A stretch of DNA of 64,000 nt from Paramoeba atlantica (Eukaryota > Protista > Discosea), in NCBI GenBank assembly GCA_977017575.1, contig CDRNVI010000037.1, positions 124,001-188,000 of the forward strand. The letters are read 5' to 3'. Made by a program: the position numbers and the translations under genes. Of the stretch, positions 1 through 64,000 are shown piece by piece. The first letter of the stretch is position 1. Every line of letters starts with the position of its first letter. The notes under the pieces are model-generated. The model saw nothing but the letters and a program-made list of their open reading frames with translations, made no database searches and was not told the DNA's origin.

Positions 1-720
1 AGGTGGTTTATACTGCGTTTTCGGGCTATGAGTCATTCTTTTCATCTCATTTTCACCTCAAGTTTCCACGCAAAAAAAATCGGTCAGCATACATATTCCT
101 CAGGGCCGACATACGGCTGGACTGTATACCACACATAATAGGATATGTTCTCCCTTCATCCGATCAATACGAGTGTCAACGGCAGCCCCAACATATGCAT
201 ACTTATCGATGTCCGACTTGAGAATTTCCCATAGCTCATCCGCGAGAACAGATTCACATTCTTGAAGTTTTCCGGTCTTTTTGAGGATAAGGGCTAGAAA
301 CTGTTCGATGGTGACATTTGGAGGCCATTGTTCCAGGAGCGACCGAACAAAAGTATGAAATTGCTGAGAAGGAGTGTTCATGAGAGCATGCATTCTGGGT
401 ACTATTCGTGTTGCGTAAAGTTCGGCTTCCCTTTCACACGACATAGCCATTTGAACAGCGTCAATTTTCTCCTTATCAATTCGAAGATCGCAGTGCTTAC
501 GATGTTGCTGATAATGATTACGAGTCTTATAATGAGATTCATGCCCCATGCCGTCAACGTGTATGGCCGTGACGGCAATTGAAAAAGAATACGTAAAGTA
601 GATGAATAAATAAGTGGGCATGTAAATAATGAGTCAAGAATGAAATACAGGACCTTTGCTTTTCTATCATCCGCTTATTTCGGTAACTTATCGCTTTAAT
701 ACTGTGTTTTAATTTTGATT
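1..720 (-). pseudogene. Degraded hAT-like transposase fragment, paralogue of 8593-10083
   Basis: ORF 100..621(-) has YVGAAVDTRIDRMKGEHILLCVVY, matching YGIAVDAGIDKVKAEHILLSVLY at 8663..9655. HESHYKTRNHYQQHRKHC matches FESHSRYKNVYDKHRREC. A shifted frame continues YVGPEEYV (vs YVGSEEYV). Several frameshifts; runs off the window edge. Confidence 0.6.
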
Positions 721-931
721 TGCACTCTCCCCTCACACTTTCTCGTTTTTTGTTCACGAGAACGCCGGGCTTGGGACCGGTATCTAGCGTGTTTTTGGAG
801 CTGTGATAATGGGGTTTTACATGTAGTTGTAAAAGTGGGGTTTTAGTTGTAAAAGTCGTGGTCAAAGCCCATTTGTTTTTTATTGCTTGATGAATTATGC
901 CCATTGTTTAAGAATGCGAAATCCGAACATC

Positions 932-965
932 CTCCCCGGAATGTTAAACCGGACTGTGGTTTAGT
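932..965. repeat. Dispersed 34-bp repeat, identical copy at 30107-30140
   Basis: CTCCCCGGAATGTTAAACCGGACTGTGGTTTAGT occurs at both places. A diverged copy lies at about 22693-22722. Confidence 0.85.
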
Positions 966-1933
966 TTTTCTTTTTTTCAAAAGTCTGTGTCAACAGTATT
1001 AAACTGCTCTCCCTCTACGATCGATTCAGACCCCACCTTCAAGTTTCCAGGGCTTTAGCGGAAAAATGTAGTTCCATTAGTGAAACAAAATCTTTGTGAG
1101 AGATCTCATGCCCTTCGGCAAGAACGGTAATGTATCATCTACACACATCATGTACGTTGCACTGCATGCGTCCCTTCTGTCGTTCAATGTTATTTGGGTC
1201 ATTGAAGAAGACGCGAACCATACACTGCAGCAGATCGTCTAACAAGCGCCGCTTTTTATTTTCAATGTGCAATATATGCCCGAATTCACGTTCGGAATGA
1301 GTTTCGGTAAAATGAATTTTATTCCGCGCTAAACGATAAATGCGGAGATGCTTGTACTTTTGGGAATTTGAGGTCTTCCAATAGTTTTCAATGAGCTGCC
1401 CATTGACGTCGTGGATCATAAGATCGAAATCGGAGTCAAAACTTTCGCTTGAGAAGTTATTCTCAAAATACCGGATCACTCTGCTTTTTTCCCATAGTAC
1501 ATAAGCATGGTTTTTATGACGCTGTTCTTCATCTCTTTTACATATTTCTCCGTACTGAAGTCGGAATACTTAACGTAAGGAGAAAGAGCACATAAAAACA
1601 AAAAAAGGTGAACGCAGTTGCTTGTAGTAGCGCATACGGAGGTAGGGAACAATAGCCTTAGTACTCACTTCATCAGTTCGCTAGTGCTCCATCAAGGTGA
1701 AAAACCCGTTGACGCATTGGAGCGAAGTTGTTGAAGATGATTCGCATAGCTCGCCAAGCATTCTCAAAGGCATAAGCAAGTGATACTTTTAGGAGGGTTT
1801 TTTGATCTTCGGCAGTGAAAAAATCAGAAGTATCAGGCTTATTCCACGCCTTCAGCGCTTCCGTAATCCTCTCATTATGATGATCCTCTCATAACATAGC
1901 TGCAGAATTATTAATAATTTATGTGTTGAATCT

Positions 1934-2550
1934 TTTTTAGTGGCTTTGTTAAACGCGGTGGTTGTTTTCAACTTAGAGGGTTGAAACCTGTTAAGTTTTG
2001 CCAGGTTTTGCCAGGACACCTATTTTTGGGGGCATCATTTTTGGGAGGCGTGTCACGGCTTCAAGAAGGGGTATCTTGTGAAAACAACGCCGTAGAAAGC
2101 TAGTATAGGTCCTAAACTCTCAAACTATTACAGGTGAAACGATTTTGAAAAACTACTTTTTAAGCCATATTTTTCGCCAAGTTGACTTTTTTTCAATTTT
2201 CTTTTCAGAAAAAACCGAACTTGGCGGCCCCGTCCTGTTGATACCAGGGGGAGTCGTCCCCGAGTACGGGGGTTGAAAATGTGCACCAAGACCTCGGCTA
2301 CCCTTTCTGGGGGTATATTTCGAAAAATATTTTTTTCAAAATTTTTATTTTTTGTGGCGCGAAAATGATTTGCAGCATGGAGACCAAGTGTGTTCTTCAC
2401 TATTTTTGACAAAGTACTTCGCCACGTCAATCAGGAATAAGCGGGTTTTGCCAAGTTTTGCCTTTCATAGGTTTCAACCCTCTTAGAAGTCACTCGTGCT
2501 GCGCGCTTCGCGTTGAAAACTGCCTCCGCGTTTAACGAAGCCACTAAAAA
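1934..2550. mobile_element. Palindromic mini-element (about 108 bp when empty), split by a nested MITE
   Basis: Arms TTTTTAGTGGCTTTGTTAAACGCGGTGGTTGTTTTCAAC and GTTGAAAACTGCCTCCGCGTTTAACGAAGCCACTAAAAA. An uninterrupted relative lies at 32681-32787. Confidence 0.8.
1976..2482. mobile_element. Tourist-like (PIF/Harbinger-type) MITE, 507 bp
   Basis: TIRs GAGGGTTGAAACCT / AGGTTTCAACCCTC, with TTA duplicated at 1973-75 and 2483-85. The empty site CAACTTAGAAGTC is seen in the 32681 copy. Confidence 0.85.
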
Positions 2551-3867
2551 GGAAAAAGCATCATGGATAAACAATTTTTTCGGGTGAAAAAGCTCAATTT
2601 TTTGGCGAAAATGGCGAAATTTTACCCCGAATTTGGGTCGTTTTTGATGTCTTACCAGTAGGGGTAGGGGACAAATCTGTCGAAAAAAACGTCGCAGAAC
2701 GGTAGCTGAGGTCCCAAACTCCTAAAATACAGGGTCGTTCAGCATTTTTTGAACAATTCTTACAACTTGTAAGTTACAAGTGTATGTTTTCTTCAATTTT
2801 TTATTGATGTACCTCAAAAGACAGGCGCGAGCCTCCTCTAGAAAGGAAAGATACGATGAGTTTGTCGCCAAGCGCGGTTCAGACGCTAGTAATTGTTTTG
2901 GTAATTTTTATTTGGCGCCTTTCGTCCAGATGAGCGGCTAAAAAACGATTTTCTTTAAACTCTTCGAATCGTGAAAGAAAAGCTTGTCTTTACTCATACG
3001 TATTTGAAGCATGCGTTCATATGTATTTGAAGCATCGGTTAAAATAAGGAAAATTCGGCCTTTAAAAAAAAAGTTTATGTCGGTAAAGCAAATTAAGAAT
3101 GCTTACATTGTTTTCATAAGTAAAAAATCGCCACGACTTCGCACGCTTCACTTTTACGACTTCCTCAACTTTCCTTCTTGGACTCTTAGATATGAATATA
3201 ATCACAAAAATCATGAATGTCTTCAAACATTCTTAGAAGAACATCGTTCCCGTTCACCTTCAACTTCCCGTTACACTTCTCCGCCAAAGCGCGTACTCGG
3301 TGACACCGCTTCTCCGCCTTTCTCCCGAGAACACTTCCCTCGCGTTTTAAAGCTTTCTTAACGAGAGAGTTAGCTCCCTCTACCGTGTTTGTGTGAACAC
3401 CTCCCGAGGTCACCCATTCCCGGCGGTGAACCACACTTTCCCACTTGCACTGCCCGTTTAGCTGTAGGTTATGTCGAGCCGAGTCAGTCCAGATCTTAGT
3501 GCGTGGACCTGCAGCTAAGGTCGTTATACCTGGAAGTAATGAATCTGCACTACGATCAGGGACAATTTCCATAAAAATGTTTCGTAATTTATTGTCCCTA
3601 GTTGTTTCAACAATGGACCCCCAGCAACTTCGGTACATTTCTGGGGCCACTGTGGGCCACTATGGGACAATCGGTGCCACGATTGGACACTTCAGAGTTT
3701 AAGTTGTGCATTTTGATTGCTTTTAAGTTGTGTATATTGAGTTCGTAGGGATTTCGTTCTCATGTATTTTTGGTCGACCACGTACAGCAGTTGTAAAATA
3801 GAACGAAATGAAGTAACTATGTACATCTAGAATTAAACGTCTGTTTCACAGTAATAAGGCTACTAAA

Positions 3868-4764
3868 ATGGAAAAAATGTTTTGTCCACGCTGCAAAGCA
3901 GACCGTAACGTAAGTCTTGGAGACCCCCGAACGTGTGTAATGTGTGCCTGTCCCATCGAATGCGATGTAAAGGACCCCTGTATTCAGTGTCACAGGGTTT
4001 CAGTTCTCATAGGTTCAAACTACTGCCCGTTGTGCAATTCCCCTCAAGATGGAAAACGACTTCCCGCCAACACCTTAGACCACATTTATGCTCGTGGTCT
4101 GAAGGAAGAAAATGTTCTTAACGCATGTGCTGAGTACGTGGGTCGCATGCTCTGCGGTACGAAGCTTGCGTTCGGACATGTGGCCCACGTCCTTATTCTT
4201 ATCAAAAGGGCAAAAGATGTTTCTATAAAAAGATATATCTCGCGTTCGGCCGAAGCAGTTTGCTCGTATTTTAACCATGCGTTGCATCCAGAGGAGCGGG
4301 GCTCTCTGCAGGAGTTTTTGCGAAACCTCTGGAACTTGTATGAGGGCAAGCGCGCCAATGAAAAGAAGGTTCTGAGAGACACAAAGACTGCGTTGGTAGC
4401 AAGTTTTTTGTCGGTTCTAGGTGACTCAAGATTTGAAATTGATCGAAAGTTTGTTCACCAAGTTCAGGGTGAGATTATGGACAAACTTGGCAATTCAATG
4501 GAGGAGAATGATCCTACTGAACTTCTTTCTATCCGGGACGACCTTGTTCAACTGCGGATTCTCAAGAAGGGAAAGACTTCGAATGCTCATCTTATTCACG
4601 TTGCCCGACCTCCTCGTCAAACTTTGACTGCCGCAGATCAGGAAGTTGAGATAGTTGAAGTTCGGAACGATGAAAACCTGGTCAGCAATCCGAAGAGGCA
4701 ACGCGTTTCCCGCATTGCTTCAACTTCAAGTTCGAACACTTTGCATTTTAAAAGTCGTAAGTAA
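3868..4764 (+). CDS. Transposon accessory protein with N-terminal double zinc ribbon (4x CxxC), 298 aa
   Basis: Intact ORF with CPRC, CVMC, CIQC and CPLC in the first 57 aa, inside the 3615-6770 element. Confidence 0.75.
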   Translation: MEKMFCPRCKADRNVSLGDPRTCVMCACPIECDVKDPCIQCHRVSVLIGSNYCPLCNSPQDGKRLPANTLDHIYARGLKEENVLNACAEYVGRMLCGTKLAFGHVAHVLILIKRAKDVSIKRYISRSAEAVCSYFNHALHPEERGSLQEFLRNLWNLYEGKRANEKKVLRDTKTALVASFLSVLGDSRFEIDRKFVHQVQGEIMDKLGNSMEENDPTELLSIRDDLVQLRILKKGKTSNAHLIHVARPPRQTLTAADQEVEIVEVRNDENLVSNPKRQRVSRIASTSSSNTLHFKSRK

Positions 4765-4943
4765 GTTGTAGGCCTGTAAATCGCAAGTAAGTTTTAAGCG
4801 GTTATGTTGTAAGTGAAAAAGTTGCAAGTAAGGAATTTGGAAGTAAGGAATTCAAAAAAAATCGTAAATCAAAGAATTTTATTTAATATAGAATCTTTCT
4901 TTCCTCTAATAAAATCATAATAATTTTCCTCTACTTGATACTG

Positions 4944-6626
4944 ATGCTTGGTCGTATTGACACCCCGGAATATGACACACCCGTTAATAAACCCCCCACA
5001 GCGAAAAGTCACCCCCCTCTAACTTTTCAGCCAAGCGTCCGTTTGAGCTCATTTTTGTTGCATTTTGCTGTTCCCAACACAAAGACTTTGTGCGTTATAG
5101 CATGGAACCAAAACTCTCAAATGCGTGCATCCGATAGATGGATTATCACTTTCTTCACATTTTTCAAGAGACCAATTTCTCACACTTTAACTAATTAAAT
5201 ATTTTCCTCCCATGAGGAAATCAGTTATTTCTGTCCGTTTTTGCTGAGTTTTGTTGCAAACGAGAAATCTCGTTCTCTGTAAAAGCGTCATCAAAAAAAT
5301 GAGTTTTAATTTCTTATCTGTGAAAAGGTTTAAAAACAGCGGGAACGTGCAGATCTCAAAATTTTGAACGAAAAAGTGGTGCCGCAACCCCCCGAAGCCT
5401 CGTTGTACAAAACAAAGAGGGGGGTGACTTATTCGCTGTGGGGGGTTTATAGCTGAAACCCGTGACGCACCACCTGATACATCCCGCGATGCACCTGAAC
5501 CTGATGCTCCCTACGAAAATAAATATTCAGAGTTGTCTTTATGCGGTTTAACTCATCGCGCTCTCACCTTTCTAAAACAATTTTATCCCTTTGAAGAAAT
5601 TTTTGCGAGCTTTCTTTTTTTGCGGTGTGGGGGTAGCTACGACATTGTATCAGAACTCATATCCTTGAAATTCGGAACCGGTTGGTCTGAACGTTCTTGT
5701 TCTGACAAGATACCCGCGTTTTTTAAAAAACTGCATTCCGATATGAAGGATACATGGCTTTGTTTGGATTCTGATATTTTGCACCATGAATCAAACGCAG
5801 TTCTTCCTTTTTGGGATAAGGACATAAAGGTGGTGATGGACACAGTGCCACTGTACGTTGATAGCTTGCCTCACTGCTATCAACCCAAATATGCTACACA
5901 CGTCGTGAAAGCGCTCGTAGCATCTACAATATCTGGGTATGTTTGCTTCACAGCAGACACATTGTACTGTGGAGCCTCATCCGACGCCGTTATTCAGGAC
6001 TGTAGTGGTATTCTGGATTTTCTGGCACACAATCGTGTTCGCGCTCTTGCTGACGGGGGATTTTACGATGGTCTTACTGATAGATTAATAGTACCCCATT
6101 CTAAAGACAAATTTGGTGTTCGAAGCGCCCAAAATCTAAGTCTATGCAGAAACATCATGATTCAGAAGCAGAGGGTAAAATGTGCTTCAATGAAAAGTTG
6201 GCTCATTTTAGATCGCGAGTCGAACACATTTTTTCTCGTTCGTGCTGTGGCAAATGGCTGGCTTTTAAGCAGTGGACTCGTAGTCCAGATTTTCTTTACT
6301 ATGCTTTTTCGCGCGCTCTCATGGTTCATAACATGGAAGTGTTTCATAAATATGGACCTCAAGGAAGATGTCCACCTCTTACCCCTGAGAAAGTGGAAGC
6401 AGTTAAAAAGAAGATAATAGAACACAAAGGACAATCTTCCAGATATGGAGTATCTGACAGTTCTACTATCACAGGTCCGATGGACAAATACACGTATCCT
6501 AAAAATCTTGATGCGTATGTTTTTTTCGTGAACAACAATCCCCCCACCAGCACTCAACCAATAACCCCCTATGATCATACACTCTACGCTCATATACAGT
6601 TACCCCTCCTCACTATACTTAGCTAG
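4944..6626 (+). pseudogene. PIF/Harbinger-type (DDE_Tnp_4-like) transposase, interrupted by a MITE and one frameshift
   Basis: Motifs VVMDTVP, YQPKYATHVVK, GASSD, ALADGGF, FNEKLAHFRSRVEHIF. Removing 4990-5447 plus one TA restores ...TPVNIAETRD... in frame from ATG 4944. Frameshift near 6120. Confidence 0.85.
4990..5447. mobile_element. Tc1/mariner-derived MITE, 458 bp
   Basis: TIR AACCCCCCACAGCGAA(A/T)AGTCACCCC, with TA TSD at 4988-89 and 5448-49. The ends resemble the Tc1 element at 10377-11268. Confidence 0.85.
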
Positions 6627-7539
6627 GTACGCTACTTATCAGAGAATCACTTGCCTCTATGTCGTCACGATTCTCCGGCGACGCTCGATTTTTGGGGCCA
6701 CTATTGGCCACTGTGGGTCGTCTTGTGCCACTTAGTCCACTACGGGCCACCCAGGGACTGCATTGGGTCCAATGGTTTGAGCCACCTGGGTTCCTGCCTG
6801 TCGCACCCGCCTGGCACGGTTGTTCCCACCTCGCTTTCGTACCGAGAAAAACATTTCGTCGCACTGCATGGAATTAACAGTGCCGCGCCGTCGAATCTTC
6901 CGACGAGTGTGAGCGGTGCTCATGATCGCATCAAACATTTGCTTAAGGCTGACAATAGTTTGATGGCTTAGGTCGGTCTCTGTCTCGGAACCCGCGTGAG
7001 CTTCGCCACGAGAGTACAGCAGGATGAAGTGCAGAGTTTGTCTTGCACTTTTTTTCGCCTTCCCAGTCAAAAGAGGCCCCATGGCACCGTATCTACCCTT
7101 GCATTTCTTAGTACAGTGTCACGCGCTACCCTCTAATTCCACTTCTTTTGGTGATGAGTGTGTCCGTTTTCCACAGACAACCCTTCTCGCGACAAGCCCG
7201 TGGCTTCGAAGCCACTGCTCGCACTGTGCTTCGGTCCAGCGTGATATACGGCTGAGGGTGAACTTTTTTCGACAAGCAAACCCCCGACACCCCTGGCATA
7301 CCATGGAAAATAACGGAAAAAGGGTGTAAAATGACGCCCTACGTAGATAATGTCTTTTTGTTGAAAAGAAAATTGTCAAGCTAAAAAGTCATAAAAAAGC
7401 GAATTTTCCTTTACTTTCCCCGAAGCATCCGATAGGGTAAGAATTTGATACTATCAAACGCAAAACGTGTGTTGTTGTAGAGTTTCCAAATTTCGTTTTT
7501 TCCTTTACTTTCTAAGAAAGTAAAGAAGTTTCTTGGAAC

Positions 7540-8330
7540 ATGTCATTGCGATTGGATGAGGAGTCAAGTTACTGTACTTCCCTTCGCTCTGATGCTAGCT
7601 CAATCTCAAATCTGAGCGTATCAACACCATCCTCACTTGGTGATGACCCGGATTGGACTTTGAGTGTTTTCTTGGTAGATTCAAGCGATAACTCTCTTAT
7701 TAGTGAAGATGAGTGGAGTGATGGGGAGGGTCTTGTAGCATATGGCCAAGTAGCTTGTAACATCGAACGCGGTGAAGATGAAAATTTTTTAGATTTTATC
7801 TCACGAACAAAAGGGGGGTTTCATCTCGCGCGAGCTCTATCCCCTACGAGAAAATCTCACCCCAAAAAAAATATGATCCAGTGGTTGAAGAATTGATTAG
7901 CAATAGTCTTTCTTCTCAGCAACCAGAAGATCTAAGAGCAGAAATTCCACACGAGATCGAGCCGAGAATTCCAAATGTACAACCAAGTCACGACGAGGAA
8001 AAAAATCAAACAGAAGTAACGGCGGATGAGGTGCGAAGCAAAAGGAACGTCGAACGTACTCTACGAAGACGTATCGAAAGCTAACAACACAAACTGCGTT
8101 TGCGCACACGGCAGTTACGAAATGCTGTAAATCGTAACTGTAAGCAAGAAACACGGTATGATGAAATATGTAAGAGGGTAAACGCAAGCATGAAAAACAG
8201 TGAGTTCACCCGCAAAGAGGTTGAGATTCGATGCTCTCTGTTAGAAAACGAACTAAAGATAGTAAAGGAAGAAGAGCACTTCTTGAAGTACGACACAGGG
8301 AAGAGGAGACTGAGGGCCTGTACTTTGTAC
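7540..8330 (+). pseudogene. Uncharacterised acidic + coiled-coil protein, frameshifted; paralogue at about 43204-43990 (-)
   Basis: Three consecutive ORF pieces (A8 frameshift at 7864-71, stop at 8082-84). Shares DPDW...I(S/C)EDEWS...AY..ER.E.EN and a C-terminal coiled coil with the 43-44 kb locus. Confidence 0.5.
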
Positions 8331-8592
8331 ATACCCCTGCCGGGTAAATGGGTAATTACCCGGGTCTGCGACCCAGTTACCCGCACCGACCCGCATTGAC
8401 AGGTCGTCTTAGAAAGCTACATATACACGTATACATCTGTTTGTTGAATCTTGTCATCGGGAAATAAACGTGCATCTTTGTTTCGGACCTTATGGTGAAG
8501 TGTTTTAAGGCTAAGTAAGAAGTCAATAATCATATTATTCTTGTGTTTGATCGCACTAACTAATCTCTTCTTACTTAAACTTATCTGTACTC

Positions 8593-8775
8593 ATGGCTCG
8601 TCAACGACGATTAGAGCAGACACCTAGCACGCCTGAATTATTTTCTTCATCTGATACTGAAGATGGTAATACCCCTGAGTCAAAAAAAAATGAAGCATCG
8701 CGATACTATACGGCACAAAATGACAGTAGAATCCTTATCTGGGAAATTCGTGCTCCTGCGCTGTCCTCCCGGATG

Positions 8776-8823
<48 letters not shown>

Positions 8824-10083
8824 TATTATCACCGATCCTTTGCGCCAAAAGCTTCATTTCATATGTACCAAGGAAGGATGCGCTTTTGAATCTCACTCTC
8901 GTTATAAAAATGTGTATGACAAGCATCGCCGCGAGTGCTCAAGATCTCTTGAAAATTCCCGATTGGCACAGGTGGAGAGTGCAAATAATCAGGGAGTAAT
9001 TGTACAGCGCTTCGTAGGAAAAGTACTGCCATGCTTGCAGACCCTAACGAATCTTTCTTCTAGTCGGTTTGTCTGGCTCGTTCATAAGTACGAGGATTTA
9101 CGCCCTGATGTACCTGGAACAATGATAAAAAGAGCCCTTCCGGAATCAAATTTAAAGAAGTGGCACCACTATTGTGAAGTGCTGTCGCAGGACATATGGG
9201 GAAAACTTTCTGCCGACGTAGACTCGCGCAAGCTCTATGGAATTGCCGTAGACGCGGGCATTGACAAGGTAAAGGCTGAACATATCTTGTTGTCTGTGCT
9301 GTACGTTGGGTCAGAAGAGTATGTCTTACCACCGATATATTCTCCAAGGCATCGTGCCTTTGACGGAAAGACGGCAGCTGAGCAATTGATTTCTACTCTT
9401 CTGGCGAACTTCTACTCTTCTGGTGAAGTTCGTTTGCTCAAAATGAGATACATGATTGCGGACGGCAGTGCTGTAAATCACGTGGCCAGAAACCACTGTG
9501 AAGGCGAGCTCAAGCGAATATACGATCGGATTACACCCATTGGTGAGTCTGATACGGCTGCGCTGTTGCAAGGTATTTCTTCTCGAATGCCGCGCATTAC
9601 TCTCCTACATATCCTACGTAGTACTCCTACGTATCTTGCATCGGACATATGCTAAACAATGTTTTCCAAACAGCCTTGAAACCATACGAAGAGCTCCGGT
9701 GCTTCGCCTTTAAAAAAGCTTTCAGTCAAGCTTTTTACTCCGGAGGACGTGCAAGCGCCATGAAAGGTAAATATCGGGGCGTTGCCCTGGATTTGGCGCT
9801 CACCCATTTCGGTCGAAGTATCCTAAAAGCAGAAGAAACGTTTCGACAATCATATCATGGACTTGGCGAAGATGTTCCTACCTTCTGTCGAAAAAGGCTA
9901 CAGAACACCCTGCTTGAATGTGTGTCGAAATTAAAGGACGTTTCACCGTGCGAGTCGGAACCAATAATTGAGGCACTGTCAACAGATCAAAAAACGTGGA
10001 AAGAGAAGCATTGTCTCCTACTCTCTGAGGGAGTAAAGTTGCTGAAGTCCTTACAAGCGGCACGGGAAACCTACAAATTGTAG
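8593..10083 (+). pseudogene. hAT-like DDE transposase with frameshifts
   Basis: YGIAVDAGID, RYMIADGSAVN, and, after a frameshift near 9610, the CxxH motif CIGHMLNN. N-terminal Cys/His finger. Frameshift at the A9 run 8682-8690. Confidence 0.6.
8780..8821. repeat. (CA)21 microsatellite
   Basis: Direct reading. It encodes a Thr-His run in the hAT-like ORF. Confidence 0.95.
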
Positions 10084-10376
10084 GAGTCGATTTTGGAAAA
10101 ATAATATTTTTACCTTTTCTTGGGTCAAAAAATAATTTTTTAGGTCACCCCAAAAATTTTGACCTTGTCGGACCCCTCCGACGCCTACCGGGGGGTACCC
10201 CCAGGTGGGGGGTGGAAAATCATCGCCGCGGCATACTCTATCACCTCCCTGCGCACGATTTTGAAATTTTCAAAAAACGACGTATGCCCCCCCTAGACCC
10301 CCCCTAGACATATTTTTCAATTTTTTTTCAATTTTGCACCACCGGAGCCCCTTCTATATTTTTTTCCCCTATTATA

Positions 10377-11268
10377 AACCCCCCCAAGGAAAAGTGACCC
10401 ACCCCTTTTTTTCGTACAAGTGTCCGTTTGAGCTGATTTTTGTTGCATTTTGCAGATCTCAACACAAAGACTTTGCGCGAGAAGGAATGAAACTAAAAGA
10501 AGCGAATAAGTATAATTTAGAGAGAGATTACCATTCTTTCACTTTTTCGCCGTTCAATTTTATACACTATTTAAGGCGAGAGTCAAAGCTTAAGACCGTT
10601 TTGTCGATCACTTTTTGAGGCAAAGAAGACCATGCTTTACGTACACATCGGATAAGTGAAGGTTTGTCCGATCGCGTTTGTTCGTCTACTGCCTCTTGAA
10701 CCATAGACCAGACGTTTTCTATGGGGGAAAGGTCTGGTGAATTGGGGGCCAATTTTTTAATACATCTTTCATTCTACTTGTAATGTAGTCCTTAGAGGCG
10801 TGGGCGGTATGTGCCGTGGCCCCATCTTGTTGAAAAATACAATTCATGGGGAATGTTACCTTTTTGAGCGTCTCTATATAGGACATACTCGTGATAGACG
10901 AGTCAGAATCCAGAATAACCAAGTGTCTCCACCCTACTCCTGTGGCACCCCAAACTTGACATCTTGGCGCCCAGCGTACTTTTTGACGCGGGGCTGCTTT
11001 TTGACCGGGTGCTACCCACATATTCTTTCGGCTATCATTCGTTTCAAATATTTTTTCGTCTGTAAATACAACACGAGATGTATCCATACTGTAAGTTTTT
11101 GCAAAGTTTACTCTTTTTATTTTTTGTAACTCAGTGAGGCCTTGGCACATAGAGCACACAGAGCTGAAAATAGCGGGAACGTACAGATCTCAAAATTTTG
11201 AACGATAATGTGGTGCCGTAACCCCCCTACTCCCCCATGTGCGAAAAATAAGGGTGGGTCACTTATTC
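10377..11268 (-). mobile_element. Internally deleted Tc1-like element with transposase C-terminal fragment
   Basis: VVFTDEKIF, FQQDGATAH and (frameshifted) PNSPDLSPIENVW. TA plus AACCCCCCCAAGGAAAAGTGACCC at the left end; the right end is truncated. Confidence 0.85.
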
Positions 11269-11490
11269 AATTTTCCTCTTATATTTTCACTGTTTTTGTT
11301 CACCTTTTTTTTCAATAATCGAGGGTAGAGCGGTAGTTATACAACCGCCGCAAATATTATTATTGTTAACAAATACTATAACGGCAACATGGGACTTTAA
11401 GTCAAGTTTGAATCAACAAAATAAAATGAGTTTATCACTGCAGAACGCCAATTCACATTCTCTCGTTCCTTTACTTACTATCTTACGAAA

Positions 11491-12138
11491 ATGTATTTAG
11501 TATATTTGGCATCTCTGCATAGCTCTGACGTTACACCTTGTCGACTTGGAAGGGTGGGTGCCGCCCTTCCCCAGGAATTTGCTCTCGTCAAAGTTTTAGA
11601 AAAAATGAAGCCAGTATTGATTGAAAATTTCAACTCCACTGACATTGCAGCTTGCAAGTGGTATGGGGTGACTTGCGATGCCGATCATTATGTGACTGCG
11701 ATTAAATGGGCAAGTATGGGGGAACAGTGTGGGGTCGCTGCAAAAGGTTTGAAGGGGCCTCCGCAATGGGAACACTTGCCTCCTACGCTCACATCACTTC
11801 TCATGTATAATAATTGCCTGTCTGGTGAACTCCCACTTGATTTGTTGCCAACAGAACTGGAAGTGTTGCGTCTTTCTGCAAATAACTTACACGGGACACT
11901 CGATTTCACTCTTGTACCCCGAGCAATGCGAAAGATTGCACTTACTCATAATTTGTTTCGAAATGTTGTTGGTCTTGGGAATCTACCGAGCGGTCTTGAG
12001 GAACTGTCTTTAAGTTTTAACATGAATTTGCGCGGAGTCTACGATCCAGAAAAATTGCCTCCCAAACTTGTCTCAATGAACATGTTTAGTATTCGAAGTA
12101 CAAAAATAGAGCAGCGACGAATGTGCCGCGTGATGTAA
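11491..12138 (+). CDS. Leucine-rich repeat protein, 215 aa
   Basis: RLGRV..LPQEF cap, CKWYGVTC, and 23-aa LPxxLxxLxLxxNxLxG repeats. Confidence 0.9.
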   Translation: MYLVYLASLHSSDVTPCRLGRVGAALPQEFALVKVLEKMKPVLIENFNSTDIAACKWYGVTCDADHYVTAIKWASMGEQCGVAAKGLKGPPQWEHLPPTLTSLLMYNNCLSGELPLDLLPTELEVLRLSANNLHGTLDFTLVPRAMRKIALTHNLFRNVVGLGNLPSGLEELSLSFNMNLRGVYDPEKLPPKLVSMNMFSIRSTKIEQRRMCRVM

Positions 12139-12518
12139 TGCTGCTTCTTATTTCATGTTCATCTTTTTATTGTGATGATTCATTTGCCCTACAGTTCCCT
12201 CTAAATTCGTTTTTTACGAAATTCTCACATGTGCGTTAACCTCACAAATTTCCATTGTTTACTAAACCACTGTCAAGTTTAAGGTGCAATTTTTTTGCCC
12301 CTTTTTTGGGGAAAAATTTACTGTGCAAGCCGCCTTGGAAGGGTTAGTGCACATCTTCCACCCAAATGCTCGCTAATCCTATTTATCCAAAATATCTCTT
12401 TACCGCGGATAGACACTTTTAATAGGATGTAGTGGTAGACATGTAGGAGTAGACATGTAGGTAGTATGGAGTAGACTGGGAGGAAGAAAGAAATGAGAAA
12501 ACTATCAATTGGAGCAAT

Positions 12519-12752
12519 ATGGCAGATGCATTACACTCTGAATTTGGTTATGGAATGGGTACTGGGATCGGCTTACGGGGACTCCCAAGGTGGGAGCATT
12601 TGCTTTCTGCCCTAGTCTATTTGGGGCCTTTTGAAAATCACGATCTTGCTGGTGAGGTTCCTCTAGTGGTACTACCACTGACACTGGATTGCCTCCGGAA
12701 ATGGAAAAATGACACTAGATTGCCTCCGGACATGGGTTTTTCGGGACCTTAG
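12519..12752 (+). pseudogene. LRR gene remnant
   Basis: GLRGLPRWEHL...LAGEVPLVVLP resembles GLKGPPQWEHLP...LSGELPLDLLP of the gene at 11491. Confidence 0.55.
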
Positions 12753-13117
12753 ATTTCGGCCATTTGTCCATATCAATGAATCAGTTGTTTTTTTCTAGGA
12801 ATAAATTCCGTTCGTTTACCAAGTAAATCCAAAAACTCGTAAACGATATGGCATATTTTCTTTAGCGTGATTTATTAGTATTTCATTGCTCTGCCTTCCG
12901 TGTCTTATCTCAGTACAATGCACAAATGTAGATGAACTTTTATGTGCGAAAGGATGATTTGCAAACGCATTTTGTATTGCTCTGACACAAAGACAAATAC
13001 CCTTGGAAGGGTTAGTGCACATCTTCCACACGTGTAGTCGCTAGTCGGGTCCTTGGTGCGACATCCGTCGTCGCGGAGTGCGCCGATGATATCGGCTATC
13101 GCATCAAGGGCTGTATA

Positions 13118-14292
13118 CAGGGGGGGGCCACGAAAACTGACTAGCTTCGCATTTTAGCCTCGTGAGGATCTCAATCAAATTGAGATCAGGAGATTTCGAA
13201 GGCCAGTCAATAATTTTAATTCCTTCCAGCTTACCTATTCTCCGGGCTGCCCCGTGGCCTGGCGCATTGTCAAGGACAACAGCAGCCCCCGGCCGCCGAT
13301 GCATCCAGTTAAAAAACCTATTTCGCTTCTTCATTGTTCTCAGAAAAACTTCGTTTGTTACGGTTTCATTCTGGGAAAACTCGTGGAAACACGCATCGGG
13401 TACTTCCCAACGCAGACTGGTTGCCATGAATACATGCACTCCCTTCCCCCCGTACCACCTATCCATTTCTACTGGTGTTTCCTTGGGGGGGTCAGTGATT
13501 TTTGCAAGATATGTGATTTTTTTCCCATGTGAACCACATCGGAAAGTCTTCTCGTCACACCATACCACACGGGACAGCTGATCTGGACTCCATCCATCGA
13601 AGTAATCAGCAAGTTGTAATCGGGCAGCCTTGTGCCCAGCAGTTAAGAAAGGTTTGTGTGACATAGTCTTAATGACGTATCCCATCCTTTTCAAACTCCG
13701 TTTTACGATGTTCAGACTACAAGGATAAAGTGTCTTGTCCACTCTCTTGTGTACCCATTTAAACCCCGGACACCCGAATGGCGTGTCTTTCTCATCATCA
13801 ACAAGGGTACAGAGCATAGCACGGAATTCCTCCGTATCAACGGCATTATCGCGCGAGTAGCTCGCACGTGCCACGTCACCTGACTCATCAAAACGTGTCT
13901 TGTACCGATAGACAGAGCTCTCAGAACAGTTCATCATTCGTGCCGTGTCTTCAATACTTGTACCACGATGTCTTTCGTGTGCGCAAACAATGCGTATGGA
14001 ATACGAAGACTGCTCTGGGGACAATTGGCGACGGTTTAATCTATGCCGCTTGCCCATAGTGAAGAAAAAAGAAGAGAAAACCAACTTTTTTACTATTTTT
14101 TATGCTTTTTGCAAAATAAATCGTCTTAAATTTCAGTATTTTCGAAATGCAAAATATCAGGTTTATACAAACGAGTTCTAAATAGCGTAGACACGATATT
14201 CAGAACGAGTTTTCTCGTTTGCAACAAAAATTAGCTCAAACGGCCTCACGAGGCTAAAATGCGAAGCTAGTCAGTTTTCGTGGCCCCCCCTG
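13118..14292 (-). mobile_element. Tc1-like element, deletion derivative of 56130-57690
   Basis: TIR CAGGGGGGG(G)CCACGAAAACTGACTAGC with TA TSD. The ORF is nearly identical to 56338..57450 up to SPDLNLIE, then deleted into the far TIR. Confidence 0.95.
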
Positions 14293-14333
14293 TATATGCG
14301 CCAACGAGCGCATGAACATCAAGCTTAAACGGG

Positions 14334-14697
14334 GGTCCGGTTTAGCATGCCCCCCCGGTGTGGCACGAAGTCACAGGTATGGTAGCAGGTCACAGGTATG
14401 GTAGCAGGTCACAGGTACGGTAAGTTGTTTGGCTAAAATTTTAAAACAGTGATTAACAGCAAAAGTTACCAGTGGATGTTCACCAGTAAAAATCATAGAA
14501 GTGAAAAAACGCGATAAATAGTGAAGAAAAACGAATAACGCTCTGTAGGGTTAGAATCTACATGGGCCACCTCGAACAAGAAGTCGATATCACATTTTTT
14601 CTGCCTGAAAAACCAGGGGGGGTATGCTATCGACCCTGGGTAATGATACCATATCCCCCCGGTATGATACGAGGTCACAGGTATGCTAAACCGGACC
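14334..14697. mobile_element. MITE with 15-bp TIRs and an internal 19-bp tandem repeat
   Basis: GGTCCGGTTTAGCAT / ATGCTAAACCGGACC; about 3 copies of GTCACAGGTATGGTAGCAG near 14370-14420. No TSD recognised. Confidence 0.65.
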
Positions 14698-15166
14698 GCA
14701 TTTCACTAGGAATAAACTCCGGCGCACTTTACATTTCGATGTTCTTCCGCAACGTCTCTCAATTCTTTATCTGGACTATAATTAAGACCTTGGAATTTAT
14801 GATCCAAGTAAGCTTCCACCAAGTATCATTGTGGGTAGTACTTTTCTACTTACTCATAAGCTGAAATCTGCGGAAATTAGCGGTGATTGCTTCCTGATGT
14901 GAAATAAAGCCAATGTAAATTTTTCTACGACTTTAAACTTCTTGCTATAATTCCAAAGAAAATACACATTGGCATATGGCTAGGATTAGTATTTGTTACT
15001 TACCACTAGACTTGTTTTGTCACATGGGGGTATGGGGGGAAACAATAAATTGAAAAATAATGAAAAATTATATTTCGCACGCAACACTCGTATGCAGCAT
15101 ACTGTATACAACGTGATTTTGAACTTCGATTTTTAACCATAAATTTCTTTTTCTTGAGCTCACGTA

Positions 15167-15949
15167 ATGATGATTCGCATATTTAACGCTGTCCTGGCAG
15201 CGGATCCTTCACAAAGCAAACCAGGGAAGGTGCGCGGCGTGCCTCACCCGCAAGAATACAATTTACATTTCCTCGTTCAAAATCTCACCCAAACTCATCC
15301 ATCCTGGAGTGCACACAATGAAGTCTGTTCCTGGCTGGGTATTACCTGTAACACAGATCGTCAAGTCACGCGCATTGATTGGTCTTTTTTGAGTCTCCGA
15401 GGGGTTCTGCGGTTTGACCTGTTGCCCCACACCCTAACTTTTCTGGATGTGATGCAAAACGAGATAGAAGGTGCGGCACGGCTTGATAAACTCCCCCCTT
15501 CACTCTTTCGTCTTGTGCTCTCTACGAATCTTTTTTCAGGTCCCATTTCGCTGTGCTCACTACCCGCAGAGATGAGCACACTTAATTTGTTTCATAACCG
15601 CATGGAAGGAGAATTGTGTCTTAGTTTGTTGCCCCCTCAACTTGAATCGCTACAACTCGCGCGGAATCGATTTCGTGGAGGGCTAAATATTGCCTCTCTT
15701 CCCAAAACGTTGCGCCGCCTGGATGTGGGCTCAAATCTTCTCAGTGGCCCGTTAGAATTTCTCTCCTTGCCTCACGGAATTCAAGAAATACGACTGGACC
15801 GAAATCGATTCGGGGGAGCGGTACAACTCGTAAATTTGCCGCCCAATATTCTGGAGTTGAATCTATCATGGAACTGCCTGGCTCAAATAACACCAGACCC
15901 TGTACCGAATTTCGTATATGTTGGAGCGCAGCATCCTATCGTAGATTGA
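15167..15949 (+). CDS. Leucine-rich repeat protein, 260 aa
   Basis: KPGKVRG..PQEY cap, CSWLGITC, about 7 LRRs. Confidence 0.92.
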   Translation: MMIRIFNAVLAADPSQSKPGKVRGVPHPQEYNLHFLVQNLTQTHPSWSAHNEVCSWLGITCNTDRQVTRIDWSFLSLRGVLRFDLLPHTLTFLDVMQNEIEGAARLDKLPPSLFRLVLSTNLFSGPISLCSLPAEMSTLNLFHNRMEGELCLSLLPPQLESLQLARNRFRGGLNIASLPKTLRRLDVGSNLLSGPLEFLSLPHGIQEIRLDRNRFGGAVQLVNLPPNILELNLSWNCLAQITPDPVPNFVYVGAQHPIVD

Positions 15950-16492
15950 TTCTACTTGATAAATATCTACAAAGAGGGGCTAGGTGTTAGGGGTTATAAA
16001 AAATGGCTATTTTTGGTTGTTGTTGTTGTTGTTGTTTTTGTTGTTGGCTTTACAAAGTAATAAGTATAATTCAAATAAACGGCAAAAAGAATCATAATAA
16101 TTCTTTTAGCAAGATGGTGGAAAACAATGACTTAGAACATTCGCCTACAGAGTTTACATGTTTTGTGCAAAATCGTTTTGAATGGTCTTCGGCTCTACAT
16201 GTATGTTTCTTTGTCTGGTTATCTAGTTTTCTAATATCTCCGATTAAATTTGCCTTCTGGAGAGCTTGATCCAGAAAACTTATCCCCAATAGCATATTCC
16301 GAAATAATGTGCTGGGGCTCAATCTGGAAATACGCAGCTGTGATAATATTATGTATGATGATACATAATAAGTAATTAAATGACGGACAAATTCTTCTCA
16401 TTCATCCGGCAAATTTGTTTTGTACAAAATATGATTATTTGATCTTTATTGTTACTCGAGATTTCTTTTTCACTTTTCATTAAAATTTAATC

Positions 16493-17275
16493 ATGACATT
16501 GCTTGTTTCCCTTGCTGACGTACGCGACCGGGTAAATAGCGCTAGCAAGATTCGCGGAGCTGAAATGAGCTATGAGCTCATGATGCAGCGTTTTGTCGCC
16601 TCTTTGCATACGCATAATGAAGAATTAATATGGGATTCAAATAAGCATCCATGTCTCTGGAATGGGGTAGACTGTGAGGAACACACTATTGTTCGAATTC
16701 GGTGGAACTGGTGCAAACTCCACGGGAACCTTTCTTTATCGTTTCTTCCGAGCACCGTACGCGAGCTCCTCTTATACAAAAATCTGTTGGAAGGCTCCTT
16801 AGAAGTCGCCTATCTCCCTGAGAAGTTGGAGCACATTTCCGTTGGAGAAAACAATCTTAGCGGAGGAATATCTCTCACGTCACTGCCGAATGCGCTAGAA
16901 CGTGCCGACTTTACGGCGAACGGGTTCGAAGGTGCTCTCGAACTTTCTACTCTCCCCTCTAAGCTGAGTTTTCTCTGGCTTTCAAAAAATAAGCTTGAGG
17001 GGACAATTAACCTAACTTCCCTCCCGTCTTCGCTACTCGTATTAGATCTGCGTGGGAATCAACTTACTGGGAATCCCTCACTAGATAATTTGCCTTCGTT
17101 AATGCTACACCTCTATCTTTCTGACAACAGGTTCGAGGGAGAGTTAGACTGTCGCGCACTCTCTGCCAGGTTGGCATTGCACGTAGAAAGAAACATGTTT
17201 TCGAAGATAATTTTACCTCCGGTGGGCCAAGGGGCTGCTGTAGGGCACACTGCACCATGTTTTATTCGGAAGTAA
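16493..17275 (+). CDS. Leucine-rich repeat protein, 260 aa
   Basis: CLWNGVDC cap followed by 23-aa LRRs. Confidence 0.92.
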   Translation: MTLLVSLADVRDRVNSASKIRGAEMSYELMMQRFVASLHTHNEELIWDSNKHPCLWNGVDCEEHTIVRIRWNWCKLHGNLSLSFLPSTVRELLLYKNLLEGSLEVAYLPEKLEHISVGENNLSGGISLTSLPNALERADFTANGFEGALELSTLPSKLSFLWLSKNKLEGTINLTSLPSSLLVLDLRGNQLTGNPSLDNLPSLMLHLYLSDNRFEGELDCRALSARLALHVERNMFSKIILPPVGQGAAVGHTAPCFIRK

Positions 17276-17794
17276 GGGAGACATCACATCCGAAACATGT
17301 ACGTCACACTGAAACGTCCTGCTTCAGATCGAAACATGCTGCTAAATCATACTACACAGCGTGTATACAAGTGTCTCTTTAAAAATATATGTTTTTACAG
17401 TCGTTCCTGAACACTGTAAAGCTTCTACAATAGTAGTTTTACAGTGCTAAGGAACTTTCAGCTGAAATTCCGAAGAAAAAGCCAGGTCACTGTATTTTTA
17501 CCCACCTGAACTTTTCCTACAAGACTTCTGATTTTATTTTTGTCCTTACTTACATGGCGTTCATCCCTTCTTTATCATAAAGAAATCATAAAGAAAATTT
17601 CTATATAATTTATAACGAAGGCATAAATTATGCCTCTTCGTTCTTACAAAATCAACCTTGAAAAGAGCGATCTCATAACTCTATGCCATCCTACCTCTCA
17701 CCCTAGTAGCCCGCCAAAACACACAAAAAAAAGAAAATTTAAAAAATATTGAAAACACATTTTCGTCAACCCCTCCCTTTTCTCCCCCTTTCCC

Positions 17795-19291
17795 ATGAGC
17801 CTTTCCCCCTCCGCAACCTCCACTCCTCCCCCTCAACCCGAACCCTCCACCCACGAACTCGTTCCTGACTTCACCCTCCCCGTTGAAACCCGTCTCACCC
17901 CAACCCACACCGCACTCACCCAAACCCACCACGCCCTCCTCACCCAGCTCCACGCCCTGCAGCAAACCGTCGCGCTTCAAAACCAGCAGCTGGAGGAATT
18001 CGAGTCCCGTGTCGATACAATCGGGGGCAAAACAGAAGCCACGTCTTCGCCTGGATTGGGGTTAGGTAAAGAAAACAGAAAAGGCTTTTCTTCTTCTTCT
18101 ATTTCTTCTTCTTCTTCTTCTTCTTCTTCTCTTCGCTATCACGGGATGCCCCAGGAGCTGGCCTCGGATGCGCTACGACGTCGAGCGCTGCGTCTGCAGC
18201 AAACGGCGTGCTCGATCAAGGCCCTGCGGCACGCGGTGCGCCACAGGCTCCCGTTGCAGGAGAGGAGGCTGGGGGAGCGGTTGGAGGGGAAACGGCGGGC
18301 GCTGGAGAAGGTGAAGACACGGACGGGGTGGTGCGCACCGGCGACGACAACAAAAACAACAACAAGCACAACCCATGGGAGTGAAACCCACGCGGTCTCG
18401 TTTCAACAAAAAATGGAACAAGTACAGGCGATGCGGGAACTCGTGGCGCAGCTTGAGGCGGAGAGAAAGGCACACAGCACATTGATGCATAAAAAAGATG
18501 AGCTGATCACGACGCTTGGCCAGGAGTTGAGTCGTCGTCGTGAAGTGTATGAAAAGGTTGGCCTCACTCGAAACAAGATAGTGGGTGTGGAAAAAGAATG
18601 TGAAAAGGTACGTCAAGCAATAGAGAGTGTCAAAGCGGAGGATGCACAAATTGATGCTGCTCTACAAGATCTGGAGCGCTCCAGAGATGTGGTAGCGTTT
18701 CAAGCCGTAGAGGAAGACGTTTATTTGTTGCAGCAAGAGCTGCAACGACAAAAGGAGATCGCCGAGAAGCAGCGCGAAAAGATGAGTGTTGTGCAACAAC
18801 GTCTACGTGTGTTGACTCGTCGCTGGTCGAATATGTTGCTTGCGTTGCGCGAGTTAGGACTCGACAAGCAGCTGTCCACGTTCAGTAGACAAAGTACGAG
18901 CGTGGTCGTCTCCGATGACCAGGTGGAAGAACTAAATGACGATGTAGATATCAGTCTGTATGAGTTGTTTCAACGTGCGAAGTTGAAATTGTTGCATGAG
19001 TACTCCGTCAAGGAGGTCTTGATCGAAGAAAAGACGCAAACTATGGAAATGTTACAGGAAAAGCTTCTCACTATTTACCAAAAGTACATTCAGTCAAAGC
19101 GCGCGTTGGCAAGCGAAAGGGCGGAAATAGAAGCGCAGATTAGTGACCTGCAGGAGAAAGTGGTGCTTGCTCGTGCAGAAACGGATGCCAAAGCGGTTGA
19201 TGCAAAACTAGAAAGTGTGAGCCCAGCTCGTACACCTGCGCGATTCAAAAATAGGGATCGCAGTATGAAGTCCTCTCCACTAGCAATGTAA
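17795..19291 (+). CDS. Hypothetical long coiled-coil protein, 498 aa
   Basis: Long intact ORF with E/K/Q/L heptad pattern, a poly-Ser run from (TCT)n, and a pyrimidine tract upstream. Confidence 0.8.
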   Translation: MSLSPSATSTPPPQPEPSTHELVPDFTLPVETRLTPTHTALTQTHHALLTQLHALQQTVALQNQQLEEFESRVDTIGGKTEATSSPGLGLGKENRKGFSSSSISSSSSSSSSLRYHGMPQELASDALRRRALRLQQTACSIKALRHAVRHRLPLQERRLGERLEGKRRALEKVKTRTGWCAPATTTKTTTSTTHGSETHAVSFQQKMEQVQAMRELVAQLEAERKAHSTLMHKKDELITTLGQELSRRREVYEKVGLTRNKIVGVEKECEKVRQAIESVKAEDAQIDAALQDLERSRDVVAFQAVEEDVYLLQQELQRQKEIAEKQREKMSVVQQRLRVLTRRWSNMLLALRELGLDKQLSTFSRQSTSVVVSDDQVEELNDDVDISLYELFQRAKLKLLHEYSVKEVLIEEKTQTMEMLQEKLLTIYQKYIQSKRALASERAEIEAQISDLQEKVVLARAETDAKAVDAKLESVSPARTPARFKNRDRSMKSSPLAM

Positions 19292-19757
19292 TATAATGAA
19301 AATCTGAAAAAAGAAGAGTCGTCAGCAGTCAGGATCTAAGTATATACAAGTGTATGTGTTTCAAGATTTTAATCCACTATCGTTTTTTCGTCACTGATTT
19401 TGATATCATGTACATGCTTCAGAAATGTGCCGTTATGTATGTTTGATTTTAATTAATACTTTAGTGCAAACTTGGACTATAGCAGCCGGAGTATGTTTCT
19501 AATAGTGTATGCCTGTACAAATAAGAAATTTACTATTCCTTCATTCCTAAACTTCTCCGTGTCATCCTCTCCATATTATCCTACTGTACTCGCCTACCTG
19601 ATAATTTTTACAAAAAAAAAATTGTCCAACCTAAGCATATTGTGACAAGGTGTGCAACTTATACGCCGATTTTTTTCCCTTTTTAGCTCCCCACTCCTTA
19701 CATTATTTCTGTTTATCTTCTAGTTTTTGTTTATACGCCACCATTGTTCCATTTCAT

Positions 19758-20678
19758 ATGCCATCCCGTTCCTCGCCTTCCCGCCGCCACGGTCCCAACT
19801 CCCCTTGGCAATTTCCTCTGAAACCCAAGCCGCATACCACCCGGGCCTACGCCGCGAGACCCCCTCCAATGTTTCTACCCACCCAAAGAAGTCCCTCTCT
19901 CGCACCTATACCCCCACCCGACTTTGTGACAAACTCGCCCATCGCCTCCGAAATCGTTCTCGAGAAAATGACATCTTCTCTACCCACTCTTCCGGAACAC
20001 CTTCCCGGATCTTTCACACGCTCGACAAACATAAACCGTTCGACACCTGTAGAGCCCAATAATAATAACAACGGTCACATGAACTCCTTGGGGCTGCCTT
20101 TAACTCCGCCTTTGCGGACAACTTCTACTTCCCTTCCTGGGGGTTCATTTTTACGTTTTTCACAAAGTCCGGAGAATAATAATGGTAACAATGGCTACAA
20201 CACCACAAATCTTAACCATCCCGCACAACTCACCACCCCGACCACTTCCTCCCCGTTCTCTGCGAAAGTAAGTCAATACGAACGCACCAAAGCGTTGTGG
20301 GAACTCAATCTATCCCCGTATGGGTACGCGACAAAAAAAATGGAGAGAAAAAACGAGTTTGAGGGTTCCGGAATGGAGTTTTTGACCTCTACTACACGAC
20401 AAGAAAAAGAACCCGAAATTTCTCCAAGTAACCTTCTTGGCGAAAACAAACAAGATATTGAAAAAGTAACCCAATCGCCTCGATTCCGTGTAACCTATAC
20501 GAATCAGACGGTACAAACCCATACGGTTGGTTTGGGAAAAACAAACGAGCGGGTTGCAAAGACGAATACAAACACATCAAACTCGGAAAAAGCGGCCCAA
20601 GCTTTTCCATATGGTGATATCAGCGGACATTACAGTTCCCCGCTGATCCGTCCACCTCCCTCACTGGAATTGGGATAA
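19758..20678 (+). CDS. Hypothetical Pro/Ser/Thr/Asn-rich, probably disordered protein
   Basis: Open frame 19650..20678, first ATG at 19758. Low complexity, on the same strand as its neighbours. Confidence 0.65.
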   Translation: MPSRSSPSRRHGPNSPWQFPLKPKPHTTRAYAARPPPMFLPTQRSPSLAPIPPPDFVTNSPIASEIVLEKMTSSLPTLPEHLPGSFTRSTNINRSTPVEPNNNNNGHMNSLGLPLTPPLRTTSTSLPGGSFLRFSQSPENNNGNNGYNTTNLNHPAQLTTPTTSSPFSAKVSQYERTKALWELNLSPYGYATKKMERKNEFEGSGMEFLTSTTRQEKEPEISPSNLLGENKQDIEKVTQSPRFRVTYTNQTVQTHTVGLGKTNERVAKTNTNTSNSEKAAQAFPYGDISGHYSSPLIRPPPSLELG

Positions 20679-23364
20679 TGCAGAGGAATGGTGGTTTATT
20701 CTTTGCAGACTTTAAATCCCGTTTTTACTTTAACACAACATTAGGTTTCTGTAAGTAAATATATTTCAATGGGACGTCTAAAAGAAATATTTATTAGTAT
20801 TGTGAAAGTAATTGAATTCGGCTTTATGCTTGTAGAGCAACCTTGTAGAATAGATCACTTTATTCGGAGAATCAGATACTTATTTTTCTTCTAACTCGGT
20901 ATGTAGTGTGGAGTAGAAAATGAACAAATTCTCGTAAAATGCTTTTTTCCTGAATTCCATTTTCATTTTAGAAAAATGTTTTACATAAATTGGTAAATAA
21001 TGTTTTTTTGCGAAATTTTGAAGATGTTACCTTAATGTTTTCCGACGTTTTCTTTTTATGGTACCGTGGACGTCCTGCGTATGGTATCCTTGATACGCAA
21101 CAAAACTCTTTTCTTTGATTCACAACGTAAACGGCGATACTCGCCGAGGTTTACATAACCTTTCCAGCAATCGCTGGACAACAGCCAAGTGGGAGAGAAT
21201 GAAAGCATGTTTCATTTTCAGTGTTTCGAGGTCGCGGCGCTTCGCCAGCTTCCAACGGGTAAGACCCATTTTCCGCCCCTCTTTCTCAACTAAATGTCGC
21301 GAACCACGAACCCCGCTGTCGTTGACGACGACCTCGGTTATGTTTTTGCTTACGTATGAATCAGGGAATACGTGTGATCAAAATTTCGCCCCTGATCAGC
21401 CTCCACTCTAAGTTGGGGTAGCGCCGTTTATTTTGAAACTTGCTGTGATGATACGATCTGAGAAGCCTGATCAAATGCAGCCTCCGAGGTGCAGAAAGTT
21501 GTCGCTTACGATCTTTCGTCCAATGCCACGGTTTATGCAAACCTGCCCGGTACACGAATGGTTCGCAATGTCAGCCCACACTAAGAGAAGCATGCTAGGG
21601 GTCAACAAAATGCGGATCGAAAAGTGTGGGAGAAAACTGCTGACGTGCATTCGGCAAAATTTCCGATCAGCAGGTTATCGGTGCACACAAAGTCGCATCC
21701 GATCATTCCCCGAGATGTCAACCATGAACTGGTTCCTTTGATCAAGGTATTCGGGAATGGTAAAGAGACCATGTGCCTTCATCCATTTCTCCGCATCTTT
21801 ACCTTGTGTAATAACAACAACGCTTCCCCAAAGTCTCACGCATGCGTACCGCGGACACCCTCTTCAAACAGGCTAAATCTCAAGATTTCGCCACGTACGG
21901 CGTTGTGTTGCAACAGGTTCAACGGGACGCTCCTGAATCACACCACGCTCATTATCATCCCGCTGTTGAGCTGTATATTCGATTGCCGCAAGAAACCGCG
22001 CAAACAACCTTTACACACCCTGAAAAAACAAATCTTCGTCCTCATGATGCATAAAAGGCAAAATTTGCAAGAAAATGCCTGACGCCAACAAGAGAATCAA
22101 TTCCAGTTGTGTGCTTTAGGATATGTACAGTGGTGATCATCGTCTTTTACCCCCCCCCTACAGGTCTTGTATTTTCTTCCTTACTCGCGTCTCCGGAACC
22201 GCTGTTTCCCCTTCTTCTTTGGCGCCACTTTTCTCATTTTTTTCAGGGCGGAGTAACGGGAAGCAATTTCCAGTAGAAGCTTTCCGCTTATTTTTTTTTC
22301 ATCGCATTTATTTTCTTGGATTAGTGCGACGTTGTCCAGCTTTTCCGTGTCCGGGATAGTTTCGCCAATGGCCGTTAGTGTCGCCTGTATAAAGTGCGTA
22401 TCGTTATCCCAACTTGAATGCAGAGCTTTAAACAGAGGCGTCCACTTTCGTTTTTCTAAGATCTTCAGTATGACGTTAGTTTTTCAGGACTTGATTTTCT
22501 CCTTCGATAGAGTTCATAACAAAAGCGTCCGTTACGGAGTCTGACATTGCAATTTCTACGTAATACAAAAGTGCGTCAAAAGCTTGTAGGGCAAGCGGCG
22601 CGAAACAAAATCGGTCCTTCGTTGTTGTTTTTTTAATATTCCTATACCTCGTAATATTCCTATACTCTTAAGTACCCTCTTAATATTCCTACCAGGAGTA
22701 TTAACCCGAACAGTGGTTTAGTAGTAATATTCTTCAAATATTTACCATCATGCTACTTCCATTTCACCTTTCCGATATTGAACAGCACACGAAAGGACAA
22801 CAAACGCAAACAAACGATATAAATTTAGAACCAAAAGCACGTGACAAGGGACTAAGTTTTCGTCCTAGTAAGGTACGTGGAGCGAACTTACCACAGGAAT
22901 ATGAACTCGCACGATTGCTCGGAGACAATGAGAATTTGCCTACCACTTGGAGTACGTCAACGCCCGCGTGTGAATGGAAAGGCACCCATTGCAATACGGA
23001 CGGATACGTCACAGGGCTTAATTGGGATTCTTTCAGTCTTACAGGCACTCTCCGATGGGATTGGCTACCTCGGTCAGTAGTCTTGTGTAATGTGATGAGA
23101 AATAAACTCACAGGACACATACATACTGAAAAATTGCCACCGCAACTTAGGTACTTGCTCTTATCCGTCAATAGATTTACGAATCAGGGAGATCTTACTT
23201 GCTTGCCTCTCTCACTGGAAGATTTTGTACTGGATGAAAATCACTGCCACGGAAATGTGGATTTGACACATTTGTCTCCCCGCTTGTCTAAGCTAAGCCT
23301 CCGCAGTAACTTTTTTTCTGGCGAAGTCAATCTCACTGGCTTGCCGGCAAGCTTGACATACCTT

Positions 23365-26300
23365 GTCAGGTACCTTGTTGTACCTTGTTGATTTATTTTC
23401 CCCTACTTTTACGACCCTTCATGACCTCGCCACATGCCAGAAGTGGGGAAATCTCACAGGCGTTGCAGGACTCTCATAAGAGACTAGGCAACGTAACTAG
23501 CCGATCCGCCACCTCTCTGACAGGTGCTGAACGCGAGGCCAAGGAACATGCAGCTCAACATGCAAACTCCTACCGAGTCAGCTCCAAAGCTCCTATGAGA
23601 GGTTCACTGAAAACAAACACTGAAAAGAAGGAAACCGCAATAAATACGACCCGGCGATGTAAACATACTTGTAAGGAGAAAACAAAATGCGGCCATCCCT
23701 GCTGCAAGACTGCGCCGAATCCGCCGTCCACTCAGCCCCTTAACATTTCACAATGCAAGCATCCCTGCAAAGACAAGAGTCTGTGCGGCCACCCATGTTG
23801 TAAACGACATCTTCTTCCTACCTGTGTTCCCGAAGATAGTACCACACATGTATCCCAAGGGAATACTGTTACCGATGTAACGAGGAGGACGGAAACAAAC
23901 ACAATGTCCTCTGAAGCCCCATCATCTGAAGGAGTAAAGGATGTACCTGAACCTATCGCCCCGTGCAAACATATCTGCAAGGATAAGGCGAATTGCGGGC
24001 ACCCCTGTTGTAAACGTCACCTCCACACCACTTGTACGAGCGCCGGTAGTGCACCTAGACTAGATCCACAAAGCAGTACGCGCGACAATGGGAGTCAAAA
24101 TCTGGCAGGAGACTCTGGGGGCTTTATGGTGAAAGTACTGCGCCACTTGACCAAGCCCATATTTCAATGTGCGGGCAAACCCCAAACTGCGCAGAACTCC
24201 TCGAACACGGAAGTGTTTTCACCCAGCGGCAGATCCACAAGCGAGGGCTCCAACCACTACGAACGCTCAAGGAAACACGTCGAGGGAGAAATGTCGGCAA
24301 AGAGAAAATTGATTGCCCCAGGAATCGCAAGATCAAACAGCGACAACCCTGCTACAACGCATGCCAACAGAGCTGATCAGCGTGAAGCAAGTAAGGTGCC
24401 CACCTTTCGGAAATCCCCTTCTTCTCCTCCGGAAGGAAAACAACATACTATCTCCTCAACAGCTATCAATCTTGCGTATGAATTATGTAAAGGCCTCCTT
24501 GGCATCCCTCCCCCGGAAGCACGAGCGAAACCACCGCCTCTCAGAAAGATGACTCCCAAGACCGTAAACCGAGGGTCCCAACTATCTCCCAAGCGAGAAC
24601 CTCCCGAATTCGCTATAGAAAAGCTGCAGGAAGGACCGACATTGCGCCTCAGCGCTCGACAGCCCGAACCAGAGCCTCAGAACCCATACAATCTACCATG
24701 TAAACATCCCTGTAAGGACAAAACCACGTGTGGCCACCTTTGCTGCAAAAGAGGGCTTACCCCTGGCATCACAACATCGTCACCCGCACGTATCTCTTCC
24801 TCTGATACCGAAAAGCACCCCCCAGACCGGATAACTGATGAACCATATCGCGACCATCCCAGCAGCACGCCCGAGCACGACGCAGGGGTGGACACTTCCG
24901 ACAACTCCAAAGCAGAGAAAGTCCCGTACCTCCCTGCCCCTTTATCGCCGCCACAGAATCTTTCGATAGTGCCGGAGTCCTGGAACGTCTCGTTCACGCC
25001 TAGTCCCACACGCCGCGGCGTAGAGAAACTACTTATTAATCGTATAAAGTCACCCCACCATACCGACGACTCAGAAGGACTCTTGACAGAACCACCGTTC
25101 CCTCTCTGCACTGCGGACGACGAAGTTCCGGAATGGGTATTCGAGAAGGTCCCTCACGACGTGCCTTCTGGGAATTCGGGGGTCCCTGTAGAAAGACGTC
25201 GCTCGACAGAGAAAGGGAAACAATGCCTACATTTTATACAATCCCGATCAAAGCCTCTGAAACTTCGCCTAGCAAGTGCCCAAGAATGGTTATATTTTCC
25301 GGACGTACGAGCTGCCTGCGAAAGTCAAATCACACGCAGCAGGATTAGCTCCCTGCAGGGAGCGCAGGCAGCCATTTCGAAGGCGCTGAACTCTGGCAAC
25401 CCCACGCACGACATCATAGTAAGAGGATGTTCCGTAGAAGAACTGATGGACCATGGGGCGTGCGATTTCATTACAATTCATAAAGTCGGAAGCCCGGACA
25501 AGTCTTCGCGCCACTCCAGTTGGGTATCTCTGTACCAGGATGCAGCCCTAAAACTTTCAGATTACTATTCCTCTCCGGGTACTCTCAGTAAAGCCGTTCT
25601 TAAGAGACTAAACGGCTCCGAAATTCCCGGGCTTGCAGATTATGTGATAACCCTACATCGACACACACCCATCGACGAAACTCCGCCGGTCTTAGAAGCT
25701 ATTCCGGAGCTTCCAGCATATCGCATAGCAGACCCACCCAGTCGTGTACCCTCTTTGCAATCCTTTGCACAACCCTGCCGCCACACCTGCCGCGACAAAC
25801 TCGGGTGTGCTCATCGTTGCTGTAAAGTCTTCGGTCCCGCTGCTCCTCCAACTGCAGGTTCCACTGCCGCCGAGACCAGCTCTGCCCAGGAATCCAAAGT
25901 ACCTCGCTCGGCGGTTCCACCAGACCTGCAGGAGTATAAAGAACAGGATCTCGATTACCTACTCCGAACAGCCAGGTACATCCAAGGGGGAAAGATATGT
26001 ATCAACTTAACGGACGCACAGTGGCACGACGTTGAGACCAAGGCTCTCAAAAGGTGTGCATTACTCACTCCTGAACAAGACATAGATTCCGCCGTTAGGA
26101 ACGCCGAACTCCTGAGCTCCATACTATCTGTCTCTACCTACGAGGTTGCTCGCGACGTGAATCCCACGAAAGGCTTTTTAATCCGCACAAAGAAAGGTCA
26201 CGCAAAGACCCGATGCAGACCCTTGGAAAGCGAAAAAATAGCCTCGTCCTTCTCCCGGCACCTAAAAGAACTGCAGACAAAACTACGCTATACACATGGA

Positions 26301-28994
26301 AAGGCAGACAGGAACGCCTTAAAACGAACGATCAAGGAAACCAAAAAAGGTGAAAGGGTTTATCATGCGGAGGCCACCGCACAGCGGCAAACACTCGAAC
26401 AACGCCGGGCACTGAAACGCTTTAACAGAAACCCATGGACCGCCGCTAGCGAAACATTGGACAAACCTATCGGTCTTGAAGCCCCAGCCTCCTATCCTAC
26501 ATGCGATGTGCACAGCGTGGAAAAGCACTTTGGTGATACACTTTCTGCTCCTTCAGAGGAATACCACATTCCTCCGTCTGACTCGCTTGGGACCCGTCCT
26601 CTTGTCGACATGTCATGGGAAGAGCTGACCCCGACCGAAATATCCGACGCTCTAATCTCGAAAAGGAATGGCAGTGCCCCAGGTCAAGACACCATCACAT
26701 ATACCATCCTAAAACGGTGTCACAGCGTACACTCACACATCGCTACAGTCTTCAACGCGTTGCTCAAGTATCGCACTTGCCCACCTTCCTGGAAATGCTC
26801 TGTTACCCGCCTAATTCATAAAAATGGAGCTCACGATCAACCCCAAAACTGGCGCCCCATCAGTCTCATCAGTGTTCTAGCTAAGCTTCTCCATTCGATC
26901 ATAAGTCGCAAAATAAACCGCCATCTGGTCGAGGCAGCAGTAATTGATCCATCAATCCAAAAGGGTTTCCTACCGGCCATCAACGGGACACTGGAACACA
27001 CTCAGACGCTGGATGCAATCTTGCAGCACTACAGAAAGAACAAGCTCCAATACTGCTTAGCCCAACTGGACCTATCCAACGCATTCGGTTCAGTCCCACA
27101 CAATGTTATATTTGAGGCGATGCAATGGGCCAAGATCTCCCCGACTCTCCTCGGGTACATCAGTAGTTTATATAACGGAGCGTCTACGCAAATAAAGTGT
27201 TATGAAGGTCTCTCCTCTACAATTCCTGTGCAACGTGGGGTACTCCAAGGCGACACCCTCTCCCCGTCTATATTCCTTATCGTCATGGAAGTAGTACTGC
27301 GTTATATGACACTTAACTTTCCCGCGTACGGACTCGATCTGCCAGGCAATGCGAAATGCTTTATAAAGGCCTACGCTGACGATCTCACTGTCCTCACCAG
27401 CAACCCGAAGGAGTCACAAATCGCACTTGGAGCCCTATCCTCAATCCTCCGCAAAATAGGTTTATCTATAAACGTGAAAAAGAGTAGGGTACAATGCATG
27501 GCCGTGCGACCGGACGATGAACACCCAGGTTACATGACACGCCGTCCACAAATTCTGGTCAATCACATTCCCATTCCCCAAATCTGTGATGCAGGTAGCA
27601 CCTTTCTGGGCATGACCATCGCCCCTGGAGCACAACAGTCCCGTGCGCTGTTCATGAAGCTACGTCCTCTCATTAATTCATGGCTCAGAAATATCGATAA
27701 GAGCGCCCACGACCTCCCTTCGCGACTATGGATATATCAGCATGCCATTATCTCCCGCTTGCGCTTCTCGCTTACGATCCACCCGTGCATCACTATGAAC
27801 TTTGTCCTCCGACTCCAGAAACTCTGTACCAACTTCCTGCGGCGTTGGATTAACGTGGCGCGTGGCTCTAGTCCCGAAGCAATTTATTCATCGCGCGGCT
27901 GGGGACTGAGGAGCCTGTCGCAACTGTGGCATGAATGTACTGCAGACCTTATGTGCCAGTTAAAGAAATCCAAAGATCCGGCTGCCGCAGCTGTGCTTCG
28001 GAACAAAATACGGGAAGAAGAGGAGAGACGCTTGAAAGGACAAATACGGCCCGCAACTCACATAACGCACTGCTTGAACGACCGATCTCGCGCCAGGAAA
28101 ACTCTCATTGACCTGAACGAGGAGCGTATGATTAACGCTCTGCGACGCCGCACCACGGTTGCCATACAGTGGTGGGACACGAACACGGAGGAAGATCAGG
28201 CGAAAGATTTTGCAGCTGCCATTAACGGCCTTAGGAGCACTTCACTGAGCAGATTCGCTACACATGTGATGGTCCAAGCCCCACTTCCTACCCGGACCAT
28301 GCTCAGAACATGGGGGAAGAATGGTGCAAATAGTGTGTCTTGCCGTATCTGCAACTCAGCACCCGAAACCTTAAGGCACCTGCTCTCAGGTTGCAGGACA
28401 TCCTTAGACCAAGGACGCTACACGTATCGACATGACAGAGTGTTGAGCGTCCTTGCGAACGCGATCGTCGGCTCCCCCAACACCTCCTGGGCCTCATTCG
28501 ACCTCGAGGGCCTCCGTAACCTCCCAAGTTGGTGGGCAGACCTAGAAACCACTCTGCGTCCAGATGGCCTGGTCAGGCTTCACGATGGAACTGAATTTAT
28601 CGTTGAACTGACCGTACCCTGGGAAGACAACATCGCGGAGGCACACTGCCGCAAAACGGAAAAATATCAGAATATATTGCATCGCCGCAGGATGGATCAC
28701 CCGAACACACATCTGCTGTGTATGGAGGTGGGTGTAAGAGGATTGCCGGCTTCCTCTCTTCGGCAGGTAGCCCGCCTTTTTGGGAGTGACAAAGGGCTGT
28801 CCACGGAATGCCAACTTGAAGCCATACGCGAAGCAATTCGTAGTAGCTTTGTTATTTGGCTAAACCGGGAATCACCCGACTGGAAAGGGGGCGGCTAGGC
28901 TAGTAAAACAGCCTATGCGGGGTCGTCGTATGCGACCGTAGCATAGGTAGAAATTTACCTCTGCAGATCTAAATATGATTCTGCATTGAATAAA
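23365..28994 (+). mobile_element. Full-length RLE-type (HERO-like) non-LTR retrotransposon, 5630 bp
   Basis: Single long ORF, 56-nt 5' leader, and 96-nt hairpin-rich 3' UTR ending TGAATAAA. Boundaries are set by rejoining the LRR gene. Confidence 0.92.
23421..28898 (+). CDS. Polyprotein: 5 Cys/His fingers + reverse transcriptase + CCHC + restriction-like endonuclease (1825 aa from first ATG)
   Basis: RT motifs WRPISL, LDLSNAFGSVPH, GVLQGDTLSP, AYADD. CRICNSAPETLRHLLSGC, GRYTYRHDRVL, RPDG...ELTVPWE...RKTEKY, EVGVRG. No stops or frameshifts. Confidence 0.95.
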   Translation: MTSPHARSGEISQALQDSHKRLGNVTSRSATSLTGAEREAKEHAAQHANSYRVSSKAPMRGSLKTNTEKKETAINTTRRCKHTCKEKTKCGHPCCKTAPNPPSTQPLNISQCKHPCKDKSLCGHPCCKRHLLPTCVPEDSTTHVSQGNTVTDVTRRTETNTMSSEAPSSEGVKDVPEPIAPCKHICKDKANCGHPCCKRHLHTTCTSAGSAPRLDPQSSTRDNGSQNLAGDSGGFMVKVLRHLTKPIFQCAGKPQTAQNSSNTEVFSPSGRSTSEGSNHYERSRKHVEGEMSAKRKLIAPGIARSNSDNPATTHANRADQREASKVPTFRKSPSSPPEGKQHTISSTAINLAYELCKGLLGIPPPEARAKPPPLRKMTPKTVNRGSQLSPKREPPEFAIEKLQEGPTLRLSARQPEPEPQNPYNLPCKHPCKDKTTCGHLCCKRGLTPGITTSSPARISSSDTEKHPPDRITDEPYRDHPSSTPEHDAGVDTSDNSKAEKVPYLPAPLSPPQNLSIVPESWNVSFTPSPTRRGVEKLLINRIKSPHHTDDSEGLLTEPPFPLCTADDEVPEWVFEKVPHDVPSGNSGVPVERRRSTEKGKQCLHFIQSRSKPLKLRLASAQEWLYFPDVRAACESQITRSRISSLQGAQAAISKALNSGNPTHDIIVRGCSVEELMDHGACDFITIHKVGSPDKSSRHSSWVSLYQDAALKLSDYYSSPGTLSKAVLKRLNGSEIPGLADYVITLHRHTPIDETPPVLEAIPELPAYRIADPPSRVPSLQSFAQPCRHTCRDKLGCAHRCCKVFGPAAPPTAGSTAAETSSAQESKVPRSAVPPDLQEYKEQDLDYLLRTARYIQGGKICINLTDAQWHDVETKALKRCALLTPEQDIDSAVRNAELLSSILSVSTYEVARDVNPTKGFLIRTKKGHAKTRCRPLESEKIASSFSRHLKELQTKLRYTHGKADRNALKRTIKETKKGERVYHAEATAQRQTLEQRRALKRFNRNPWTAASETLDKPIGLEAPASYPTCDVHSVEKHFGDTLSAPSEEYHIPPSDSLGTRPLVDMSWEELTPTEISDALISKRNGSAPGQDTITYTILKRCHSVHSHIATVFNALLKYRTCPPSWKCSVTRLIHKNGAHDQPQNWRPISLISVLAKLLHSIISRKINRHLVEAAVIDPSIQKGFLPAINGTLEHTQTLDAILQHYRKNKLQYCLAQLDLSNAFGSVPHNVIFEAMQWAKISPTLLGYISSLYNGASTQIKCYEGLSSTIPVQRGVLQGDTLSPSIFLIVMEVVLRYMTLNFPAYGLDLPGNAKCFIKAYADDLTVLTSNPKESQIALGALSSILRKIGLSINVKKSRVQCMAVRPDDEHPGYMTRRPQILVNHIPIPQICDAGSTFLGMTIAPGAQQSRALFMKLRPLINSWLRNIDKSAHDLPSRLWIYQHAIISRLRFSLTIHPCITMNFVLRLQKLCTNFLRRWINVARGSSPEAIYSSRGWGLRSLSQLWHECTADLMCQLKKSKDPAAAAVLRNKIREEEERRLKGQIRPATHITHCLNDRSRARKTLIDLNEERMINALRRRTTVAIQWWDTNTEEDQAKDFAAAINGLRSTSLSRFATHVMVQAPLPTRTMLRTWGKNGANSVSCRICNSAPETLRHLLSGCRTSLDQGRYTYRHDRVLSVLANAIVGSPNTSWASFDLEGLRNLPSWWADLETTLRPDGLVRLHDGTEFIVELTVPWEDNIAEAHCRKTEKYQNILHRRRMDHPNTHLLCMEVGVRGLPASSLRQVARLFGSDKGLSTECQLEAIREAIRSSFVIWLNRESPDWKGGG

Positions 28995-29395
28995 CACCTG
29001 TCGGGTAATAAATTTACAGGATCGCTCGAGTTGCAACATTTGCCACCTTCCTTAACGAAATTTTGTTGCCAAAACAATTGTTTCTCCGGATTCGTTGAAT
29101 TCGGTCGGCTTCCTTGGAAATTAGATTCCCTGCGGATCTCCGACAACGCTGAACTCTATGGGGAAATACCTAAATCTCTTCTCTTGAACACGGATGTTCG
29201 CTTTGCGCATACCAAAGTACGTTTGAAGAATCTGTGAAGTATATCAGCTGAAAGGAACACGTCTGAACAAAATTTACCACTTATATGAGTGTCAAATATC
29301 AATGGTAGATACAGTGTTTGATACAGGGTTCGAAAAACAAGATTTGTTTTTTCAAACAAGAGTTGAGCCAAATCAGTAATGTATTTATTCATTTA

Positions 29396-30366
29396 ATGTG
29401 ACCCCCCCTTTAATGCGGACCCCCCTGATCCCCCCCTTTAATACGGAATTTTTTGAAGTTTTTTGGAAGGAAATTTTTCGATTTTTATTTTTTAGATTTT
29501 CATTGTTCGAGAGCACGACTCAAAGGGATGTTTGTCAGCCGAGTGATCGCTTTTGCCCCAAGTCCACTCTTCGTTGAGATCAGTAGCCGGCTACAGAAGT
29601 GATACCGTATAAGACTTTAAAAACCTGGTTTGCGGTGCGCCCATGTGCGGCCGTCAGAAGAGGTCCCCAAAAATAAGTTTTACCGCGGCACTTTATATCG
29701 AACCAATGATCTTCCTTAAGAGTACGTACCCGTGGCTCATTGACCTTGTCTACCCATTTAGGGTAAAAGAAGAACACTCGCTCTCGCGCAACCGCCCTCA
29801 CCCCGCCCAAATCCCCCTCCCCCCTTGAGCCACCCTCCCGAGCCAAATCCTTGTTACTGGGGGGTCTATTACTGGTGGGTCTACGGTATGTCGGAAAAAG
29901 GCGACTCAAAAAAATCGAACTTTTTACTTCCTGAAGGAAACGTCTCATTATCCTGTAAATGGTGTTACAGGATAACATACCCCCCGGTATGTTATCTTGT
30001 TACAGATATCTTGCTACAGGTATGTTAACTTTTATGCCATCATTGTTTTGAAGAATATGATTACCAAACTTAAAAAAAGTTAACGTTCCTGTAGCTACTT
30101 AACACTCTCCCCGGAATGTTAAACCGGACTGTGGTTTAGTATCTCCCTCGTCCACTTTAGTCTGGTTGTGCTCGTAAAATTTATTTCCCCTACAGATCAC
30201 CCCCCTTCACCAATTTCATCAAAAAAAACAGGCGCCGCAAAGCGGCGCGAAACTTTTTTTGTCGCTTTTTTTAGCTTAAAAACAGGGTCATTTTCTTATC
30301 TTTAGTACCCCCCCTTTAATACGGACAATGTCCAAAAATCTGTCCGTATTAAAGGGGGGGTCACAG
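29396..30366. mobile_element. Non-autonomous pogo-type element
   Basis: TIR (C/A)TGTGACCCCCCCTTTAAT(A/G)CGGA / TCCGTATTAAAGGGGGGGTCACAG with TA flanks. Same left end as the element at 58562. Confidence 0.75.
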
Positions 30367-30599
30367 TATCAAAATTAATTTTTAAAAGAAGTTTTTAAAG
30401 TAGTTTACGCGCTATATTCTATAAAATATTTAGTCCGTATTTCATACATTTTAAAAAAATGTTTTGCGACAAAGTGGAATCTTGACAATCGATCTCAATT
30501 AAACAAAAACTTATCCTTCTTATTGAGAAACATTATTGGGATCGCATTACTTAAACGAGTTTATTATTACATTACCTGTAACATTTTGTTTTCAATTTT

Positions 30600-31400
30600 C
30601 ATTCACTTTTCTCCAGCACCATGTCTAGGAAGTCTGTCCGAGGTGAACTTTCACTGTTTTCATCTTCGCTTACAGTAAGCGAAGCATATCCTAATTTGTC
30701 CATGTTTCTACGAATGAAAAGCTGCTGTGCAATTACTTATGGAGCCAAGGAAGCTGGGCGCGAGTTGTACATGTACCCCAACGTAGACAGCCACAAGTCG
30801 CACTTTGTGACGACAGGTGGAGTCCAAATATAATGTTGTGGTGCGACAAAAACGAAGGGAAACATGTTACGACCCACTGATGTCCACCAATCATAGTCGT
30901 TTTTGTGATTCATGGGGTTCCACTCATAGTCCCGACAAGCCACATACTCATTCCATTCTTTTGCAGATATTGAAAACAGAGGTTTTCAAAAACGGAAACT
31001 CTATGTCTCAGCGATAGCCTGCTGAGCCGATGCATCACACAATCATGTGCAACATACCTTTCGACAGGCTTCAAGTTTTTAGTTAGAAATTCCATGGAGG
31101 TAAATTTATTCACGCAACACCGAGTTACCCCTCAAGCTTTGGTGTGACGACAACACGAGCCGTTCGCGCCTTTTCTAAGGCAGAAGCAGTACTTTGCAAT
31201 TACATCTCGTTTCGCCTCGAACTTTTCTATACCTTCAAGTTTGTCGCATACAGTGGCTACTTCATCCGGAATCACACTTCTCGGAGTTAACAAGCACTCT
31301 AGTAGCTGTGATTCAAGATTCTTCAACCAAGACACAGGACAGCTTTCTCGAAGGCCAAGGTACGACTGGCGAAACACTGTTTCGGCGTTCGTAACGTTGT
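30600..31400 (-). pseudogene. Degenerate ORF with a SWIM-like motif (possible MULE remnant)
   Basis: YCFCLRKGANGSCCRH fits CxCx(n)CxH. Multiple stops and frameshifts. Confidence 0.3.
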
Positions 31401-32680
31401 TTTCAAAACGAGCGAGCGATTATGACATACAAAATATTTCTAAAATCGGACAAAATGCAGGACCTGTCGGGGGGTAAAAGAGGCTGAACACCACTTCATT
31501 TTATAACTGTACTCCAACAGCTGCGAATGGTAGGAAATTTCTGCCCAGACTGTGAACAATGACTTATTCGTATGACCGTAAATGACAAGTTCTTATGACT
31601 TATGACAAGACCGTAAAATTGCGATACCGGATGCGTACAATACCGAAATCAGCAGTTTAAAAAATGGGTGCATTTTCATGTCACTTGACCCATTCCTTAT
31701 TACCTTTTCGATCTCCTATTTGTTTCCTAAATTTATACAATCTATTCTACAATGGGTAGACGGACTCAAAACGTCAAAACAGGAAAATATATTCGACGCG
31801 TATTAGCGACCGTCATAGAGTGGAATAAGTTTCGTCGTACAGGCCTGGTACGTGTCCTCGATCCCCAGCCTAATTTTTTCTCACACACCATTAAATCTAC
31901 CTCTCTCGCCCAACCTCGCTTACAAAACTCCAACCCGAATGTTACCTACTACGACAGTCACCCTTCCCACCACACCACACAACCCTTTCTCGCCTCCACC
32001 CTACCCTACTCCTCTCAACCCACCCCCCAACACCCTCTTCTCTCCCCCACAAACGCTCCCCCCTCCCTAACCCCCCACACCCCTTCTCCCCCTCATCGAA
32101 CCCCTCCCCGCCCTAACCCCCACCGTCCCCCACCCTCTTTTTCCCCCTCCCCCTCCCCCCTCCCCACGACCCCTACGGTCGCCTCTTCTTCTCCTCCCTC
32201 TTCTTTCTCTTCTCCGCCCCCTCCCCTCACCCCCACCCCCTCCCCCCATGCCTCCCCCTCCCTGCTGCTCCCCCTGCTCCCCTCCCACATCGCCCACCAC
32301 GGCCCCCTCCCCGCGCTCCGTGTCGGCATGACGCTGGAGCTCACCCCGGACTACGACCCCGGGGCGGGGCGCGCGGTGGCCACCGCCGTGTCCCTCCCCG
32401 GGGGGGGCCCGCTGCCCGGGACCAGCCACGACCCCTGCGTGGGCTCGGGCCCGCGGGTACGCGACCCGCTGAGCTACCCCGCCCGGCACTACGGTACCCC
32501 CCCACCGCCGTGGAGGTATGTGGGGAGGAGTGAGGACGTGGATGTGTGAGGAAAGGGGGCGAGGGGGGAGGGGAGATACCCCTGCACACCATACCCATAC
32601 GGTATGTACCCCTATTGTTGTATAATACCTTTTTGTATAATCTACCTTTAATAAATAATATACCTTTGTTGTATAATTAT

Positions 32681-32787
32681 TTTTTAGGCTCTTCGTTAAA
32701 CGCGGTGGTTGTTTTCAACTTAGAAGTCACTCATGCTGCGCGCTTCGCGTTGAAAACTACCACCGCGTTTAACGAAGAGCCTAAAAA
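32681..32787. mobile_element. Palindromic mini-element (uninterrupted copy)
   Basis: Arms of about 39 bp around the spacer TTAGAAGTCACTCATGCTGCGCGCTTCGC. A partial third copy lies near 51291-51340. Confidence 0.8.
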
Positions 32788-33306
32788 AGAAAATTTGGCC
32801 CGGAAAGCTGGAGAAAACGGAAAGATTATAGCCAAAAATAGTCCATTTTCGGGTAAAAATGGGATGATTTTTGCGTATTTTTGCTCTCAGAGCACTAAAT
32901 CTGATATTTGCGCGTGGGAAATCACTCGTAGTCATGAATGAAAGCCTATCTAACGTATTGGATAGAGAATGCGACTCCAACCACACCATTCTTTCGACAC
33001 AAAAAGGCCCCTTGGGGTCCGAAAAATACTTTTTCACCTTTTTTAGTCAAAAATGGGTCATTTTGAGGGGCGCACCATGGCTCGCATAATGTATATCTTG
33101 CGAAAACAACGGTGCGGAAAGCTAGTATACGTCCCAAACTATCAAAATACGGTTAAACTGAAGCAAAGTTAGCATTTTTCATATTTTTTGATATTTCCGA
33201 TGAATCCTGGCTCTACTTCGAAGCTACTCTCTTCCAATACAATGAATTTAAATTGATTTCTTTCTTACTTCAATATCTTAATACTTTCTTGCATAACTCT
33301 GCGAAC

Positions 33307-34212
33307 TTAAAGATGAATACAAGTGCAATGAGTCTGCAAGTTCTCGAGGATTCTCAGCATGACATCCCCGCCGTTCCTCTTCAAACTTCCGTTCCATTTT
33401 TCAGCAATTGCTTGAACTCGGTCTGATCTTTTCCCTGGCTTGCTCCCCAAAATATTTCCTTCACGCTTCAAACGCTTCTTAGCCATAAAGCTAGCACATT
33501 CGACAGTGTTTGTATGTACCCCGTCTGGGGTGACCCATTGCTGACGATGATTTACACTTCGCCACTCGTACTTGGACCGAAATTTTAGATTATGACGGGC
33601 GCCAAGAAGCGGACGGGTGCTATGAAGAAGCAGGTTCATCAATTTTTTGAACGAGCGTTGGTACACCACCACTTTGCGCCAATGAGCTTCATGTGTTGGG
33701 GTGACTTGTGTACATTCCTGTAGCACACAACTTTCTGGGCTACCAGCTTGTGGCTTTTCATCCATTCGGCACATTCCTGCTCGGTCCAAAGTGCAACTTT
33801 GCTTACACCCCCGCCAAAAAGTATTGTTCACAAAAATGGCCGACACAAAAAGTATTGTATTTATTAGTATCGACCATTTTTTTGAGTTTTGACCAGAATT
33901 TTAGTTGCTTTTTTCGAATTTTCAGGAAATTAGCATAATGAGTTCTGATATACGCGGCCACTTGATCTCTAGGGAAGCTGAGTGATTTCTCTCCTATTTT
34001 TATGCTTCACTATACGTTTACACAGAACCGATATGATAATGTCCAACTTTTTGGAGGCCAGTGGCAACTCGTGGAAATCGACAAAAAGTATTGTATTTAT
34101 TAGTATCGACCAAAAATTCGTGGTCGATACTAATAAATTACAATACTTTTTGGCGGGGGTGTAATGTGAGGCCACCCCGACAATAAAACCCAGCACACCC
34201 TTGACAAGGCAT
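33307..34212 (-). pseudogene. Second Merlin transposase, internally deleted and MITE-interrupted
   Basis: MPCQGCAGFYCRGGLT|LSKVALWTEQECAEWMKSH parallels MVCQGCRGFACRKKFTLSRISRWTEAQCEQWLRSH at 7304. C-terminus VNHRQQWVTPDGVHTNTVE. Confidence 0.8.
33806..34161. mobile_element. Tc1-type MITE, 356 bp
   Basis: TIR CACCCCCGCCAAAAAGTATTGT with TA TSD at 33804-05 and 34162-63. Excision restores the Merlin frame. Confidence 0.88.
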
Positions 34213-34245
34213 AACAAAATCACGAAAAATCCAAAAATCAACCTA

Positions 34246-34325
34246 CCGTTACCCCCCCTTACTTCACCTCCCCCCTTACTTCACCACATTTAGCCACTCC
34301 GTATGTGGTGAAGTAAGGGGGGTGT
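34246..34325. repeat. Left end of the pogo element, with direct and inverted CCCCTTACTTCACC motifs
   Basis: TA|CCGTTACCCCCCCTTACTTCACC, a second direct copy, and an inverted copy GGTGAAGTAAGGGG. No matching right TIR was found. Confidence 0.6.
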
Positions 34326-34418
34326 CAGAATTTTCCCCCGATTCCTACTCTGTGATGATAGTTAACCCAGGTCAGAAATTGTAAATTTTCATTGATTTCA
34401 ATATTTATTCAATGCACG

Positions 34419-36175
34419 ATGGCCCCACCACTTCTATTCTTTAACGCGAGCCAAGTGACTCTATCCTCACCGTTGCCACACGAAACTGTTGCCGTACTGC
34501 CCTTCCCCGATGATACTTCAGCTACGCCATCCACCGCATTAATATTGAATGCATCTAACCAGCTTGCTGAGCAGCCGCGGAAGGTTCGGGTGGATCTTAC
34601 CATACAGCAAAAAAAAACAACCTATGTGCTAGTATAGATGCCGGCAAGTCTGTAAGCGTGGCCGCCCGAGATTACAAGGTCGAGGTAAGCACGGTACATA
34701 GAGTTTATCGGAAAAAAGAAGATTGGTATAAATTTACTCAACTTGGCTTCGGGAAATTGTTTCAGTATCATCCCCCCCGAGCAAAGAAAGAATTATATGA
34801 AAAAGGGTTGACGCAACTGCTTTTGCTACGCGGGTCTCTTTCGGCAGTCACGAAACCGACAATGTTGGGGTACTTTGCTGAAATTTCAGAGCACTTCTGT
34901 TCCCTTACCGACAAAGGAAAAGAAAAATTTTGGATTCGTTTTTGCACCTTCGCCAATATTTCGCGACGAAGAGTCAATGGAGCAACCCAAATGGTCCCAA
35001 AAGACATGGACGAGCGTATAGAAGCCTTTTTGAATATGATAGCTCTGCGAAATTGTGATCGCGGAGGATACGCTGTAATTGTAACAGGGGACGAGACCTG
35101 TGTTGTGTGGGAGCCCGTCAATGAAATCACATACGACACTGAAGGGACAAAGCGTGTAAAGGTTTTAACTACAGGTAAGGAGAAGAAGACACTGACTGCG
35201 TGGTTTTGGGGCCGCTCTGCTACGAACCAACGGCATGCAGAAAGCACGTGGGAGCATAAGGTGTTTCCTCCGCACTTAATTTGGGAAGCCCATTCAGATT
35301 CTGGGAAGGTTTCCAAAGAGGTGCTCCGGGCGGCAGAAAAGTACAATTGTACGGCAACAACGACAACAAGCGAGTGGAACACAGGAGGGTCATTTAAAAA
35401 ATGGGCTGAAGCGGAATTCTTTGACAGAATGAAGTATCCTCCGCGGAAGACACTTATTATTTTGGATCTGTACGCTGCTCATCGGACAGCGGAATTATTA
35501 TTGTTCTTTCGTGAGAGAGAAATCGATGTTCAATTCGTTCCAGGAGGTTGCACTTCCAAAGGACAGCTCATGGATATGGCCATCAACCAGCCTTTTAAAA
35601 AGTACTACAAGGAATGTTTTGCCTCCTGGCGTGCGTCGACGCATCATGAAATTGTCCGGCCAACGCGAAGTCTTATAACAAAATTTGCCACCCAGGCTCT
35701 GGCAAAAGTGAATTCAGAAGAATACGAAATCGAATTTAATAAGTTGCTTGTTCCAGCACTTACCAAAAATCTCGCACAGATTCCCATAGAATCCAGAGCC
35801 GAGCTCAGCCTCTCCTCAAGCGTTATCACGGAATCGATGGTGGATGCATCAGCCATCGCTTCACGCGTATCACAACTGAGCATTGTCGAGGAATCTCTTG
35901 AACCAAATCAGGTCCCTCGTCTGCCAACGCGCGTTCCTGTAAAAAATCGAATTAGTCCCACAATCGCAGCGAAAGCCATGAAGTCCGCGATAGAGTCAGC
36001 GCGTAACAGGAACTCAGCGCTTAACGCAACCCCAGTACAGGAGTGTTGTTATTGCACGCGAGTGAATTTAACTCTACGGGAGTGTAGTGAACCTGGGTGT
36101 TTAACGAAATTTCATCACATGTGTGCAATTGAAGAAAAGGGGGAAGAGAATGACAATTTCTGCGCAAAGCATTAA
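34419..36175 (+). mobile_element. pogo-like transposase (HTH + DDE_1, DD35D) with C-terminal PHD-like finger; one frameshift at A9 34609-34617
   Basis: GDET, IILDLYAAH, VPGGCTSKGQLMD. N-terminal HTH across the shift (KVRVDLTIQQK|NNLCASIDAGKSVSVAARDYKVEVSTVHR). C-terminus CYC...CSEPGC...HHMC...CAKH. Confidence 0.88.
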
Positions 36176-36469
36176 CGATGGCCGCAGGTCAGGGCCACTG
36201 CATATATTTTCGGCAGTGTTGGGGCTTAGCGCACCTCACCTTCCCCAGCTTTTTACGTCCACAGCACCATTTTTAATATTCGTCGTATCTAAGTTTTTCT
36301 GTGGTTTTACTTAGTGCCTTGCAAAGCCTCTATAGGTATCATATTTTCTGTCTTCATTTTATGTATTTAAGCCCGCACATTAGAAAATAAATTTGGGCGT
36401 AGCGTATTTTCATGATGTTAGTTACTTTCTGTAGAAGTCAATGATCTTTTAATTCATTTTATAAAGTCA

Positions 36470-36778
36470 ATGATCTTTCCGAACTATGGCAAGCTTACTT
36501 CTTTGTGGTGGGAAAGTATGATCGCCAGATCGAGAACTTCCTCTTGCTTGAGGGGATACGTTTCTGTCGATGGGACCCATCTGCCTTTTTGGCCTGCGGA
36601 TTCCCCGGATTTGAATCCGATTGAGAATTTATTGTGCCGTCTCAAACAAATCAAAAATCAGGCGAACCCGTCCTCCATAAGAGAGATAGAAGAGAGCTGT
36701 GAAAAATATCTAAAAAGTAGTGACTCAAAGAAATTTTCCGAAAAATTGCATGCATCTTTCAAACGCAATACTTCTTGA
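36470..36778 (+). pseudogene. Tc1 transposase C-terminal remnant
   Basis: FWPADSPDLNPIENL. Confidence 0.7.
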
Positions 36779-37680
36779 CAATTCCTCCCCTTTTGATGCC
36801 TCAAAGTAACGTAAATATAAACGTGATGATGATCGAGAGTCGTGTGCCACACGTAGCACCCCGCATTCCACGAGTTCTACTAAATGTTGTAACCAAACCC
36901 CGGAGGATAGTTTCCTTATTTTCCCGTGAAAAGGGGGACAATTTATCTATTCAATAAAATTTTGGGTACTTTTCAATGCCGTGCAACATTTGATACCCCA
37001 TGGTAAACCATTGTTTAGGTGTGTTGATGTAAAGAATCCAAGTTGTTCCTTCAGTATTTATGATGAATCTTCGTTAACAAAGAATTCGGGTATAAATGCA
37101 TCAAGAAAAGCAACCGTTTGCTTTTTTTTTCTAGTTTTCTTTTTTTTTCTCCACCGAATAAGCACTTACGCGTTCACTATCGTCGGTCTGAATTTCTGAT
37201 TCAATATTCCTACTAGGCGAGATATCCTGAAAAGCCGTATTCCGAGCGTCAACCCGAGACGACCGGTGTGTGCCTCGACACTTCCATATGGGAGGATCTA
37301 TAACGCACCAACAATACTCCCCCCCCCCTTTGTTTTCTCTCCCCCGAACACTCCATATTTTTCAACTTCAAATCTTCTTAGGGGGGAGGACTCCCGTTAC
37401 CATGCCTCAAGTGAGGATTAAGGAACTATTTTTTTTTTCGGCAATCGTAGTGCCAGGCAATCCAAGGCGAGTTTACTACGCCGAGATAATGGGGAGTTGC
37501 TGTTCCCCTGAACATGATACCATGGACAGGGCATAGCAACTCCCTCATTATCACTCCTTCGTAAGCACCATGTTACCGGGACCAAGCCCTAGGTGCCAGG
37601 CATGCCATAGCACGTCACAACTTCCCACCCTCTCCCTTCTGTTTTTATTCTGTTTTCACTTCATTAAAAAAACATGCTGA

Positions 37681-39203
37681 AGAGGAGGATGTATAGCGCA
37701 AATGGAACGGCAAGTGTGTCCCGAAGGACACGGAGCCCATGGGCCTCCCAGCACGAATGCTGGGGCGGTGGTACCCCGAAGGGTACGGAGCCCATGGGCC
37801 TCGTTACAGAGGATGAATATATAAATGCAACGGCAAGTGTGTCCCGAAGGACACGGAGCCCATGGGCCTCCCAGCACGAATGCTGGGGCGGTGGTACCCC
37901 GAAGGGTACGGAGCCCATGGGCCTCATTACAGAGGATGAATATATAAATGCAACGGCAAGTGTGTCCCGAAGGACACGGAGCCCATGGGCCTCCCAGCAC
38001 GAATGCTGGGGCGGTGGTACCCCGAAGGGTACGGAGCCCATGGGCCTCGTTACAGAGGATGAATATATAAATGCAACGGCAAGTGTGTCCCGAAGGACAC
38101 GGAGCCCATGGGCCTCCCAGCACGAATGCTGGGGCGGTGGTACCCCGAAGGGTACGGAGCCCATGGGCCTCATTACAGAGGATGAATATATAAATGCAAC
38201 GGCAAGTGTGTCCCGAAGGACACGGAGCCCATGGGCCTCCCAGCACGAATGCTGGGGCGGTGGTACCCCGAAGGGTACGGAGCCCATGGGCCTCGTTACA
38301 GAGGATGAATATATAAATGCAACGGCAAGTGTGTCCCGAAGGACACGGAGCCCATGGGCCTCCCAGCACGAATGCTGGGGCGGTGGTACCCCGAAGGGTA
38401 CGGAGCCCATGGGCCTCGTTACAGAGGATGAATATATAAATGCAACGGCAAGTGTGCCCCGAAGGGTACGGAGCCCATGGGCCTCGTTACAGAGGATGAA
38501 TATATAAATGCAACGGCAAGTGTGTCCCGAAGGACACGGAGCCCATGGGCCTCCCAGCACGAATGCTGGGGCGGTGGTATCCCGAAGGGTACGGAGCCCA
38601 TGGGCCTCGTTACAGAGGATGAATATATAAATGCAACGGCAAGTGTGTCCCGAAGGACACGGAGCCCATGGGCCTCCCAGCACGAATGCTGGGGCGGTGG
38701 TACCCCGAAGGGTACGGAGCCCATGGGCCTCGTTACAGAGGATGAATATATAAATGCAACGGCAAGTGTGCCCCGAAGGGTACGGAGCCCATGGGCCTCG
38801 TTACAGAGGATGAATATATAAATGCAACGGCAAGTGTGTCCCGAAGGACACGGAGCCCATGGGCCTCCCAGCACGAATGCTGGGGCGGTGGTATCCCGAA
38901 GGGTACGGAGCCCATGGGCCTCGTTACAGAGGATGAATATATAAATGCAACGGCAAGTGTGTCCCGAAGGACACGGAGCCCATGGGCCTCCCAGCACGAA
39001 TGCTGGGGCGGTGGTACCCCGAAGGGTACGGAGCCCATGGGCCTCGTTACAGAGGATGAATATATAAATGCAACGGCAAGTGTGCCCCGAAGGGTACGGA
39101 GCCCATGGGCCTCGTTACAGAGGATGTATAAATGCAACGGCAAGTGTGCCCCGAAGGACACGGAGCCCATGGGCCTCCCAGCACGAATGCTGGGGCGGTG
39201 GTA
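37681..39203. repeat. Tandem array of 123-bp units with interspersed 68-bp deletion units
   Basis: Unit AATGCAACGGCAAGTGTGTCCCGAAGGACACGGAGCCCATGGGCCTCCCAGCACGAATGCTGGGGCGGTGGTACCCCGAAGGGTACGGAGCCCATGGGCCTCGTTACAGAGGATGAATATATA. Confidence 0.97.
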
Positions 39204-40234
39204 AGGAAATGTGGGGGGGGGGTCAAATGAATAATATCCGCAAGGATCCTCATTTGTTTTCAAGTACAATCATAATTCACCTAGGCATGCTCTGTAAAGC
39301 ACTTAAGAACACGCCATGTTGTTCTCCCTTTAATAATTCAATGTCTGAATGTAGTGCAACATGTAATTCCCTCCGATTTTCTCATGACAACCTGCTTGGC
39401 GTGCGGCACCGGAAAAAGAATCAGATTCCCCATATTTCTTTACTTAGAAGATACTATGAGAGGCTTTTATTTGTCCACAATAACTGTAACAGCCCATGTC
39501 ACGTTTCTGTACCTTTCTGTCATTTGAAAATGCTCTTTTCTGACCCGTCCAATAAAAAGGAGGACGGAAAAAGCGAAAAAGTGGCCTAACTGCAGAATTT
39601 TGCACTTTGAAAAGTCAAAAGTTTTTGTATTTTTTTAAAAAATTAAAACATGCGGGAAACGCATTATCACATGACACGTAACTCTGCGAGAGCTCTCGAA
39701 TGCGGTGCTACTTTCCAAAATTGGCCAAGTTATAGAAATTTTGACCCCCCCCACATTTTCGTGCCCACCCCTGTATGTACATCCCATATGTACATCCTGT
39801 ATGTATATCCTAGAAATGAGGTGAATACCCTTTAATCCGTTTAAGGTGTAATCTCTCTGTTATCCCTCCCCCCCGGCGTTACGGTACCCCCCCCCACCTC
39901 TATGGTGGTATGTGGGAGGCGTGAGAATGTGGATGTGTGAGGGAGGGGGGAGATACCCTGTACAGGGGTCTACACCCCTGCACACCATACAGTGTACATA
40001 CATTTTAGAAATGGGGTGAATACCTTTTTACCCGTTTTAATGTGTAATCTCCCTGTTATCCCTCCCGTTCAATGGGTATAAATGGATGGGTTGGGTTTTA
40101 GCTTTCTTATAAACTTTACTTGCTTCTTATCCAAGGGGAGTTGGAGATGTAATGTGTAGCTATAGGAAGATTTTAAATTTCGTTGGATTATAATTTTTAG
40201 GTATTAGGGTATTAGATACTTTATCGTTGCAGCA

Positions 40235-40978
40235 ATGTTGTCTGAGGCATCGAACTCAGATTCGGGTTTTCCTGCTTCTGAGGCTGAGGTCGAAGCCTTT
40301 CGACTGTTGTACAACAGAGTAGTTCCAGAATCACATGATATCTCTGTCACAAAAGCAGGTGAAAGAATTATTACGAAACAACACGTTGGCAATCTCTTTA
40401 ATCATATGCAGCAAAAGGTAAAGAAGTTACATGTAGATCACTTCAAACCTCTAGAATGGAAAGACCCAGCGAATAACAGGGATGCAGATGCCGAAGACGT
40501 TTGTTCATACAATCTCTCGAGCCATCTACTACAAAATCTGGAACAAGATTACCACGCTCGACTGCGCGCCATGCTTCTTCGCTTGGAGGATCGTTTCAAC
40601 GTGCTTTTGCGTAATTTTACTTCAGAGGCCCAAGAACTGGCTAAAACGCGCGTCAAGGCATTTTTAAAAAGCTGGCAGCCCACGAGATCTCCACCGCAAA
40701 AAGAGGACTCCGAATCCCTTGAAAATATCGTGGAACAAAACTTACTGATAAACGACATATCCGAACAGGGCATACATGAGACTTCGAGTTCTTGTGAGCC
40801 TCATGTCACAAGTCTTTTCCCCATGTCGACAAGCAACACATTTCTTTTTCACTCGCTTTACAATTTATGTGATCAACCTTGCCTTGAGCGTCGCTTTCGA
40901 CACAGGCTAAAAGAAGAAGGAGTGGTAACAGATAGAGGGGGGCGGGTCCCTCCAGAGTTGATTTCCCGCTCTTCATAG
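40235..40978 (+). CDS. Hypothetical protein, 247 aa
   Basis: Intact ATG ORF on the gene-cluster strand. No motif recognised. Confidence 0.65.
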   Translation: MLSEASNSDSGFPASEAEVEAFRLLYNRVVPESHDISVTKAGERIITKQHVGNLFNHMQQKVKKLHVDHFKPLEWKDPANNRDADAEDVCSYNLSSHLLQNLEQDYHARLRAMLLRLEDRFNVLLRNFTSEAQELAKTRVKAFLKSWQPTRSPPQKEDSESLENIVEQNLLINDISEQGIHETSSSCEPHVTSLFPMSTSNTFLFHSLYNLCDQPCLERRFRHRLKEEGVVTDRGGRVPPELISRSS

Positions 40979-41740
40979 AAATGTATGTATAAAATAAAAA
41001 TGTGTAGCTTTTCCTCCTTTGGATATCAACTTTCGTGATCTAGGAGATGCATGTAGGTAGTATCCCTTTACTGGGTAATATCACAGTCAATTGAGGGTAA
41101 TAGGTTGTTAAATTGATAAGGTCTGGCAGTTGGCCAGCGGCTTATCGTACCGAGGAAGAAATCGAGAAAGCATCTTTATGCTAGAAGTTATTGGTCCGAT
41201 TCGAGCTGTATTCATCAGGCTCAAGCTCAAATCAACACAGAACATTTTTTCCTATTGCTATCCCCGAAGAGTCAAAATCATCTTGACCCAGAAGATCACA
41301 AAAGGAGAGTTATGAACCTATCCAACTTTGATTGGATGCGAAATTAATCAGATATTGTTAATGGAATCGTGTTTATCTTGATATACAGTTTACAGAGTTT
41401 AATTTTCAAAAATATGTGTATTTCTAATTTGTGCAACTGTGCACACATCACCGTACAACTGTCCCTCCCTTCAACTATTGAAATAAAACACGTCCAAATG
41501 CTAGCTGAATACACAACAACATTGACATAGGAAGCCTAAATGCTACAACTCCTCGAGTACCAGGGGCATCATAGGATAATTGTACCTCAAATAAACTTAT
41601 AACGCAAATAGTACAGTACCGATAGTACATTTTTTTAGCTAATTTCAGTCTGCAGTACAGATAGCACAGCAAATTTTCTAGAGTTTTTATCGTGTTGTCA
41701 ACGAGTTTGGTAGAATTTTGTTTCCAGGTTTTTTACCGAT

Positions 41741-42436
41741 ATGATTATTTCCAGCATGCTACCCACGTGGGAATCTGCGGATTCATCTTCCGTCTCACGC
41801 CTTGGTAGAATAAACAAAATTACGCTTTCTCCCGAACTTCAGCTTTGTATGTTTTTGCAAAATGTGACTCACCCAGAGTACAATTGGAATCTGACAACTC
41901 CAATAGATAAATGGATTGGAGTCACCTGTGATCAATCGGGGCAAGTCAAGGAAATTGCGTGGACAGCAAAGTTCTTGAAAGGCGCACTTTCATGGAGCTT
42001 CTTACCACACCAGCTCACAACACTCAAAATTTCTGAGAACCAATTTAGTCAGACAATAGAGTACACGGCGCTACCTGATTCCTTGCAGATTTTATACGGT
42101 AGTGAATGCCGCTTTTACGGAGAACTGCCTCTGAACTCTGTTCCGCGAAACCTGGATACTCTGTCCTTATATCGCAACGAACTAAGCGGGACCCTTGTGT
42201 TGCAGGACTTTCCACCAGAAATTCGTAATGCGTGGCTTCACGAGAATAAGTTCTCCGGTGAGATATCTTTACGTAATCTACCTTCTACCTTTAGGATGCT
42301 CTACCTACAAAACAATGATTTTGAAGGAGAGTTAGATGTATCAATTTTGCCTTGCGGAATGGATATTATCTTACATGGCAATTCATTTATTATTCAAGGT
42401 ACGCATTCAGGGTATAAACCACACATTTATTCTTGA
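41741..42436 (+). CDS. Leucine-rich repeat protein, 231 aa
   Basis: SRLGRI cap, KWIGVTC, LRRs. Confidence 0.92.
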   Translation: MIISSMLPTWESADSSSVSRLGRINKITLSPELQLCMFLQNVTHPEYNWNLTTPIDKWIGVTCDQSGQVKEIAWTAKFLKGALSWSFLPHQLTTLKISENQFSQTIEYTALPDSLQILYGSECRFYGELPLNSVPRNLDTLSLYRNELSGTLVLQDFPPEIRNAWLHENKFSGEISLRNLPSTFRMLYLQNNDFEGELDVSILPCGMDIILHGNSFIIQGTHSGYKPHIYS

Positions 42437-43203
42437 TATTATTTTCACTTCGGGAAGGAACAAGATAGTACAATAATAGGGCTATAATAGGGGAAGCTGG
42501 ATTTTCGAGATGTACTAAAGTTGAACCTTGGGAGGAAAGGTACTGTCCCCCCCCCTATTTACTATTGAGCGCTCAAACCCCCCTATTTAGAGTTGAATTT
42601 TGGGTTCCGTGCCTATAAGCGCCGCAGAGCGGCGCTTATTTTTTATTACTAAAAACTTTTTTTCTTATCGTGGCTTATTATTTGTGATTGTTTAGCGATT
42701 TCTAGTGCTTATTTTAATCATACATACTATCCCCCCTACCCTAGCGTTGCCTGGTTTTGGTGAAAAGCAACGCTAGGAGGGGTGGGGTCAAAAACAGGGC
42801 CCCAAGAATAAGCCGAAGATGTTGTGGGATGTGGTAAGGGATGTGGTGAGGAGTGTGAAAGCGCTTACGGTGGATAAGATACTGGACTGATTGACCTTAG
42901 ACAAGACACGTCTTATTAAAAGGATTAAAAACATGCATACAGTGGAATATTCAAATACAAGTCACATACACGATGGAATGCACTTTGGGTGAATGGCAAT
43001 TTAGCATGGTCGACAGACTATGCCGGAACTTTTCTATGTTGTTTTGGGCCGAATGTGTAGCGTAACCGCAAAAGCTGTCGTACACTGAAAGAGAATGCTC
43101 ACGAACATGCAAAAGAATAAAATGATGCGCATAATAAAGGCAGGCGTATACCTGAGTAGAGTGAGTGATCTTCGGATGGAAGCGTTCTCTTACCATCATA
43201 ATA

Positions 43204-43990
43204 CTAGTCTGTGGAATGCTCCAGAGAGCGACTTCCTCTACTGAAAAGGGAATTTGGTGGAATCTCCCTTTTTTTCCCCAACTTTTTCCCCACGAGACAA
43301 AGACGACGGTGGGAAACTCTACAAATCCCTGCGGATTCGGGGTCGGCGCCCTTATAGGCGTCGATCGAACCGCGGCCGATCAACAACTCCGAATAAACTC
43401 CGAGCTTCTTCTCGGAGTCGTGGAACTTGCGAAGAAGGTAATAATACTTTCGTTTTACACTAAGAAGCTCTTTTTTGTGGACTAATAGTTCTTCTTCAAC
43501 TATTCTCAGACGTACAGAGAGATTGGGCAGAATACAAAAGTTTGCTTCAACAGCGAAATCAAGCGGTTCATGTAGCGAGTTACCGACATCTGATTCAAAC
43601 AAATCCGGAGCCGCAATATTCGACTGCATGTTATTTTTAGCTTCTAACGCATCCTTTAAAACTAGGGGATTATCTCTGGGTACTGGTAACGATTCTGTAT
43701 CCGTGCAAAAACGCTTGGCTAAGTCCTCACGATTTTCTTGTTCGTGACGCTCAACGCCTTTCAGGGAAGCGTATACGGCTATGCTCTCTTCCTCACTCCA
43801 CTCATCCTCACAGATCGAGGAACCTGACTCATCGTTTTACTCCCAGTCGGGATCTTCACTTGCAGAGAAGGCAAGTTCAGAGCTCGTATCCAAGTCACTA
43901 GATGACACAGGATACGTCGGAAAAGGCAACGCGACTCTGTTCAGAATCAAGAAGTCCAAGTGTCACAGGGATTACGTCACCTAATGGCAT
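43204..43990 (-). pseudogene. Paralogue of the 7540-8330 acidic/coiled-coil ORF
   Basis: Minus-strand translation ...SEDPDWE*NDESGSSICEDEWSEEESIAVYASLKGVERHEQEN... continues into ORF 43204..43629. Confidence 0.45.
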
Positions 43991-44272
43991 GTCAAAAAAA
44001 ACGAGTTAAAAGAGGAAGACTTCAAAAAAGCTTCATTATGTTAGTCAAAAATTGAAACTACGCTCATAAAGCTCAGAATCACGAGTATAAAACAATTTTC
44101 CGACATTCTCTATGGTGTACGTCCATTCTGCCTTTTAAATGACTTGAATCGGCTGAAGGACACAAATATAAGTGTGTTGCGTTATTTTCGAATGGGGGTG
44201 CATCGTCTTCGCATTTAATTTTATTTTATTTTATTTCTATATTCTAGAAACCTTCGGCTTGATTGCAGTACT

Positions 44273-44698
44273 ATGCAAGCACTTCGTATATGTCGACGAT
44301 TACACGGACTACTGAAAAATGATTCAGGCGCATCACACAGTATCGCCGTGCACGATAGCGAAAAGGGGATGGAAATTCGAAAAGAGATGGAGGAACTGTG
44401 TACACCAGATGTCAAATTCTTCAACTCGTGTAAGCTGTGCTCTTATGACGACATGCTACGGCGTACTTTGGAAATGAAGAATCATTCTCGGTATATCTAT
44501 CGTTCTACAGAAGTCGATGTCGTCGAGGAAAATCTGCATGACACTGTGTTGATGGGTCGGATGCATTTTATCTCAAGGGATAATTCAGCTTTGACGATTA
44601 CACTACCGTTTCTTAGTTACCTGGAACTAGATTCATCGCTAGAAAAATGTCAAACCTTACATCAACATATTGATGACAGTATATTTCTGCTATCTTGA
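44273..44698 (+). CDS. Hypothetical protein, 141 aa, with a basic N-terminus
   Basis: Intact ATG ORF. MQALRICRRLHG is presequence-like (inference). Confidence 0.5.
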   Translation: MQALRICRRLHGLLKNDSGASHSIAVHDSEKGMEIRKEMEELCTPDVKFFNSCKLCSYDDMLRRTLEMKNHSRYIYRSTEVDVVEENLHDTVLMGRMHFISRDNSALTITLPFLSYLELDSSLEKCQTLHQHIDDSIFLLS

Positions 44699-44842
44699 AG
44701 TTTCCGCTTACTTTGTTGAAATTATTCATTAGAATTTATTATTCTAATAAACGAATCATATTCAGTTCGTTTCTAAACTTCCTGCGATACGTTTTTTCTA
44801 CTGTTACGCATTTGATTGTTGCTACTAATACAAAATTGTCGT

Positions 44843-45727
44843 ATGGGTTTCCTTGCTCTTCTTGAGTTGAAAATGCTTTCTTCTCATGATCCCACAGAGT
44901 CTCCTTTGAAGAAGCGCCGAAAGTTTAACGTTTCCCTTCCCGACGATGCTACCGTACAGATCCCTCCAAGCACCCGATCGAGTGGGGCAAAGGTAAGCAT
45001 GGCCAATTTACCTCAAGAATATGAACTCGTACGTCTTGTACGTGATATTTTAAATCCGCACGAGACATGGGATGCGAAAACTCCAGCCTGCGAGTGGGAC
45101 GGTGTCGGCTGCAGCCAGGGCGACGTCGTCACGCGTATCCGCTGGACAGGCCGCGACCTCCACGGCTCACTCCATTTGTCTCATTTCATGCAAACGATGA
45201 AACGGTTCAACGTGGGGCGAAACGCGCTGACGGGTGAAATCGATCTCCTCGACTTGCCCTCATCCTTGCGTTATCTTTGCCTCAGTGAGAACCGATTTGT
45301 GGGCGCATTGGATCTTACCTCGCTCCCGCAGAAGCTGGCAGAACTGGATATTTACGACAATTCGTTTACAGAAGGCGTGTGTTTGACGCGACTTTCTCCA
45401 GCTCTGGAGGGGTTGTATCTTTCCTCCAATAATCTTACGGGATCGGTCGATTTGACTTCTCTGCCTCAGAGTATGAAACAACTTGGTTTACGGGACAACT
45501 TGCTTTCAGGTGAGATATCTCTAAGTCAGCTCCCGCAAAATCTCCTGGGGTTGTCTTTGCGTAATAATGACTTTTGTGGTGTCGTTGACTTTCGACGTCT
45601 CCCCTTTACGTTGCGCTGGCTTGATGTATCGGACAATGAGAGAATCACGGGCGAGATTGCACCCTCTCGGTACCTGAATTTGCAGTTTTCAGTCGCAAAT
45701 ACAGGAGTTCACGTAGTGGTTGAGTAG
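44843..45727 (+). CDS. Leucine-rich repeat protein
   Basis: NLPQEYEL, CEWDGVGC, about 7 LRRs. First ATG at 44843. Confidence 0.92.
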   Translation: MGFLALLELKMLSSHDPTESPLKKRRKFNVSLPDDATVQIPPSTRSSGAKVSMANLPQEYELVRLVRDILNPHETWDAKTPACEWDGVGCSQGDVVTRIRWTGRDLHGSLHLSHFMQTMKRFNVGRNALTGEIDLLDLPSSLRYLCLSENRFVGALDLTSLPQKLAELDIYDNSFTEGVCLTRLSPALEGLYLSSNNLTGSVDLTSLPQSMKQLGLRDNLLSGEISLSQLPQNLLGLSLRNNDFCGVVDFRRLPFTLRWLDVSDNERITGEIAPSRYLNLQFSVANTGVHVVVE

Positions 45728-45970
45728 CTTTTATGGCAATTTGAACTTAAACGCAGTTTTGGGACTACTTTTTTTCGAAAACCGTGCTGATTTTCAGCAT
45801 GTTTCTATTCCATTACCCAAATTATCACAAGTATATCCATTGCCAAGATTGTCGCAAGTGATAATGCCAAAAGTATCACAAGTGTCGTTCAAGTAAGGGA
45901 ATATTCTAGACCAGTGGTGACTTAATCAAGTTTGGTTCTTCATATCAAATTTAGTTTTCTACGCTTCGTC

Positions 45971-46930
45971 ATGCTTATTTTTCTAGCAGTTGACAGCAGT
46001 CCTCCACAAAAAAAGCGATGCATGGAATCACAAACGGAAGTTCAAAAGTTGGAAACTCCACCGGGATCTACCAAAACTCGACTTGGTCGAATTCAAGCCG
46101 TAAATGTACCCCCTGAGTTCGCCATGCAGCAAGTCATCTCGCGTCTGGAGAATCCATTGCCCGAATGGAATAGTTCTGTACCCATCGATAAGTGGCCCGG
46201 AGTTGTGTGTTACGACGGCGTGATTGATGAAATTAATTGGAGTAAATATGCACTGAAAGGACCCTTACTCTGGGGTCACTTGCCACAGACAATTACAGAA
46301 ATACACCTCAAAGAAAATTATCTGAGTGGCACCGTAGTTGTCGAGGCGTTACCTCCAGGTTTGGAGAAATTTACGGTATCGTATAATGAACTGGAAGGAA
46401 CTCCCGATCTCGCTCATTTTCCAGATACGCTGAATCACTTGCGTCTAGAGGAAAACGATTTTTCGGGTGTTGTAGACTTTTCTTCCCTTCCTCCCTATTT
46501 GGTAACTTTATACTTGAATGGAAATGTGTTAAGTGGAGATGTGAAGTGGGACTCGCTTCCCAACTCACTAGAAGAAATTCACCTCTCCTACAACGAATTT
46601 TACGGCGAGGTGGCTTTGACAGAACTTCCAAGTAATCTAGTCGAGCTTCACGTTGATCACAATCACTTCAATGGAGAGATTCACCTTGGTTCATTATCAT
46701 GTCCAAAGTATTTGAAAACTCTGTACCTGAATGACAACGATCTAGAAGGATGGATAACTTCCAAATCACTTCCCGAATCTCTGCTGATCCTTAACGTTTC
46801 AAACAACTCGAAACTCACCGGTGAGGTGGATTTAGAAAAGGTATCATACATGTATTTCTATTGTTTCGCTGAAACTAATATCACGTACATCAATTTAAAT
46901 GAAGAAAATAGCCTCTTGAACTTAAGTTGA
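45971..46930 (+). CDS. Leucine-rich repeat protein (longest copy)
   Basis: TRLGRI, KWPGVVC, about 9 LRRs. First ATG at 45971. Confidence 0.92.
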   Translation: MLIFLAVDSSPPQKKRCMESQTEVQKLETPPGSTKTRLGRIQAVNVPPEFAMQQVISRLENPLPEWNSSVPIDKWPGVVCYDGVIDEINWSKYALKGPLLWGHLPQTITEIHLKENYLSGTVVVEALPPGLEKFTVSYNELEGTPDLAHFPDTLNHLRLEENDFSGVVDFSSLPPYLVTLYLNGNVLSGDVKWDSLPNSLEEIHLSYNEFYGEVALTELPSNLVELHVDHNHFNGEIHLGSLSCPKYLKTLYLNDNDLEGWITSKSLPESLLILNVSNNSKLTGEVDLEKVSYMYFYCFAETNITYINLNEENSLLNLS

Positions 46931-47202
46931 ACTGAGAAGAGAAAACGTGTATGGTTCCGGGCCTAAGAGCATCGTAGACCAGAAAGGAAGCAGTCCCACA
47001 CCGAAAGAAAAATTTCGTATATTATAAAAAAAGTCACAAAAAATTATTTTGGGCCCCAAAAATCGTTATGTCAACTGTCCCCCCGGTATTTACTCCCAAC
47101 TATTTTCTTGGAGCTTTGACGTGGTTAAATCACGTGTTAAAAAACTGTGGTTCAGTAGTAGATAAAAAACTCTTTCCTTGCACATTTCTTATTTATCTAT
47201 CC

Positions 47203-48541
47203 ATGAGGTTTTTGTATCGTGCGACAGATTCGGTGTCGGGCGTCTCACGTCCTGCCAAAGTCGGCGCACTTTCTTTACCAACAGAGTACCAGTTGATGCA
47301 ACTTGTAAATGGCATTGAAAATCCTCATGCTACGTGGAGCTCAGGTACACCCGCATGTGAATGGCGTGGTGTAAAATGTAATGAAGCAGGAAAGGTGGTT
47401 GATATTCGTTGGGATTCTATGGATCTCCGTGGGGTTTTTAATTGTGATCATTTATCCAGCGAATTAAAAGTGCTTATTGTTCATCGAAACGAACTGTCGG
47501 GAGAAGTTTCTTTTAATAATTTACCCGCTGAGTTGACCGCTCTTTACCTTGTTGGTACTTTTTTTTCCTAGCTCATCTTTTCTCTCCCGGAAACGGGCAT
47601 ATTTTTACACTGTCAATGCCCGTTTCCGGATGGCGCTAGGAGAGGAACTGTCCCTCTTGTCGCAAAGTAGGGGTGCGCCTCCCTTCCCTCATCTCCCAGC
47701 ACCCCGCTCGGAACACGGTTCCGAGTCCCCATGCGCTGCAGGACCCTACTACGGGACCACGCGGCGTGCCTTCACTATCCGGCGACACCGGTACTTCTGC
47801 GCGTAGGAGGCTTCCATATACCGGAAGTCTCCCACACGGCGAGCAAACACGTTGTATGCGTGTTCTAGAGGATGTTCTATGCACCTCTCTTGCTCACCAG
47901 CCGTGGCGGATTCTGTGGGACCCCGATACCCATGATGCTTCATGAACCATGACTCCATTTGCCAGCATGCATCCATGGCCCTGACCATGTTGTATCATGA
48001 ACCATGGAAGTCATTTGTAGCATGTACGATGGGAATATCATCCGCGTCCCACAAATCCGTATATTTTTCCTGGCGCACTGCGCTTACAAAACATCTCGGG
48101 ACATCTTATCCCGATGAGGCCTTCTCTTTTCGCTTTCCTGGGGAGGATATCCCGCGCTTTTCCCTGTGTTGCCTCGGAAGGCGAAAAGGTCCAGCAGGGA
48201 ACGTTGATTGCGCTTACCCCTGCTCGACCTAATTATCTCTACAGGTACTGCCCTGTATGAACAAACAACTTTGCATGAACCGATTCACCGGCCACCCTGA
48301 TTTTCGTCATTTGCCGCAAAATTTGTGTGAACTTCACATTGCCAATAATTATTTTGAAGGTCATGTAGTTCTAGATTCTCTTCCATCATCGCTAAATCTT
48401 TTGTATCTATCGTGGAATATGGAGCTAGAAGGAAAGCTGGTCGTGGGAGGGAATTTGGAATATTTAAGATATGACGTTCGCGGTACGAAAATTTCAGTGA
48501 GTGATGGTATCTTGTGGAACGATGAAGGTAAGTGGAAGTAA
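47203..48541 (+). pseudogene. LRR gene disrupted by a 721-bp insertion (halves 47203-47544 and 48266-48541)
   Basis: Joining gives LPAELTAL|QLCMNRFTGHPDFRH, an exact 23-aa repeat, in frame, 205 aa. Confidence 0.9.
47545..48265 (+). mobile_element. Non-autonomous, structured SINE-like retroelement, 721 bp
   Basis: Starts TACCTTGTTG (as in the HERO-like 5' end) and ends in the hairpin TACAGG/CCTGTA + TGAACAAA (as in the HERO-like 3' end). No coding signal. The alternative boundary 47551-48271 gives the same length. Confidence 0.8.
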
Positions 48542-49174
48542 GAATAATACAAGATAAATGATCGAAAAATTATCAATTCTCAATAAAAAACACGAATTTT
48601 GAACAATTCACATCATACATTGTATAGCATGAACTTTTTTTCTTTTCATTTTTTGATCAATTTCAGTCGAATTACAATGCGTCCAAGCTGTCAAACTATA
48701 ATTCGTATGATACGTATTGTTAGTATACAGAAAATACTTCGACACAAAAATATACGTGTACAATTACGTAGAATCGAAAGCTTGTGTTGCATGTTATAAG
48801 TGTTAAAAACCTTTCAAATGTTTTCCTCGCAAAAAACAAGTTGGTTTACACTGCAGGTTCTGAAATATTTTGAGAAGTAAGAAAAACAATAGAAAAGAAG
48901 TTGACGTGTTTCCTCCTGAGAAAGTTTAATCGTTTCTCTGCGTGCTGAGGGTCAAACAACTACGAGATTTGTAGTCTAGATCGGCTCTATTCAGAGAACT
49001 TTTATTGTCTAGGGTGGGTAAAGTGAAGGAAAATTTGCCTTTTCCGAAAAAATATTAGTTTTCCCGAAACAATATTTTAAAAAGATACAAAAAAGTCTTT
49101 ATCGTTGCTTCTATGATCTCCTTACGCCTTTATTCACTCGCTCTTCATACTTCTTCGCTAAATTTCAATTGAAC

Positions 49175-49514
49175 TTCCCCCCCGCGGAATTTTGAGTTTT
49201 TTTGTCCGTTTTTGCTCATCTTTGTTGCGAACGAGACATCTCGTTCCCCTAGTGAAGCGCTTTGGCACTTTTTTTCATAGGGACCCCCTAGTGCTCATAT
49301 GACGACCCGAAAAACAGCCAAAACAAGATTTTTGATAAATGCGAACCTTGGAAGGAAGTCTAAAACCATGTGTTTTGGACCCAGGGGGTACCAGGGGGTC
49401 CCTACAAAAAAAAGTGCATCAAAGCGCTTCACCAGAGAAGCGAAATCTATCCAACGCTGCAAAAATGAGAAAAAACAGATAAAAAACTCAAAATTCCGCG
49501 TGGGAGGGGGGGAG
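49175..49514. mobile_element. MITE related to the ends of the 60358-61830 Tc1 element
   Basis: Inverted arms GCGGAATTTTGAGTTTTT / AAAAACTCAAAATTCCGC. Internal GGACCCAGGGGG(T/C)ACCAGGGGGTC is shared with about 61690-61720. Ends are approximate. Confidence 0.55.
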
Positions 49515-50194
49515 ATATCTTGAAACCACTGTATATCCACTTTTTTTTGCCCAGCATCACCATTCTGTTACATTGACCTGGACGTCAGCCCAAAATATCA
49601 GCAACGTGAAGCTATACCTTCACTATTTGATACAAAAGCCGTTAGCATTCGTTACCCTACCGAGGTGAAAGGTACAATCTTACAAATTTTACTCTGACGC
49701 ATGTTGGTATCACTGTATGATACGCATGTTATTCATATTCAAAACCAGCATGTGTGGTCTCATAATCATCCCAAACAGACATTCTTGTGCTGCAATGTTC
49801 GGGATGAGTGCTTCTGAACTACGGTTTGGTACATGCATAAAGATTTCCTTGGTGCTGTTATTTCTTGACGTTTCTACGATGGTCTGGACAACTTGTGCCC
49901 CTTCTTGTCGTACACGCCGAGGCAAATTCCCATTTTTTTATGAAAAAGCGAATTCTCCTTCACCTTCCCCTCTAGGGTCTCGACAAGGCTTTTTTGTGGA
50001 ATAGAGTTTTAAATTGATTAATTTAGATTCGTCCTTCGTAAATCAATTTTTAGAGGCTAAGAGCTTACTGGAGCGGTAGTTATACATTGACGGAAATATT
50101 TTTTCTGGTCACAGTAACATTTTGCTCATTTTTCAACTAATTTTATAAGAAGTTTGTCTTCGTGTACTTGAATCAGCGAAAAATTATTTTACCT

Positions 50195-50890
50195 ATGAAT
50201 CGCTCTTGCATTTCTCGTCCTGGAAAGACACGAGGAGTAGGAATGCCGCAAGAGTATGAACTCGCACAGTTTACGCGCAGCATGCTTAATCTACATAACT
50301 CATGGAATACAAGCACAACGGCTTGTAGTTGGAGTGGAGTAAAATGTGACAAAGACGAGCGTATTATCAAAATTAAGTGGTTTGAACGTCGAATTTCCGG
50401 GGAGGCGCGCTGGGAATATTTGCCGTCGTATTTAAATGACTTAGATGTCTCCTCCAATCAACTAGAAGGGTCACTTGATCTGACTTGTCTCCCTTCGGGA
50501 CTAGATCGATTTGATGTGAGCGCAAACATGCTTTCTGGATCTGTTACTCTTCATGCTCTGCCCCCTCTGTTAAAAATGATTGACCTCTCGGACAATCGTT
50601 TTTCATCTGACATTGATCTCACTAATCTTCCACCCGAGCTATATTTCTTTGGCATTTCGAATAACAGATGCACTGGATCATTGAATTTCGATAGTATTCC
50701 AGAAAAGCTCGATTTTTTATATTTGGATGGAAACGATTTTGATACAGAAATTGATTTTTCGCGATTTCCTACAACTCTCAATGGCTTATTTATACAAAAT
50801 AATCCTAAGGTTAGGGGTGTCGTTTCAGAAAGCGTGATATCATCCCTTAAACAGTATGACTGGAAAGGAACTGAAATATTGGAAAAATAA
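50195..50890 (+). CDS. Leucine-rich repeat protein
   Basis: SRPGKTRG..MPQEYEL, CSWSGVKC, LRRs. First ATG at 50195. Confidence 0.92.
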   Translation: MNRSCISRPGKTRGVGMPQEYELAQFTRSMLNLHNSWNTSTTACSWSGVKCDKDERIIKIKWFERRISGEARWEYLPSYLNDLDVSSNQLEGSLDLTCLPSGLDRFDVSANMLSGSVTLHALPPLLKMIDLSDNRFSSDIDLTNLPPELYFFGISNNRCTGSLNFDSIPEKLDFLYLDGNDFDTEIDFSRFPTTLNGLFIQNNPKVRGVVSESVISSLKQYDWKGTEILEK

Positions 50891-50894
50891 CTTA

Positions 50895-51182
50895 CTATAC
50901 CCCCCCTGCTTATGAGTTCCCCCAATTCTGGTGCGCTTATGAGTTCCTTTTTTTAAGGCGAACGTTTTTGCACCCACTTTTCGCTAAGGGATTTTTTTGA
51001 GGTAAATATAAAATCTGCTGTAAAAGCTGCTGTACAGACTTGCACACTAAGCGGATAAGCTAATTAGTGGCATTTTAGTGGCATTTTATTTAGTGCCATT
51101 TTTATGGCCCGATTTCTGGTCTGGTGCGCTTATGAGTTCTTTTTTCTCAAAACGACGGAACTCATAAGCAGGCGGGGTATAG
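50895..51182. mobile_element. TA-flanked MITE, 288 bp
   Basis: TIR CTATACCCC(C/G)CCTGCTTATGAGTTCC with TA TSD. GCTTATGAGTTC is repeated internally. Confidence 0.88.
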
Positions 51183-51399
51183 TATTAATCCACATAAAAA
51201 GGTCTTATCAAATTTGCTCTGTACGAAATTTTTAGCTCGGTTGCCCGCAGTATAATTCGAACAATGTTTGCAAAATTTATTAAATTTCTTTTTTAGTTGC
51301 TTCGTTAAACGCGGTATTTGTTTTCAAATAGGCGTCACTCATCCATCCAGTGGACGTCACTCATCCATACATTCCTCTGTTGGATTGTACACTAATACA

Positions 51400-51529
51400 C
51401 TGCGGGTGAGGCCCAATATGAGATCACGCGAGATGATGTGAGATCATGCGAGATCACGTGAGATCATGCGAGATCACGCGAGATCATGCGAGATCACGTG
51501 AGATCACGCGAGATCATACCCGCAGCCCC
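51400..51529. mobile_element. Mini-element with 10-bp GAGATCA(C/T)G(C/T) tandem repeats
   Basis: About 10 decamers between GCGGGTGAGGCCCAATAT and ATACCCGCAGCCCC. An inverted copy lies at 55664-55751 and a partial one near 55124. Confidence 0.8.
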
Positions 51530-52420
51530 CACATGTAGTTGTTAGTCCATGTCTCACAAAGCCGCATTGGTCGCGTGTGAAATTTCCGCAGTTCCGGAGG
51601 AAATCGAGAGTGACATTGCCCGGTATGCCGAAACAAGTGAATGCTAATGAAAGAAAAATGCATACCACGGGTGGAGGCCAGTTCATTATGTTTGGCTATT
51701 TTCATGACCTCCACTCTTTCTAACGTGCTACCCGGAGCTCGCGCTTCCTTCTCGACAAAGGAATGGGCAAGTGGGTTTACCACGGTGACGTCAAGAAGAG
51801 CTAACTTGTCCCTCAACTAGAAACAAAAGTCGGGTCCTTTTCCACCATAAAATCGTGGCTCCTGTACGTCTGGGAGAAAACCGTAACGTCGAAGGAGTTC
51901 AACGAACGCGTATTTCACTTGTTGGTGGCGGGACGCAGCAGAGCTCCTGTTGACTCTTTTGCAAGCCAGAGAATGTATCACAAAATTACAGTTTTCGAAT
52001 GTTTTTTCACATGCGCACTGTGCAGCGTTCGAAAACGACAATTTTATGATACATTCTCTAGATTGCAAAAGAGTCAACGGGAGCTCTGCTGCGTCCCGTC
52101 ATAAACAAGTGAATATGCGTTCGTTGGGGCGATGAAATACCTCATGCGCATCCCACTTTCCATTCCTCTGCCCGCATTAAGCACTCCGCACGGTTGGCCA
52201 GGGCTTGCTGCCAGAGACGGGAGAACTTATTGTGGATTTGTTGAAGATGTACTGCCGGGACTGAGGACGCAATGGTTTATTTGGCCAGCGAGAGGTTCTC
52301 GAAAGGGTCGGGAACGATCCGAACACTTGATTTATATCCTGTCGGTGCTTATAACTGGCTTTGTCTGCGAATGGCAAGGTGCTGAGGTGGTCAGCTGTAA
52401 TGAAGGATGATTGGAAACAA
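51530..52420 (-). pseudogene. 3' fragment of a CRE/SLACS-like RLE non-LTR retrotransposon
   Basis: LMRAEEWKVG|MRMRYFIAP, CAC...HSLAC...SRHQQV, EPRFYGGKGPD, LLDVTVVNP, MKIAKH. Stops and frameshifts present. Confidence 0.75.
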
Positions 52421-52685
52421 TTTTTCCCCTAGGCCACCTTGACCACCCATTGGAAAAGAAGCGCAATTCTATTAATAAAAAAAGCATTCTTAGTTTGCAA
52501 TAGTATTTTTTGCGAGCTGCATATTTAGCTCTACGTACGTGGACCGCTTTAGTAAATACAATCTAGGAATGGTTAGCTCTTTTGAATCGCAATTGAATGA
52601 TCGGTGTTCATTCTTAGTTTTAGGAACAAAAAAAATATTTTTTCTGTCAATGAACAAATCCAACTACGAAGAATTGTTTTAATTA

Positions 52686-53674
52686 TGGAGCCATTCTTTC
52701 AGAGAATTTTAGGCATGTACGAAGAGATATGGGGTCGCGTCAACAATGTGATGGAAGGAAGTATCAAATCCGATCGAAAGGTTACGCGTCTTCAGGAAAC
52801 GCTTTCTCTTCTCAAGGAAGATCGAGAAGCACGCCTCCAGATTATGCAGAACAAGAACAATGTGTTAAGAACTCGTCTTGACGCCACTTTAGAGAAAAGG
52901 CAAGGAAAGATAGCCGCGTACGAAGCAGAAGCAGAACCACTTCTTCGAAGTATTGATAAAGAGAGTATTTTTAAAATGCTCTGCGAGGATTTTCAAGGTA
53001 CACTGCGTCAACAATCTGCAATACTCAAAGATTATATACATCACTCGAACCAAGGAACACTTTTCCACACATTGTGTGACGATATTTTAGTAGCGAATTG
53101 CTTTCTTAAATCTCAAGAAAAATCAACCCCATACATTAAAAGTTCTCTTTCGCAAAAAACACCCCAGATTTGTATAGAGAATCTATTGACCAGTACCGCT
53201 CCGGAAGACGGAATAATGCCAGGCAATAGAACAGGCAAGTCTATGGTGCGAGGTCATTTTTCTGCAACGAATGAAATTCCTAGAATATTTTTTCCGTTGC
53301 CCAAAATATGTGTTCAACAGAGTTTTTTAACGGAAGACGACACGCCGCAGTCTTCTTTGGAAGTGAAAACGTCTTTAAGGCAAGATGCTCCAGTCGACGA
53401 AACAAAAATGTATTCTTTCGAACACAACATCCAAGTCTTGAGTAATACTGGGCCTCACGAACAGTTTAATGATATGGAAACTCAAGCTACACTAGAAAAA
53501 GAAGGCTGCGCTTCTACGAATGGACTACTTAATGTCACTCGCAGTCCTGAAAATGATTTTCTGCTTCAAAACAATATGCGTCTTTTACGTGCGAGAGTAA
53601 ATCAACAAACAGTCACTCTATTGCAACACTTGCTTCCGCACGGAGCAGAGAGTGCGGTGGAGGACAATAATTAA
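52686..53674 (+). CDS. Hypothetical protein with N-terminal coiled coil
   Basis: Open frame 52604..53674. MEPFFQRIL start at about 52686. Confidence 0.7.
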
Positions 53675-53944
53675 CTAAGTACGAAAAACGGTGACATACA
53701 TCTTACACTGAACTCAATAAGTTTGGAAATAACTGACAGCCTAAGGTTCGGAATAGCTAACATTGTAAATATGTTTTCAAATTTCACATACTACTTTAGT
53801 GCTCTACAGAAATATTGTTTCGTTTTTTCTTCGGTACAATCTCTTTTTTAAAAAGTTTTCAAAAGAAACGTGAAACACGCTCTGGTGGCACTTTTACCAT
53901 TGAATCCCATCTCTTTGACAGGGAGCACTAAAATAGAAAAAGAA

Positions 53945-54661
53945 ATGTTTTTTATATGTAAATCTATCGTAGTATCACTGAACATGAAAACTGATGAAAA
54001 CATTGTTCGCGGCGTTCGCGTCTCCAACCTTCTGACATTCGCGGATGTTTCATCTATTCGAAAAGGAAAAGTTCGAGGTGCATCTCTGCCGCAGGAGTAC
54101 GATCTGACGCGAGTGGTTGGAGGAATAGACGATCTGCATCGTTCGTGGAATACAGAAACTCCGGCTTGCCAATGGGATGGTGTACACTGTCGTTCCTTCC
54201 CTCATGTTGTCTCTATGGCATGGAGTACTCGTCGTCTACAAGGTACCGTAGCCCTGCAATATTTGCCCACAACTCTGCAAACTTTATATCTAAATGCCAA
54301 TCACCTGCACGGAGAAATTATTCTCACGCAACTCCCTTCTCAAATCACCTACGTGAATCTAAGTGAGAATAAATTTATCGGGTCGTTGGATTTGACCCGA
54401 CTCCCCTCATCCTTGGGGAACCTGTTTCTGGATACTAATCGTTTTAGTGGGGAAGTCATGTTGGAATGTCTCCCGAGCAGACTTAAGGCATTCTCTGTTC
54501 GATGCAATTCGGGGTTGTGCGGCAGTGTTCGTCGGTCTCGGTTGCCACGTTCCTTGGATTGGGGTAAACCGGCGGCGGAGTACTATTCATGGATGGGTAC
54601 GTATGCCTTTGATGTGCGAGATACAGCCATAGTGCTTGTGGAGGATGATACGGGAGATTAA
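53945..54661 (+). CDS. Leucine-rich repeat protein
   Basis: RKGKVRGASLPQEYDL, CQWDGVHC, LRRs. Confidence 0.92.
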   Translation: MFFICKSIVVSLNMKTDENIVRGVRVSNLLTFADVSSIRKGKVRGASLPQEYDLTRVVGGIDDLHRSWNTETPACQWDGVHCRSFPHVVSMAWSTRRLQGTVALQYLPTTLQTLYLNANHLHGEIILTQLPSQITYVNLSENKFIGSLDLTRLPSSLGNLFLDTNRFSGEVMLECLPSRLKAFSVRCNSGLCGSVRRSRLPRSLDWGKPAAEYYSWMGTYAFDVRDTAIVLVEDDTGD

Positions 54662-55663
54662 TAGAGTACTAAGTAACAGTTGTAAGGGTAGAGTAAGGGA
54701 TATACTTATTTCAGTGTAACTGTCTAGTGATACATGTAGCTGTCTAGGATTATACTGAGAAAAATTATAAAACATTTATGTACTGTATTATAGATGCCCA
54801 CTCAAAAATAGGTAGCTTCCCAGTGACTCCTCCCGCTCCGAATTCGCCTTGCAATATAGTCCGCGAATCGCGCGGGTTATATTACGGAACGAACCTACGG
54901 CACGAACTCTACATTCCATGAGCCCCATGCGAGTTCCAATGTGTTGCTCTCTCTCAGGGATGACTCTCTCACTATGCAAATAGCGATGGGGATGAAAGTT
55001 AATTTGTTAATTAATTGTAAATTAATTGTGGTAATTTGTTAATAGTAAATTAATTAATTAACTGCTAAGGTGTGATACTCCCCTTCTCAGAAGTTCGTCT
55101 TTTTCATTCGAAATTCATTACTTGAGGGGCTGCGAGTGAGGCCCAAGACGAGATCACGCGAGATCATACTTCTGCATTCCTAGGATTTTGTTCGTTAATA
55201 TCGTGCGTCTCACTTTTGTCGGACTCGACACTTGGTCAGTATTCAAAATCCTGCGCATGCTTACTCGATTTCTGAAACTTGTGGTTTGACTCGCTCGAGT
55301 CACGAGTGACGGCCTTCTGGCCATCATCAACGGCCTGTAAAGTAAGCATGTTCCGAGGTCAACGTCCTCTACCAGTTTTCGCTTTTCCAAGGACGCACCA
55401 ACGTGCTGTCACCAACACGCTGCGTCGACGAATTGTACGTCAACACAACTTACGCAAGAGGCGTAAGTCGGGTAAGGGAGTTGGTTTCCTGGGAGGTGTG
55501 TCCGGGACGCTCCTCCGAGTACTGAGCCTAGTCGGTACTGAGCCCAGCTTAGAGTGAGGCCGCCCGGTAGTATACGATAGTCGGGATTCGAACTCGACGT
55601 CTGAGAGCATCTGCTCCAAACTTTCGCATCCTGGAGTAAGTGGCTTACAATTGGGTTACAATT

Positions 55664-55751
55664 GAGGGGCTGCGGGTATGATCTCACGTGATCTCGTATG
55701 ATCTCACGTGATCTCGCGTGATCTCATATTGGGCCTCACCCGAAGCCCCTC
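55664..55751. mobile_element. 88-bp MITE with GAG...CTC termini and AATT flanks
   Basis: GAGGGGCTGCGGGT / ACCCGAAGCCCCTC, with AATT at 55660-63 and 55752-55. Confidence 0.75.
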
Positions 55752-56129
55752 AATTGTAGGCTACAACTTACAACCAAAAAGCGTACCGATTTTTTTGCAA
55801 ATTATTTGGGGGGGGGGGGGCATAGTACATGTACTGTAACTACAATTGTAATAGTACATGTACTGTGACCCCCCCTTTAATGTACCCCCCCTTAACTTAC
55901 AAGCCACTTACTCCAGGGTGTTAACTTTGTGTTCTTACCAACTACGCTACCTCACCCTAATGGTACGGTGCTTAGTATGTAGTTTAGCATTGTGCGAAAT
56001 ACCGTACTACGGAGATGTATCACACAACATTTGTGTGCAACAAAGTCATTCCGTCCATCCTTATTTTTGATTCTAAGCATATTTATATACCTATTATAAA
56101 ATAGTATATTGCATATTTATTTGCATATA

Positions 56130-57690
56130 CAGGGGGGGCCATGAAAACTGACTAGCTTCGCATTTTAGCCTCGTGAGGCCGTTTGAGCTAATTTTTGTTG
56201 CAAACGAGAGATCTCGTTCTGAATATCGTGTCTACGCTATTTAGAACTCGTTTGTATAAACCTGATATTTTGCATTTCGAAAATACTGAAATTTAAGACG
56301 ATTTATTTTGCAAAAAGCATAAAAAATAGTAAAAAAGTTGGTTTTCTCTTCTTTTTTCTTCACTATGGGCAAGCGGCATAGATTAAACCGTCGCCAATTG
56401 TCCCCAGAGCAGTCTTCGTATTCCATACGCATTGTTTGCGCACACGAAAGACATCGTGGTACAAGTATTGAAGACACGGCACGAATGATGAACTGTTCTG
56501 AGAGCTCTGTCTATCGGTACAAGGCACGTTTTGATGAGTCAGGTGACGTGGCACGTGCGAGCTACTCGCGCGATAATGCCGTTGATACGGAGGAATTCCG
56601 TGCTATGCTCTGTACCCTTGTTGATGATGAGAAAGACACGCCATTCGGGTGTCCGGGGTTTAAATGGGTACACAAGAGAGTGGACAAGACACTTTATCCT
56701 TGTAGTCTGAACATCGTAAAACGGAGTTTGAAAAGGATGGGATACGTCATTAAGACTATGTCACACAAACCTTTCTTAACTGCTGGGCACAAGGCTGCCC
56801 GATTACAACTTGTTGATTACTTCGATGGATGGAGTCCAGATCAGCTGTCCCGTGTGGTATGGTGTGACGAGAAGACTTTCCGATGTGGTTCACATGGGAA
56901 AAAAATCACATATCTTGCAAAAATCACTGACCCCCCCAAGGAAACACCAGTAGAAATGGATAGGTGGTACGGGGGGAAGGGAGTGCATGTATTCATGGCA
57001 ACCAGTCTGCGTTGGGAAGTACCCGATGCGTGTTTCCACGAGTTTTCCCAGAATGAAACCGTAACAAACGAAGTTTTTCTGAGAACAATGAAGAAGCGAA
57101 ATGGGTTTTTTAACTGGATGCATCGGCGGCCGGGGGCTGCTGTTGTCCTTGACAATGCGCCAGGGCACGGGGCAGCCCGGAGAATAGGTAAGCTGGAAGG
57201 AATTAAAATTATTGACTGGCCTTCGAAATCTCCTGATCTCAATTTGATTGAGAATTTGTGGAGTATGATGGATAAGTACATCCACACCCATCTTCGTCCG
57301 AAAAATCGAACGGAATTGCAAGCTGCTATTCCTAAGGCGAAGGACTACGTGTTGGCAGAATGTCACGAGGCGTATGTGAACACGTTACAGAGTCCTCCCA
57401 CACGCCTCGCTACTCTACGTGAGCGTGGAGGTGGGAATACTGGATATTAAGACTTAGTTTCTACCGCGAAAGGCCAAAAATTACTATTTTGCGCTCTTTT
57501 TTCAATTTGCAAAATCTCAAAAATTTCAGTTTTTCTACCCATGGGAAAGGCTTGCTTTCATCAGTTTTTGTACTCTAAATAGCGTAGACACGATATTCAG
57601 AACGAGATCTCTCGTTTGCAACAAAAATTAGCTCAAACGGCCTCACGAGGCTAAAATGCGAAGCTAGTCAGTTTTCGTGCCCCCCCCCTG
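56130..57690 (+). mobile_element. Full-length Tc1-like element, 1561 bp, with TIRs of about 115 bp
   Basis: Long near-perfect TIRs, TA TSD, intact ORF. Confidence 0.96.
56365..57450 (+). CDS. Tc1-like transposase, DD32E, 361 aa
   Basis: WCDEKTF, VLDNAPGH, WPSKSPDLNLIENLW, N-terminal HTH. Confidence 0.93.
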   Translation: MGKRHRLNRRQLSPEQSSYSIRIVCAHERHRGTSIEDTARMMNCSESSVYRYKARFDESGDVARASYSRDNAVDTEEFRAMLCTLVDDEKDTPFGCPGFKWVHKRVDKTLYPCSLNIVKRSLKRMGYVIKTMSHKPFLTAGHKAARLQLVDYFDGWSPDQLSRVVWCDEKTFRCGSHGKKITYLAKITDPPKETPVEMDRWYGGKGVHVFMATSLRWEVPDACFHEFSQNETVTNEVFLRTMKKRNGFFNWMHRRPGAAVVLDNAPGHGAARRIGKLEGIKIIDWPSKSPDLNLIENLWSMMDKYIHTHLRPKNRTELQAAIPKAKDYVLAECHEAYVNTLQSPPTRLATLRERGGGNTGY

Positions 57691-57796
57691 TATACATGCA
57701 TGTATATTTATACAGGGGCATATATATGCATATTGCATATTTATTTGCATATATAAATACTGTATATTTATATACAGGGGCATATATATATTTATA

Positions 57797-58557
57797 CAGT
57801 CCAGGTACTGGTTTCCCCCCCCCAGGCTCCAGAGCACACCGTAAGAGCTTTTGACCTAAATCCTTCGGCATTCAACAGATCTCGAAAAACTAGAGCGTTT
57901 CCCGCCGTTTGCGTGCCTATCACCCCCCCTGGGTCAAAAATATTTAGAAAAAAAACCATAAGTTTACTAAAAAATTCCAATATTTCGAAAATTTGGGAGT
58001 TTTTTATTCAAATATGGTTTCTCATTCTATGAATTTGAGGGATACTCCCGCCAAATCTACTAAAGACCAGTACTAAAGACCAGTACAACTCGACGAAAAG
58101 CAAGATACCCCCTATTACCCATAAAACGTCACGATGTGCACTCGCAGAGCGCCTTAACCGAATTGTTAAGGAAAATTTGAAACCAGAGACTGAAAAACAG
58201 CTCCGGAAGGCGCTAAAGAATGATGCTTAAGCGTCATCCTTATGGACGCCAATTCTTAATTTGCATAAATTCAGTTCCTAAAAGCTTACGAATTGTGCGG
58301 AGCGTTCAAGGAGACCATTGTAGGTACTAATATATAGGAATCTATACACATTTTTTTCATTTCTCCCCCCTCTCAAAAATACTTTTTGAAATTTGCCAAC
58401 TTTCACCACGCCCACCTAGGACCCAGGGGGGGTGACAGGCAAAGCAACTTTGGGAAACGCACTAGTTTTTCGAGATCTGTCGAATGCCGAAGGAATTAGG
58501 TCAAAAGTCTTACGGCGCGCTCTGGAGCCTGGGGGGGGAAAACCAATACCTGGACTG
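57797..58557. mobile_element. TA-flanked MITE with TIRs of about 140 bp, 761 bp
   Basis: CAGTCCAGGTA(C/T)TGGTTT...GGGTC arms, with TA at 57795-96 and 58558-59. Confidence 0.88.
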
Positions 58558-58561
58558 TATA

Positions 58562-59629
58562 CTGTGACCCCCCCCTTTAATACGGACCCCCCTGACCCCC
58601 CCTTTAATACGGATTTTTTTTGGAGAAATTTTTTACCTTCCAATTTCGATTTTCGGAGAAAACTAGTTTTTTGGCTTAGACGTCTATTTTGAGCAAGGTC
58701 AAAAATGTTGAAGTGCATTTTCTTCAGCTTTCTTCATTTTTGTTTTTAGAATTTGATTCAGGAAATATTATTAGTAACAACACCATGTCTCATCAGTGTG
58801 ATACTTCATCCCATGGTACAAATGGTCCGCTCACCTCATGGATCAGGAAACATCCACCGAAGCCGCGAATCGGCGACGAATCTCATTTATCACTCGACCT
58901 AGGTACGACACCTCCGGCAAAAGTACAGGGGAAGCGAGTCCGTAATGATTTGCCGTTCCCGTAGAGATTTGCCGTTCCACGATTACAATCAAAGGGCTAA
59001 TGAAGAAATACGACCTTTCTCGTAGCTCTGTGTATGAGATACGGAGTAAAGGTTTAAATTATTACCAGACCATAATTAATAGTTCAAGAGGAAGATCCTG
59101 TAGGAACAGAGGGTTTAACACAAAAGGGGGGGACTACAATAATCCAGACGCAGTAGTCTATGATAAGGCTGCTGCCATGCGACGCGTCCATGCCTCTTGT
59201 GAACAGGCATCTTCCCTTTGGTGCCCTCTAACAAGGAGTATCGTAATAGATATGATACGGTTAAGCACTGGTTTAACTTCAATGAATGCTTTGGAGGATA
59301 CGTATTTTCGTTTTCGAAGATACTACGGATGGGTCTGGAGGCGCTGGGGCAGAATACAGTGTCTCGCTCCGGCTAACGTTGAAACCCGCGTTTCGCGCTG
59401 GGCTGAGAAGCTCTACGTACAAAATTCGGTACGACATTACCGGTTTACTCTTTTTGGAGACGAAACAGCGATGTTCGTAAACGGGGAGGTGCAAGGATAT
59501 ACTCTTGCCCAAATTGGGTGTCCTCAACCAAAGGTTGTCGAACGCGAATCTTGCGTCCCGAACATCTTCTCACTGCATCGCTGTCGCCGCGCTTTGGCTG
59601 GAGCCACCGACGTTATGTCTTGGGACTGA
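58562..59629 (+). mobile_element. Truncated pogo-like element (left TIR + HTH/CENP-B-like and first DDE residue)
   Basis: TA|CTGTGACCCCCCCTTTAATACGGA; ORF 59000..59629 has LSRSSVYEIR, FRFRRYYGW, FGDET. Confidence 0.75.
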
Positions 59630-60357
59630 ATAGCTGCTGCTCACAATTCTATGAGTTTGAATAAATACAATCATATGAGTCTGAATAAATTACGCGGTGT
59701 GTTGTCGAGTGGAGAGTTTGCACTTCCTTTCACTCCTTTCGCGTGCGTTTCATTGCTATTTCCGAGGAGATGACACACTAGTTGATGATATTTTTCGGCG
59801 GTGATGGAATCGCGGGGAAGAGGGAGGATGTTTCGATAGCTATGTAACCCAGGATAAAGTGGACGAGGGAGGTTCTAAAAGCACCTTTAAACCACCACAA
59901 AAATGGAATGATATCTCCCGGTTTGTAAAGGATTCCGACGTGCCAAAAGAATCTTTAAGGGACAAAGCCTTCCATTTTTATGGTGGTTTGCCAAAGGTGC
60001 TTTTAGTATCTCCCTTGTCCACTTTAGCTTGGGTTACATTTTTTTCAGAATTTCTTGTCATATCATACGTATGTAAGCGTGTAAGAACGCATGTAGAGGC
60101 GTGTGTATGTCCTTCACAAGCGGAGAGGACTCAAAAAATATCACTTGTAAAGTGAAAAAAACTTTATAGTTTTCTTATAGTTTTATAGTAAAATATAGTA
60201 AATATAGTACTATATAGTAACTATATTCAATGAAAAAAACTATATTTTACTATATTATAGTTTCTGCGAACCCTGTTTTTAATCATATTCAGAAAAAGTA
60301 ACACCAACGAAAAAAATATATTTAAAAATGCTTATCCTAGAAGAAAACCACAACGAA

Positions 60358-61510
60358 TCAATAACCAGAATGTCCTCCATTGTTTTGCAGTACTTTTCGA
60401 AGCCTATTCGGAACCGAATCAATGGAGTTTAACACTTTTTGTTTCTCAGGGGATCGTTTTAGAAAGGAAAAAGCTTTTTTAATGGCTTGTGCAAGGGTGG
60501 CGTGATCGTGAGGCTTAATTTTGTTTTTTATAATTTTATCCATTTGTCCCCAAACATTTTCAATAGGATTTAGATCAGGCGAGTTTGGCGGCCAAGATAG
60601 AAATTTTATATTATTTCTTCTTAATTCGGCCTTCGCCATATTGTGGGTCGTGGCGTTGTCCATTTGGACCGTGACATCCCTCAAATGATTTTTGAGGTAA
60701 GCTAAAAAGCCGTTCGGTTTTTGAAACGCCTCAAGAATCACTTCCCCAGAGACCTTGTGTGTGTTATCATAACTTGTGCGGTCATTAGGCTCAAAAACAT
60801 GCAAAAAAAAGCCATGCTGAACGCTTATTCCCATCCAGGCCATCACGCCCTTTCCCCCATACCATCTCCGGTTTCTCCGGCGAGGTTTTCTTGGACCCCC
60901 TTTTTTTGTAATGTAAAACTGAGAACCGTGGACCCCACAGGTAAACAACTTCTCATCTGTCCAAATAATTTTATTCAAATCATCTTTTGGCCATAAAAGC
61001 AATTCATTTGCCAGCCGCAGGCGCTGCAATTTGTGATCTTCTGTTAGGTCACAATTAGGCCCTTTGGCCAATCTGCCATAATTTTTTGCTCTTAAAATAG
61101 ACTTAACCTTACTTAAGGAACATTCATATCCCATATTTAAAACCTGTTCATGTACCCAACTATACGTCAGGCACCCATCTTCTTTTTCATTTTCTTCATC
61201 CACAATGTCTTTTAAAAGTGAGGTGAAACGTCGTGAAGGTTTCTTTTTACCCGGCGCTTTTTAAGGTGAAAGATCTTCACCTTCTCTCCATTTTTTTATG
61301 AAACGGCTTATTGTACGGCGAGCGCGTCCAAAGTTTTTCGCGAGCCGATGAACACTTATACCATTCTTGTATTGTTTTATTATTTCGAGACGCTCTGAAA
61401 GAGACACTTCTATAGTGCCTTTGTGCGATATTGGGGGGGTAGTTTTGCCTATTATCTTTCCACCCTTCTACATATTCACCACTTTTAGGGTTAGTCGGTC
61501 TTGTATTCAT
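60358..61510 (-). pseudogene. Second DD32E Tc1-like transposase, N-terminus disabled
   Basis: IWTDEKLF, QMDNATTH, WPPNSPDLNPIENVW. The upstream HTH (SLSERLEIIKQYKNG...ARRTISRF) is separated by a TAA near 61260. Confidence 0.88.
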
Positions 61511-62108
61511 GTTGTTGAGGTTTGAAAAACTCTATTAAATAGCTATTGATGTTTCTACAGAAACATTGCTTGAGCATAAAGAAATTAGAAGACTATTTAA
61601 GCTTACACACATTCAAATAAACCACAAAAACATGAAATTATCGGGAAAAAATGGTTGTGTACACAGAACACGTCCAAAAAACAGTGTTTTTTGGACCCAG
61701 GGGGCACCAGGGGGTCTCTATAAAAAAAGGCGGCAAAGCTCTTCGCTAGGGGAACGAGATCTCTTCAATGCTGCAAAGATGAGCAAAAACGGATAAAAAA
61801 ATTAAAATTTCCCAGGAGGGGGCAAGATCAACAACCGCCCCTGTATGTATAGTATAATTGAGGGAGATACGGAGTATCTAACTCGCTTACTAAGGTTAAT
61901 TCCAAAACTTGAAAATGCCCCTCAAAGAAGCGAGAGATCGAGCTTTTTCAAAATTTTAAAACGTAGCAGTAGCTTATTAGATGAACTCATTAATACTCGA
62001 AAAATCATCTACAACGACCTCATTTCCCAAATTGTAGAACACTTTTGGTAAAAAAAAGTGCGTCTGCAAAGGTCTGCGATACGACAAACTGGTTGACTAA
62101 GGAGAGTC

Positions 62109-62187
62109 CTTTGAGTAGTCCAGTTGGTAAAGGGGTTCCATTTTGACGCTGGATGTCCGCGGTTCGATTCCCGGCATCGACATTTTT
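62109..62187 (+). pseudogene. tRNA-like sequence (Pol III A/B boxes), probably a Val-derived pseudogene or SINE head
   Basis: A box TAGTCCAGTTGG (62116-27), B box GGTTCGATTCC (62161-71), T5 at 62183-87. Acceptor and anticodon stems do not pair cleanly. Confidence 0.4.
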
Positions 62188-62344
62188 GAACAAAAAAAAT
62201 TATATGCTCAAAATCGCGAAAAAAACAAAATCGGAACGATTTTTTTTTTCAGATTTTTTTTTCTTGAAAAAAGTGGCCAGCTGGCCACCAAAAACACGGT
62301 TTGCATTTTGTATATATATAGAGAGAAAAATAATGTGCAGGTCC

Positions 62345-64000
62345 GAGTGGTACAGTGTGTAGCTACAGTGGCCCTTGAGAGAGTGAGAGCAGTGCCACGT
62401 GAGGCAGTGATTGCACAGTGATGCAGTGCAGCTGCAGTGGCACGTGCCAGAGTAAGTGCACTGCCATGTGAGGCAGTGACTGCAGTGATGCAGTGTAGCT
62501 GCAGTAGCACGTGAGAGAGTAAGTGCACTGCCATGTGAGGCAGTGACTGCAGTGATGCAGTGTAGCTGCAGTGGCACGTGAGAGAGTGAGAGTACTGCCA
62601 CGTGAGGCAGTGACTGCAGTGATGCAGCGCAGCTGCAGTGGCACGTGCGAGAGTAAGATTACTGCCAAGTGAGGCAGTGAATGCAGTGTAGATAGGGTGG
62701 AATGTGAGAGAGTCAGTGACTGCAGTGTAGCTACAGTGGCACGTGAGAGAGTAAGATTACTGCCACGTGAGGCAGTGACTGCAGTGTAGCTACAGTGGCA
62801 TGTGAGAGAGTAAGATTACTGCCACGTGAGGCAGTGACTGCAGTGATGCAATGCAGCTGCAGTAGCACGTGAGAGAGTGAGAGTACTGACACGTGAGGCA
62901 GTGACTGCAGTGTAGCTGCAGTAGCACGTGAGAGAGTGAGAGTACTGCCACGTGAGGCAGTGACTGCAGTGTAGCTGCAGTAGCACGTGAGAGAGTGAGA
63001 GTACTGCCACGTGAGGCAGTGACTGCAGTGATGCAATGCAGCTGCAGTAGCACGTGAGAGAGTTAGAGTACTGACACGTGAGGCAGTGACTGCAGTGTAG
63101 CTTCAGTAGCATGTGAGAGAGTGAGAGTACTGCCACGTGAGGCAGTGACTGCAGTGATGCAATGCAGCTGCAGTAGCACGTGAGAGAGTGAGAGTACTGA
63201 CACGTGAGGCAGTGACTGCAGTGTAGCTGCAGTAGCACGTGAGAGAGTGAGAGTACTGCCACGTGAGGCAGTGACTGCAGTGATGCAATGCAGCTTCAGT
63301 AGCATGTGAGAGAGTGAGAGTACTGATACGTGAGGCAGTGACCGCAGTGATGCAATACAGCTGCAGTAGCACGTGAGAGAGTGAGAGTACTGACACGTGA
63401 GGCAGTGACTGCAGTGTAGCTGCAGTAGCACGTGAGAGAGTGAGAGTACTGCCACGTGAGGCAGTGACTGCAGTGATGCAATGCAGCTGCAGTAGCACGT
63501 GAGAGAGTGAGAGTACTGCCACGTGAGGCAGTGACTGCAGTGATGCAATGCAGCTGCAGTAGCACGTGAGAGAGTGAGAGTACTGCCACGTGAGGCAGTG
63601 ACTGCAGTGTAGCTGCAGTAGCACGTGAGAGAGTGAGAGTACTGCCACGTGAGGCAGTGACTGCAGTGATGCAATACAGCTGCAGTAGCACGTGAGAGAG
63701 TGAGAGTACTGACACGTGAGGCAGTGACTGCAGTGTAGCTTCAGTAGCATGTGAGAGAGTGAGAGTACTGCCACGTGAGGCAGTGACTGCAGTGATGCAA
63801 TGCAGCTTCAGTAGCATGTGAGAGAGTGAGAGTACTGACACGTGAGGCAGTGACCGCAGTGATGCAATGCAGCTGCAGTAGCACGTGAGAGAGTGAGAGT
63901 ACTGACACGTGAGGCAGTGACTGCAGTGTAGCTGCAGTAGCACGTGAGAGAGTGAGAGTACTGCCACGTGAGGCAGTGGCTGCAGTGTAGCTGCAGTAGC
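62345..64000. repeat. Satellite of 59- and 67-bp units running off the window end
   Basis: GCAGTGACTGCAGTG(TAG|ATGCAATGCAG)CTGCAGTAGCACGTGAGAGAGTGAGAGTACTG(C/A)CACGTGAG. The first units are more diverged. Confidence 0.97.

Follow-up and report, generated by a model that had tools for sequence, protein, structure and literature searches.

R2 elements lack poly(A), have a structured 3′ UTR and combine a precise 3′ junction with a variable 5′ junction; they cause a small target deletion instead of a TSD, and their 5′ end is made by a ribozyme. The ingi and L1Tc elements generate TSDs and contain Pr77, an internal promoter. Both are APE-type elements (PMC12278014). Elements of the ingi/RIME group are found in RHS genes of T. 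brucei and TcTREZO in MASP pseudogenes of T. cruzi (PMC7563717, PMC5814959). CRE elements have their insertion site between nt 11 and nt 12 of the spliced leader (SL) exon (PMC5814959, PMC12278014) and have a poly(A) tail and a TSD (PMC12278014). Members of the NeSL/Utopia/Togen/HERO group use varied targets with varying specificity (SL exons, U2, tRNA, (TG)n), none of those listed having a protein-coding motif as target (PMC4640811). The targets of site-specific non-LTR elements given in the same source are rRNA genes, SL exons, tRNA/snRNA genes, transposons, microsatellites and telomeres (PMC4640811). In dinoflagellates, SL remnants at the 5′ end of SL-tagged retrogenes prove the retroposition of trans-spliced mRNA (PMC12014239).

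The window (the whole stretch analysed, 64,000 nucleotides) lies in an LRR gene cluster, and two of its ten LRR genes are broken by insertions. One of these insertions is an element of 5.6 kb (23366-28998, + strand), in sense relative to its host LRR gene. Overall, we are quite confident that it is a young, R2-like, SL-headed element that sits in sense in an LRR unit, at a position reused by its relatives far above chance. The features of this locus are as follows.

22750-23365, + strand: upstream half of the LRR gene (N-terminal cap and LRR units), from ORF, translation and sense-frame LRR HMM matches
23366-23391, + strand: 5′ junction, made of TCAG filler, the SL tail GTACCTTGTTG (23370-23380), a partial copy TACCTTGTTG (23381-23390), then A
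23392-23420, + strand: pyrimidine-rich 5′ UTR, common to all full-length family A copies
23421-28898, + strand: intact single ORF, 1825 aa and stop codon (ORF translation, Pfam)
23658-25823, + strand: region with five Cys/His knuckles C-x-H-x-C-x5-C-x-H-x-C-C (motif scan)
23658-23705, 23754-23801, 23964-24011, 24699-24746 and 25776-25823, + strand: the individual knuckles
26814-27497, + strand: reverse transcriptase (RT) domain (Pfam RVT_1, E 2e-30; aligns with the R2Bm RT)
28341-28394, + strand: CCHC zinc knuckle upstream of the endonuclease (motif; weak Pfam zf-RVT match)
28557-28667, + strand: restriction-like endonuclease core (RPD...ELT...K.EKY), a motif conserved with animal RLE elements; the R2Bm alignment extends here
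28899-28997, + strand: 3′ UTR, in which a long stem-loop precedes a short terminal hairpin (28961-28985) and TGAATAAACAC; poly(A) is absent
28998, + strand: single base C that the empty allele lacks; it is untemplated or else reflects a T/C allele of the Leu(N-3) codon
28999-29237, + strand: downstream half of the LRR gene, in frame to the stop codon (ORF, LRR HMM, read contigs)

The single ORF (23385-28898, with its ATG at 23421) encodes an RT, a CCHC knuckle (aa 1641) and a restriction-like endonuclease (RPD...ELT at aa 1713). The RT is of non-LTR type, the R2Bm and L1 ORF2 RTs both matching it, and the best match among solved structures is R2Bm (8gh6, E 1e-36), whose alignment begins at the RT and reaches into the endonuclease region. 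Outside the protist, the closest database proteins belong to unnamed animal RLE elements in which the CCHC and RPD..ELT motifs recur. In the Pfam scan, no APE domain was found in the element protein, nor did any N-terminal C2H2 or Myb domain match anywhere in it. The five Cys/His knuckles, whose motif also occurs in varying number in relatives P0001-P0006, are candidate DNA-recognition modules; they have no Pfam or Atlas match, and a relaxed Pfam scan (E up to 10) of the N-terminal stretches at about aa 71-460 and 694-1040 gave no match. The 3′ UTR folds with a z of -4.8, families B, C and the L080 relative folding alike, and no A-run follows the terminal ...AATAAACAC of the element; among 10 independent family A copies, the 3′ end is CAC in eight and TAC in one more. 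Furthermore, the genome has six full-length family A copies; in comparisons of 600 bp at either end, their identity is 98-100%. Constant 3′ ends in each family, 5′ truncation of some copies and variable 5′ junctions with filler form a signature that points to TPRT. The window element is a young, intact, recently active R2-like RLE non-LTR retrotransposon of a kinetoplastid-type protist. A sequence-only reading of this DNA had described an intact RLE retrotransposon inserted in an LRR gene in the host's orientation without TSD; the ORF, RVT_1, CCHC and RPD...ELT found here bear this out.

The upstream half of the host gene ends with the Leu(N-5) codon CTT and a G, the first base of the N-4 codon, and the two halves (22750-23365 and 28999-29237) fuse in frame into perfect 23-aa LRR units. 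An empty allele, which the sequence-only reading had proposed to look for in reads, was indeed found: public read contigs from two runs (X3 and X2) follow the window up to 23365, then jump, linking 23365 to 28999 via ATT alone. Run X3 comes from the same sample as X1, which carries the filled junction. Because only ATT stands between 23365 and 28999 in the empty allele, the window insertion is polymorphic and was accompanied by the loss of 2-3 bp of target, without any duplication (no TSD). It also follows from this ATT that the original site encoded L-T-Y-L-D-L-S-G-N and not ...H-L...; removal of the element does restore a perfect 23-aa repeat, as had been claimed, but with D in place of H. 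In the same way, the junction had been placed at the right LRR codon position but 1 nt too early, the break lying after G 23365. The 5′ junction is therefore 1 nt past the Leu(N-5) codon and the 3′ junction falls at the Leu(N-3) codon, the CAC at 28995-28997 being the element's own 3′ end and not target. Since this terminal CAC belongs to the element, the target motif initially deduced (TTGAC-n4-CTT followed, across the junction, by CA(C/A)CT) is wrong in detail: its CA(C/A) is the element end, and TTGAC is not common to the other hit sites.

The first 26 bases of the insertion (23366-23391) are filler and two partial SL-tail copies, not element body, and other copies diverge from the window copy before 23392 (loose ends in read contigs). 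Compared with the exon of the SL RNA gene, GTACCTTGTTG corresponds to SL nt 28-38. The host SL gene, which lies in a tandem array with 5S rRNA genes, has the exon AACTTT...CCTTGTTG followed by GTATGAG; this exon matches the euglenozoan SL core given in PMC3795323. DNA copies of families A, B and C-like begin with a 3′ part of this 38-nt exon of variable length, which extends back to nt 2-9 in some copies and most commonly starts at nt 10-11. The SL piece passes into the element 5′ UTR at the last base of the exon or a few bases from it, as after trans-splicing. Since copies start with the 3′ part of the host SL, the template of the element is a trans-spliced mRNA. These SL heads had been overlooked in the sequence-only reading. 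No RNA runs holding the window stretch were found.

The second broken LRR gene of the window carries a member of another family (family B) at the same codon position.

47068-47544, + strand: upstream half of the second LRR gene (translation)
47545-48265, + strand: family B element of 721 bp, non-autonomous, with the SL-tail head TACCTTGTTG, no ORF, a 3′ hairpin and ATGAACAAA, then CAA
48266-48541, + strand: downstream half of the second LRR gene, whose first three bases, CAA, are probably element-derived

The earlier claim that a second LRR gene was struck at the same codon position is thus confirmed, the inserted element (47545-48265) being a 721-bp non-coding one. Family B has many genome copies, about 87-100% identical over the stretches compared, and its 3′ hairpin resembles that of a third family, C, and not that of A. 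The protein of family C is 68% identical to that of A over the RT and endonuclease. Other relatives lie in (TG)n or adjoin (TA)n (one copy of each seen), which suggests that specificity differs between families. In ERZ24900291, a 56%-identical relative (L084) also occupies the same LRR-unit register; this case is not clearly independent, since the assembly may come from the same or a very close organism.

Duplicated (haplotig-like) assembly pieces were collapsed by flank identity before insertions were counted. At the 3′ junctions of families A, B and C, the first Asn codon lies 11-13 nt past the common end in 12 of about 51 independent insertions, and two further junctions are in LRR units with Asn at 16 and 23 nt (14/~51 in all); every LRR-flanked 3′ junction is on the sense strand. 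Among about 70 independent 5′ junctions of SL-headed elements, about 29-35 end at Leu(N-5) +0 to +2, as classified by eye, with an HMM check of the subset whose loci were fetched. The genomic background was estimated from 6791 unit-pattern matches versus 154 in controls at 75% sensitivity, giving about 8,850 LRR units, or about 1.3% of the 45.7 Mb genome; the expected frequency of a sense hit at this register is about 3e-4 per insertion. The clade A + B + C preferentially targets a single position within the LRR unit, in a specific orientation. Insertions are concentrated at this position and in this orientation above chance, without the strict specificity in which nearly all copies lie at the target: the preference is partial (about 25-45% of insertions), not exclusive, and the flanks of the non-LRR insertions (55-70% of copies) have no motif in common. 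No rDNA was found among the flanks examined, which are LRR genes, other repeats or unique DNA. The hit sites share no conserved bases beyond the LRR codon consensus, the LRR motif being degenerate at the DNA level. The idea that an LRR motif is the target of the element therefore holds as a strong sense-oriented enrichment across the three families, but 55-70% of copies are elsewhere; likewise, the proposed survey of flanks yielded LRR matches that are all in sense and far above the 1.3% share, but most junctions are not LRR. Because relatives strike this LRR codon position far above chance, a huge protein-coding family acts as a landing pad.

It could be argued that LRR genes are so abundant that two matches in ten local genes, and the others, need no targeting; there are indeed about 8,850 units in this very large family, and the window is itself part of an LRR gene cluster. 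We give this explanation practically no credit: LRR units account for only about 1.3% of the genome, every match is in sense and no more than 1-2 nt from a single register, and with binomial p values of about 6e-32 (3′ set) and 2e-70 (5′ set) the LRR share would have to be underestimated more than 100-fold. A single old insertion could also have been spread by duplication or conversion of LRR genes, the shared register then reflecting common descent. LRR genes do occur in tandem clusters, and some loci have identical flanks in the assembly (C28/C37, C23/C73 and others). However, the flanking LRR DNA of the collapsed hit sites is only 32-55% identical, whereas the copies are about 87-100% (B) or 98-100% (A) identical; three different element families occupy the site; SL head lengths, 5′ truncations and filler bases vary from copy to copy; and the window copy has an empty allele. 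Such a common descent is thus very improbable.

Family A appears to have a weaker preference than family C. Taken alone, family A shows one exact and one near LRR match in 10 insertions, the latter (C99) lying within an LRR gene, in sense and a few bases off the register. Family A might therefore be non-specific in practice, only C and its hitch-hiker B targeting LRR units and the window copy reflecting residual preference or luck, as eight of the 10 independent 3′ flanks of family A show no relation to LRR and the B hairpin is like that of C. We consider this rather unlikely, since the probability that at least one of 10 random insertions falls at the exact site in sense is about 0.003, C99 lies so close to the register, and A and C are so similar over the RT and endonuclease.

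We propose that the element protein would recognise DNA features encoded by the LRR unit, the candidates being the endonuclease and the N-terminal Cys/His knuckles. The antisense strand would be nicked at the N-4/N-3 codon boundary, reverse transcription would be primed on the 3′ hairpin RNA, and the sense strand would be cut about 2 nt upstream, on the model of R2, whose second-strand cut is about 2 nt upstream. Landing in sense in a dispensable gene family of about 9,000 units could offer both a safe harbour and read-through transcription, and trans-splicing may turn the read-through RNA into capped mRNA. Alternatively, the enrichment could be real without recognition of sequence by the protein, and be due to DNA structure, a replication or transcription intermediate, a host nick or register-selective retention. 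The lack of any base-specific motif beyond the LRR codon consensus, of anything shared by non-LRR sites and of any Pfam or Atlas match for the N-terminal knuckle domains would fit such a process. However, the strict strand and the 1-2 nt register fit an asymmetric site-specific nuclease of R2 type, and the single relatives in (TG)n or beside (TA)n suggest a specificity that differs between families. Furthermore, because insertion at any register breaks the gene, selection has no reason to keep one register. We regard enrichment without recognition as improbable. The fullest version of the recognition proposal is advanced tentatively, with somewhat less than even confidence: the protein would read a degenerate, codon-periodic DNA signature of LRR units; the roughly 9,000 units would be a safe harbour and a transcription platform (Pol II read-through, SL cap); the elements would drive turnover of the LRR family; and this would be the first RLE element with a protein-coding repeat motif as natural target. 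If so, this turnover would consist of pseudogenes and possibly of unit recombination, as proposed for RHS and ingi.

A repeat motif within protein-coding genes extends the list of targets in PMC4640811 by one class. As to the evolution of specificity, sister families appear to use (TG)n, (TA)n (one copy each) or LRR units. Sense landing in a transcribed gene followed by trans-splicing into mRNA suggests a route of expression that dispenses with individual promoters. For the host, these elements are a recurrent source of LRR pseudogenes. R2-type proteins are under development for targeted gene insertion, and a natural R2-type relative with a different, degenerate target and a Cys/His knuckle array may be a useful comparison.

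Compared with R2, the present elements share (i) the single ORF with RT, CCHC knuckle and C-terminal PD-(D/E)xK-type endonuclease, (ii) the absence of poly(A), the structured 3′ UTR, the precise 3′ and variable 5′ junctions and the small target deletion, and (iii) reliance on host transcription of a multicopy target. They differ in that they target a codon position in a protein-coding repeat and not 28S rDNA, with partial specificity, that they have five C-x-H-x-C-x5-C-x-H-x-C-C knuckles and no N-terminal C2H2/Myb domains detected by Pfam, and that the 5′ end derives from SL trans-splicing and not from a ribozyme. By its features, the CRE clade (SLACS, CZAR, CRE1/2) is also similar (kinetoplastid host, RLE-type non-LTR, single ORF, link with the SL), and the commonest SL 5′ end observed here (nt 10-11) is the equivalent position to the CRE insertion site. 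However, our elements are dispersed and not in SL genes, the SL being a processed-RNA copy on their 5′ end, and they have neither poly(A) tail nor TSD. The NeSL/Utopia/Togen/HERO group resembles them in its varied targets, given the relatives in (TG)n or beside (TA)n (one copy each), whereas oomycete Utopia, like R2, is strictly specific and 55-70% of the copies described here are off target.

Ingi/RIME, L1Tc/NARTc and TcTREZO likewise have a fixed site in a large protein-coding multigene family, many members of which become pseudogenes, and in these cases, as here, autonomous and SINE-like partners use one site. The sequence-only reading knew no described precedent; fixed retroelement sites in protein-coding families are in fact known (RHS, MASP pseudogenes), but the sources describe neither case as involving an RLE element or a repeat motif. 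Each RHS gene has a single such site, unlike a repeat unit of which one gene contains several, and no SL head is described for these elements. Finally, the SL-tagged retrogenes of dinoflagellates are host genes copied in trans, whereas here the SL is found on the retrotransposons themselves and on their SINE.

The element carried by the window is a 5.6-kb insertion with one long gene:

23366-28998, 5.6-kb insertion inside a + strand LRR gene
23421 (ATG) to 28896-28898 (stop), +, single uninterrupted ORF of 1825 aa

The sequence-only reading had described an element encoding a restriction-like endonuclease (RLE) lodged in an LRR gene. This is confirmed, the ORF, an RVT_1 domain and the RLE motif all being located within 23366-28998, in a + strand gene. 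Pfam matched RVT_1 (E 2e-30) and, weakly, zf-RVT in the protein, and a motif scan found at its C-terminus a CCHC knuckle followed by the endonuclease motif RPD...ELT...K.EKY. The Bombyx R2 protein (8gh6) was the top match among solved structures (E 1e-36), with an alignment that spans the RT into the endonuclease region. Neither Pfam nor the ESM Atlas recognised any domain in the N-terminal 800 residues, which include five C-x-H-x-C-x5-C-x-H-x-C-C knuckles. The exact protein is not on record in public assemblies and none of the public RNA runs searched contained the stretch.

When 22750-23365 is joined to the sequence that follows the insertion, it encodes an LRR protein whose 23-aa units are perfect. 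As already proposed from the sequence, a second LRR gene (47068-48541) is broken at the same codon position, here by a 721-bp non-coding element (47545-48265). LRR genes of this small type number ten in the window, all on the + strand. The window is also rich in DNA transposons, with transposase ORFs of the types DDE_3 (Tc1/IS630-like; three, including a near-identical pair), DDE_1 (pogo-like; one) and DDE_Tnp_4 (Harbinger-like; one), and it contains two long tandem arrays whose units match at 78-99% and have open frames on both strands:

13104-14084 (-), 56338-57450 (+), 60358-61203 (-), 34658-36175 (+), 5533-6417 (+), DNA-transposon ORFs
37700-39200, tandem array of 123/314-bp units
62357-64000, tandem array of 67/126/319-bp units

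Contigs of public read runs were aligned to window 23150-29140 (5,991 letters). The empty allele that the sequence-only reading suggested looking for is present in a contig of run X2 and in one of run X3 (1,095 nt), in both of which ATT alone separates 23365 from 28999; the empty site thus reads ...TTG ACA TAC CTT GAT TTG TCG GGT AAT... (L-T-Y-L-D-L-S-G-N). Run X1, which shares its sample with X3, has a contig spanning the filled 5′ junction, and a search of the assembly itself for the empty site gave no match. The sequenced material is therefore polymorphic for the insertion. Comparison of both alleles bears out the insertion and the absence of a target site duplication (TSD), 2-3 bp of target being lost, but it moves the proposed boundaries to 23365 and 28999. 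The CAC previously assigned to the target is part of the element, according to both the empty allele and the terminal bases of its family. The proposed target motif, TTGAC-n4-CTT^CA(C/A)CT (^, insertion point), is rejected, being contradicted by the copy ends and the empty allele. With codons counted upstream from the Asn codon (N) of the LRR unit, the 5′ junction follows the first nucleotide of codon N-4 and the 3′ junction is at codon N-3. The spacing of the junctions in the window copy resembles the geometry of R2, in which the second strand is cut 2 bp upstream of the first cut.

The window element belongs to family A, which includes six copies of full length (98-100% identity in the 600-bp stretches compared at either end) and 5′-truncated ones, with 10 independent 3′ junctions. 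Family B, that of the 721-bp non-autonomous element, has many genomic copies (about 26 independent 3′ junctions). Family C, 68% identical in amino acids to family A across the RT and endonuclease, has 14 independent junctions and ends in ...GCCCTGTATAGATATAA. Many loci are present on two different contigs (C28/C37, C23/C73, C16/C29, C19/C43 and others) with the same flanking sequence, apparently as haplotig-like duplicates, so that all copy counts had to be collapsed. The 3′ ends are precise and the 5′ ends variable. Autonomous and non-autonomous families share the same 3′ fold, a long stem-loop and a short hairpin followed by an A-rich tail and no poly(A). The last two or three bases are specific to a family or subfamily (CAC in A; CAA, CA or AC in the subfamilies of B). 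The RNA would be expected to end in ...AAUAAACAC, its poly(A) being either absent or present but not copied.

An LRR HMM built from 47 window units was used to scan the junction flanks. It detected LRR units in the 3′ flanks of one of the 10 junctions of family A, eight of the 26 of family B and five of the 14 of family C, in every case on the sense strand; additional A-type 3′ ends provided no further match. The first Asn codon begins 11-13 nt past the common end of the family in 12 cases and 16 and 23 nt past it in two more, which places the 3′ junction 9-10 nt upstream of this codon once the family-specific terminal bases are subtracted. The only antisense LRR near a 3′ junction begins 63 nt off. 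On the 5′ side, 98 listed junctions of elements headed by the host spliced leader (SL) represent some 75 independent sites, and about 70 of these could be judged by eye. The flank reads ...L-P-x-x-L-x-x-L and ends 0-2 nt past the last Leu codon in 29 clear and about six probable cases. In a subset of these loci checked with the HMM, the last Asn codon and the junction are 56-63 nt apart (57-59 expected), except where filler bases occur, and one element adjoins an antisense LRR gene.

The pattern AAY-n3-YTN-n4-GG-n19-YTNCC, which recovers 36 of 48 window units with no background, has 6,791 sites in the genome (45.7 Mb, 248 contigs) compared to 154 for the reversed control, from which about 8,850 units, covering 1.3% of the genome, are estimated. 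An insertion at random would fall at one register (within 1 nt) in sense orientation with p ~2.9e-4, and the binomial tails are 6e-32 for the 3′ set (12/51) and 2e-70 for the 5′ set (25/70). With family A taken by itself, one match or more among 10 has a probability of 0.003. Judging from their flanks, which are only 32-55% identical in register, from the three families involved and from head lengths and fillers that vary by copy, the targeted LRR sites are independent. A 56%-identical relative also occupies the same LRR-unit register in another public assembly, ERZ24900291, possibly from the same or a near organism. Targeting of this LRR codon position is real and strong at the level of the clade, but partial, and weaker for family A.

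The suggestion that these elements target LRR genes holds for the enrichment in sense and in register over a genome share of about 1.3%. It fails for exclusivity, 55-70% of the junctions lying outside LRR units, often in other repeats. The interpretation thus stands as a preference for an LRR position and not as recognition through the proposed motif. The non-LRR flanks share no motif in their first 30 bases beyond element-derived ends. A second recurrent target is a conserved unit of about 110 bp. Families A, B and C have inserted independently at one and the same position of it, in varied genomic surroundings:

L002/L012 (contig C4), L062 (C59), L028 (C45), L033 (C54), ~110-bp unit, ...CAGATCTCAAAATTTTRCACGAYAA..GGTGC.ATAA^CCCTAGCCCCC.TC.TGCGAAAAATAAGGGTGGGTGCC...

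Two relatives from ERZ24900291 (loci L081 and L080; 41-50% aa identity), each known from one copy, share the SL head; a (TG)n microsatellite surrounds one of them and (TA)n follows the other. Sister families thus seem to differ in target choice, and some may use microsatellites, by analogy with the Togen elements of fish.

All copies of families A and B and of related elements begin with the 3′ part, variable in length, of the 38-nt SL exon. In the host, AACTTTAACGATAAAGATACAGTTTCTGTACCTTGTTG followed by GTATGAG occurs in a tandem array interspersed with 5S rRNA genes and is an SL RNA gene; its core, CAGTTTCTGTAC, agrees with the euglenozoan/kinetoplastid core tabulated in PMC3795323. SL and 5S genes alternate in a 1,454-bp tandem unit (L045/L046, C3:780747-782222), an arrangement reported for bodonid kinetoplastids in a title cited in PMC2621209. 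A literature search with the exact tail of the SL variant ending CCTTGTTG gave no match. Rfam found nothing in the window or the second recurrent target, and only 5S rRNA, in the SL array.

The own sequence of family B and of related SINE-like elements starts directly after the last G of the exon, and 0-11 extra bases can separate the exon from the 5′ UTR in family A. The head of the window copy (23366-23391) consists of TCAG, SL nt 28-38, SL nt 29-38 again and A. CRE-like insertion in SL genes would also yield an SL-like head, but the true SL genes of the SL-5S array run on as GTATGAG, whereas the elements run on as their own UTR. The window copy has a TACCTTG microhomology, as if the target mimicked the SL tail; this is absent at the other LRR-targeted sites, and both explanations were rejected. 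The SL-derived heads indicate that the template was a trans-spliced RNA, and the leader was not simply inherited from truncated DNA copies, since some heads extend back to SL nt 2-9.

Several features of these heads deserve mention. About 60% of the independent SL-headed copies, including that at window 47545, start at SL nt 10-11 (...^(G)ATAAAGATACAG). In trypanosomes, whose SL is numbered over 39 nt, this corresponds to position 11/12, at which SLACS and CZAR insert in SL genes (PMC5814959). It may be a coincidence, an RT stop or the relic of an SL-specific nuclease. Some 5′ junctions carry two or three partial SL pieces in tandem (window 23370-23390; L009, C35:33548; L084, ~2720-2770; C30:150137), and L009 has a nearly complete SL followed by a piece beginning right behind the leader's own CAG. 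These stutters may have arisen by template jumps, or by successive trans-splicing events that used an AG within a previous SL copy as acceptor. SL-headed elements also occur inside members of the same group, for example in a family-A-like 5′ UTR and just past the ORF of a relative (C99:193237; L084 at 6241).

We propose that LRR-encoded DNA is recognised by the protein of the element. A candidate for this role is the knuckle array, since families that differ in their apparent targets also differ in the number and sequence of the knuckles. The antisense strand would be nicked at the N-4/N-3 boundary, reverse transcription would proceed from the 3′ hairpin, and the sense strand would be cut about 2 nt upstream. 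Sense landing in a transcribed, dispensable gene family would supply transcription, and trans-splicing the cap.

The clade of the window element is one of site-preferring RLE retrotransposons. Among RLE clades, CRE, R2, R4 and NeSL are mostly target-specific and HERO mostly non-specific, according to a review. The present elements lack three features of CRE elements, namely insertion between nt 11 and 12 of the SL exon (PMC5814959), poly(A) tails and TSDs (both PMC12278014); the rDNA target and Myb/C2H2 domains of R2 are also absent. SL relics at the 5′ ends of retrocopies are known from dinoflagellate retrogenes (PMC12014239). We found no publication pairing RLE elements with LRR targets, in a search whose incomplete coverage gives no proof of novelty. 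Retroelement hot spots inside protein-coding multigene families are known in trypanosomes, where RHS genes harbor ingi/RIME (PMC7563717) and MASP pseudogenes harbor TcTREZO (PMC5814959). However, ingi is of the APE type (PMC12278014), compared to RLE here, and the RHS site occurs once per gene.

What the first reader, a model, noticed from the sequence alone, without database searches (positions are those of the whole stretch)
47545..48265. 721-bp non-autonomous partner sharing both ends and the target site with the RLE element
Seen at the 5' end: it begins TACCTTGTTG, the decamer present twice in tandem at 23371-23390 in the large element. Seen at the 3' end: large element TTACCTC-TGCAGA...TCTGCA-T-TGAATAAA (28955-28994); small element TTATCTC-TACAGG...CCTGTA-TGAACAAA (48233-48265). 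The 6-bp stem is kept through two compensatory changes (G-C to A-T, A-T to G-C). Both have an upstream bulged hairpin with a 7-nt loop (TCGTATG / TTGATTG). By eye the interior has no similarity to the large ORF, so it does not look like a simple deletion derivative. Inference: a SINE-like parasite mobilised in trans by this RT/RLE family, with the 3' hairpin as the recognition element.
Basis: partly seen in the sequence, partly recalled or inferred. Interest (0 to 1): 0.9.

Follow-up and report, generated by a model that had tools for sequence, protein, structure and literature searches.

The report
Small hitchhiker of an LRR-targeting retrotransposon
The 721-bp stretch is a multi-copy, non-coding mobile element that borrows the copying machinery of an R2-like retrotransposon family. 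It shares that family's folded RNA signals and its insertion site inside leucine-rich-repeat genes, but the "shared 5' end" is really the tail of the host's spliced leader.

Summary
Window 47545-48265 is a discrete insertion: cutting it out restores an intact 249-aa LRR gene. It is also a repeat, with about 10-15x the word depth of its flanks in three runs of the same organism.

Its last ~80 nt form the same two-hairpin module as the 3' end of the 5.6-kb R2-like (RT + restriction-like endonuclease) element at 23365-28994. The same module ends five related RT elements and three related small elements in another genome (ENA ERZ24900291). Both stems covary.

The small element also shares a 38-nt 5' hairpin with the RT elements, and it sits at the same LRR codon position (after LPxxLxxL).

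One correction: the decamer TACCTTGTTG is the last 10 nt of the host's kinetoplastid/diplonemid-type spliced-leader exon. Other copies carry 21-28+ nt of that exon, and a real SL RNA gene with it was found. It therefore marks retrotransposition of a leader-bearing RNA, not an element-specific end.

The interior matches no RT element sampled, and the window's large element is probably not the closest partner.

Verdict: a SIDE/SINE-like non-autonomous partner of an RLE family, that is, a new variant of a known kind. Unchecked notes of this scan had already flagged SL-headed retroelements and a candidate SL-headed SINE elsewhere in this genome.

The parts
47521..47544 (+). Upstream target: LRR codons L-P-A-E-L-T-A-L of the host gene (47068..48541). 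The insertion follows the L4 codon of LxxLxLxxNxFxG.
   Evidence: Removing 47545-48265 gives ...LPAELTALQLCMNRFTG..., co-linear with intact paralogs.
47545..47554 (+). Last 10 nt of the host spliced-leader exon (truncated SL head).
   Evidence: The SL RNA gene on L008 ends ...ACAGTTTCTGTACCTTGTTG|GTATGAG. Other copies in the same organism extend to ...GATACAGTTCCTGTACCTTGTTG (loose ends).
47555..47684 (+). 5' region conserved among small elements (77-79% to L004 and L005 small elements). It holds a T-run and a 14-bp perfect hairpin (arms 47587-47600 / 47616-47629).
47731..47768 (+). 5' hairpin motif shared with the 5' regions of all RT elements of the family. In those elements it lies inside the N-terminal coding sequence.
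   Evidence: It is 92% identical to L003:3790-3826, and 5 of 9 predicted pairs show changes on both sides. The counterpart in the large element is 23458-23495.
47847..47874 (+). Internal extra copy of the CG-TTGTATG-CG hairpin.
   Evidence: 89% to L005:8668-8694.
48187..48230 (+). Penultimate bulged hairpin with 7-nt loop TTGATTG.
   Evidence: Covariation score 0.453 against 0.148 in shuffles (0/500).
48236..48257 (+). Conserved TCTC lead-in (48236-48239) plus the terminal hairpin TACAGG-loop-CCTGTA (48240-48257).
   Evidence: CM R1 scores 30.8 bits, E 4e-4.
48258..48265 (+). 3' tail TGAACAAA. The LRR frame resumes at 48266 (CAA CTT = Q L).
23365..28994 (+). Autonomous family member. From 5' to 3': 6 extra nt, two SL-tail decamers (23371-23390), the 5' hairpin (23458-23495), an 1837-aa ORF with RT, zinc knuckle and RLE, a bulged hairpin (28911-28948), the terminal hairpin (28962-28985) and a tail.
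13040..13116 (+). First part of a third insertion: a 5'-truncated 3' remnant of a small-element-like copy. It sits after an LPxxxxLV motif of an LRR-gene pseudo-copy and is split by a DDE_3 TIR transposon.
   Evidence: 89% to the 3' end of the L004 small element.
14297..14322 (+). Second part of that remnant: terminal hairpin TGCGC...GCGCA plus tail.
   Evidence: 26/26 identical to L004:6778-6803.

Best explanation
Window 47545-48265 is a non-autonomous non-LTR retrotransposon. It works like a SIDE or SINE and parasitises an R2-like family that encodes reverse transcriptase plus a restriction-like endonuclease.

Shown:
- It is a discrete, multi-copy, non-coding insertion in an otherwise intact LRR gene.
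- It carries the family's 3' two-hairpin RNA module and a 5' hairpin.
- It sits at the family's preferred target, directly after the codons for LPxxLxxL.
- It starts with the tail of the host spliced leader.

Inferred mechanism:
1. The element is transcribed by read-through within the host's same-strand gene array.
2. Its RNA receives the spliced leader, most simply by trans-splicing.
3. The family's protein, made from an autonomous copy, binds the 3' hairpins, and perhaps the 5' hairpin as R2 protein binds its 5' RNA.
4. The protein nicks the LRR-coding DNA at the motif and copies the RNA by target-primed reverse transcription.
5. The copy usually fails to reach the cap-proximal end of the leader, leaving 10-28 nt of it.
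For: Discrete insertion. Excising 47545-48265 restores a 249-aa ORF co-linear with paralogs. The large element's excision does the same in a different repeat of a different paralog, so the two are independent events.

Multi-copy. Depth is 10-15x the flanks in X1 and X4 across the whole 721 bp. Other copies have different upstream sequence and a longer SL head, and a variant lacks 47610-47952.

Non-coding. No Pfam domain in any ORF of 79 aa or more that was tested, no tRNA, no Rfam family. The + strand folds with z = -14.

Partner family. The large ORF matches R2Bm from the RT through the endonuclease region (E 6e-36) and Pfam RVT_1.

Shared 3' module.
- Terminal stem: 93.8% paired against 74% shuffled, 4 of 6 pairs covary, score 0.637 against 0.216, 0/500 shuffles reach it.
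- Penultimate stem: score 0.453 against 0.148, 0/500.
- The same fold is predicted in four members.

Shared 5' hairpin.

Homologous small elements of 575-580 nt, with the same heads and tails, occur in another genome.

Target. The LPxxLxxL junction is seen for the window's large element, the window's small element, L005 A/B and L004a. Mimics of the motif flank the L004 small element (LPEKLWI inside an RT ORF) and the window remnant.

SL identity.
Against: - No RNA evidence: the one probable RNA run has nothing on this locus.
- No transposition or binding assay exists.
- Only one copy from this organism was read in full. Copy number rests on assembler word depth, which is not a true copy count.
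- The interior (about 230-640) and the first ~140 nt match no RT element sampled, so descent from the family is not shown.
- The window's large element fits the family 3' model poorly (13.8 bits, E 1.5, 12-nt loop).
- Three of the RT elements in the other genome (L001, L002, L005) are not in recognisable LRR sequence.
- How a daughter copy regains a leader at exactly the same junction is unexplained, because there is no AG at the SL/body boundary.
Confidence: 0.8

Rival explanations
1. It is a spliceosomal intron, or an 'introner', at a homologous position in paralogous LRR genes. On this reading the GT...polypyrimidine-CAG ends are splice signals rather than retrotransposon ends.
For: Both inserts can be read as GT..AG with an in-frame join: small CTT|GTTGG...CTACAG|G, large GTCAG|GTACC...CTGCAG|A (read directly). 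TCTCTRCAG looks like a 3' splice site.
Against: - The two inserts lie in different repeats of different paralogs.
- The two 5' cut positions would not be homologous.
- The AG is not conserved in the family: TGCGCC, TGCTAT and TGCACT occur at the same place, and those positions covary as a stem.
- The element is multi-copy with an SL head, and the large one encodes RT/RLE.
- No joint skipping the insert was seen in any run.
Confidence: 0.05
2. It is a plain internal-deletion derivative (a SIDE in the strict sense) of an autonomous element of this family, rather than a chimeric or independently built SINE-like element.
For: It keeps, in the right order, the SL head, the 5' hairpin that lies in the RT elements' 5' region, and the 3' two-hairpin module. 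This is the layout described for R2 SIDEs (PMC3414825).
Against: The first ~140 nt after the SL and the interior have no match in the six RT elements sampled. These parts are conserved only among small elements of the two genomes.
Confidence: 0.25
3. The SL head does not come from trans-splicing of the element's RNA. Either the reverse transcriptase jumped templates to an SL-bearing RNA, or a master copy sits in an SL RNA gene and is transcribed from the SL promoter.
For: - R2 reverse transcriptase adds foreign RNA sequences at 5' ends in vivo (U12 and tRNA; PMC3414825).
- The L005 RT element is preceded by ~51 nt matching the SL gene, more than a 38-39-nt exon.
- There is no AG at the SL/body junction of daughter copies.
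Against: - The junction is always exactly at the exon's 3' end (10 of 10 elements), as trans-splicing gives. A jump to whole SL RNA would add intron sequence.
- An apparently unrelated retrocopy also carries the SL (L006/L007).
- The elements' 3' ends are not followed by SL intron sequence.
Confidence: 0.2
4. It is a host structured non-coding RNA gene that happens to lie here (the reading of note s1-377588).
For: Very stable fold on the + strand (z = -14).
Against: It interrupts a coding exon. It is multi-copy with differing flanks. It has retrotransposon heads and tails shared with RT elements, no Rfam match, and no coverage in the probable RNA run.
Confidence: 0.03

Closest known systems
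R2 SIDEs (Short Internally Deleted Elements) of Drosophila (Eickbush & Eickbush 2012, PMC3414825)
   Same: A short non-coding partner of a site-specific RLE/R2-type element. It keeps a 5' RNA module and the 3' RNA needed for target-primed reverse transcription, inserts at the partner's own site, and has variable or truncated 5' junctions.
   Different: - The 5' end is defined by a host spliced leader rather than a self-cleaving HDV-like ribozyme; none was detected.
- The target is a protein-coding LRR motif, not 28S rDNA.
- The interior is not demonstrably derived from the partner.
- The host is a euglenozoan.
SLACS / CZAR / CRE: RLE retrotransposons of trypanosomatids
   Same: RLE-type non-LTR elements in a host with a kinetoplastid-type spliced leader, and physically associated with SL sequence.
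   Different: Those elements sit inside SL RNA genes (from memory: between exon nt 11 and 12). Here the SL exon tail is the element's own 5' head and the insertions are in LRR genes. Whether the RT belongs to the CRE or the R2 clade was not tested.
ingi/RIME and L1Tc/NARTc pairs of trypanosomes
   Same: An autonomous element paired with a short non-autonomous one in Euglenozoa.
   Different: Those are APE-type elements, with the short partner a clear deletion derivative and a shared 5' Pr77/HDV-like hallmark (PMC4035085 abstract). Here the family is RLE-type, carries an SL head, and shares a 3' hairpin module.
SL-relic retrogenes of dinoflagellates (PMC6050394, PMC5585692)
   Same: Genomic retrocopies begin with the spliced leader, sometimes with tandem relics. 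The window's large element and L003 carry an extra relic decamer.
   Different: Those are retroposed host genes. Here the leader heads a transposon family and its parasite, in a different phylum and with a different leader.
Stringent LINE/SINE pairs sharing a 3' stem-loop (for example eel UnaL2/UnaSINE1; from memory)
   Same: The partner's RT recognises a conserved terminal stem-loop shared by LINE and SINE.
   Different: There is no pol III-derived head (no tRNA, 5S or 7SL). The helper is RLE-type and site-specific.

Membership tests
Non-autonomous non-LTR retrotransposon (SIDE/SINE-like) | Repeated in the genome with defined ends | tested here: met
   Word depth is 10-15x the flanks across the whole element. 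Unique contigs end within ~30 nt of both ends, and other copies have different upstream sequence. Homologous 575-580-nt elements occur in another genome.
Non-autonomous non-LTR retrotransposon (SIDE/SINE-like) | No reverse transcriptase or other coding capacity | tested here: met
   The longest ORF is 96 aa. The five ORFs tested (79-96 aa) have no Pfam match at E<=0.1.
Non-autonomous non-LTR retrotransposon (SIDE/SINE-like) | 3' end shared with an autonomous element | tested here: met
   The two-hairpin module and tail are shared with 5 RT elements, and both stems covary.
Non-autonomous non-LTR retrotransposon (SIDE/SINE-like) | Same insertion site and signature as the autonomous partner, including 5' truncation | tested here: met
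   The LPxxLxxL junction is shared. 5'-truncated copies are L005-A and the window remnant. No target duplication is seen in either window insertion.
Non-autonomous non-LTR retrotransposon (SIDE/SINE-like) | Mobilised in trans by the partner's protein | not testable with these tools
   Needs a TPRT or retrotransposition assay.
SINE in the strict sense | Head derived from a pol III transcript (tRNA, 7SL, 5S) with an internal promoter | tested here: not met
   No tRNA and no Rfam family at E<=10 apart from a chance snoRNA hit. The head is an SL exon tail.
SIDE in the strict sense | Both ends co-linear with the autonomous element, with only the interior deleted | tested here: inconclusive
   The 5' hairpin and the 3' module are co-linear. 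The first ~140 nt and the interior match none of the six RT elements sampled.
R2-like / RLE non-LTR retrotransposon (the partner) | RT domain followed by a zinc knuckle and a restriction-like endonuclease | tested here: met
   The alignment to R2Bm 8gh6 covers its residues 387-1032 (E 6e-36). RVT_1 and zf-RVT also match. CCHC and RPD...E..T motifs are visible in the C-terminus.
R2-like element | 5' end made by an HDV-like self-cleaving ribozyme | tested here: not met
   No ribozyme family in Rfam at E<=10 over 47300-48500, or at gathering score over the window. A divergent ribozyme cannot be excluded.
CRE/SLACS/CZAR | Insertion within the SL RNA gene exon | tested here: not met
   The insertions are in LRR sequence. 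The SL tail lies directly 5' of the element body, and no SL intron follows the 3' end.
Spliceosomal intron / introner | Conserved GT...AG boundaries | tested here: not met
   The AG is absent in 4 of 9 family members at the aligned position, and those positions covary as a stem.

The most novel reading that the evidence does not exclude
In this euglenozoan lineage an R2-like family has replaced the 5' ribozyme by the host's trans-splicing. It has retargeted from multicopy RNA genes to a protein-coding repeat motif (LPxxLxxL of LRR genes). The small element is then nature's minimal cargo for that machine: leader tail, one 5' hairpin and a 3' double hairpin are the only family-shared RNA features. 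That would define the cis requirements of a site-specific integrase-free insertion system aimed at coding DNA.
Probability: 0.35. Interest if true: 0.8.

Novelty: new variant of a known kind. Interest (0 to 1): 0.62.

Why it matters
Non-autonomous partners of RLE/R2-type elements are rare; the Drosophila SIDEs are the main described case. A second, independent case is useful because comparing helper and parasite marks out which RNA parts the protein probably needs.

Here those parts are a covarying terminal hairpin, a bulged hairpin with a T(C/T)G(T/A)(A/T)TG loop, and a 5' hairpin. All three are directly testable by binding and TPRT assays.

The finding also shows that in this organism retrotransposon RNAs carry the spliced leader, which ties transposition to the host's mRNA processing. 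And it shows a site-specific element family living inside a protein-coding gene family, which may shape the turnover of LRR genes.

Tried and rejected
- Rfam over the element (E<=10) and over the whole window (gathering score): nothing relevant.
- ARAGORN: no tRNA.
- blastn of the small element against the large one and the rest of the window: only 10-14-nt chance hits.
- Earlier findings searched by sequence: blank.
- Exact-protein look-ups of two ORFs inside the element, meant to fetch other copies: not on record.
- Extending two contigs of the other genome to 24 kb: no further copies.
- CM search of the three metagenome loci: no 3' modules.
- First try of the look-up of sequencing runs failed as busy and worked later.
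- Idea rejected: a shared ancient insertion inherited through gene duplication. The two inserts lie in different LRR units of different paralogs.
- Idea rejected: the small element's start is SL intron. Only GTA is shared with GTATGAGAAGC.
- Idea rejected: the 3' GYATGA is SL intron carried along. What follows is never GAAGC.
- Idea weakened: the terminal ATG gives an in-frame restart of the host gene. It is in frame in the window but out of frame in L005-B (read).
- My first inference of exact ends from k-1 overlaps was loosened, because contig overlaps are not constant.

Full report
**Setting.** The window is eukaryotic. It is rich in DNA transposons and short repeats. It carries a same-strand cluster of small intronless leucine-rich-repeat (LRR) genes at 11491, 22750, 44816, 45932, 47068 and 50162. 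Two of these genes are interrupted. One is cut by a 5.6-kb element whose 1837-aa ORF has an RVT_1 domain. That ORF aligns to the Bombyx R2 protein from the reverse transcriptase through the endonuclease region (8gh6, E 6e-36). The other is cut by the 721-bp stretch of this finding.

Removing exactly 47545-48265 restores a 249-aa ORF reading ...LPAELTAL|QLCMNRFTG..., co-linear with intact paralogs. Removing 23365-28994 restores ...LPASLTYL|HLSGNKFTG... in the other gene. The two inserts lie in different LRR units of different paralogs. They are therefore independent insertions at the same motif position, not an inherited interruption. Neither has a target duplication. Both host ORFs are otherwise intact, which points to recent events.

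**It is a repeat.** Contigs of three runs of the same organism were laid on 45600-50400. Summed word depth is about 85-91 in the flanks of X1 and 880-1370 across the element. X4 shows the same contrast (roughly 0-28 against 500-710). Unique contigs stop at 47574 and restart at 48241. Contigs from other copies align from 47560 onward and are preceded by different sequence. A variant copy replaces 47610-47952 with 30 other letters. Word depth is not a true copy count, so "about ten or more copies" is an estimate. No contig skips the insert, and the one probable RNA run has nothing on this locus, so there is no evidence on expression or splicing.

**It does not code, and it folds.** The five ORFs tested inside the element (79-96 aa, the longest being 96 aa) have no Pfam match. 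There is no tRNA and no Rfam family. The + strand folds far better than shuffles (z = -14; the minus strand gives -6.8).

**Relatives from another genome.** A protein search with the RT half found five relatives at about 50-56% identity, all on long contigs of one ENA assembly, ERZ24900291. Their loci (L001-L005) hold six RT elements. They also hold three small non-coding elements homologous to the window's: L004 6229-6803, L005 8540-8982 (5'-truncated) and L005 8975-9555. The window's small element matches them over nt 1-138 (77-79%) and in two interior blocks.

**The 3' module.** All members end in the same layout:
- a bulged hairpin whose inner stem closes on CG / CG around a 7-nt loop (TCGTATG, TTGTATG, TTGATTG, TTGTGTG...);
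- a short spacer ending (A/T)ATCTC;
- a terminal hairpin;
- then TGA and an A-rich tail.

In an alignment of eight terminal hairpins, 93.8% of cells pair, against 74% in shuffles and 15-56% in slid controls. Four of six pairs change on both sides (for example A-U / G-C / U-A). The covariation score is 0.637 against 0.216, and 0 of 500 shuffles reach it. The penultimate stem gives 0.453 against 0.148 (0/500), even though two rows with 6-nt loops are out of register.

A covariance model of the terminal module gives these scores:

| Match | Score |
|---|---|
| Window's small element | 30.8 bits, E 4e-4 |
| Relatives | 31-41 bits |
| Window's large element (12-nt loop, ACCTC, TTGA) | 13.8 bits |
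| Third site, window 14291-14319 | 16.3 bits |

With only 8-10 related sequences the shuffle control overstates significance. The slid controls and the number of pair types are the sounder support.

**A third insertion in the window.** The hit at 14291-14319, together with 13040-13116, is a 5'-truncated 3' remnant. It is 89-100% identical to the 3' end of the L004 small element. A Tc1/IS630-like transposon (13112-14299, DDE_3) splits it. It lies right after CTT CCA ... CTA GTC (LPxxxxLV) in a decayed copy of an LRR-gene start.

**The 5' decamer is the spliced leader.** In the other genome every element, RT or small, is preceded by the same ...ATAAAGATACAGTTTCTGTACCTTGTTG, with unrelated sequence further upstream.
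- This sequence occurs nowhere else in those loci.
- CAGTTTCTGTAC is the hallmark of the 39-nt euglenozoan spliced leader (review PMC3795323; 55 papers).
- A metagenome scan for the 20-mer found a real SL RNA gene. In it the sequence is followed by the canonical intron start GTATGAGAAGC (L008). The scan also found an SL-headed retrocopy whose ORF has no Pfam match (L006/L007).
- In the window's own organism, other copies of this small element are preceded by ...AAAAGATACAGTTCCTGTACCTTGTTG.

So TACCTTGTTG is the last 10 nt of the leader exon. The window copy is truncated within the leader. The large element, like L003, carries an extra relic decamer. The head shows that the copied RNA carried the leader joined exactly at the exon end. 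Trans-splicing explains this most simply. It is not an element-specific terminus.

Open points on the leader:
- Most copies lose likeness to the SL gene about 28 nt from the exon end, while L005 keeps about 51 nt.
- Daughter copies have no AG at the leader/body junction, so how the junction is regenerated is not explained.
- Template jumping by the RT, documented for R2 (PMC3414825), or a master copy in an SL gene remain possible.

**A shared 5' hairpin.** Nt 187-223 of the small element (47731-47768) are 92% identical to L003:3790-3826. The same hairpin occurs in all RT elements and all small elements. In the RT elements it lies inside the N-terminal coding region (...ALQD...). The alifold consensus has 9 pairs, and 5 of them show changes on both sides. 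The large element's version (23458-23495) is the most divergent. By analogy only, R2 protein also binds an RNA segment near its ORF start.

**Target.**
- Clear LRR junctions after LPxxLxx(L): the window's large element, the window's small element, L005 (...LPPNIDVL | A + B | TLSNCQFTG) and L004a (...KLPLRLEH |).
- Mimics of the motif: the L004 small element inside an RT ORF at LPEKLWI, and the window remnant.
- Possible decayed cases: L003 and L002-minus.
- Not in recognisable LRR sequence: L001, L002 and L005-RT.
- The 3' flank usually starts CA(A/C)(C/T)T.

**Rivals.** The intron reading fails. The AG of TCTCTRCAG is not conserved and those positions covary as a stem. The two inserts are not at homologous gene positions, and the element is an SL-headed repeat. 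A strict deletion-derivative origin is possible but unproven, because the first ~140 nt and the interior match none of the sampled RT elements. A host ncRNA gene is unlikely for a multi-copy insert in a coding exon.

**Comparison and verdict.** The closest known system is the R2 SIDE of Drosophila (PMC3414825). The element works like one, but with a host leader in place of a ribozyme, an LRR-coding target in place of rDNA, and a euglenozoan host. It is not a SINE in the strict sense, having no pol III head. It is also not a CRE/SLACS-type SL-gene insertion. It is a new variant of a known kind.

Notes of this scan (unchecked) had already flagged SL-headed retrotransposons and a candidate SL-headed SINE elsewhere in this genome. 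I reached the leader reading, before seeing them, and tested it.

Noticed in passing
window 13112-14299 (-) and 56123-57253 (+): Two 99% identical copies of a TIR DNA transposon. Its ORF has DDE_3 and HTH domains (Tc1/IS630-like). One copy splits the retroelement remnant.
   Followed up: partly
window 49142-49624: Another short repeat with about 20x word depth in X1 and X4, and many opposite-strand joints (MITE-like).
   Followed up: no
window 34658-36175: ORF with a DDE_1 (pogo-like) transposase domain and a PHD-like zinc finger.
   Followed up: no
L008 (JGI metagenome contig Ga0316204_10168667), minus strand, 1-60: A bona fide SL RNA gene: exon ...ACAGTTTCTGTACCTTGTTG followed by GTATGAGAAGC. 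tRNA-like segments lie just upstream.
   Followed up: partly
L005 3310-3360; L001 3350-3390: The L005 RT element is preceded by ~51 nt matching the SL gene, more than a 38-39-nt exon. Most other copies lose likeness upstream of ATAAAG (~28 nt). Either the exon is longer here, or that copy sits in an SL gene.
   Followed up: partly
L004 2719-2770; window 23371-23390; L003 3709-3728: Tandem relics of the leader at element heads: a 20-nt piece twice in L004a, and an extra decamer in L003 and in the window's large element. This suggests repeated rounds of leader addition.
   Followed up: no
L006/L007 (Ga0209636/Ga0209635), minus strand near 9329: An SL-headed retrocopy (leader variant TTCCTG, as in the window's organism) of a 602-aa ORF with no Pfam match. 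An MTTB-like (trimethylamine methyltransferase) ORF lies on the same contig.
   Followed up: no
window 47609-47699: In run X2 a contig spans the left junction but differs from the window at 13 places inside the element, mostly in the loop of the long hairpin. This is either a strain difference or an assembly mix of copies.
   Followed up: no
window 48257-48541 and 28986-29237: The element tails supply an in-frame ATG (small) or TTG (large) ahead of the downstream LRR codons. In L005-B the ATG is out of frame, so this is probably chance.
   Followed up: partly
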